Below are positions 1 through 38,059 of a DNA stretch of 38,059 nt, one piece after another. The stretch spans positions 1 through 38,059 of the IMG/VR virus record IMGVR_UViG_3300025653_000098, one strand, 5' to 3'. A program made the position numbers and the translations under genes. The stretch is from a virus (lineage: Duplodnaviria; Caudoviricetes). Within the stretch, counting starts at the first letter, position 1; every line of letters starts with the position of its first letter. The notes beneath the pieces are model-generated. The model made no database searches and had not been told where the DNA came from. It saw only the letters and a program-made list of their open reading frames with translations.

Positions 1-114
1 ATCAATAAGTTCTTGGTTTCTTTTCTTTTCCTTTTGTGCTAAATGGTCAGCTATTACGTCTTCCATATTTTTTTCCTCTCGCGCTTCCGATAAAGTATTT
101 ATGTTTCGTCTCAT
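1..114 (-). CDS. Hypothetical protein, 5' part only (runs off the window start)
   Basis: ATG at 114-112 on the minus strand, open to position 1: MRRNINTLSEAREEKNMEDVIADHLAQKEKKRNQELID. It is preceded by an A/C-rich leader. Confidence 0.6.
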   Translation of the reverse strand, partial: MRRNINTLSEAREEKNMEDVIADHLAQKEKKRNQELID

Positions 115-197
115 GGTTTACTTATTAAGTGTATTGTTTGTTTATTTGTTGTTGGTGGTTTAGAGGGGGTTAACCCCTGTCTGATCTTATCCGGTTT

Positions 198-254
198 ACA
201 CAAAGTATGACATTAGCCCCTTAAGTATATATAATAGGGGGCTATTGTCATACT
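198..254. repeat. 57-bp palindromic element, copy 1
   Basis: Arms AGTATGACATTAGCCCC (204-220) and GGGGCTATTGTCATACT (238-254) have 1 mismatch and a 17-nt AT-rich spacer. 47/57 identical, ungapped, to 774-830. Confidence 0.9.
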
Positions 255-260
255 ACTTAG

Positions 261-494
261 TTAGTTAAATCTTAAGTGTACTTCATCTTCGTTTTGGATG
301 CATACTTCACATATCATGGGCTCTAAGAATGGTTTCATCTGGGCAAAGTATGTAGATGCTTCATACCCTTTTATTACTAGCATGGGCTTATCATTCCATG
401 ACATTTTTTCCTCAATGCCTAGGTAAAGGGCTTCGCTAAATTTTTTGTTGCGAGCTTTAATAAGCGTTTTGATTGCGTTAATGGTTGTTTTCAT
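261..494 (-). CDS. Small hypothetical protein (77 aa)
   Basis: ATG start with an A-rich leader and an upstream TATAAT on the minus strand (517-522). No recognisable motif. Confidence 0.65.
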   Translation of the reverse strand: MKTTINAIKTLIKARNKKFSEALYLGIEEKMSWNDKPMLVIKGYEASTYFAQMKPFLEPMICEVCIQNEDEVHLRFN

Positions 495-773
495 GATTTT
501 TTAAATTGTTTTATACATTATATTTCTAGGTCTGTTTTTTTATCACGTTTTTGAAAATGACTAATTTAGATCTGATCAGGATATATACATAGGTATCGGG
601 CAAAGGTGAACGTTAACTGGAGGTCAAAACAAAAAGGTAAAACTTTTGGCGGCATTGGATCAAAACCGACCCCCCTGGGGTCAAGCAAATCGTTTTCCGA
701 TTGACCTGGTGCATGCGTATATATATATACAACCCAAAACCCAAAAACATCTAACACAATCAAAAAACATTCA

Positions 774-830
774 ACACAAAGTGTGACATAAGCCCTATAA
801 GTATACTTAGTAAGAGGCTAATGTCATACT
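774..830. repeat. 57-bp palindromic element, copy 2
   Basis: ACACAAAGTGTGACATAAGCCC...GGCTAATGTCATACT. Same length and orientation as 198-254. Confidence 0.9.
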
Positions 831-863
831 TAAATGTTTTACATACAATGTAATATACATACT

Positions 864-1139
864 ATGGCACAAAAACTATCCGTAACAGCTAAAGCAGCCA
901 AAGCTATAAGAGACAAAAAGATAGCTATGACCGAAGATCGTAAGGACAAGAAGGCTGAGAACCAAAGGTTGAGGAGGGCTAAGCTAAAAGAGCTTACAAA
1001 GAAGTACAGTGCCGCATACGCCAAGAGGTGGTTAAGTCTTCACGACTATGACCACAAGTGTCGATGCTGGAAGTCTATTAAAGCTAACCGCGGTAACGAC
1101 GGCAAAGGAACTAAAAGAGAAGGTAAAAAAAGAAAGTAA
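864..1139 (+). CDS. Small basic protein, possible degenerate HNH-like C-terminus
   Basis: K/R-rich ORF with DYDH...KANRG. Start at ATG 864 (MAQKLS) is preferred over 834. Confidence 0.65.
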   Translation: MAQKLSVTAKAAKAIRDKKIAMTEDRKDKKAENQRLRRAKLKELTKKYSAAYAKRWLSLHDYDHKCRCWKSIKANRGNDGKGTKREGKKRK

Positions 1140-1141
1140 CA

Positions 1142-1438
1142 ATGGAAACAGAAACTATCATATCGTTGATAGTTGGTTTAGTTGGTGCTTTAGGTCTTAA
1201 AGAAGGTTGGAATATCTGGAAGAAGAAAATAGACAACTCTACTCAAATTAAATCTGAAATACGGAACGATAATAAACAACGGATTAAAGAGCTAGAGGAA
1301 CAGGTAAACGAGCTAAGACAACGAATAGAAGAACTATTAATAGAGAACGCGGGTGTAAAAGCTAATGTTGCGCGTTTAGAGGAAAGAATTTTACTCACAG
1401 CAAAAAATAGAGTAAAAAGCCACGCAAAAGATAACTAA
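1142..1438 (+). CDS. Membrane-anchored coiled-coil protein (holin/lysis-accessory candidate)
   Basis: N-terminal hydrophobic helix IISLIVGLVGALGL followed by a heptad coiled coil. Function is inferred only. Confidence 0.6.
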   Translation: METETIISLIVGLVGALGLKEGWNIWKKKIDNSTQIKSEIRNDNKQRIKELEEQVNELRQRIEELLIENAGVKANVARLEERILLTAKNRVKSHAKDN

Positions 1439-1446
1439 CGGTGCAT

Positions 1447-1454
1447 TATCTTTG
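1447..1454 (+). promoter_or_regulatory. Bacteroidota sigmaA -7 box (TAnnTTTG)
   Basis: TATCTTTG(C) in the intergenic gap about 40 nt upstream of ATG 1495. No clear -33 TTTG seen. Confidence 0.55.
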
Positions 1455-1494
1455 CTGTAATTAAACCTTGCATCGAAACCTAAAACCAAGTATT

Positions 1495-1809
1495 ATGACT
1501 ACTTATTATTGGAGCTCTTGGTCGAACAACACAGCGGGAGGCCAAGACAAAACAGAAACCCATACCTTAGAACTGTGGGAAAGACTAACAGAAAAGAAAA
1601 ATTGGCGTATTGTTCAACTCGCAAATGGTTACTTCCAGACAGAGTTTCAAAACGTCGATCAGCGCTACGGCCCAGTAGATGAATGGAAACCTATCACACG
1701 TCGTGAGACGCTAGAGGGCGCTGAGGCTGCTATCGACGGCAGCATAGAACATTATGAGAAAAAACTTGAGTTCGCTAAAGGGCCCAAAGTGGTTAAGACC
1801 TTCGAGTAA
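1495..1809 (+). CDS. Hypothetical phage protein
   Basis: ORF track gives 1468-1809 with a TTG start; the in-frame ATG at 1495 is preferred. Composition looks globular. Confidence 0.75.
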   Translation: MTTYYWSSWSNNTAGGQDKTETHTLELWERLTEKKNWRIVQLANGYFQTEFQNVDQRYGPVDEWKPITRRETLEGAEAAIDGSIEHYEKKLEFAKGPKVVKTFE

Positions 1810-1820
1810 TGTATATACAG

Positions 1821-1852
1821 TGAGGGTGGGGAAACCCACCTTCATTTTTTTT
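1821..1852 (+). terminator. Intrinsic terminator-like hairpin
   Basis: TGAGGGTGGG-GAAA-CCCACCTTCA followed by T8. Confidence 0.75.
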
Positions 1853-1869
1853 AAATTTAATTAAATACA

Positions 1870-3441
1870 ATGAACTATAATCATCCAAGCGAGATTGTCA
1901 AAGACCTGACCTTTGGCGTTAGCGCTAGAAATAAAATTTTGTCAGGTGTAGATAAACTCTACAAAGCAGTTAAATCAACACTAGGTGCATCGGGTAAAGC
2001 AGTTATTTACGAAGATGCCCTTGGACAGCCTGTTATTACAAAAGACGGTGTTACCGTTGCTCAAAGTGTTGTGCTATTAGATCCAGTAGAAAACATGGGC
2101 GCTACACTAATTAAGCAGGCCGCGCAAAACACAGTACGAGAAGCCGGTGACGGCACAACGACATCGACGGTACTTGCCCACGCGCTTTTATCAGAGGTTT
2201 ATGAATACTCTGGTGGTAGTGACATTAGGACAATAAAGCGTGGAATCGACACTGCGTATCACAACGTAGTTAAGTATCTTGACAAAATCAAGATTGATGT
2301 AGACGAAAAACTACTTGAGCACGTAGCGAAGATTAGCACAAACAATGATAAAGAGCTAGGTTCAATCATTGGAGAGGCATTTAATAAAGTAGGTAAACAA
2401 GGTGTTGTTTTACTTGAGGATTCTGGTACCAATGAAACTTATATAGATGTTATTGATGGAGCACAAATAGAGTGTGGTTTAAAGTCACAACATCTTATTA
2501 CAGACAAAGAGTCTGGTAAGGCTGTTTTAGAGACACCTTACATACTTATTATGGGTTCGCCTGTACCTAACGTGAGAAAAATACAGAACGTATTAGAACA
2601 CGTTATTAAGCAGGGCAGATCATTATTGATTGTTGGTACGGTAGAGCAACAGCCAATGGCAGCTTTACTAGCTAACAAGGTTAAAGGGAACATTAAAGTA
2701 AATATTATCGATGCTCCAGGATTTGGTAATACAAGGCCTGATACATTAGAAGACTTGGCTATCATGACAGGTGCTAGGGTTATTAATGAAGAGCTAGGTG
2801 ATGACATTGACTTTATTAGTCCAGAAGATTTAGGAGAAGCGCAGAAAGTTATTACGGATGAACGTAAAACTATTATAACGCTCAACCCTATGACGGATAA
2901 ATTAACCGAGCGCATTGAACATGTGCAAAATCTAATCAATAATGAAAAAGACAATCCATTTATTAAGAAAAGGCTTGAAGAGCGCATGGCTTTACTTACA
3001 GGTAACGTTGCTGTGGTTTACGTTGGTGCTGATTCGCAGGTCGAACTTAAAGAGAAGCGTGATCGCGTGGAAGACGCTATATACGCTACAAAAGCTGCAC
3101 TACAAGAAGGTATTGTACCAGGTGGGGGTATTGCCCTACTAAATGCTGCTCATAGAGTTAAACACAAAACCGATGGCGAAAAGTTATTGCTAAATGCAAT
3201 ATGCAAACCATGGGAAGTTATATTAGATAACGCAGGTTTTACAGCTAACGACATGGATGCAAGAGCTGGTTATGGTTTAGATGTATCAACTGGTAAAAAT
3301 GTAAACATGCTAAAGGCTGGAATTATTGACCCGGTATTGGTAACAAAAACAGCACTTAAAAATGCTATTTCTGTAACTAAGACTATAATTTCATCAGATT
3401 GTGTAATATCTAATATAAGAGTGGAAAATGCAAGCAATTAA
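1870..3441 (+). CDS. groEL: Phage chaperonin GroEL (Cpn60)
   Basis: Motifs TKDGVTVA, AGDGTTT, APGFG and EKRDRVEDA...GIVPGGG, GIIDP. 523 aa, no C-terminal GGM tail. Confidence 0.97.
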   Translation: MNYNHPSEIVKDLTFGVSARNKILSGVDKLYKAVKSTLGASGKAVIYEDALGQPVITKDGVTVAQSVVLLDPVENMGATLIKQAAQNTVREAGDGTTTSTVLAHALLSEVYEYSGGSDIRTIKRGIDTAYHNVVKYLDKIKIDVDEKLLEHVAKISTNNDKELGSIIGEAFNKVGKQGVVLLEDSGTNETYIDVIDGAQIECGLKSQHLITDKESGKAVLETPYILIMGSPVPNVRKIQNVLEHVIKQGRSLLIVGTVEQQPMAALLANKVKGNIKVNIIDAPGFGNTRPDTLEDLAIMTGARVINEELGDDIDFISPEDLGEAQKVITDERKTIITLNPMTDKLTERIEHVQNLINNEKDNPFIKKRLEERMALLTGNVAVVYVGADSQVELKEKRDRVEDAIYATKAALQEGIVPGGGIALLNAAHRVKHKTDGEKLLLNAICKPWEVILDNAGFTANDMDARAGYGLDVSTGKNVNMLKAGIIDPVLVTKTALKNAISVTKTIISSDCVISNIRVENASN

Positions 3442-3685
3442 TTTTTATTTAATCGTAGAAAAAATTAAGTCAGCCCCGTCAGTAGTTGGCGGGCTTGAAC
3501 TAACGGAATCACAGAATAAGGACGTTAGGTACTTAAAAGGCAAGGTGGTTAGTGTTGGCTCTGAAGTTATTGGTATTTGCGAAGACGATATAGTTTGGTA
3601 TGACAAGCACGCAGGTAACGGTATCGACATAGACAACAAGCTTTATAAAGTAATAAAGAACACCGACGTAGTTATTGTAGAATGA
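3428..3685 (+). CDS. groES: Co-chaperonin GroES (Cpn10)
   Basis: 85 aa with a mobile-loop-like GGLEL, GKVVSVG, DIVWY and IDNKLYKVIKNTDV. Overlaps the groEL end by 14 nt. Confidence 0.9.
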   Translation: MQAINFYLIVEKIKSAPSVVGGLELTESQNKDVRYLKGKVVSVGSEVIGICEDDIVWYDKHAGNGIDIDNKLYKVIKNTDVVIVE

Positions 3686-4122
3686 GGATTACTTGGTCTG
3701 ACTTAAAGGACGCGGGTATTCTTAAATACTACAGAGTAGTCCGTAAGTGGGCTAGAAGAACCTACGATCTAAAAGAAGCTGATATTGAGCTACTTATATA
3801 TTTAGACTCTTTAAATTATTTTACTCGCAATCAGTTTATGCAGGGCGAGTACATTTACTCTTGGGATAAGCATCGCTGGGAGCGATTGAGAAGAGAGGGG
3901 TGGATAAATGTATGGAGGGAGCGCAATAGAAAAGACGCTAAGTATGCGGTTTACACCTCATCATTTAAGTGTAAACAAATGATTGCTCGTGTATATAAAA
4001 TATTAGCTGGTGAAGAAGATTTACCAACGTCTGAAAGAAACATATTTTACAAAAACAAATCATACACTGATAAAGTCTTTAACAAGGCAATAGATGATAT
4101 GATAAAAGATCCAGATAGATAA
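3682..4122 (+). CDS. Hypothetical basic protein, possible winged-helix DNA-binding fold
   Basis: ATGA-coupled to groES. Pattern LKEADIELLIYL...RLRREGWINV...VYTSSFK is reminiscent of wHTH (weak). Confidence 0.65.
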   Translation: MRITWSDLKDAGILKYYRVVRKWARRTYDLKEADIELLIYLDSLNYFTRNQFMQGEYIYSWDKHRWERLRREGWINVWRERNRKDAKYAVYTSSFKCKQMIARVYKILAGEEDLPTSERNIFYKNKSYTDKVFNKAIDDMIKDPDR

Positions 4123-6482
4123 TGGCTAGAATAACATCATATTCTTTAGATCAAACCATAACAGTAAGCGACAAGGTAGTAGGTACTGATGCCGCAACTG
4201 GAACTGTAAGAAATTATACAATAGGAGAACTATCTGGCTTTATTAACACAGCCAATTTAGGTAACTACGATTTTGATACCACACAAACACCAGACGCTAG
4301 TACCGACAACTTTGTACTAACATACGATAATTCAACAGGTAAGATAAGCCTTGAGGTTGCAGCTGCTCAAGCTGCTTTTAATGTTGTAGACGATACAACA
4401 CCACAACTCGGTGGTACGTTAGATGCTAACGGTCAAGTAATTGACATGGGCACAAACGACATTACAGACGTTAAGGTTGGCCAATGGGACACTGCTTACG
4501 GGTGGGGTGACCACTCAACCGCTGGTTACTTAACCTCTGAAACCTCACATACTGATGTACTTGTAGATGGTGACTTTAGTACGTCGGGACTTATGACCAC
4601 TAATGGCTCTGGTACTTATAGTATTACCACTAACAATAGTTCTAATTGGGACACAGCTTACGGATGGGGTGACCATTCAACTCAGGGGTATATTACAAGT
4701 GAGACATCTCATGCCGATGTTGTTGTCGATGGTGATTTTACATCACAAGGAATTATGCTTAGAGGTGCTAGCAGTGGTACTTATAGTATACTAACAGATA
4801 ATTCAACAAACTGGAACACCGCTTATGGTTGGGGCGATCATTCTACACAAGGCTATGTTACAAGCTCTGGAGTAACAAGTGTTACAGGTACAGCGCCAGT
4901 AGTTTCTTCAGGAGGAGCAACACCTGCTATATCAATGGCAGCAGCTACCACATCTGTTAACGGTTATCTAACTTCAACTGATTGGACTACATTCAACAGC
5001 AAACTAAGTAATGTATCTGAAGACACTACACCTACGTTAGGAGGAGAGCTTGACGCTGATAGCAATAAAATTGTAAATGTTACAGATCCAACCTCTGCTC
5101 AAGATGCTGCAACAAAAGCCTATGTTGATGCAGCAGCTGGTGGCGGTGGAGATGTTACAGGCCCAGGAAGTTCTATAGATAACTCCATTGCCGTGTACGA
5201 TGGTACTACGGGTAAGGTTATTAAGAACGATACGGGTGTTACAATAGACACAAACAGTAACGTAATACTTGAAAACTGGCCAGAGTCGGACGGTGAGTTC
5301 AGAGGAGACGTAGACGGTGGTATTAGATTTACAGCGCAGGCTGATGGAGCATTATCCAAAGGTGACGTTGTTTATATTTCTGGTGCCTCTGGCGCAAATA
5401 CATTAGTAGCAAAGGCTCAATCTAACAGTTCATCAACAATGCCTGCATTTGGTTTTGTTAACAGGGCTGCTTTAAGTGGCGCGACTGTCCAAATTATTAC
5501 GTTTGGAAATATATACGGCTCAGGGACATACCCACTTGACACAACAACAGATTCTGAAAGCAACTCACTAACCATTGGTGATACAATCTATGTTAGCTCA
5601 ACAGTTGCAGGGGGATACACCAATGTAAAACCATCAGGTGAAACTAACCTAATTCAGAACATAGGTAAGATTGTTAGGGTAAACGCAAACAATGGTGTTA
5701 TAAAAGCAGGTGGTGCAGGTAGAACAAACGCAACACCAAACCTTAATTCCGCTAAAATATTTGTAGGTAACGCATCAAATCAATCAGCATCAGTTGCAAT
5801 GTCAGGTGATGTTACCATTGACAATACAGGAGTAACAACAGTAGGTACTATCAATTCCGTAGCGGTTGCCACAGTAACATCAGGCGCAGCGTTAGGAGCA
5901 ACAGCACAACAACCACCAAGCGAAGGCGCGTTTGTTAACGGTGATAAAACAAAGCTAGACGGTATAGAAGCTTTAGCGGATGTAACAGATGCAACAAACG
6001 TAACTGCAGCAGGTGCATTAATGGATTCTGAAGTTACAAACCTCGCGCAAGTTAAAGCTTTTGATAGTGCAGACTACGCAACAGCAGCACAAGGTACAAC
6101 AGCTGATGCGGCATTACCTAAATCAGGTGGTGCTATGACAGGTGCAATTACTGGTAATCAAGAAATAACAGGTAGAAGGCCAATAGTTTCTGACACTAAC
6201 ACAACTATAAACCTAACACTTGGAACACACGAGGGTGTATTCTTATACTCTGATAATGCTTCTGCAGTAACTGTAAATGTTCCAACTAACGCTAGTCAAG
6301 CGTTTCCAGTGGGTACAGAGATTGACATAATACAAGCAGGTGCAGGTACTGTAGGATTAGTTCCAGCATCAGGTGTTAACTTAAATGGCGCGAACACTTC
6401 AATACCAATTACAGCACAGTGGGGCGCTGTAACAATAAAACAAATAGTAGCAGACAACTGGATTGTTGTCGGTAAAATATAA
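4122..6482 (+). CDS. Tail fibre/spike-like structural protein (786 aa)
   Basis: T/S/G/A/D-rich, with fibre-type motifs DTTPxLGGxLDA (x2), DAATKAYVD and W(D/N)TAYGWGDHS (x3), and a C-terminal beta domain. Confidence 0.8.
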   Translation: MARITSYSLDQTITVSDKVVGTDAATGTVRNYTIGELSGFINTANLGNYDFDTTQTPDASTDNFVLTYDNSTGKISLEVAAAQAAFNVVDDTTPQLGGTLDANGQVIDMGTNDITDVKVGQWDTAYGWGDHSTAGYLTSETSHTDVLVDGDFSTSGLMTTNGSGTYSITTNNSSNWDTAYGWGDHSTQGYITSETSHADVVVDGDFTSQGIMLRGASSGTYSILTDNSTNWNTAYGWGDHSTQGYVTSSGVTSVTGTAPVVSSGGATPAISMAAATTSVNGYLTSTDWTTFNSKLSNVSEDTTPTLGGELDADSNKIVNVTDPTSAQDAATKAYVDAAAGGGGDVTGPGSSIDNSIAVYDGTTGKVIKNDTGVTIDTNSNVILENWPESDGEFRGDVDGGIRFTAQADGALSKGDVVYISGASGANTLVAKAQSNSSSTMPAFGFVNRAALSGATVQIITFGNIYGSGTYPLDTTTDSESNSLTIGDTIYVSSTVAGGYTNVKPSGETNLIQNIGKIVRVNANNGVIKAGGAGRTNATPNLNSAKIFVGNASNQSASVAMSGDVTIDNTGVTTVGTINSVAVATVTSGAALGATAQQPPSEGAFVNGDKTKLDGIEALADVTDATNVTAAGALMDSEVTNLAQVKAFDSADYATAAQGTTADAALPKSGGAMTGAITGNQEITGRRPIVSDTNTTINLTLGTHEGVFLYSDNASAVTVNVPTNASQAFPVGTEIDIIQAGAGTVGLVPASGVNLNGANTSIPITAQWGAVTIKQIVADNWIVVGKI
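4485..4866 (+). repeat. Intragenic tandem repeat, about 54-55 aa period
   Basis: W(D/N)TAYGWGDHST starts at 4485, 4647 and 4812 (162 and 165 nt spacing). Confidence 0.9.
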
Positions 6483-6485
6483 TAT

Positions 6486-7883
6486 ATGTTTGGATTAAAC
6501 CTAGGAGTAACAAGTTCGAGTGTATCAGCAGCGCCTGCGCCAGCAGCGTATGACTTTGAAAATTCTTTGCGCTATGATGGAGTTAATGACTATTGCAGCC
6601 TACCAGCAACCCAACAAATTGCCGCATCTAGCACAGAGTTTACTCTTTCGATTTGGATGAATCCTTTATACAATACTGAAAACGGACAATTTTGGGTTTT
6701 TGAAAATAACACTGCAAGAGATATGTGGTTTTTTTATCCAGCCGCTACTTATTTTAGATTAAATGGAAACACTAATGGAAACGCTTGGAGTTATGGTTAT
6801 GATACAGCAGGTCATACAGGAAGTTGGCATCACTATGTTGTAACAAGAGATAGCAGTAATGTTATAGAAATGTATGTTGATGGTGTAAAGCAAACAAAAT
6901 CCACAAGCAATACCAATAACAATAACCTTCAAATAAAAAATGTTGGCAATAGAAATAGCCTCACAAAACATTTCAAAGGCGAAATGGATGATTTCATTGC
7001 TGTGGGAGGCTATTGTGCAACACAACAAAATGTGACTGATTTATACAATGCAGGCGCAGGTGTAGACCCTACTACCATATTAACATCAGGCGTTTTTGCT
7101 TATTGGAAATTCAACGAAACAACAGGCACAACAGCAAGCGATTCATCAGGTAATTTGAATAACTTGACACTGAATAACTTCACAGGAGATTATTGGATAC
7201 CCCATTATCCTCCGCGTATTTTCAATAACGCAATATTCCCTGATGGCGTAAATGATAGCGGATTAACAGCTTCAAATTTATTAATCAATTCGACAACAGA
7301 TTGGATTACTTCTTTTTGGATTAAGGGAAGCGGCAGCAGTAATTCTACTAATATGATAATGACTAAAAGCACCACTACTGGAAACTATATTTATCTGAGA
7401 ACAGGAAGCACCCCTTACGTCAGGTGGCAACACGGAGCGAACAACACAAGAGAAGATTGGAGTGATGCAGGACTTTCAGGGTGGGATGATGGTAATTGGC
7501 ATCACGTTTATTTCTATCGAGTAGGAAATAATAGGCATCTTGTTTTTGATGGAGTGGATTACGGAAGTGGTGGAGCTTCAGGAGCACAAAGTGGGGTTGA
7601 TTTAGACAATTTCTTTGTAAGAGGAAACACTTCAACTTTTTATTCTAACGTGGCAATGGATGATGTTGTTATTCACGAAACAACAGGTAGCGTAGCGCAA
7701 GCACAATACCTTTATAACGGAGGTGATGGCGCAGACCCTGTAGCTGTTTTAGGTGCAACACCTAAGTATTGGTACAAGTTTGACATTAACAACGGAGACA
7801 CTACTGTACCAAATGATGGTACTATAGGCTCAAACGATTTAACACTTAGTAACTTCTCAGGAACATATATAAGCTCACACTAA
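6486..7883 (+). CDS. Tandem LamG/concanavalin-A-like domain protein (receptor-binding candidate)
   Basis: Two repeats: DGVNDY...FTLSIW...WHHYVVTR...MYVDGV...YWKFNE and DGVNDS...TSFWIK...WHHVYF...FDGV...YWYKFD. Confidence 0.85.
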   Translation: MFGLNLGVTSSSVSAAPAPAAYDFENSLRYDGVNDYCSLPATQQIAASSTEFTLSIWMNPLYNTENGQFWVFENNTARDMWFFYPAATYFRLNGNTNGNAWSYGYDTAGHTGSWHHYVVTRDSSNVIEMYVDGVKQTKSTSNTNNNNLQIKNVGNRNSLTKHFKGEMDDFIAVGGYCATQQNVTDLYNAGAGVDPTTILTSGVFAYWKFNETTGTTASDSSGNLNNLTLNNFTGDYWIPHYPPRIFNNAIFPDGVNDSGLTASNLLINSTTDWITSFWIKGSGSSNSTNMIMTKSTTTGNYIYLRTGSTPYVRWQHGANNTREDWSDAGLSGWDDGNWHHVYFYRVGNNRHLVFDGVDYGSGGASGAQSGVDLDNFFVRGNTSTFYSNVAMDDVVIHETTGSVAQAQYLYNGGDGADPVAVLGATPKYWYKFDINNGDTTVPNDGTIGSNDLTLSNFSGTYISSH

Positions 7884-8098
7884 TGAATCATTACGGATAT
7901 ATCACGGACAACACTTACATCGTACCTAATACAGCAATAACTTGGGATTTTGATAGATACAATGAAGATCAATCAATTACCAGCTACACAGGTATAGAAA
8001 GTACAGAACAAATAGATGACAACAAAGTCACAATGTTTGCGACACCTGACGCTTTCAATAATTGGAAATACGAGTTCCAGCCTGAAGAAGAAATATAA
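7883..8098 (+). CDS. Small acidic hypothetical protein
   Basis: TAATG-coupled to the LamG gene; 71 aa. Confidence 0.7.
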   Translation: MNHYGYITDNTYIVPNTAITWDFDRYNEDQSITSYTGIESTEQIDDNKVTMFATPDAFNNWKYEFQPEEEI

Positions 8099-8099
8099 C

Positions 8100-8107
8100 T
8101 ATATTTG
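8100..8107 (+). promoter_or_regulatory. Bacteroidota sigmaA -7 box (TAnnTTTG)
   Basis: TATATTTG(C), 18 nt upstream of ATG 8126. Confidence 0.5.
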
Positions 8108-8125
8108 CAAATAAACACATAAAAA

Positions 8126-8968
8126 ATGGCAAGAATAAAAGACATAAGCATAGACGGTACACTAACCGGCGATGAAAAATTAGTTTCTACCGATGCTGAT
8201 TTGTCAACTAAAAATATTAAAGTAGATACACTAAAGCAGTTTATTTTAACTGGCCAAGGAACAGCTTTAACATTCCCTAGTACAACAGGTAGTGCTGGGC
8301 AAATACTAATCAGTCAAGGAAGCAGTGTATTAGACTGGGGAGACGGATTTACCGGGCTAACAACAACTGGAACTAGCGGAGTGGCTACTTTGGTTGCTGG
8401 TACTTTAAATATACCAGATTACGGTAGCGCTGTAACAACACTAAACTCAGGGCAAATATTCGTGGGTAATGCATCAAATGTGTCTACAGGCGTAGCAATG
8501 TCTGGAGATGTTACTATAGATAACGCTGGGGTGACTACCGTAGGCACTATCAATTCAGTTGCAGTAGCTACGGTAACTAACGGAGCAGCCGCGGGTGCGG
8601 TAGCACTACCATTAGCTGGTGGCGAAATGTCAGGTACTATAGCGGGCAACCAAAACATTATTGCTAAAAAACCAACAGTTGTAGACACAAACACAGCTAT
8701 AACTTTACAAGACGGCGTGCACGAGGGTGTATTCTTGTTTTCTAATAGCGCTAGCCCAGTCACTGTGACTATTGATCCAGCCTCTAGCGAGCCATTTGCT
8801 GATGGAACAGAAATTAAAATAATGCGCGGTGGTTCGGGCGCGCTTAGCGTAGCACCAGGATCTGGGGTAAGCTTGAATGGTGGTAGTGGTAGCATATCTA
8901 TTGGCTCACAGTATGGCACATTAACATTAAAAGCAATATCTACAGATGTTTGGGTAGCGTATGTATAA
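8126..8968 (+). CDS. Short fibre-like protein, paralog of 4122-6482
   Basis: Shares the MARI...TDA N-terminus, IFVGNASN...VAMSGDVTIDNxGVTTVGTINSVAVATVT and the HEGVFL C-terminal domain with 4122-6482. Confidence 0.82.
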   Translation: MARIKDISIDGTLTGDEKLVSTDADLSTKNIKVDTLKQFILTGQGTALTFPSTTGSAGQILISQGSSVLDWGDGFTGLTTTGTSGVATLVAGTLNIPDYGSAVTTLNSGQIFVGNASNVSTGVAMSGDVTIDNAGVTTVGTINSVAVATVTNGAAAGAVALPLAGGEMSGTIAGNQNIIAKKPTVVDTNTAITLQDGVHEGVFLFSNSASPVTVTIDPASSEPFADGTEIKIMRGGSGALSVAPGSGVSLNGGSGSISIGSQYGTLTLKAISTDVWVAYV

Positions 8969-9003
8969 AATAAATAATAATCAATTAAATTAAATTAAAT
9001 CAA

Positions 9004-9255
9004 ATGAAAAAAGTAGAAAGAAAAATTAACGAAGGAGAACTTACTTCATTACAATCTAAATTAAGTGAAATTAATGACGTTAAAAAACGAATTGGTGAAA
9101 TGGAAATTCAAAAGCATTCAATGCAGCACCACTTTGTAACGTTAGAGCATGAGTTTAAAACACTTCAAGATGATCTTAGAGAAAAGTATGGTGATGTAAG
9201 TATCAACATCAACGACGGATCAATTAAAGAAGTGGAAAATGAAACTAATACGTAA
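9004..9255 (+). CDS. Small coiled-coil protein
   Basis: Heptad pattern followed by KYGDVSININDGSI; A/T-rich leader. Confidence 0.75.
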   Translation: MKKVERKINEGELTSLQSKLSEINDVKKRIGEMEIQKHSMQHHFVTLEHEFKTLQDDLREKYGDVSININDGSIKEVENETNT

Positions 9256-9457
9256 GATAAGTATAGGTAAAGAATATAAAGATAATGCGATGCATTATTC
9301 TGTTGGGCAAGAAGTTTACGGGGGACATATTATTTGCGACATCGTAGAAGAGTACGACAAGTTCTGTGTTTTTATAAAAGAAGGGGAAGATATAAAGCCT
9401 TGGAAAGATTTTAATAAAAACATGGGTATTGCTGTAGAGTATAACTTAGAATATTAA
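9239..9457 (+). CDS. Small hypothetical protein
   Basis: 72 aa, beta-rich, overlapping both neighbours. Confidence 0.75.
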   Translation: MKLIRKISIGKEYKDNAMHYSVGQEVYGGHIICDIVEEYDKFCVFIKEGEDIKPWKDFNKNMGIAVEYNLEY

Positions 9458-10074
9458 TGCACTCAATATTTGATTATATTGTTTCACCGGTAAAATCTCG
9501 ATACAACAATGAGGTTAAAGTCGGTGATAAAGAACTAATAGTTAATACAGAAATATTTAATCATCAGTTTGTAAATAGAGAGGCTACAGTACTTTCAACG
9601 CCAATAGCTACTCCTACCCCTGTAAATCCGGGAGATAAAGTTTTAATACACCATAATGTATTTAGACGTTGGCATGATGTCAGAGGAATAGAAAAAAATA
9701 GCTCTAGTTATATATCTGATGATAAATATTCTTGTACGCCTGATCAGGTTTATGCTTATAAAAAAGATGAATCTTGGCAAGCATTACCTGGTTACTGCTT
9801 TGTTAAGCCAATAAAAAACAAAGACAAGTTTGCTGCTTCAAGTGAAAACGAATTAATTGGTTTTTTATTATATGACAACAGGCAGCTAAATGAACTTGGA
9901 GTTAAAGCCGGCGACTTGGTTGGTATTGGTAAGTTTAGCCAGTTTGAGTTTATTATTAATGGTGAAAGAGTGTACAGAGCTAAGACTAATGATATTTCAG
10001 TTAAATATGAATACACGGGAGACCAGGAAGAATATAATCCAAGCTGGGCAAATAGCAGTTCAAGAGTTAATTAA
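9457..10074 (+). CDS. Tandem GroES-like domain protein
   Basis: Domain 1: DYIVSP...ATVLSTP...VNPGDKVLIHH. Domain 2: YCFVKP...GVKAGDLVGI...EFIINGERVYRAKTNDI. Confidence 0.7.
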   Translation: MHSIFDYIVSPVKSRYNNEVKVGDKELIVNTEIFNHQFVNREATVLSTPIATPTPVNPGDKVLIHHNVFRRWHDVRGIEKNSSSYISDDKYSCTPDQVYAYKKDESWQALPGYCFVKPIKNKDKFAASSENELIGFLLYDNRQLNELGVKAGDLVGIGKFSQFEFIINGERVYRAKTNDISVKYEYTGDQEEYNPSWANSSSRVN

Positions 10075-10288
10075 AGTTGCGCAAGAAGCTATTGTAGATA
10101 CAGACGAAGATATTTCTGCAGATAGACTTAAAAATGCGGCGGCGACAAAGAAGCTAGCTATATTCGATGCTTTTGAAATACTTCAGCGCATTGAAGAAGA
10201 GGACGCTAACCTTGATGGCAAGCAAAAAGAAGAGGTAAAAGAAGATAAGACGTTTAAAGGCTTTGCTGAAAGGAGATCTAAAAAGTAA
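10007..10288 (+). CDS. Probable terminase small subunit
   Basis: Helical 93-aa protein (MNTRETRKNIIQAG...FAERRSKK) TAATG-coupled to terL. Start at ATG 10007 is preferred over 9890. Confidence 0.6.
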   Translation: MNTRETRKNIIQAGQIAVQELIKVAQEAIVDTDEDISADRLKNAAATKKLAIFDAFEILQRIEEEDANLDGKQKEEVKEDKTFKGFAERRSKK

Positions 10289-12510
10289 TGTACGAGCAAA
10301 CCTTATATAGAGTCATTGAGCCAGTTAACCAAAATAAGTTGCATAGGTACAACAAAGCAAAGCGTTGGGAGTACGGTTACAATGAAGAAGAAGATGTAGT
10401 CGTTATAAGTACAACTGGGCAGATAGGTGACATATATGAAATACAAAACCTTAAAATAGCATTACCTAAAAAACCAAGTAAAGTACATGCTAGATCTAAT
10501 AAAAAAGAAGAGCAGTATTGGGAAAGATTATATAAGCCGAAAGAGTTTGATAAAATCAAAACTATATTTGATTGGAAAGATTATCCGCAAGAGTTTAAAA
10601 ACAAATTTGTAGATTACATTGATCAAGAGTTTGAAAAACGTGAAAGTGGGTTTTGGTTTAAAAACAATGGTGTAGATACTTATATAACAGGCTCTCACTA
10701 CATGTACTTACAGTGGACTAAGATTGATGTAGGAGATGCGGAGTTTAGAGAATCCAACAGGTTATTTTATATATTCTGGGAAGCCTGCAAAGCTGATAAA
10801 AGATCTTATGGCATGTGCTACTTAAAGAACAGACGTTCTGGGTTTTCTTTTATGTCTGCTTCGGAAACGGTTAACATGGCGACCATATCAAGTGATAAAA
10901 GATTTGGAATATTATCTAAAACAGGGCCAGATGCCAAAAAACTCTTTACCGACAAGGTTGTACCTATGTCGACCAATTATCCTTTCTTCTTCAAACCTAT
11001 ACAGGATGGTATGGATCGACCAAAAACTGAACTGTCGTATAGAGTACCTGCATCTAAACTAACTAGAAGAAAGATAGAGGCAAAGGCTGAAGATGAAGAA
11101 CTAGAAGGTCTTGACACAACGATAGACTGGAAAAACACAGCGGACAACTCTTATGATGGTGAAAAGCTCGCGTTGTTAGTTCATGATGAATCTGGTAAGT
11201 GGGAGAGGCCTGAGAATATTTTAAATAACTGGAGGGTAACAAAAACCTGTTTACGACTTGGTAGTAGAGTGGTTGGTAAGTGTATGATGGGAAGTACATC
11301 AAACTCTTTGGATAAAGGGGGTGAGAACTTTAGAAAGCTTTACTACGATTCAGATGTAACAAAACGAAATGCCAACGGTCAAACTAAGTCTGGTTTATAT
11401 AGTTTCTTTATTCCAATGGAATGGAACTACGAAGGATTTATGGACAAGTATGGTATACCGGTTTTTGAAACACCAGACGAGCCAATAATGTCAAATTACG
11501 GTGATCGTATTACAATGGGTATAATAGATTACTGGAATAACGAAGCAGACGCACTTAAGGACGACCAGGACGCGTTAAATGAATTTTATAGGCAGTTTCC
11601 CCGTACAGAGGATCATGCGTTCAGAGATGAGGCTAAAAACAGTTTATTTAACTTAAGTAAAATATATGCTCAAATTGATTTTAACGGAGATCCCTATAAA
11701 TCAACTTTGATAACAAAAGGTAGGTTTCAGTGGCGAGATGGTGTAAAAGATACTAGTGTTGAATTTATACCAGATCAAAACGGTAGATTTAATATTACCT
11801 GGATTCCAAGTAGAAATTTACAAAACAATGTAATAACTAAGAATGGGGTTAAGTGCCCAGGTAATGAACACATTGGGTGTTTCGGGTGTGACCCTTACGA
11901 TATATCAGGAACCGTTGACAAAAGGGGATCAAAGGGTTCACTGCACGGTAAAACAAAATTTTCAATGGAAGATGTTCCACCGGAACACTTCTTTTTAGAG
12001 TATATAGCTAGACCACAAACCGCAGAAATATTTTTTGAAGATGTGCTAATGGCATTAGTATTTTACGGTATGCCAATACTAGCAGAGAACAATAAACCAA
12101 GACTTCTATACTACTTAAAACGAAGGGGGTATAGAGGTTTCTCAATGACAAGACCAGACAAAGTTTGGAATAAACTTTCAGTAACGGAAAAGGAAATTGG
12201 TGGTATACCAAACTCTAGTGAAGACATTAAGCAGGCTCACGCTGCTGCTATTGAATCTTATATAGATCAGTATGTAGGAGAAAAGCAGACAACCATGGGT
12301 GATATGTACTTCAACAAAACACTCAATGAGTGGGCTAGGTTTGATATAAACAAAAGAACTTTGTTTGATGCTACAATCAGTTCAGGTTTAGCAATAATGG
12401 GTTGTAATAGAAATATGTACAAACCAGTACCAGATAAAAAAAATATATCTATTAATATAGGTTTAAAAAGATACGACAATACAGGTTATAGTTCAAAAAT
12501 AATAGAATAA
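10288..12510 (+). CDS. terL: Terminase large subunit
   Basis: Walker A-like LKNRRSGFS, Walker B LLVHDESGK, coupling motif GSTSN, RNase H-like FGCDPYD and a C-terminal FDATISSG. Confidence 0.93.
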   Translation: MYEQTLYRVIEPVNQNKLHRYNKAKRWEYGYNEEEDVVVISTTGQIGDIYEIQNLKIALPKKPSKVHARSNKKEEQYWERLYKPKEFDKIKTIFDWKDYPQEFKNKFVDYIDQEFEKRESGFWFKNNGVDTYITGSHYMYLQWTKIDVGDAEFRESNRLFYIFWEACKADKRSYGMCYLKNRRSGFSFMSASETVNMATISSDKRFGILSKTGPDAKKLFTDKVVPMSTNYPFFFKPIQDGMDRPKTELSYRVPASKLTRRKIEAKAEDEELEGLDTTIDWKNTADNSYDGEKLALLVHDESGKWERPENILNNWRVTKTCLRLGSRVVGKCMMGSTSNSLDKGGENFRKLYYDSDVTKRNANGQTKSGLYSFFIPMEWNYEGFMDKYGIPVFETPDEPIMSNYGDRITMGIIDYWNNEADALKDDQDALNEFYRQFPRTEDHAFRDEAKNSLFNLSKIYAQIDFNGDPYKSTLITKGRFQWRDGVKDTSVEFIPDQNGRFNITWIPSRNLQNNVITKNGVKCPGNEHIGCFGCDPYDISGTVDKRGSKGSLHGKTKFSMEDVPPEHFFLEYIARPQTAEIFFEDVLMALVFYGMPILAENNKPRLLYYLKRRGYRGFSMTRPDKVWNKLSVTEKEIGGIPNSSEDIKQAHAAAIESYIDQYVGEKQTTMGDMYFNKTLNEWARFDINKRTLFDATISSGLAIMGCNRNMYKPVPDKKNISINIGLKRYDNTGYSSKIIE

Positions 12511-14903
12511 TGAATCAAACTCAACCAAAAGGCATATTCCCAAGTCATACAGTTCCTGATGCGGAAAAGTCTAGCTATGGTTACGGCTTGCAAGTTGCAA
12601 GAGCGATAGAATCAGAATGGTTTAAAAAAGATAATGGATCCACTAAGTATTACGCTTCGAAGGATAATTTTCATAGGTTAAGACTATATGCTCGTGGTGA
12701 GCAGTCTATACAAAAGTATAAAGACGAGTTATCCATAAACGGAGATCTATCTTACTTGAACCTAGACTGGACTCCAGTGCCAATTATACCTAAGTTTGTT
12801 GATATTGTAGTAAACGGTATACAAGAAAGAACTTATAGTATCTCTGCTTTTAGCCAAGATGAAGAGTCTACTAAAAGAAGAACAGACTACATAAATAATG
12901 TCATGCGAGACATGAACAACCGGCAGCTGTTAAACGAGATTAACACGACCACTGGTTTTAACATGTTTAAGACAGACCCTGACAAGCTACCTGAAACAAC
13001 AGAAGAGCTTTCTGTCCACATGCAGCTTGATTACAAACCTTCTATTGAGATTGCAGAAGAAGAAGCAATTAACAATGTTTTTGAAATAAACAAGTATCAT
13101 CTTGTTAAGAAAAGACTTGATTATGATATTGCTACTATCGGTATGGCATGTGTTAAAAGCACGTTCAATACAGCTGAAGGTATTAAGATAGATTATGTTG
13201 ACCCAGCTGATATTGTTTATTCATCAACTGATTCTCCATATTTTGAAGACTTGTACTACGTTGGAGAGGTTCGTAGAATATCTATTATGGAACTTAAAAA
13301 GTTCTTTCCTCAGTTGACTGACGAGCAAGTAAAAGAAATAGAGGACATGCACTACTCAAACTCAATGTATAGATCGTATTCATCTAAAGGTAGAGATGAA
13401 GATAACTTCGTTGAGGTTTTGTTTTTTGAGTATAAAACATACAGAAATCAAACATACAAGATAAAACAAACAGCTAGTGGTGCACAAAAAGCTATTGAGA
13501 AAACAGATGAGTTTGATCCACCAAAAGATCAAAGGTCAATGTTTGAAAAAGTACAGCGATCTATAGAAGTTCTTTACGAAGGAGCAAAAGTTATAGGCCA
13601 CGATAAATTGCTTAAGTGGAAGTACGCAGAAAACATGACAAGACCAAAGTCAGATATTACTCGCGTAAATATGAGCTACGCTATGGTAGCGCCTAGAGTT
13701 TACAGAGGCGTACCCGAGTCCCTTGTTTCTCGTATGACAAGCTTTGCTGACATGATACAGCTTACACACTTGAAATTACAACAGGTATCTTCTCGTGTTG
13801 TTCCAGATGGTATTTACATGGACGCAGACGGTTTAGCTGAAATAGATCTTGGTAATGGAACTAACTACAGCCCCCAAGAGGCACTAAACATGTATTTCCA
13901 AACTGGTAGTGTTATTGGTAGATCAATGACGTCGGATGGAGACATGAATCCAGGTCGTGTACCAATACAAGAGCTTCGCACTGGATCTGGTGGTAGTAAA
14001 ATACAAAGCCTTATTGGTTTGTATAACTATTACTTACAAATGATGCGTGACGTAACTGGTCTTAACGAAGCAAGAGATGGTAGCACACCAGACAAAAACG
14101 CTTTAGTTGGTTTACAGAAAATAGCTGCTGCAAACTCAAACACAGCAACAAGACACATACTTCAAGGAAGCCTGTATCTTACCTCTAAAATGGCCGAGGT
14201 TGTTTGCCTAAGACTATCTGATGCTTTAGAGTATGCTAATACCAGAAACTCTTTTATTAACTCTTTAGGTAAGTTTAACGTAGCTACGCTAGATGAATTA
14301 AAAGACTTGCACTTACATGATTTTGGTATCTATATCAATTTAGCTCCAGACGAGGAGGATAAGCAAAAGCTAGAAAACAATATTCAAATAGCTCTACAAC
14401 GAGATCAAATATCATTAGAAGATGTTATTGATATTAGAGATATTAACAATATAAAGCTAGCCAACCAATTGCTAAAGCTTAGAAAGCGTAGAAAGCAAGA
14501 AGCTGATAGACGTATGCAAATGGAAAACATACAAGCTCAATCACAATCTAATGCTCAAGCTGCTGAAGCTGCTGCCGCTGCTAATGTTCAGAAGGAACAA
14601 GCTATTGCTAGTACTAAGGGTCAGCTAATAACTCTTGAGAATCAAGGTGATATTGCTAAGATGGAACGTGAGGCTGAGTTGAAAAAAGATATTATGTCTT
14701 ATCAGTTTGAACTTGATAAACAACTTAAACAGTTGGAATTACAAGTAATTAGTAATAAGGAGGGTTTTAAAGAAGATCGCAAAGACAAGCGAACAAAAAT
14801 CCAAGCAAGTCAACAAAGTGAGTTGATTGATCAAAGGAAGAATAATAAGCCTCCAAAAGATTTTGAAGCAAGCGATGACTTGCTAAGTGGTTTTAATATT
14901 TAA
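12510..14903 (+). CDS. Portal protein
   Basis: 797 aa directly after terL; PIIPKFVDIVVNG, RDVTGLNEARDG and a Q/A-rich C-terminal coiled-coil barrel. Confidence 0.88.
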   Translation: MNQTQPKGIFPSHTVPDAEKSSYGYGLQVARAIESEWFKKDNGSTKYYASKDNFHRLRLYARGEQSIQKYKDELSINGDLSYLNLDWTPVPIIPKFVDIVVNGIQERTYSISAFSQDEESTKRRTDYINNVMRDMNNRQLLNEINTTTGFNMFKTDPDKLPETTEELSVHMQLDYKPSIEIAEEEAINNVFEINKYHLVKKRLDYDIATIGMACVKSTFNTAEGIKIDYVDPADIVYSSTDSPYFEDLYYVGEVRRISIMELKKFFPQLTDEQVKEIEDMHYSNSMYRSYSSKGRDEDNFVEVLFFEYKTYRNQTYKIKQTASGAQKAIEKTDEFDPPKDQRSMFEKVQRSIEVLYEGAKVIGHDKLLKWKYAENMTRPKSDITRVNMSYAMVAPRVYRGVPESLVSRMTSFADMIQLTHLKLQQVSSRVVPDGIYMDADGLAEIDLGNGTNYSPQEALNMYFQTGSVIGRSMTSDGDMNPGRVPIQELRTGSGGSKIQSLIGLYNYYLQMMRDVTGLNEARDGSTPDKNALVGLQKIAAANSNTATRHILQGSLYLTSKMAEVVCLRLSDALEYANTRNSFINSLGKFNVATLDELKDLHLHDFGIYINLAPDEEDKQKLENNIQIALQRDQISLEDVIDIRDINNIKLANQLLKLRKRRKQEADRRMQMENIQAQSQSNAQAAEAAAAANVQKEQAIASTKGQLITLENQGDIAKMEREAELKKDIMSYQFELDKQLKQLELQVISNKEGFKEDRKDKRTKIQASQQSELIDQRKNNKPPKDFEASDDLLSGFNI

Positions 14904-14920
14904 TTATATATTTTTTTATT

Positions 14921-16051
14921 ATGTCTGAAGAAACAGAAAACGTAGAACAATCTACTGAGGAGCAGAATACTGCATCTCGTGTAGAAACAGCAGAAGATGG
15001 TACTATTAAAGTAAATCTTGCTGCTTTTGAAGATCCAGCTCCTTCTCAAGAAGTTGAGCCGGAAGAGAAACAAGAAGAGGTTGTTAACGAGGTTGAAGAA
15101 ACATCGGAAGCGCCTGTGCTTGAAGAAGTTGTTGAACAAGAAGTAGAACAACCAACTGAAGAAGTTGAAGCTACTAAAGAACAGGTTGAACAAATAAATG
15201 AAGAGCTAGATAATAATCCAGGCTTAGACTTACCGGAAAACGTTGAAGATTTGGTAAAGTTTATGAACGAAACTGGTGGATCACTTGAAGATTACGTAAG
15301 ATTAAACGCTGATTATTCAAGTGTCGATGACAAAGCTCTACTTAAAGAATATTACAAATCAAAAAAGAAAAATCTCACAGATGAAGAGATTAGCTTTTTG
15401 ATTGAAGATAAATTTGCTTTTGACGAAGAACTCGATGAAGAGAACGAAGTTAAAAGAAAAAAGCTTGCTTTCAAAGAAGAGGTTGGAGACGCAAGAGATT
15501 TTTTGAATGGTCTGAAAGACAAATACTACAAAGAGGTCAAGTTGGGCTCTAAGTTACTTCCAGAACAACGAGAAGCTGTTGAGTTTTTTAACCGATACAA
15601 TGAGCAACAAAAGGAAACTGAGAAATTAGCTTCCACGCAAAAGGAGCGTTTTGAACAAGAAACGAATAAAGTTTTCAACGATGAATTCAAAGGTTTTGAA
15701 TTTAATGTCGGAGAAAAGAAATACCGTTACAACGTTAAAGACGTTAGCGCTGTTAGAGAACAACAGTCTGATTTGTTAAACGTTTTTGGTAAGTATATCG
15801 AAAACAACATGTTAACAAACGGACGTGACTACCACAAGTCGTTGTTTGCCGCAGCTAACCCGGATGCAATTGCGAATCATTTCTACGAACAAGGTCGAGC
15901 CGATGCTATAAAAGGCATAACCGCTGAGGCTAAAAACATAAACATGGATGCGCGTAAAACCGCTAATGAATATGTAGATGCTGGAGGGGTTAAGGTTAGA
16001 GTTGTTAGTGGTGATTCAGGTTCTAAATTAAAAATGAAAATAAAACGCTAA
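14921..16051 (+). CDS. Capsid scaffolding-like protein
   Basis: Very acidic E-rich N-terminus and helical core; located between portal and MCP. Confidence 0.7.
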   Translation: MSEETENVEQSTEEQNTASRVETAEDGTIKVNLAAFEDPAPSQEVEPEEKQEEVVNEVEETSEAPVLEEVVEQEVEQPTEEVEATKEQVEQINEELDNNPGLDLPENVEDLVKFMNETGGSLEDYVRLNADYSSVDDKALLKEYYKSKKKNLTDEEISFLIEDKFAFDEELDEENEVKRKKLAFKEEVGDARDFLNGLKDKYYKEVKLGSKLLPEQREAVEFFNRYNEQQKETEKLASTQKERFEQETNKVFNDEFKGFEFNVGEKKYRYNVKDVSAVREQQSDLLNVFGKYIENNMLTNGRDYHKSLFAAANPDAIANHFYEQGRADAIKGITAEAKNINMDARKTANEYVDAGGVKVRVVSGDSGSKLKMKIKR

Positions 16052-16063
16052 AATTAATAAAAA

Positions 16064-17509
16064 ATGGCTGATGCTTTTGGAATAACTAATGGAGCACCCG
16101 AACTTAGTGGGTTAACTCCTAACAAAACCACGCTGGCTAGCAACTATGTAAACTTTAATAGTGCTACCTTCAATACGTGGGCACAACAATACCTTCCTGA
16201 GGTTTACGAACAGGAAGTTGAAAGATACGGAAATCGATCTGTATCATCTTTTCTTAGACTTGTAGGCGCTGAAATGCCTATGGCTTCTGATCAAATCGTT
16301 TGGTCTGAGCAAGGTCGTCTACACCAGTACATCAACGCAACATTGGTTACTGATGGATCTAACGTTAACGTTATCAATGCGATTACAGCACCCGTTGCTG
16401 CTTCTCATTCGATTCGTAAAGGATCTACAGTAATTGTTCAAGATGCCGATGGTAAATCTCAGCGAGCTCTTGTAACACTTGGTGTTGAGACTAGCACAAC
16501 TCAGATCACTGTAGCTGCTTACGCTAGCGCTACTGGTCTTGTTGCCGCTGGTTTGACTGCTGGTGCTGTTAAGGTTTTCGTATTTGGTACTGAGTTTGGA
16601 AAAGGTACTAACGGAATGACTGAGAGCCTTACACCAGAGGTTAACACTTTCAGCAACAAGCCAATCATCCTTAAGGATAAGTTTGAAGTTTCAGGATCTG
16701 ACGCTTCTCAAATTGGTTGGATTGAAGTTTCTGGAGAGTCTGGACAGTCTGGATACCTATGGTACATGAAGGCAGAAGGTGATGCTCGAACTCGTTTCGA
16801 AGATTACATTGAAATGGCAATGGTTGAATCAGAAGAAAGAGTAGCAACTCACGCTGGATTTACAGGTGACTTTGCTAACGCTACTGGTACACAAGGTCTT
16901 TTCGCTGCTATCGATGCACGAGGTATCGAGGTAGAAGATATGTCTTCTATCGGGACTGGTGCTACTTTTGAGACTAACGTTGACTTGATTATTCAAGAGC
17001 TTGACAAGCAAGGTGCTATTGAAGAAAACATGCTTTTCTTGAACCGCGCTACTTCTCTTGCTATTGATTCTGGTCTTGCTTCTCAGAACTCTTATGGAGC
17101 AGGTGGTACATCTTATGGTGTATTTGAGAACAGCGAGGACATGGCATTGAATCTTGGATTCTCTGGCTTCCGAAGAGGTTCTTATGATTTCTATAAGACT
17201 GACTGGAAATACTTAAACAACGAAGCTACTCGTGGTCAAGTTGATGATATTGAAGGAGTATTAGTTCCTGCTGGAACATCTTCAGTATACGATCAGATTA
17301 TGGGTAAGAACATTCGTCGACCATTCCTTCACGTACGATACAGAGCTTCTGAAGCTGATGATCGTAAGATGAAGTCTTGGGTGACTGGTTCTGTTGGTGG
17401 AGCTGCTACTTCTGATCTTGATGCAATGCAAGTTAACTACTTGTCTGAGCGTTGTTTGGTTGTACAAGCTGCTAACAACTTCGTATTGTTCCAGAACTAC
17501 TCTGCATAA
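16064..17509 (+). CDS. Major capsid protein
   Basis: 481 aa in the canonical position, with high-expression-type codons (GCT/GGT/CGT/TTC) and a strong terminator downstream. Confidence 0.85.
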   Translation: MADAFGITNGAPELSGLTPNKTTLASNYVNFNSATFNTWAQQYLPEVYEQEVERYGNRSVSSFLRLVGAEMPMASDQIVWSEQGRLHQYINATLVTDGSNVNVINAITAPVAASHSIRKGSTVIVQDADGKSQRALVTLGVETSTTQITVAAYASATGLVAAGLTAGAVKVFVFGTEFGKGTNGMTESLTPEVNTFSNKPIILKDKFEVSGSDASQIGWIEVSGESGQSGYLWYMKAEGDARTRFEDYIEMAMVESEERVATHAGFTGDFANATGTQGLFAAIDARGIEVEDMSSIGTGATFETNVDLIIQELDKQGAIEENMLFLNRATSLAIDSGLASQNSYGAGGTSYGVFENSEDMALNLGFSGFRRGSYDFYKTDWKYLNNEATRGQVDDIEGVLVPAGTSSVYDQIMGKNIRRPFLHVRYRASEADDRKMKSWVTGSVGGAATSDLDAMQVNYLSERCLVVQAANNFVLFQNYSA

Positions 17510-17517
17510 TTAGTTAT

Positions 17518-17557
17518 AAACTTGGGGTTGCTTCGGTGACTCCAAGTTTTCTTTTTT
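17518..17557 (+). terminator. Intrinsic terminator after MCP
   Basis: AAACTTGGGGTTGC-TTCG-GTGACTCCAAGTTT followed by a T tract. Confidence 0.85.
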
Positions 17558-17579
17558 ATTTATTAAATTTTATATTATT

Positions 17580-18326
17580 ATGTCTTCTACAAAAGAATTA
17601 GAAAAAAATTGGGTGATTAAAGATCGTGTATACAAGCTTAATAGCGATAGAGTACCCATTGTAAAAATTATTAAGTCAAGAAATTTATATTGGTTTGACG
17701 AAGAGCTTGGGTATGAAAGAGAAATTAAACTTACAACAAATCAAAAGACACCATTTGTTGATGAGTTTAAAGGAGAAGCTAGATTAGATAACATCATCTT
17801 TAGAGATGGTTTTCTTTCAGTACCAAAAAACAAGCAAGTAATGCAGAAAATTTTATCGCTTTATCATCCTGGAAAAGATAACAGGTATATCGAAGTTGAT
17901 GAAGTTAAGATTGCAGAAAATGATTTAGATTACTTAGAGATGGAAATTTCAGCTCTTAATTCAGCGAAAAGCATGGATGTTGACCAAGCTGAGGCAGTGT
18001 TAAGGGTAGAACTTGGTTCTAAGGTATCTAACATGAGTTCTAAGGAGATAAGAAGAGATGTCTTGCTTATGGCACGAAACAATCCAGAAATGTTCTTAGA
18101 ACTAGCAAATGACGATAACGTTAGTTTGAGAAATATAGGCATTAAAGCTACTGAAGCAAATATCATTAAGCTAGCCGCTGATCAAAGAACGTTCAAATGG
18201 GGAAGTAATGGTAGAAAGTTAATGACTGTGCCATTTGATGAAAACCCATACTCTGCTTTAGCCGCTTGGTTTAAAACAGATGAAGGAATAGAAGTATTCC
18301 AGACTATTGAGAAAAAACTCAAATAA
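17580..18326 (+). CDS. Hypothetical protein downstream of MCP
   Basis: 248-aa ORF in the head module; no function assignable. Confidence 0.8.
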   Translation: MSSTKELEKNWVIKDRVYKLNSDRVPIVKIIKSRNLYWFDEELGYEREIKLTTNQKTPFVDEFKGEARLDNIIFRDGFLSVPKNKQVMQKILSLYHPGKDNRYIEVDEVKIAENDLDYLEMEISALNSAKSMDVDQAEAVLRVELGSKVSNMSSKEIRRDVLLMARNNPEMFLELANDDNVSLRNIGIKATEANIIKLAADQRTFKWGSNGRKLMTVPFDENPYSALAAWFKTDEGIEVFQTIEKKLK

Positions 18327-18343
18327 ATAATAACCATATCATA

Positions 18344-18370
18344 ATAGTACCTCTTCGGGGGTACTGTTTT
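18344..18370 (+). terminator. Terminator-like hairpin
   Basis: ATAGTACCTC-TTCG-GGGGTACTGT followed by TTT. Confidence 0.65.
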
Positions 18371-18389
18371 GATATATAATGCAACGACC

Positions 18390-19007
18390 ATGGACGACGA
18401 AGAAGAAAAAAAATATTACGGAGGAGAATTACCAACTGTTAATATTACGGCCAAGCAAGAGCCCATTAAAAAAATGAAAACCGCTACTCAAAAGAATATT
18501 GAAAGGATTAAAAAAGACGCGGAAGAATATTCTAAAAATATAAGTGGTCAAACATTTACTACAGACGAAATATTTGGGTTTAATAATGCCACTACTAAAG
18601 CAGAAAAGAAAAAAAAGAAAAATTTAAAAACAAATGGAGATACTCCTGGATCATTTTCTGAAAAAGACACAGAAATAATAACCAAAGGTTCTGGTAAAAG
18701 CGCAGAACAAGTCGCTAAAGAATTTGCTGACAGAGAAGCTTACTCCCCAACAGGTGTTTGGGAATTTGATTTAGGTTATACCGCAGGTCGAGCTAGAAAA
18801 AAGAAAATTGATGCTGCCGGCGGTATTGAAGCTTTTAAAGCAGCCAAGCAAGAAAAAAAGATTGCTAGGCAAAAAAGAAAAAATTCAAAGCAAAAAATAG
18901 CTGGTATTAAAACAGAAGTAACTAGCCGTTCTCCAATTGATTATGGAAAGGTTACAAATAAAAAAGAAGTTAAAGGGCTTCCTACTAAAGGGAAATACGG
19001 TATCTAA
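18390..19007 (+). CDS. Lysine-rich hypothetical protein
   Basis: ATG 18390 is preferred over TTG 18369. Low complexity, with YYGGELPTVNITA near the N-terminus. Confidence 0.65.
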   Translation: MDDEEEKKYYGGELPTVNITAKQEPIKKMKTATQKNIERIKKDAEEYSKNISGQTFTTDEIFGFNNATTKAEKKKKKNLKTNGDTPGSFSEKDTEIITKGSGKSAEQVAKEFADREAYSPTGVWEFDLGYTAGRARKKKIDAAGGIEAFKAAKQEKKIARQKRKNSKQKIAGIKTEVTSRSPIDYGKVTNKKEVKGLPTKGKYGI

Positions 19008-19020
19008 TTAAAAAATAACT

Positions 19021-20031
19021 ATGGCTATAAATATAAATACAGTTTATAAAACTGTTCTTTCTATAATGAATAAAGAGCAGCGTGGTTACCTTACTCCTGA
19101 TGAATTCAATAAAATAGCCAAGCAAGTTCAATTAAATCTTGTAGATAAATCTTTTTATGATTTAAACAAAGCTTTAGTATATAAATCTAGAGGCGTTGTG
19201 AATCAAGGTGTTGCAGATACAGCTGACAAGATTCAAGAAAAGATTGACGCTTTATATAAAACTGGTACTGCAACATTTACTTCTGGGTCTGCTACTTTAC
19301 CTACTGATATATATAAAATAATCAGTATTGTGAGTAATGATAGATTAAGGACATATGAAGAAGTTAAAAAGCACGAGATTACTTACATGCAGTCCTCGCC
19401 GTTAACTGCGCCATCATCAACCTTTCCTGTTTACTATCAAGAAACCGCTGGTACATCGATAACAACACTACCGGCTTTAGCTGATGCATCGACCGTAACT
19501 GTTGATTATATAAAGAAGCCTGATGATCCAAGGTGGGGTTATGAAATAAATAGTCAGTACGGAAACAAAACACACGATGTTAGAACGTTTGTTTCTGATG
19601 GATTGGTTCCAAGTACTGATATAATAAACATGCTATCAGACACGGATACTGGCAGAACAAACGGAACTTATACTAACGTTGCGTACACTAACAGCGGATC
19701 TGGCACAGGAGGCACGCTTAATGTTACTGTTAGTGGTGGTGTTATAACAGCTATAGTAATAGGTTCAGCTGGTAGCGGATATAGTATTGGAGATGTATTA
19801 ACTTTATCTAATGCAACTATAGGCGGAACCGCTACAGCAACTATAACTTTAGCAGGTCAAGCTATTTTTAGACACACAACTTTTGGGTCAACTAACTTTG
19901 AGCTGCATCCTTCTGAAGAAATGTCTTTAGTCACGGGTATACTAGCTTATAGTGGTATTGTCATAAGAGATCCTAATATAACACAAATGGCATCTCAAAT
20001 AATACAGTCAAACGAAGCAACTAAACAATAA
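19021..20031 (+). CDS. Head-tail adaptor/ring protein with G/T/S-rich insertion
   Basis: Position in the module; QRGYLTPDEFN...YIKKP...FELHPSEE pattern resembles crAss-like ring proteins. Confidence 0.65.
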   Translation: MAININTVYKTVLSIMNKEQRGYLTPDEFNKIAKQVQLNLVDKSFYDLNKALVYKSRGVVNQGVADTADKIQEKIDALYKTGTATFTSGSATLPTDIYKIISIVSNDRLRTYEEVKKHEITYMQSSPLTAPSSTFPVYYQETAGTSITTLPALADASTVTVDYIKKPDDPRWGYEINSQYGNKTHDVRTFVSDGLVPSTDIINMLSDTDTGRTNGTYTNVAYTNSGSGTGGTLNVTVSGGVITAIVIGSAGSGYSIGDVLTLSNATIGGTATATITLAGQAIFRHTTFGSTNFELHPSEEMSLVTGILAYSGIVIRDPNITQMASQIIQSNEATKQ

Positions 20032-20036
20032 AATAA

Positions 20037-21131
20037 ATGGGGTTAATTAACGAAACAGCTTCACAGTATTACACAGGAGTACAAGGTTATTTTAATGCTA
20101 CGCTAACAACTAGCCTTACAATAAACCTTACGTTTGATCCATTACCAACTGTTAAGTCTGACATAAGGGTTTATGTTGATAATCTTGAGGTAGACCCAAG
20201 TTTTTATACTTATACCAGCCCTACTGTTTCTTTATCTGGATACACAATAAATGCAGGTCAAAACGTAGAGGTACACTATGTGTTTGCTAAAACTGGTAAG
20301 TATCGGTTTGTATCTATTGAAGATATGGTAAACAACTTCATGATTGCTTATGTAGGAAACGGCAAAATGATAGACGACGTAAAACGTTCTGATGTATTGT
20401 TTCACTGCAAAAGAGGTATTCAAGAGTTTTCTTACGATATAGGAAGAGTAGAGAAAATACAAGAAATAGAATTAGGGCCAGCACTTACAATGGCTATGCC
20501 GCAAGACTATGTTAACTACGTTAAAATATCTTGGATTGATAGTGATGGTCACGAACATGTTATATTACCATATGAGCACAGTTCCAGACCTAACATACCA
20601 ATATTACAAGGTAACGACTATAGTTATTTATTTGATAATGAAGGTAATTTACTGTTAGGTGATTCTGTACAACAAGACAGATTTGATGCTAGAGATGTTT
20701 CTAATATTCAAGATGATGATTACTTTGCTTCTCAAGTATATGAAGTAGAGAGAAGTGCTCACACTGGTGGTCGGTACGGTTTGAACCCTAGTGAATCAGG
20801 TGCTACAGGAATATTTATGATAAACGAAGCTGAAGGCAATATTGCTTTTAGTAGCGACTTGTCAGGTAAGATCATAACACTTAAGTATATATCTGACGGG
20901 TTAGGCACTGATAGTGAAATGAAGGTTCACAAGTTTGCTGAAGAGGCAATATATAAGCACATAGCTTATAACATTGTTTCGACAAAAGCAAACGCACCTG
21001 AGTACGTTGTTAACAGATATAGAAAAGAAAGAAGAGCAGCTATGCGTAATGCAAAACTTAGACTGCAAAACTTCAAACCTCTTGAGCTTATACAAACAAT
21101 GAGGGGTAAATCGAAACATATAAAACATTAA
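20037..21131 (+). CDS. Tail ring/tubular protein
   Basis: MPQDYVNYVKI, LKYISDGL and KFAEEAIYKHI; located before the stabilisation protein. Confidence 0.65.
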   Translation: MGLINETASQYYTGVQGYFNATLTTSLTINLTFDPLPTVKSDIRVYVDNLEVDPSFYTYTSPTVSLSGYTINAGQNVEVHYVFAKTGKYRFVSIEDMVNNFMIAYVGNGKMIDDVKRSDVLFHCKRGIQEFSYDIGRVEKIQEIELGPALTMAMPQDYVNYVKISWIDSDGHEHVILPYEHSSRPNIPILQGNDYSYLFDNEGNLLLGDSVQQDRFDARDVSNIQDDDYFASQVYEVERSAHTGGRYGLNPSESGATGIFMINEAEGNIAFSSDLSGKIITLKYISDGLGTDSEMKVHKFAEEAIYKHIAYNIVSTKANAPEYVVNRYRKERRAAMRNAKLRLQNFKPLELIQTMRGKSKHIKH

Positions 21132-21135
21132 TTAA

Positions 21136-21465
21136 ATGGCTGAGTTAAAAAACAATTTTGCTGGGGCTAAGATTAATAAAGATGTAGACAAAAAAATCTT
21201 ACCAAAGAACGAATACAGAGAAGCCCAAAACGTATCTATACCAGAATCAAGCGAAGGTGGCGTTGGCGCCGCTGAACCAAGTTTAGGTAATGAGCTTAAC
21301 TATGAGACAGCTTTATCTTATGATGCTGGCACAGAGGTTATAGGATACTACCTAGATGAGTTAAATAATAAAGTATATTGGTTTGTTACAGACCAAACTC
21401 AGTTTAGTAGATCTACATCATTACAAGATACAACTGCTGAAATATCAGATCCACCAGCAGCTTAA
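21136..21465 (+). CDS. Tail stabilisation/muzzle protein, N-terminal fragment
   Basis: F..AKINKDVD...LPKNEYREAQN...G...GN resembles the N-terminus of crAss-like/P22 gp10-like stabilisation proteins. Confidence 0.65.
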   Translation: MAELKNNFAGAKINKDVDKKILPKNEYREAQNVSIPESSEGGVGAAEPSLGNELNYETALSYDAGTEVIGYYLDELNNKVYWFVTDQTQFSRSTSLQDTTAEISDPPAA

Positions 21466-21475
21466 TAGAATATAA

Positions 21476-24400
21476 ATGGCGGTAAATAAAATAATAATGC
21501 AGGATTTGTCCACTATGGAAGAACCTGTTGAAATAGTTAGTGGTGATTTTTTAAATTTTTCTAAAAACCATTTGATAACCGGTATAAACGTTATCGAAGA
21601 CTTATTGTTTTGGACTGACAATTACAATCAACCTAGAAAAATAAATATCAATAAAGCAATAAACGATCCTACTTATTACGACAGTGAGGATAAAATATCT
21701 GTTGCTAAAATTGCTCCTTATGCCGCGCCTTTAATTCATGAGCATCAAAACTTACATACAGTAACAACTGAAAACACATTAAAAGCTGATGCTAACGTTA
21801 ATTCTGATTATTTAAAAGAAAACTTTGTTAGGTTTTCTTATAGATACAAATATGAAGACAACGAATACTCTTTAATAGCCCCATTCACTCAAGTTGTATT
21901 TGAACCATTAAATAATGGTTGTATTATAGATGACGCAGCAGAGACAGACTTAACTTCTTCTTCAAGCGATGCTGATAAAGCTAATTACGAGTTTGGAACA
22001 AAAAAAGTAGTAGATACCGGAAAAGTTGCTATAATGCAAAACGCTATCAATAGGGTTAAGCTTAGAATACCATTACCATATAATAACGATGCTTTAACGG
22101 CGACTACACGTACTTTAACTAGTGCGATTGGATCACCAACAAGCACTAGTATAGCTCTTACGGGGCTTGCTTTACCAGATGATCACTATATAGTAAAAGG
22201 AACATTCACAAGTGCGACTGAAGCGGGAAACGCTAAGACACATGATTTAACCCAATTTATTGCTTCAGGCGTAGGTGTTAACCCTACAATAAATTTAGAT
22301 AGCGGGCAAGTATCAGGCCCAATATCATCAGAACTTGCTTTTGTTCCAATGTGGGAAAACTATGTTGGATTAAAAAGTATAGAAATATTAATAAAAGAAT
22401 CTGATGATGCGGCTGTAAGAGTTGTTGGTGAGATAGATGTACGAGACATAAGAGATTTTAAAGATAACGTAGATGTTTATCCTATTAGAGCTTGGTCAAC
22501 TATGCCAACTTACTATAGGTACTGCTACGTTTTTGATTATAAGTCAGAAAAGCCATACAAAGTAATACCAGAAGGTCAGGTCAATAGAGTTAGCGATGAT
22601 GTACCTATTAGAGCGCAAGCACAAGAGGTAGTATCTAATAGAATTGTTTACGGTAATTATTTAAAAAACTACCAATATCCAACTGATGCCGCTGGCAATA
22701 AAGGGATAAATTACATTGTTACCTCTTTAGCTAAAGGAGAAAATGAATATGATTCTACTGCATCAGAACCTAAATATTGGCTTAACTTACAGCATAATGA
22801 ATACGCTTACAGATATGGATCACTTAAACAAAGAAGAACCTATCAAGTTGGCGTAGTATTGTCTGATAGATATGGTAGGCAATCACCTGTAATATTATCT
22901 TCTGCTAAAAAGGGTAACAACGCTACGACACAAAATGATTCTCCAGACACTATAACTACCGTAAATCAAACGGGTTCGGCAGCAATTGGATATTCTCTTG
23001 GACACGATGGCAGTGCAGCTGATTTTACTTGGTCGCAATATGAGCTTGATGTTATTGGCAGAACTTTAGGTATAGAGTTTCAAGATTCATTTTTAGTTCC
23101 AGCTGATCAGTCTTATAGCAGCACTAATAATTTAGGATGGTATTCATATAGAGTTGTTGTAAAACAAACGCAACAAGACTACTATAACGTATACACGCCT
23201 CACCCAATAGCATTAGCCGACTCAACAAGCGCTTCTTCTTACATGACTTTATTTAGTGACAATATAAATAAAGTACCTAGAAGTATATTAGACCAAGATA
23301 TAAACAGAAATAACATATCAGGATCCGATGTGTTTTTATTCCCTAAAGTACAATCGCTTAATGCTGGTAGTAAAGACTCTAAATTGCAAACTAGTTACTC
23401 TTCTAAACTGATAGATGTAATAAGTCTTGGAACAATACAGGAACAAGATAGTGAGTATGATTTAACTAATTCTACCGAATCACTTCTTTCTACGTCTGGT
23501 AACGCGAGCTTAGTTTACAAAAGTGAAAGAGGCCCATTAGTAGCTGAAATTGAAAACTTAGCGACTTTTTATGGGGGTCTTACTAGCCCAACACATTTAA
23601 GAGGATTGAGTGTATTTGAAACCGAGCCATTTGATTCAAAACTAGACATATACTACGAAACATCTACAACAGGTTTAGTAACTGATTTAAACTGGGGTTT
23701 GCAGTTAGCCCCTCCAGCTAGTGCACCTGAAGAAGAATCAATAGAGTTTCAAGGAACACCAAATGTTTTAACTAAAAGCTTTATAGAAAGTAAAACTACG
23801 GGATCTTTAGGTACAGTAGTAGCAACAGCAGGAACAGGCGGTAATACTTTAGTTTATGAGTTACTAAACTTATGGAGCTATAATGGCGTTGGTAGGGACG
23901 ACTTTAAAAATAGAGTTTCATTAAATAGCAGCACCGGCGTGTTATCACTTTCCAGCGGAGTAGCTACAGGAACTGGTTTTGCTCATAGAAACTCTGATTA
24001 TGATAAATATGACGTAGTTTTAAAAGTAAGTGAGTATTCCGGTAAAGATTATACTGGGTCATCTATTAGAACATTACAGATACAAGTAACAAACGATAAT
24101 CCAAGTATTCAATTATATAATTCAAGTGGCACACTAGCTTCATCATCAAGAAGTGCTGAAGTTAACTTTTACGAAAGATTTAATGTTAAACTTGATAACG
24201 GCTACACGCATAGCGGCGCTGCTGAAAATGGTGGTACAGATAGTGTAGAAAAATACAGAGGACTTACATATGCAATAACTTTTCCTAACATAACTAATAC
24301 GCAACTACGAACTTGGGCTGAAAGATCATTTAAAGTAGAACAAAAAGCAAACGGCAAAATAGATATTAAAACAACATATGTGTGGGAGATTAACGAAAAC

Positions 24401-25039
24401 TGGAGCCAAGAACCATTAAATATTGAAACCCCTCAAGGCCAAACTAAACAAGACTTTTTTGATTTGCTTCCAGCGGAAAGAACTATGACAATTACTGTTT
24501 CAGATAATGCTTCCACCCCGTTAACAAACACAGCAACGTTGCAGATTGACGAGGCTATACCTTTGCTTAAAATGAACAGTATTTACATAGCTAATCGTGG
24601 TGAGTTAAATCCTGACGAAAAACCAGGTAGTGGACGTAAGTCTATTGAATTTAACAGAAGTGCTTTTATTGGTAGAGGAAAAATTTTACAAGAAGTAGAT
24701 ATATTAAAGCCAAGAAAAGGAAACGCTATTTATTTTGGTCGTGACGAAAAGAAAGCAAGTGAAATCACTTATGCTTTTGGAAGTAGAGATATATTTATAA
24801 TTTATAATTATACTAAGCTTGGCTATGACGGTAAACAAGCGTACTATGATATTGCGGTAGTGTCTAATGGAGTTAATTCAGTAGATTCATCATTTTTAGA
24901 TTCATACATTTTATATACAGATACAATACTTGTTGCTGATGGAGAAACAGCCGCAGAAAAAATCGTCCAATTTGGAGATGAACAGTGGCCGACTAAAGCT
25001 TTAAGCGGATCAAATAAATTGTTTAATTTTCCAACATAA
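21476..25039 (+). CDS. Tail stabilisation/muzzle protein, central part with accessory beta-sandwich domains
   Basis: FLNFS...LLFWTDNYNQPRKIN, RFSYRYKYEDNEYS, NRIVYGNY and SLKQRRTYQVGVVLSDRYGRQS. Confidence 0.72.
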   Translation: MAVNKIIMQDLSTMEEPVEIVSGDFLNFSKNHLITGINVIEDLLFWTDNYNQPRKININKAINDPTYYDSEDKISVAKIAPYAAPLIHEHQNLHTVTTENTLKADANVNSDYLKENFVRFSYRYKYEDNEYSLIAPFTQVVFEPLNNGCIIDDAAETDLTSSSSDADKANYEFGTKKVVDTGKVAIMQNAINRVKLRIPLPYNNDALTATTRTLTSAIGSPTSTSIALTGLALPDDHYIVKGTFTSATEAGNAKTHDLTQFIASGVGVNPTINLDSGQVSGPISSELAFVPMWENYVGLKSIEILIKESDDAAVRVVGEIDVRDIRDFKDNVDVYPIRAWSTMPTYYRYCYVFDYKSEKPYKVIPEGQVNRVSDDVPIRAQAQEVVSNRIVYGNYLKNYQYPTDAAGNKGINYIVTSLAKGENEYDSTASEPKYWLNLQHNEYAYRYGSLKQRRTYQVGVVLSDRYGRQSPVILSSAKKGNNATTQNDSPDTITTVNQTGSAAIGYSLGHDGSAADFTWSQYELDVIGRTLGIEFQDSFLVPADQSYSSTNNLGWYSYRVVVKQTQQDYYNVYTPHPIALADSTSASSYMTLFSDNINKVPRSILDQDINRNNISGSDVFLFPKVQSLNAGSKDSKLQTSYSSKLIDVISLGTIQEQDSEYDLTNSTESLLSTSGNASLVYKSERGPLVAEIENLATFYGGLTSPTHLRGLSVFETEPFDSKLDIYYETSTTGLVTDLNWGLQLAPPASAPEEESIEFQGTPNVLTKSFIESKTTGSLGTVVATAGTGGNTLVYELLNLWSYNGVGRDDFKNRVSLNSSTGVLSLSSGVATGTGFAHRNSDYDKYDVVLKVSEYSGKDYTGSSIRTLQIQVTNDNPSIQLYNSSGTLASSSRSAEVNFYERFNVKLDNGYTHSGAAENGGTDSVEKYRGLTYAITFPNITNTQLRTWAERSFKVEQKANGKIDIKTTYVWEINENWSQEPLNIETPQGQTKQDFFDLLPAERTMTITVSDNASTPLTNTATLQIDEAIPLLKMNSIYIANRGELNPDEKPGSGRKSIEFNRSAFIGRGKILQEVDILKPRKGNAIYFGRDEKKASEITYAFGSRDIFIIYNYTKLGYDGKQAYYDIAVVSNGVNSVDSSFLDSYILYTDTILVADGETAAEKIVQFGDEQWPTKALSGSNKLFNFPT

Positions 25040-25044
25040 TCACA

Positions 25045-26442
25045 ATGCCAGTACAATTAGAAGTAGGATATTTTAACACATTTATAGTTTCAAACTCAAC
25101 TTATGCAGCGCCAGACACTATAGACGGAACTTGGTACGTAGAAGAGTCTAGAATAAAAGGTAAATACAATGGTACTCAAGTTGATTATGGAGTAAGAGCA
25201 TATGCAACTGATGAAGAGTACGAACCAGAAAATATTAGTAATGGTTTAATCTATTCTGGTTTATATAATGAAAGAACTGGTATAAACCAAACAAATGCTT
25301 TTCCTACAGGTACTGAAATAACTAGACAGGTCGATCCTAAGTATGGATCTATACAAAAGCTGTATGCAGAGGATAACGACTTAAATATATTTCAAGAGTC
25401 AAAAGTACATCGAGCTTTAATAGATAGAGACGCTATATTCACAGCTACTGGTAACCAATTAGTTACAGCAACAAATAAAGTTATAGGTAGTATAACTTCT
25501 TATTTAGCTGATAATGGTATATCTAAAAACCCTGAAAGCCACGCTTACTACAATGGCAGACAATATTTTGTTGATAGAGATAGAGGCGCAATATTAAGAC
25601 TAAGTAGAGATGGTATAACTAAAATATCTTCTTACGGTATAAAAACCTTTACTAGAGATACTTTAAACTCAATATCCGAAGATAATGCTTTGTTTATAAG
25701 AGGTATGTATGATGAAAGAGGATCAGAGTATGTTTTGTGTATAAGTAACAGAAGTGAAACTTATAGCGACATATCTGTTGGTAGAAAAATAAACACTTCA
25801 ACTGACGAAGAAGAAGAAATGAAGTTTGTTACTATGGGCTTTTATGAAAACAATAATGGCTGGACTTCTTTATATTCTTATAAACCTCGTTTTGGGTTTA
25901 GTTATAAAAACAACTTTTTTACTTATAACGAATATAACTTATACCAACACTATAGCGAGAACGTGCCAAGGTGTAACTTCTATGGTGAAGGTAACGATCC
26001 ATCATATATTCAGTTAATAATAAACGACGGGCCATCACAAGTCAAAAACTTTTTAAATGTAAACTACGAAGGCTCACAAGGATGGAGAGCTGTGAATATA
26101 CAATGTGAAAGCCACGGCGTTGCTAACGATTCAGTTAGTCAATACGAAGATGTAAAAGAACTTGCCTATGATATACCACCCTATGGAACAACTGACTTTG
26201 ATGAAAACGGTGTAGCAATAAATATAGGGTTTAAAAAGCAAGAAGGAGAGTTTAATGCTGGTATAATAGCTAAAAATAATAACTTTTACCACGATGATGA
26301 ATACGCTCATACTAGTGGATTAAAAGGGCATTATTTAGACTTAACTTTGTTAACTAGAAATACTACAGGATTAAATGCATCGGAAGAAGGGCCAATATCA
26401 CTTTTTACTGTATCTTCGGAGGCTAAAATTTCTTCTACATGA
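25045..26442 (+). CDS. Tail stabilisation/muzzle protein, C-terminal part
   Basis: YGSIQKL, GISKNPES, YFVD..RGAILRLSRDGITKIS and GWTS.YSYKP beta-propeller-like motifs. Confidence 0.72.
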   Translation: MPVQLEVGYFNTFIVSNSTYAAPDTIDGTWYVEESRIKGKYNGTQVDYGVRAYATDEEYEPENISNGLIYSGLYNERTGINQTNAFPTGTEITRQVDPKYGSIQKLYAEDNDLNIFQESKVHRALIDRDAIFTATGNQLVTATNKVIGSITSYLADNGISKNPESHAYYNGRQYFVDRDRGAILRLSRDGITKISSYGIKTFTRDTLNSISEDNALFIRGMYDERGSEYVLCISNRSETYSDISVGRKINTSTDEEEEMKFVTMGFYENNNGWTSLYSYKPRFGFSYKNNFFTYNEYNLYQHYSENVPRCNFYGEGNDPSYIQLIINDGPSQVKNFLNVNYEGSQGWRAVNIQCESHGVANDSVSQYEDVKELAYDIPPYGTTDFDENGVAINIGFKKQEGEFNAGIIAKNNNFYHDDEYAHTSGLKGHYLDLTLLTRNTTGLNASEEGPISLFTVSSEAKISST

Positions 26443-27038
26443 CAGAGCAGGATATTAACGAGCAAATATTAAATTCACCTTTAACAAAAGAGCAGGCTAA
26501 AGAACAATGGATTAGTGCCACTAAAGACATGGATCTAAAGCACACCTTTACTTTTGATGAAATGTGGGACACTGCTGCTGAGCTAAGAAAAAAGAAAGAG
26601 TTCAGAGATCAAATTACTTTAGCACACGAAGCGTTAGAAAAAAACGAAAACGCAATGAAAGGTGAAGAGCTACATGCTTACAACCCTGTAAAGCATACGT
26701 TTACAGATAATTGTTATGTTAGAGAAATATTTAATCCAGCGGGCCAATTAATTGTAACTAAGATACATAAAAAAGAACATCCATTTTTCTTAATGAAAGG
26801 AAAAATGTCAATACTAACCGAAGATGGAGTTGTGGAATTAGAGGCACCTCATCACGGTATAACAAAACCTGGCACTAAAAGAATAATTTATACACACACA
26901 GATTGTGTATTTATTACAGTACACGGAACAGATAAAAAAACACCAGAGGAAGTTGAAGAAGAGGTTATTGCTAAAAACTTCGACGACCCTGTAATATCAA
27001 TAGAAGAGATTAATTTATTAAAAAGTAATAAATCATGA
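26439..27038 (+). CDS. Cupin-like (double-stranded beta-helix) protein
   Basis: HTFTDNCYVREIFNPAG..IVTKIHKKEHPFFLMKG...KPGTKR...FITVH. Confidence 0.65.
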   Translation: MTEQDINEQILNSPLTKEQAKEQWISATKDMDLKHTFTFDEMWDTAAELRKKKEFRDQITLAHEALEKNENAMKGEELHAYNPVKHTFTDNCYVREIFNPAGQLIVTKIHKKEHPFFLMKGKMSILTEDGVVELEAPHHGITKPGTKRIIYTHTDCVFITVHGTDKKTPEEVEEEVIAKNFDDPVISIEEINLLKSNKS

Positions 27039-27712
27039 GTTTTATAGCGGGATCATTACTAATAGCAGGCGGAATAGCAGTTGCAGGTGGAGCGACAACA
27101 GCTATTATGGCCGGCTCACAAGCAAAAAAGTCAAGACGATCAGCTGAAAGATTAGAACGTGAATTAAAGACACTTGAAGCGGGTAGACAAGAGATTATTG
27201 ACCCGTCGTTGCAGGTACAAGATTTAAGTGCGCAAATCACAAACCCATACGCTAATTTACAGGTGGCAACTCAAGCCGCTGAAATGCAGGCAACGCAGTC
27301 AGATATTGCTTTAGCAAATACACTTGACCAGCTTAGAGCCACAGGTGCTGGTGCTGGCGGCGCAACTGCTCTTGCTAGGGCTGCGGCACAAAGTAAACAA
27401 GAAATATCGGCTAGCATTGAAGCACAAGAAGCAGCTAATGCTAAGTTGAGGGCTGAGGGCGAAGCACAAAGGCAACAAAGAGTTTTATCTGAACAGCAAA
27501 GAGTTCAACAAGCCAGATCGGCTGGACAAGAGTTTATGTTTGCCACTAGAGAAGGTAGAGAACTCCAGCAACTAGAAAGAACCGCTGCACTTGGTCAACA
27601 GGAAAGAATGTTGCAGCAACAGTATAGACAACAAATGATGGGTGCTATTAGTGGTACAGCTAGTTCGTTAGGATCTATGGGTGCTGGATATGCTGCAGCT
27701 ACTGCTGGATAA
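27035..27712 (+). CDS. Internal virion/ejection (pilot-like) protein
   Basis: G/A-rich hydrophobic N- and C-termini around a Q/A/E coiled coil. Confidence 0.65.
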   Translation: MSFIAGSLLIAGGIAVAGGATTAIMAGSQAKKSRRSAERLERELKTLEAGRQEIIDPSLQVQDLSAQITNPYANLQVATQAAEMQATQSDIALANTLDQLRATGAGAGGATALARAAAQSKQEISASIEAQEAANAKLRAEGEAQRQQRVLSEQQRVQQARSAGQEFMFATREGRELQQLERTAALGQQERMLQQQYRQQMMGAISGTASSLGSMGAGYAAATAG

Positions 27713-27737
27713 TAATAAAAAAAAATAAAATAAGACA

Positions 27738-29102
27738 ATGGGAGCTTACACTAATCCAAAACTATACGGGCTAGACTTTAGCGTTATCACTGAAAATACT
27801 TCAGCGGCAGCGGCTAAAATTGCGTATGCTACAGCTAAGCAACAAGAGGAAAGAGCAAAGCGCGAAAAAGAGTTTAAGGATTCATACAAAGACTTTATCA
27901 GTAAGGCTTATCTTGATGCTAACGATTACTTAGGAGAAGAGTACAGAAACTCACTTAACGATTCTCTTCAAGACATTGAAAACTTCGCTAGCATGTCGGA
28001 GGCTGACAAACAAAACGCTATTAGAAACGTACAGGCTACTAATGCTGGTATGAGTGAGATTGCTACTAAAATGTCCGAGATTGCTACTATGGACATCGAC
28101 ATTGACAAATATGACGACCCATCTGTTAGATTATTAGGAGCAATGGCAAGAGGCGATAGGAATGCTTTTAAATCTGTTAAAGATCCAAATAACCCTATGG
28201 TTATTAATTGGCAGTATACAGAGAAAGACCCTGATACAGGGGAGTCTAAAACCTATGATATTTCAATGAAAGACCTTAGAATGAGTATGGGTTCTGTTCA
28301 AGATATATCTCCACGTATCGATGCTATCGATAATGAACTATCTGCCTTGGCTGGGCAGTACCAAAAGAATATTAACTCGTTCGCAACTAGAGGTGTTAGA
28401 TTTGATTGGGAAAGTAAGTTTTCAGAGTACTTTAAGGGCATGGATGAAGAAGAGCTTGACTTATACTATAGAAACGCTTTTCCGGACATTAGAGGAGTCG
28501 ATTACACTCCAAACATTAATCCTGCAACCAATAAACCTTGGGGTGATTCAGATGAAGAACAAGCAGAAAGAGAAAGGTTATATAACGAAAAGCGACAAGA
28601 CTTAGAGGCTAGGTTAAAACAAAAGATAACTGGATTGTTAGCTGATACACCTTTAGCTATGACAGAACGAGAAAAATTAGCTGCGTCTGAAGCCCGCGCT
28701 AGAAGAACGGCACTGTACAAGCAAAGTTTGAAAAATCTTGAAAAAACAAAAGATTTTGATCAAGATTTATTTGATACTATTTCAGGAATAGCGGATGAAA
28801 TTAAAGCGTTTCCTGGGTATTCTACAAAACAAGCAATAGATCCTCTTGATTCTCGAGCTCGTTTTTTAAAGGGGAAGCAAATCAAGATTCAAGGAAAAGA
28901 TAAAACTATAACAGATTCTTATATTAAAAATGGGCAACTTGTCGTTGAGTATAAAGAATTTAGTAAGGGCGGTACAACAAGACAAACTCAATCATTTAGT
29001 CTTGACAGACCCGATGATTTATATTTGGCAATAACAACTGCGCAGGGCGTGTTACAAAAACCTAGTCAATCAACATCAACATCTAAGCCATCAGCATATT
29101 AA
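27738..29102 (+). CDS. Probable internal virion/ejection protein
   Basis: 454 aa, helical, between the pilot-like gene and the giant ORF. Confidence 0.6.
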   Translation: MGAYTNPKLYGLDFSVITENTSAAAAKIAYATAKQQEERAKREKEFKDSYKDFISKAYLDANDYLGEEYRNSLNDSLQDIENFASMSEADKQNAIRNVQATNAGMSEIATKMSEIATMDIDIDKYDDPSVRLLGAMARGDRNAFKSVKDPNNPMVINWQYTEKDPDTGESKTYDISMKDLRMSMGSVQDISPRIDAIDNELSALAGQYQKNINSFATRGVRFDWESKFSEYFKGMDEEELDLYYRNAFPDIRGVDYTPNINPATNKPWGDSDEEQAERERLYNEKRQDLEARLKQKITGLLADTPLAMTEREKLAASEARARRTALYKQSLKNLEKTKDFDQDLFDTISGIADEIKAFPGYSTKQAIDPLDSRARFLKGKQIKIQGKDKTITDSYIKNGQLVVEYKEFSKGGTTRQTQSFSLDRPDDLYLAITTAQGVLQKPSQSTSTSKPSAY

Positions 29103-29112
29103 AAATAATATA

Positions 29113-32100
29113 ATGAACGAAGAAGTTTTACGAAAACTGTATAATAACGGCTCTCAATATTTTAGTCTTCCAGATTTTGAAACTTTCAAAACTGACATGC
29201 AAGATGAGAACAAATTAACCAAATTTAGGGAATCAATGTCTGAGTATTTCAGCATACCAGATATTGAAACATTCAAATCTGATATTGGTTTTAATCCGGG
29301 AAAGCAAGAAGGTGTCCAGACTGTGGCTGCGACTGCGGCGCCTGTTACACCAGAAGAGCCTCAGCAGCCTACCACATTTCAGCAGCCTTCTCCATTATTA
29401 GAGCAAGAGTTACCAATTGGTGTAGCATCTTTAGGCCAAATTAAATCACAAGAAGCTCCTAAAGAAGAAGTAAAAGATCAGAAAGTAGACCCAATAGTTA
29501 AGTCATACGCGGATAAAATAAAATCAATTAGTGAGGCTGGGTTAACACAAGAACAACTTAATGAAATTGAAAGGCAAATAGAAGAGCCAAAGCTTACTAG
29601 TAAATTAGTTAAATCATTTGGAGATTTTAAAACGGTTACAGAAGAAAAATATGCTTACGAAGATTATTTAGACGAAGCTAAAAAATTATACGCTGATCAA
29701 GAAGATGTTAATATATCTGCGGTAACCGATGATCAGGCTATACCAGTTGCAAAAGATTTACTTCGGTCTGAATTAAAAAACCAGATTACAAACGAACAAA
29801 GAAAGCAAGTTCTTGACGATTTTGAGGATGAGTATTCAGAAGGTTTTGTCGACAATTTAAAGAAAACTGGATTTGGCATTGCTAGATTAACCAATTTTGG
29901 TTTAATGGCAACAGCTGGAGAAATAGGCCTTAAAAAAGTAATTGAGTCAGACGTGTTGCCAGAAGGAATATCTGAAGAATATGTGACTCCGGTAAAAGAT
30001 TTTTTTGCATCAGTAAATGAAGCACTTACATCGAAAGAAGATTTAGAATACGAACAAGGTAGAAAAGAATTAAAAGAATTAATAGCTCAAGCATCGGAAG
30101 ATAAAAAGACGTTAGCTGAAAACAAAAGAAAAGACATAGACGTTGATGTTTTAGCTTTTGACGACAACGTTGAAAAAGCTGAAGAATTAAAAAAACAAAT
30201 AAACGTAATAGACAATAAATTCAAGCTTGGTGAAAAATTAAGTGAAGAAGAAATAAATGCTTATAACTCTACAGTTCAAGAATTTAATGGGCTAGCAAAA
30301 GATATTAATTATCTAGGCAATAAAATAAATAAACAAGCTGAAGAACTTAACGATATAAACGTGTCAAGTTCAGATTTAGAAAAAGCAGTTGAACAAGCTG
30401 GTAAATCTTACAATGCTCTTGATGTAACCGTTTCTAGAGTTGTTGGTTCTGGTTTGCAATTAACATCTGGCGTTGTAAATTTATTTGATGATTTTTTGTC
30501 AATAACGCCAACCGGTGTAATGATTAATGCTATCTCTGATGAGCTGGATTTACCATCTATTACATCTTCAGTATTAAATGACACGGAAAAAACTTCTTTA
30601 ATAGAATCTTTTGCAGATAAATTAAAAGAAATAGATAAAGAAGAGTTTACCGGAAAGGTAAGGGAAACTCAAGATTATAGAACAGCTTTTAAGAGCGGCG
30701 ATAATTTTTTAGACTTTGCATTAGATGTTGTTAGTGGGCAATCTATTAATACAGCTATTACCGCTGCTACTGGCGGTGTTGGCTTAGCGATACTTGGTGG
30801 AGCGGCTTATGGTAATAAAGTCGATGAATTAGAAGATAGAATACAAGGCAAAGGTGACTATGCTTTAAAGGGCCCAGAAGACATACCTCTGTGGAAATAT
30901 TATACAACCGGCTTAATAGTAGGTGGTGCGGAAGCTGGTTCTGAATACGTTGGTTTAAGGCAAGTTAGGGCTTTAAACAAAAGCATAGGAATAGTAGCTA
31001 AAGCAAGCCCAGGCAATAGAGCGTGGTATGATTTATCAACAAAAAAATGGTCAAGAAAATTTGCTGAAAATGTAGTACAAAACGCTTGGCAACCAATTGA
31101 AGAAGGTGGTTCTGAGGCTATTGCACAAATAGCCCAAAATGCTGCGGATGTATATATTCTTGGCGATGATAAAAACATACTTGAAGGCGTAGACGAAGCT
31201 TTTATAACTGGAGCGACATTTAGTGGTTTAGCAATGTCTGCACCTAAAACTTTTGTCGATGCTTCTGTTGCATTTAGAAGTTCAGATGTAGATATCCAAA
31301 TTAACAAAAGAACCAAAAAACTAGGCGAACTAGCCTTACGAAAGCAAGAGATAAATAATAAAGAAAATAAAACACAAGAAGACCTAGATCTATTAAAAGA
31401 AATAACTGCAGAGCAGGAGATTCTAATACAGGAAAATTACAATGAAGTTAAAAACGTAGTTACACTTCTTGATGAATTAAACTTTGGTCAAAAACAAGCT
31501 TTAATAAAAAACGAAACAAAAAGAGCGAGTTTAATAAGAAAAGCTAAAGATATATCAGAGTCTAAAGATTTAACTAAAGATCAGAAAGAAAGCCAAATAA
31601 AAGAACTTGAAACACAGTTTAAGGATTTAAAAAATAAAAGGGATTTAATGCTATCAAGGTACAATTTTGATAGACAATCACAAATCTCACATTTATACAA
31701 CACTGTTAGGGCAAACGAAACGGGTAAAGAAATAAAAATAATTGATGCGGAAAATATTGAAGATGCGGAGGTTCAGTTTAATTCTGCTTTAGATCAAGCA
31801 TTTATTGATGACATTATTACACAAGAGCAATATTATAAATCCAAAAAAGAATTTGCAGAGTTAAAAAAGGAGTTAAAAAAAGGAAACGTTAGTGTTTCAG
31901 GTCAAGCAATAAACGCCGATAATAATTTTCCGTTTGTTCTAACATTAAGAAATGAAGCGGTTGATCCAAATAATGGAGATTCTTTTGTTCATGGGCATGA
32001 GTTTCTTCACGCCTCATTTTTTAATAAAATAAGGGCTCTTGGTGGCGATGTTGTTAAAATAAGTGACTTACTATATAATCACTATAAAAACAATTACATA

Positions 32101-35100
32101 ACAGACAAAAAACAATTACGCCAATTTGAAAATGATTATAAAAAATTAAAACGAAAAGGTACAAAAGAATCTGAATCTCTTTGGCATGAAGAAAGAATTA
32201 TAGCTATAACAAAAATGATTGCACTTGCTGAACGATCTGGTAAGTTAGATAAATCATTTTTAGCTAAAATTAAATCTGCTTATAATGGATTGTTTACAAA
32301 CCCAGTAGAAAAAACAGAGGCGGGTAAATTAAAATCCGGAGAAGATGTGTTTAATATGTTTCTTACATATGGCACTAGATTTATGTCTGGTGATGTCAAA
32401 GAACTTGTTAAGTTAGAAAAAGGCCTTGATATAGACGCTTCTTTAACTGGAGAAAAAATAGAAGTTGGATCGAGATTTTCAAGAAAAGAATTGGGTGATT
32501 CAATTAAAGCATTAGTACCAGAAGGAACAACAAAAGCTGAGTATGATTCAGAAGTTATTGGCACGGTATATCTTGATTTAATTCTTGGTAATAAACTACA
32601 TCCATTAATAAACAAAAACCTTGCTAGATTTGGTGTTCCAAAAGAACAAGTTACAGATGAGTTTTATGAAGATGTAAAAAGTCAATTATTTGAACGCTCA
32701 TTACAAAGATTTAATCCAGAAAAGAATGATGATCTTGGAGGCTTTGTGATAGATGAGTTACAGAGGTTTGCGATACCAGACATTGTTAACCAATATAAAA
32801 GCCAAGGCAGATTCCAAACAACTGAACAAGTTGAAGCGGTTCCAACTGAAGGTAGGGTTAGACCAATGCAAATTGCTGAAGAAACAACTACTGAAGACGT
32901 AGTTGAAAGAGCTGAAGAGCAAGAGTTTAAGGTACAAGATAAGACGTTTAGAGAAAAGCTTGGCATTGAAAAGGGAAGCGACCTTTATAACAGCGTGATT
33001 GATTCAGTGAGAAGAACGTTTGGCACTAAACTACCTCCGGTAACCAATAAGAAGTTTAGAAGAACTCTAATAGATCGTTTTAGAAGGGAACTAATGAAGC
33101 CAGTGAAAGATTTTATTGGCAAAGGGGAGAAGTATAAAGACTTTGTTTTCAACAACTCTGAACTTATACTTCAAAAAATACCTACTAGAGAGCTTGTAAG
33201 GTTAGAGCGTCGAGAAGAAAATAAAATATTTGCTGAGATTGTATCTGAAAATTCTAGCCCAAAACAAGTTGATGATGCGGTTTCAAAGGGTTTATACCTA
33301 CTTCCTGGAGCGTCAAGGGATTCTAGTCCTACTATTTACAGGAAGATAGAAACAACACCCGAACAACTATGGAATTTTCTAACGGGTAATTCAAATGACA
33401 TTAACTCAGCTCGTAAAACAGCACTATCTGAGCGCTTAGCTCAAGAACTAGCTCTTGACGCTACCATGATGGTGTTGAAGGATCCAGAATTCAATCTAAT
33501 TGCTAAAGTGGAAGAGGTGTCTGTAATGATGGGTGAGCCGTTTCCTAAAAACTATGACGCTGAGTTGGGGGCAACTATAGAGCGCGACCCATCCGATACT
33601 AGGTTCTCTAAAAGAGACAAATCATGGGAAGACTCTGCGAAAAGTTCTTTACCTAATTCTGGAATAAAAGATGTAGATGCCTTTATAAACAAGATCAAAA
33701 GAGGTAAGTGGGGAATGCTTACCGGAGAGAACCCAGACTCGATACAAGCAACGAATGAAGAAAACATATCTTACAACAAAAAAGCTGTAGATTGGTTTAA
33801 TGAAAAGAATGAACAAAGAGCAAAATACAAACTTCCAGAATATAAGTTAATACCAATATTTGGTAAGTATGGCTCCCCAGAAAATTCGTTTTTTGTTGAA
33901 GGATTAGAAAGAGATGATGCAGCTGAGTTTGCAAGAGATCTTAAACAAGAAAGTGTCGCCACTAATGAAGGCTTGGTGTATAAAGACGGTACAATAAACC
34001 TAATAAAAAAGGGACTTGAAAAGTTTAATACTAAGGCTGACGACTACTATTCCGTAATAAACATAGACGGAAGTAATCTTGAGTTTCAAATAGAGTATGA
34101 CTTAGATAATTTAAGTCTTTCTCTACCAACAGATGTTCAGAACAAACTTATTGATGATGGTGATGGTAATTATGAGTTTTATCATTACTCTTTTGAAAGA
34201 AGAGATGTGTTAAAGCCATCATCTGGAGACATGGCAAGGAGCTTAACCAGTAGAGAAGAGGCTAATGCATTATCCTCTGTTGGTGGGGCTGTGATGTTTT
34301 ACACAGATAGGGACACAAAAGAGCCTGGTGTTGGAGATGAGTTACACGTTGTCAAAATAAAAAAGGAGAAGGTGTATCACTTTCAGTCTGATGTAGCTGG
34401 GTTTTACGAGAAAGCTAAAAAACTTTTTAACGAAAAAAGACCTGGGCAGGCATTCAGTCCAAACTATCAAGCTGCATGGATATCTAAAGTTATGAAGGAT
34501 GCTGGTTATGAAATGTTGGTTACAAACTGGAATCGAGGCAGATTAAGGGCTCAAACAAACATTGAGGTGACTCCGGAGTCAGGTGTGACCAGGTTTTCTA
34601 AAAAAGAAAAAGTAGATTCAAAGTCAAAAGAGTCTATTAAGAAACTAATAAACAAAGTTTCTAGATTAACTGATAATGATAAAGCTAGAGAAATAGTTGC
34701 TAAAGAATTAAGACAACTTTTAAAAGACTCTGAACTAAGTCTGTTTTCAAAAAGAACTATAAACAAGGTTATTACAAGCCTAAAGAACACTAATGTCAGT
34801 AACATGCAGAAGATGTTGGACAAGGTGGACGACGCAATATCCAATGACGAGGGAAGAGTAGAGAGAATTAAGAGATACAAAGACAGAAGTAGAGCAATAA
34901 AAAGAATTGCCAAGATAGGCCAGTTAAAAGAACTTCAAGAATCATTTGTTAGAGTTATGGGTATAGACCCAAAGTATCTTTCTAAGAAAACGCAAAAGGA
35001 ATACGATAGTATTTTGAGTGACATACTAAACATAAACAAAAAGTATGACAAAACATCTAGGGACGCATTTAAGGCTAAGATAGATCTTGTTTTAGACTCT

Positions 35101-38059
35101 TATGAGCTTGATTCCTTAAGAGCTAAAGAGATTGCAGACAGAATAAATGAACTAATAGACCCTACTAAAACGTTAAATACAAACCTCGCAAAGCTTGAAA
35201 AAGATAAAAAGATAACCAAGGAAGAGAGAGAGCTTATTACTAGGTTTAAGTCTTTGTTGGATGAGTCATCAGTTGAAGACCCTATGGATGGGTACACCAA
35301 GGAAGACACTAAATTGGTATCAAAGGTGATGCGTGATAATAAGAAGCGAGAGGGTATAGAACAAGATTTTATAGCAATACTAAATCAAATACAGTCAGCG
35401 TTTTATAGTAACTATGACGATGGTGCTTTTAAACTATCGGAACTAGAAAGAAGGTATGTTCGAGAAGCAAGCTCCATAACCCTAGAGGACATACAAGGGC
35501 TTAGTTTAAGAGACGCCGAGTCAATTGTTAGGGCTTTAGAGGCTATGAAGGCTGGGTTCTTAACACCTGAGTTATTTCAAGGTATTATAAAGGTTCGTGG
35601 GGTTAGGGGGAACATGTCTATCCCATTGACCGAAATAAAACAGACTGGAGTCGTAGATAAAGCAATTAGCAAGGCTGCCGCAGGAATTATTAATTTACTA
35701 AACTCTTCAAGTAGAAAAGCCAAGAAAACGGGTATAGGTGATAGACTTCGTTCTGCCCCAACAAAAAACTATGACCAAATATTAAAGGCTGAGAAAGAAT
35801 TATTCTCAGATGGTTCAAAAAGATTTAAATCAACTAATATTTACAAGTCTTTGTTTAGACCAACCTCTATGGCGTTTTCCGCATCAGAACAAACCCTTAA
35901 AAGAATTGAGGACAAGCTTAAAAACGCCACAGCACTTTTGTCAAGAAATCAAAACAAAAGATTTATACAGAAGGCTAAGATAATGGTGTTCCAGATTCAA
36001 AGGGAATACGATAGCAACTTAGGGAACAAGGAGGTTAATCAAGCTAAGGATTGGATTAACGCAACTATCAAAGATAAAGACACGGAATATAATGAATATG
36101 AAATCAAGGAACTAGAGAAGATAAGGGATGGGTATCTCACTGAGGGGCAAGTAGACGCTAAGAAGCTATACGATAGCCTTACTGCAAACGAAAAGAAGCA
36201 TCTTCAAATGATAGATGAAGTGTATGAACAATTAACCTCTATGGCTAGAATGGATGCCGCTGTACAGGGTATGCCGTTTATACATCGGGAAAATTATATT
36301 CACTTACCTAAATCGGGAACAGCAACAACTGAAATATCTAACGATTTTGAAGGCCTCTTTGATTCGTTCATGAACGCCTCTGTAAAGAATAAAGCTGCAA
36401 TACAGCGTACTGGTAAAACTCACTCAATATCTTTCGACCCTGTAAGTAATGCATACGCAGCGGCAAGAAAGATTTCTGTTGGCTACCATATGTACCCAGT
36501 TATAAAATCCACCAGAGTGGCTTTTTCTGGACTAAAAAGCAGAGCAGAAACAAATTTTCAAAAAGATTTGGTTAATGAGTTAGAGTCAATATATGACACT
36601 ATTATAAACAGCCAGTACAAGATTGTGACAAAGAAAAAAGGGTTTGGTGATAATGTTGTTAATTACCTAACTAGGGCTGGATACTACTCTCAATTAAGTG
36701 GTTTAGTAAAGGCTGCCTCTGAGCTTGGTACAAACACGATACACGCTGTAATGAATCACGCTGGTAGCCTTGTTGACGGGTACGGCATACTTGTTGGTGT
36801 AGACGCCAAAACTATAGAAAAGGCTATTGAGAACACCAACACCACTCAGACGGATAGGTTGACTAAAACGGCTAAATTTGACAATAAGGACATGGAGGGT
36901 AAGCTGCTATCAAAAGCAAAGCTTTTCAACCCTGAGCAAATGACTGAAGAACTTGCCGCATCTGCAAAAACAGTTGGTAAGGTTATTGCGATGCCATTTC
37001 GAGCTGTGTTCAAACTCAATGAGTCACTTATAACCAAACCCGATGAGATGGTTATTAGACCTCTATTTGTTGGTGAGTTTCAGAACAGGTTTAAACAACT
37101 TACAGGTCAAAAATTAAACTGGGAAAAACTAGCTAACGATGAGTCATATAGAGATAGGTTTCAAGAAGCTATAAACCAAGCCTCTGAACAAGCAGACGCT
37201 GCGATTATAGATACATCGGCATCCACAAATCCATTTGACACAATACCAAGCAATATATCTGATCCAGACGTAAGTGCAATAATAAGAGCAGGACAGGTAG
37301 TAAATAGGTACATGACAAACTTTAGAGTTTTTGAATACTACTCAGCAGTAAAGGGTGTGCAAAACTTATTGGGCAAGGGAGAGATTTCTAGAGGTGCTGG
37401 CGCAATGCTTTTAGCGTCCACAATAATGCGTATGTCAATTTACAGACTAGGTATAGACTATGCCTTCGGATTGATTTTCTCTGCGCTTGGCATGGGCGAA
37501 GATGAAGACGAGATTAAGAAAGAAGACTTAACGAGAAGTGTGCTATCAGGTATAGTTACATTAGCGTTTGGTAGAAATTTAGGTAACATCAGTCAAACGG
37601 TTGTTAACTTGGGTATAGAGTACGCTAACATGGAGTTTGGAGAGGGTATAACTTGGGACTCAGTGACAAAAGATGGTGAGAAAACTGAGTATGACCCATA
37701 CAAAGACAGTATGGTTTTTTCTAAAATACCTGTAAAACGAAGTCCTGGAAGAGATTTGTTTACAGATTTTCTTATTAGTTCTGCAGGCCCGCTAACCCCA
37801 ACAATTAAATCAGTGAGGAGAGCAATCACACTAACTGACAGATCTATTAATAATAGCAGAAAAGAGTCTAGAGATAAAAATAAGAATGAATTGTTTTTCA
37901 AAACACCGTTTGATATTGCCGGTTCTATTGGGCTTATACCAAACTACAAAGACCTTAAAAAGTTAAACGATAGATACTGGTTTGGTGATTCCAGTAAAAA
38001 ATCTAAAAATAAAAGCTATGTGCCGTTTGAAGAACAAGATGTTTTTGAACCCCCACTTT
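29113..38059 (+). CDS. Giant polyvalent internal virion protein (at least 2982 aa, 3' truncated by the window)
   Basis: Manual translation from ATG 29113 (MNEEVLRKLY...) finds no stop to the window end. It contains G/A hydrophobic stretches, EEGGSE, HEFLH, and sigma-2-like, SAM-lyase-like and ART-like segments. Confidence 0.9.
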   Translation, partial: MNEEVLRKLYNNGSQYFSLPDFETFKTDMQDENKLTKFRESMSEYFSIPDIETFKSDIGFNPGKQEGVQTVAATAAPVTPEEPQQPTTFQQPSPLLEQELPIGVASLGQIKSQEAPKEEVKDQKVDPIVKSYADKIKSISEAGLTQEQLNEIERQIEEPKLTSKLVKSFGDFKTVTEEKYAYEDYLDEAKKLYADQEDVNISAVTDDQAIPVAKDLLRSELKNQITNEQRKQVLDDFEDEYSEGFVDNLKKTGFGIARLTNFGLMATAGEIGLKKVIESDVLPEGISEEYVTPVKDFFASVNEALTSKEDLEYEQGRKELKELIAQASEDKKTLAENKRKDIDVDVLAFDDNVEKAEELKKQINVIDNKFKLGEKLSEEEINAYNSTVQEFNGLAKDINYLGNKINKQAEELNDINVSSSDLEKAVEQAGKSYNALDVTVSRVVGSGLQLTSGVVNLFDDFLSITPTGVMINAISDELDLPSITSSVLNDTEKTSLIESFADKLKEIDKEEFTGKVRETQDYRTAFKSGDNFLDFALDVVSGQSINTAITAATGGVGLAILGGAAYGNKVDELEDRIQGKGDYALKGPEDIPLWKYYTTGLIVGGAEAGSEYVGLRQVRALNKSIGIVAKASPGNRAWYDLSTKKWSRKFAENVVQNAWQPIEEGGSEAIAQIAQNAADVYILGDDKNILEGVDEAFITGATFSGLAMSAPKTFVDASVAFRSSDVDIQINKRTKKLGELALRKQEINNKENKTQEDLDLLKEITAEQEILIQENYNEVKNVVTLLDELNFGQKQALIKNETKRASLIRKAKDISESKDLTKDQKESQIKELETQFKDLKNKRDLMLSRYNFDRQSQISHLYNTVRANETGKEIKIIDAENIEDAEVQFNSALDQAFIDDIITQEQYYKSKKEFAELKKELKKGNVSVSGQAINADNNFPFVLTLRNEAVDPNNGDSFVHGHEFLHASFFNKIRALGGDVVKISDLLYNHYKNNYITDKKQLRQFENDYKKLKRKGTKESESLWHEERIIAITKMIALAERSGKLDKSFLAKIKSAYNGLFTNPVEKTEAGKLKSGEDVFNMFLTYGTRFMSGDVKELVKLEKGLDIDASLTGEKIEVGSRFSRKELGDSIKALVPEGTTKAEYDSEVIGTVYLDLILGNKLHPLINKNLARFGVPKEQVTDEFYEDVKSQLFERSLQRFNPEKNDDLGGFVIDELQRFAIPDIVNQYKSQGRFQTTEQVEAVPTEGRVRPMQIAEETTTEDVVERAEEQEFKVQDKTFREKLGIEKGSDLYNSVIDSVRRTFGTKLPPVTNKKFRRTLIDRFRRELMKPVKDFIGKGEKYKDFVFNNSELILQKIPTRELVRLERREENKIFAEIVSENSSPKQVDDAVSKGLYLLPGASRDSSPTIYRKIETTPEQLWNFLTGNSNDINSARKTALSERLAQELALDATMMVLKDPEFNLIAKVEEVSVMMGEPFPKNYDAELGATIERDPSDTRFSKRDKSWEDSAKSSLPNSGIKDVDAFINKIKRGKWGMLTGENPDSIQATNEENISYNKKAVDWFNEKNEQRAKYKLPEYKLIPIFGKYGSPENSFFVEGLERDDAAEFARDLKQESVATNEGLVYKDGTINLIKKGLEKFNTKADDYYSVINIDGSNLEFQIEYDLDNLSLSLPTDVQNKLIDDGDGNYEFYHYSFERRDVLKPSSGDMARSLTSREEANALSSVGGAVMFYTDRDTKEPGVGDELHVVKIKKEKVYHFQSDVAGFYEKAKKLFNEKRPGQAFSPNYQAAWISKVMKDAGYEMLVTNWNRGRLRAQTNIEVTPESGVTRFSKKEKVDSKSKESIKKLINKVSRLTDNDKAREIVAKELRQLLKDSELSLFSKRTINKVITSLKNTNVSNMQKMLDKVDDAISNDEGRVERIKRYKDRSRAIKRIAKIGQLKELQESFVRVMGIDPKYLSKKTQKEYDSILSDILNINKKYDKTSRDAFKAKIDLVLDSYELDSLRAKEIADRINELIDPTKTLNTNLAKLEKDKKITKEERELITRFKSLLDESSVEDPMDGYTKEDTKLVSKVMRDNKKREGIEQDFIAILNQIQSAFYSNYDDGAFKLSELERRYVREASSITLEDIQGLSLRDAESIVRALEAMKAGFLTPELFQGIIKVRGVRGNMSIPLTEIKQTGVVDKAISKAAAGIINLLNSSSRKAKKTGIGDRLRSAPTKNYDQILKAEKELFSDGSKRFKSTNIYKSLFRPTSMAFSASEQTLKRIEDKLKNATALLSRNQNKRFIQKAKIMVFQIQREYDSNLGNKEVNQAKDWINATIKDKDTEYNEYEIKELEKIRDGYLTEGQVDAKKLYDSLTANEKKHLQMIDEVYEQLTSMARMDAAVQGMPFIHRENYIHLPKSGTATTEISNDFEGLFDSFMNASVKNKAAIQRTGKTHSISFDPVSNAYAAARKISVGYHMYPVIKSTRVAFSGLKSRAETNFQKDLVNELESIYDTIINSQYKIVTKKKGFGDNVVNYLTRAGYYSQLSGLVKAASELGTNTIHAVMNHAGSLVDGYGILVGVDAKTIEKAIENTNTTQTDRLTKTAKFDNKDMEGKLLSKAKLFNPEQMTEELAASAKTVGKVIAMPFRAVFKLNESLITKPDEMVIRPLFVGEFQNRFKQLTGQKLNWEKLANDESYRDRFQEAINQASEQADAAIIDTSASTNPFDTIPSNISDPDVSAIIRAGQVVNRYMTNFRVFEYYSAVKGVQNLLGKGEISRGAGAMLLASTIMRMSIYRLGIDYAFGLIFSALGMGEDEDEIKKEDLTRSVLSGIVTLAFGRNLGNISQTVVNLGIEYANMEFGEGITWDSVTKDGEKTEYDPYKDSMVFSKIPVKRSPGRDLFTDFLISSAGPLTPTIKSVRRAITLTDRSINNSRKESRDKNKNELFFKTPFDIAGSIGLIPNYKDLKKLNDRYWFGDSSKKSKNKSYVPFEEQDVFEPPL
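29298..29372 (+). other. Candidate -1 programmed ribosomal frameshift signal
   Basis: In-phase G GGA AAG (29298-29304), then stem AGGTGTC/GGCGCCT (29310-16/29337-43). Loop GGCTGC is complementary to GCAGCC at 29364-69. Confidence 0.5.

Follow-up and report, generated by a model that had tools for sequence, protein, structure and literature searches.

We analysed a 38,059-nt stretch of phage DNA, referred to here as the window, in which the early region of the genome is absent. Comparisons of its terminase and portal proteins identify the phage as an Elemovirus-like podophage; each of these two proteins matched 87 records (68 Flavobacterium Elemo, 15 Cellulophaga, 2 Tenacibaculum, 1 Maribacter and 1 uncultured), and the host is probably a member of the Flavobacteriaceae. 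The DNA of the window was found mostly in freshwater metagenomes. Contigs of the RNA run X18 cover 6 of 30 bins of the window and are uninformative on expression. The features discussed below are collected in Table 1. A structural protein of PHROG 14478, encoded at 21136-26442, is broken into three successive ORFs (109, 1187 and 465 aa); phi40:1 has one gene of 1324 aa for it, and Elemo apparently also has a single one.

Table 1. Features of the window (positions in the 38,059-nt stretch; aa, residues of the giant protein unless a gene length is given).
Feature	Position	Strand	Remarks
GroEL, GroES and second GroES-like gene	1870-3685 and 9457-10074		Before terminase, as in Elemo
Upstream gene pair (225 and 454 aa)	27035..29102	+	With giant gene, form a small-medium-giant triplet
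Giant virion-type protein	29113..38058	+	2982 aa in window, open at window end; last gene of structural block
N-terminal scaffold (aa 340-860)	30130..31692	+	Homologous to phi40:1 gp101, phi19:3 gp129, Elemo gp21
R-F-S linker motif before two-module cassette	33601..33609	+	Also at aa 1121 (32473) and 1827 (34591)
Predicted SAM-lyase-fold domain (aa 1520-1666)	33670..34110	+	Comprises DUF3293 core (aa 1536-1615) and the C-terminal strands that close the barrel
First strand and beginning of helix, W-G-M-L-T-G-E-N-P ... N1551	33709..33765	+	Homologue alignment; W1533 at 33709
G1584-K-Y1586-G-S-P-E1590-N-S1592 hairpin	33862..33888	+	G1584-K-Y1586 at 33862-33870, E1590 at 33880
Q1612-E-S1614	33946..33954	+	Equivalent of T3 Q94-D95 and Svi3-3 Q104-E105-S106
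Mobile module, predicted ADP-ribosyltransferase (ART) fold (aa 1667-1832)	34111..34608	+	Structure model
C-terminal scaffold	35827..38016	+	PHROG 32588 (family of unknown function); weak similarity to Elemo gp21

The giant gene runs off the end of the window, and a database copy of its product (P0002; 2989 aa, 99.9% identical) supplies the seven missing residues. A relative that is 91% identical (P0003) carries the same domain fusion, and one unbroken contig of run X4, possibly the sample from which the window derives, covers positions 32512-36500 with a single difference. The presence of the fusion in both of these proteins and in a single contig indicates that it is not an assembly artefact. 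A small, a medium and a giant gene in succession make up the ejection-protein gene layout of podophages, as in T7 gp14-16. The window has this order at the end of its structural block, with genes of 225 aa and 454 aa ahead of the giant one, and the order is repeated in phi40:1, whose gp99-101 are annotated from MS/MS of virions. A profile seeded with the N-terminal parts of the window and Elemo proteins, and built without phi40:1, detected phi40:1 gp101 at 112 bits, phi19:3 gp129 at 93 bits and Panino at 41, the best reversed decoy scoring 4; the giant protein of MW202828 gave no match to this N-terminal scaffold profile. Because its homologue gp101 is annotated as a virion protein from MS/MS, the giant protein is itself, by homology, likely to be packaged in the virion. 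By analogy of gene order and size, the protein may also be ejected into the host, and its lyase-fold domain may become exposed to the cytoplasm. The idea that PHROG 32588 is the family of phi40:1 gp101 proved wrong; the connection to gp101 runs instead through the N-terminal scaffold. Separately, an R-F-S-[RK] motif (32473, 33601 and 34591) repeats at the module boundaries of the giant protein and is a possible linker or processing site.

The initial annotation had placed a domain resembling the T3 SAM lyase (SAMase) and DUF3293 at 33709..34101, inside the giant protein, on the basis of short motifs. All of these motifs, including LTGENP, N1551, GLVYKDG and YYSVI, are in frame within the ORF that occupies 29113..38058 and continues beyond, and a domain does lie where it was proposed, although the folded unit is slightly bigger, spanning 33670-34110. 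The DUF3293 identity also stood, as the Pfam model (PF11697) matches aa 1536-1615. It does so over its full length (model positions 1-73 of 73), with 27.4-27.8 bits on the excised domain against a cut-off of 25, and with 21.3 bits, under that cut-off, in the full-length giant protein. Likewise, the T3 SAMase motifs given in the initial annotation are present in the actual sequence of T3 gp0.3. A profile-level comparison of the domain with T3 gp0.3 (hhalign) was insignificant (probability 4-5%, E 0.009-0.01) and put the hairpin out of register; the Pfam model of the T3 family, PF23780, does not match the window domain; and neither phmmer with the domain nor a search with profile A1 turned up any relative among PDB sequences. 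Among relatives, PF23780 matches 6/44, 2/13 and 4/19 at E<=0.001, always under its cut-off of 28 (best 27.6 bits), and ESM Atlas clusters mix DUF3293 and PF23780 at 0.91-0.92. Since direct sequence methods fall short, the link of the domain to T3 rests on its fold, on this Pfam bridging and on conserved residues. PHROGs hold no family for the domain. A 10-residue insertion at 33811-33840, present in only 1-2 of 158 homologues, lengthens helix 1 of the domain.

An AlphaFold2 model of the domain made from 44 sequences (pLDDT 97.2, pTM 0.90) contains eight strands of three or more residues and one short strand. As the initial annotation anticipated, Foldseek placed SAM lyases at each of ranks 1-6, the best being T3 8bb1_E (probability 1.00, TM 0.59) at E 0.022, with no match reaching E 0.001. 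Alignment to the same T3 chain with VIA-align gave a Z of 12.1 over 126 residues (rmsd 3.0), as compared with Z 6.2 over 87 residues for Svi3-3, Z 5.5 over 87 residues for a SAM-AMP lyase and Z 5.7 for the first unrelated row. In a wide structure search of 48,161 chains a single row had Z>=8, namely T3 7ock_L (Z 10.8). Sequence identity between the domain and T3 SAMase is 13-14%. The range of the model that could be aligned extends from residue 4 to 146 with T3, but only from 13 to 109 with the trimeric Svi3-3; the strands after residue 109, which have no counterpart in the trimeric enzymes, are retained by all but one of the 159 rows of the alignment.

The predicted model is, like T3 SAMase, a single-chain nine-stranded barrel with two outer helices. 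T3 SAMase itself is a nine-stranded barrel that is monomeric on MetK and dimeric when free (10.1101/2023.02.27.530186; PMC8406200), and Svi3-3 (PMC7877911) and the SAM-AMP lyase (PMC12255297) are trimers with shared active sites. The premise that the characterised enzymes work as trimers was therefore mistaken for T3 SAMase, and applies only to the latter two. Because the domain is of the single-chain T3 barrel type, the release or multimerisation that had been considered necessary for activity is probably not needed. Indeed, a self-contained active site, as the model suggests, is likely to be the reason why the domain can sit within a chain of ~3000 residues. Tandem triplication as a means of building a trimer is ruled out, given that 157/158 proteins have a single copy of the domain and 1/158 has two.

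The characterised enzymes share different parts of this picture. T3 gp0.3 (PF23780; 8bb1, 7ock) resembles the domain in its whole-domain barrel fold, in the order of its motifs and in the G-x-Y, E and Q-[ED] residues, but is a stand-alone early protein of 152 aa. Svi3-3 (6zm9) has the G-x-Y, E-x-S and Q-E-S motifs and a ferredoxin-like core, but is an obligate trimer with inter-subunit active sites and without the strands that close the barrel; it too was obtained as a cloned piece of an ORF, of unspecified size (PMC7877911). The SAM-AMP lyase and AcrIIIB4 (9gab, 9gad) share the core fold with catalytic E and Q, but are trimeric, have a long T-loop, are specific for SAM-AMP and are weaker structural matches (Z 5.2-5.5).

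Database searches found 306 representatives of the domain at E<=0.001, and we aligned 158 homologues, of which 150 were among those listed and the remainder came from further search matches. G1584, E1590 and Q1612 are the only columns that are invariant in 158/158, although choosing these homologues for their resemblance to the query inflates the apparent conservation; the conserved catalytic-type E and Q expected from the initial annotation are thus both present. Position 1586 is Y in 149/158 and F in 8, S1592 is found in 155 and S1614 in 146, and position 1613 is E in 99/158 and D in 37. Also conserved are N1540 (156/158), P1541 (154/158) and N1551 (157/158). In Svi3-3, the three strictly conserved residues are Gly56, Glu69 and Gln104, and the ligand is surrounded by Tyr58, Ser71, Glu105 and Ser106 (Guo 2021; PMC7877911), while the T3 gp0.3 counterparts are G55-C-Y57, E68 and Q94-D95. 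From sequence, we infer that the hairpin G1584..S1592 corresponds to G55-C-Y57..E68 of T3 and to G56-x-Y58..E69-x-S71 of Svi3-3; the probable equivalence of E1590 and T3 E68 follows from motif order, hhalign having left this pair unaligned.

The hairpin differs in length from those of the known enzymes. The spacing from G to E is 6-7 residues in 158/159 rows, versus 13 in T3 and Svi3-3, such that the lid loop is 7 residues shorter and cut to a tight turn. Because the lid hairpin that is shortened here encloses the ligand in Svi3-3, the substrate of the domain may differ. In addition, T3 SAMase binds MetK through an N-terminal tail and the beta4-beta5 loop (T4, N9, Q103, T104 and H105); the hhalign alignment has a 6-residue deletion in the domain at this loop, and the domain, lying inside a longer chain, offers no free tail. 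The domain is under purifying selection, with a dN/dS of 0.04-0.07 in the three closest non-identical pairs among 18 sequences; the window's own sequence lay too far from the others to enter this tabulation.

The domain occurs predominantly in very large proteins: 137/158 carriers are at least 1000 aa long and 103/158 at least 2000 aa, with 10/158 under 400 aa. The 103 carriers of at least 2000 aa form 27 clusters when compared over the last 700 residues, and some may be partial. A six-sequence alignment located the domain at 18 viral loci, in an ORF of at least 1300 aa in 17/18 (the exception being L025), and the same large structural gene lies upstream in 12/18. Single-protein scans of viral contigs gave no match to the domain, and a narrow search of prokaryote genomes with the same six-sequence pattern yielded nine candidates, none of them a relative. 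In a phage collection, 69 records matched, 68 of them Elemo and one a Myxococcus phage. Of five named relatives, Elemo alone has the domain, which is thus optional cargo, patchily present. Several sets of close relatives (L017/L018, L019/L021 and L012/L013/L014) swap whole segments of the giant protein and retain the lyase domain.

The module that adjoins the lyase domain was modelled at a pLDDT of 88.8, and its best match was 6kyf, an anti-CRISPR protein (Z 8.3, Foldseek probability 1.00, E 0.0012) that we take to be AcrIF11, an ADP-ribosyltransferase. The next matches were toxins of the RES, ParT and MbcT types and one chain from the pre-ejectosome of cyanophage A4. Conserved residues of the module are H1691, Y1730, E1737, W1806 and R1812; ADP-ribosyltransferases usually have a glutamate in the final strand, and this glutamate is not evident here. 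The module is present in 62/158 carriers, where it may precede or follow the lyase domain at variable distance, and absent from 96/158. Other domains found in relatives are LPD23 (2/13), a methyltransferase (1/13), LPD38 (3/19), LPD37 with InPase (1/19) and ART-PolyVal (3/19), and in one relative (P0009) a SAM-dependent methyltransferase domain lies in the same chain as the lyase domain. With its predicted SAM-lyase and ART folds, the window protein would have two unrelated enzyme domains within one large protein of the late block, and because unrelated cargo domains vary among the relatives, the carriers belong to the polyvalent proteins as Iyer 2017 defined them. In the cyanophage A4 pre-ejectosome, residues 1418-1609 of 9k3a_B have an ART-like fold (Z 5.4), and the main text of the corresponding paper makes no mention of 'ribosyl'.

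Phage polyvalent proteins are giant late-block proteins with unrelated enzyme domains (Iyer 2017, PMC5512222), and the main text of that study contains no occurrence of 'lyase', 'hydrolase' or 'DUF'. The nearest named counterpart of the window protein is Elemo gp21 (YP_010108907.1), a syntenic giant of 3694 aa that carries both modules at 38% and 49% identity, but 635 aa apart, with the lyase-fold domain at aa ~1308-1448; its record reads 'Structural protein; DUF3293', with no function given. Counter-defence within an ejection protein has been described for Gp15 of ICP3, which acts against CBASS (bioRxiv 2025.07.23.666291), but Gp15 is a stoichiometric inhibitor of CapV rather than an enzyme acting on a metabolite; its anti-CBASS activity provides a precedent for the strategy. 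No virion-borne SAM lyase was found in the titles and abstracts of the literature matches listed for phage SAM lyases, polyvalent proteins and ejection proteins, or in passages of PMC12839542, PMC9503650, PMC12783734 and PMC12002296, and we found no paper that names the family DUF3293. With a putative SAM lyase inside a giant virion-type protein, the window protein combines two known kinds of element; our analyses confirm that the domain itself is real.

Our preferred reading, to which we give a probability of roughly 0.45, is that the domain is a T3-type SAM-lyase barrel, carried as optional cargo by a giant protein that is likely packaged and ejected, and that it cleaves SAM and so likely weakens host defences ahead of phage expression. 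In this tentative scheme, the giant protein would be made late, enter the virion and reach the host by ejection. There the domain would cleave SAM into homoserine lactone and methylthioadenosine (MTA); E1590 and Q1612 would hold SAM by its methionine end, and Y1586 would face the sulfonium. SAM-dependent defences (type I restriction or BREX) would thereby be weakened before any phage gene is expressed, an incomplete effect that would help most where the host is small, grows slowly and has little SAM. The known phage SAM lyases need transcription and translation after entry, leaving the incoming DNA exposed in the meantime; a virion-delivered version, if this reading is correct, would protect the DNA during this interval by means of an enzyme whose target is a host cofactor. 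DUF3293 would gain a candidate and testable function, and the polyvalent-protein repertoire a domain. Indeed, the domain is amenable to testing because a cultured phage-host pair carries it, namely Elemo on Flavobacterium sp. BAL314.

The number of injected copies sets limits on such a mechanism. With assumed values of 4-12 copies, 50-200 uM SAM and 0.3-1 fL, and with resynthesis ignored, one turnover of the SAM pool would take an estimated 1.3-50 min at 10/s and 0.1-5 min at 100/s; the rate of Svi3-3 is 9.5/s (PMC7877911). Local depletion of SAM near the entry site is ruled out, because diffusion would supply an estimated ~7e5 SAM/s. T3 makes ~10,000 copies of its SAMase, which also inhibits MetK, and over-expressed Svi3-3 or ORF1 did not overcome BREX (10.1101/2023.02.27.530186). 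In view of the turnover estimate, of the copy number and MetK inhibition of T3, and of these BREX failures, a few injected copies would be kinetically marginal for draining SAM, with bulk depletion plausible mainly in small, slow cells. These marginal kinetics leave action on a scarce substrate such as SAM-AMP, late action, and a transfer or sensing role as candidates.

It is possible, though unlikely, that the domain retains the fold and chemistry of a SAM lyase and that its substrate is a scarce SAM derivative, for example the type III CRISPR messenger SAM-AMP, in which case it would be an injected anti-CRISPR. A scarce signal would suit a few injected copies; the T-loop of Svi3-3 would clash with the AMP of SAM-AMP (PMC12255297), and this loop is a tight turn in the family of the window domain; SAM-AMP signalling occurs in Bacteroides, of the host phylum, and AcrIIIB4 provides a known phage SAM-AMP lyase (10.1101/2025.04.28.651013). 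The best fold match of the adjacent module is also an anti-CRISPR protein. However, the fold of the domain is far nearer to T3 SAMase (Z 12.1) than to the SAM-AMP lyase (Z 5.5), and the SAM-AMP lyases described so far are trimeric and have long T-loops. The domain, with its 306 representatives, is also widespread, yet only a minority of type III systems use SAM-AMP. A broader version, which we consider similarly improbable, is that hundreds of aquatic podophages inject a cassette in which a short-lid barrel that destroys SAM-derived signals (SAM-AMP) is fused to an ADP-ribosyltransferase of anti-CRISPR type; in that case DUF3293 would represent a large and so far unrecognised family of lyases that attack immune cofactors before phage genes are transcribed.

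Quite unlikely, in our judgement, is that the domain is a SAM lyase that acts late, when giant proteins newly synthesised in hundreds to thousands of copies would reduce SAM ahead of packaging; progeny DNA would then stay unmethylated, or SAM-dependent defences of the late phase would be blunted, and virion packaging would be incidental. Late action would remove the copy-number problem and would accord with the position of the giant gene in the late block, and T3 SAMase keeps T3 DNA unmethylated (PMC8406200); but a separate small gene would be simpler, and the enrichment of the domain in giant virion-type proteins, beside polyvalent cargo, favours delivery. We consider it more doubtful still that SAM is bound and put to another use, either aminocarboxypropyl transfer to a host target or a sensor function that gates the ART-like module. 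The open pocket, the additional conserved residues N1540-P1541 and N1551, the PII-like fold, and the co-occurrence of the ART-like module in 62 proteins and of a methyltransferase in one are compatible with such a role, but all characterised members are lyases, and the position, distance and frequent absence of the ART-like module argue against it. Very improbable is that the domain is a structural passenger without catalytic relevance, or that it remains in the periplasm or the virion, since, even though 4/5 named relatives are without it, its G, E and Q are invariant, its dN/dS is low and its identity to Elemo is 38%, as against 21-25% for the scaffold.

The lyase-fold theme may be wider than the subfamily to which the window domain belongs, and Elemo ORF44 may be a second, stand-alone SAM-lyase-fold gene. 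This 113-aa gene of the early region (L007:17418-17759, minus strand) has F-x-G-x-x-E-P and Q-E-S motifs, and gave no Pfam match and no PDB sequence match; a 113-aa Elemo protein, matched to ORF44 by length only, stands at BFVD rank 38 (probability 0.89). Remoter fold matches lie inside other large phage proteins at BFVD ranks 2, 9, 14, 16, 34, 37, 43, 45, 47 and 50, and include RelA/SpoT- and LPD-labelled proteins and a protein of cyanophage P-TIM40.
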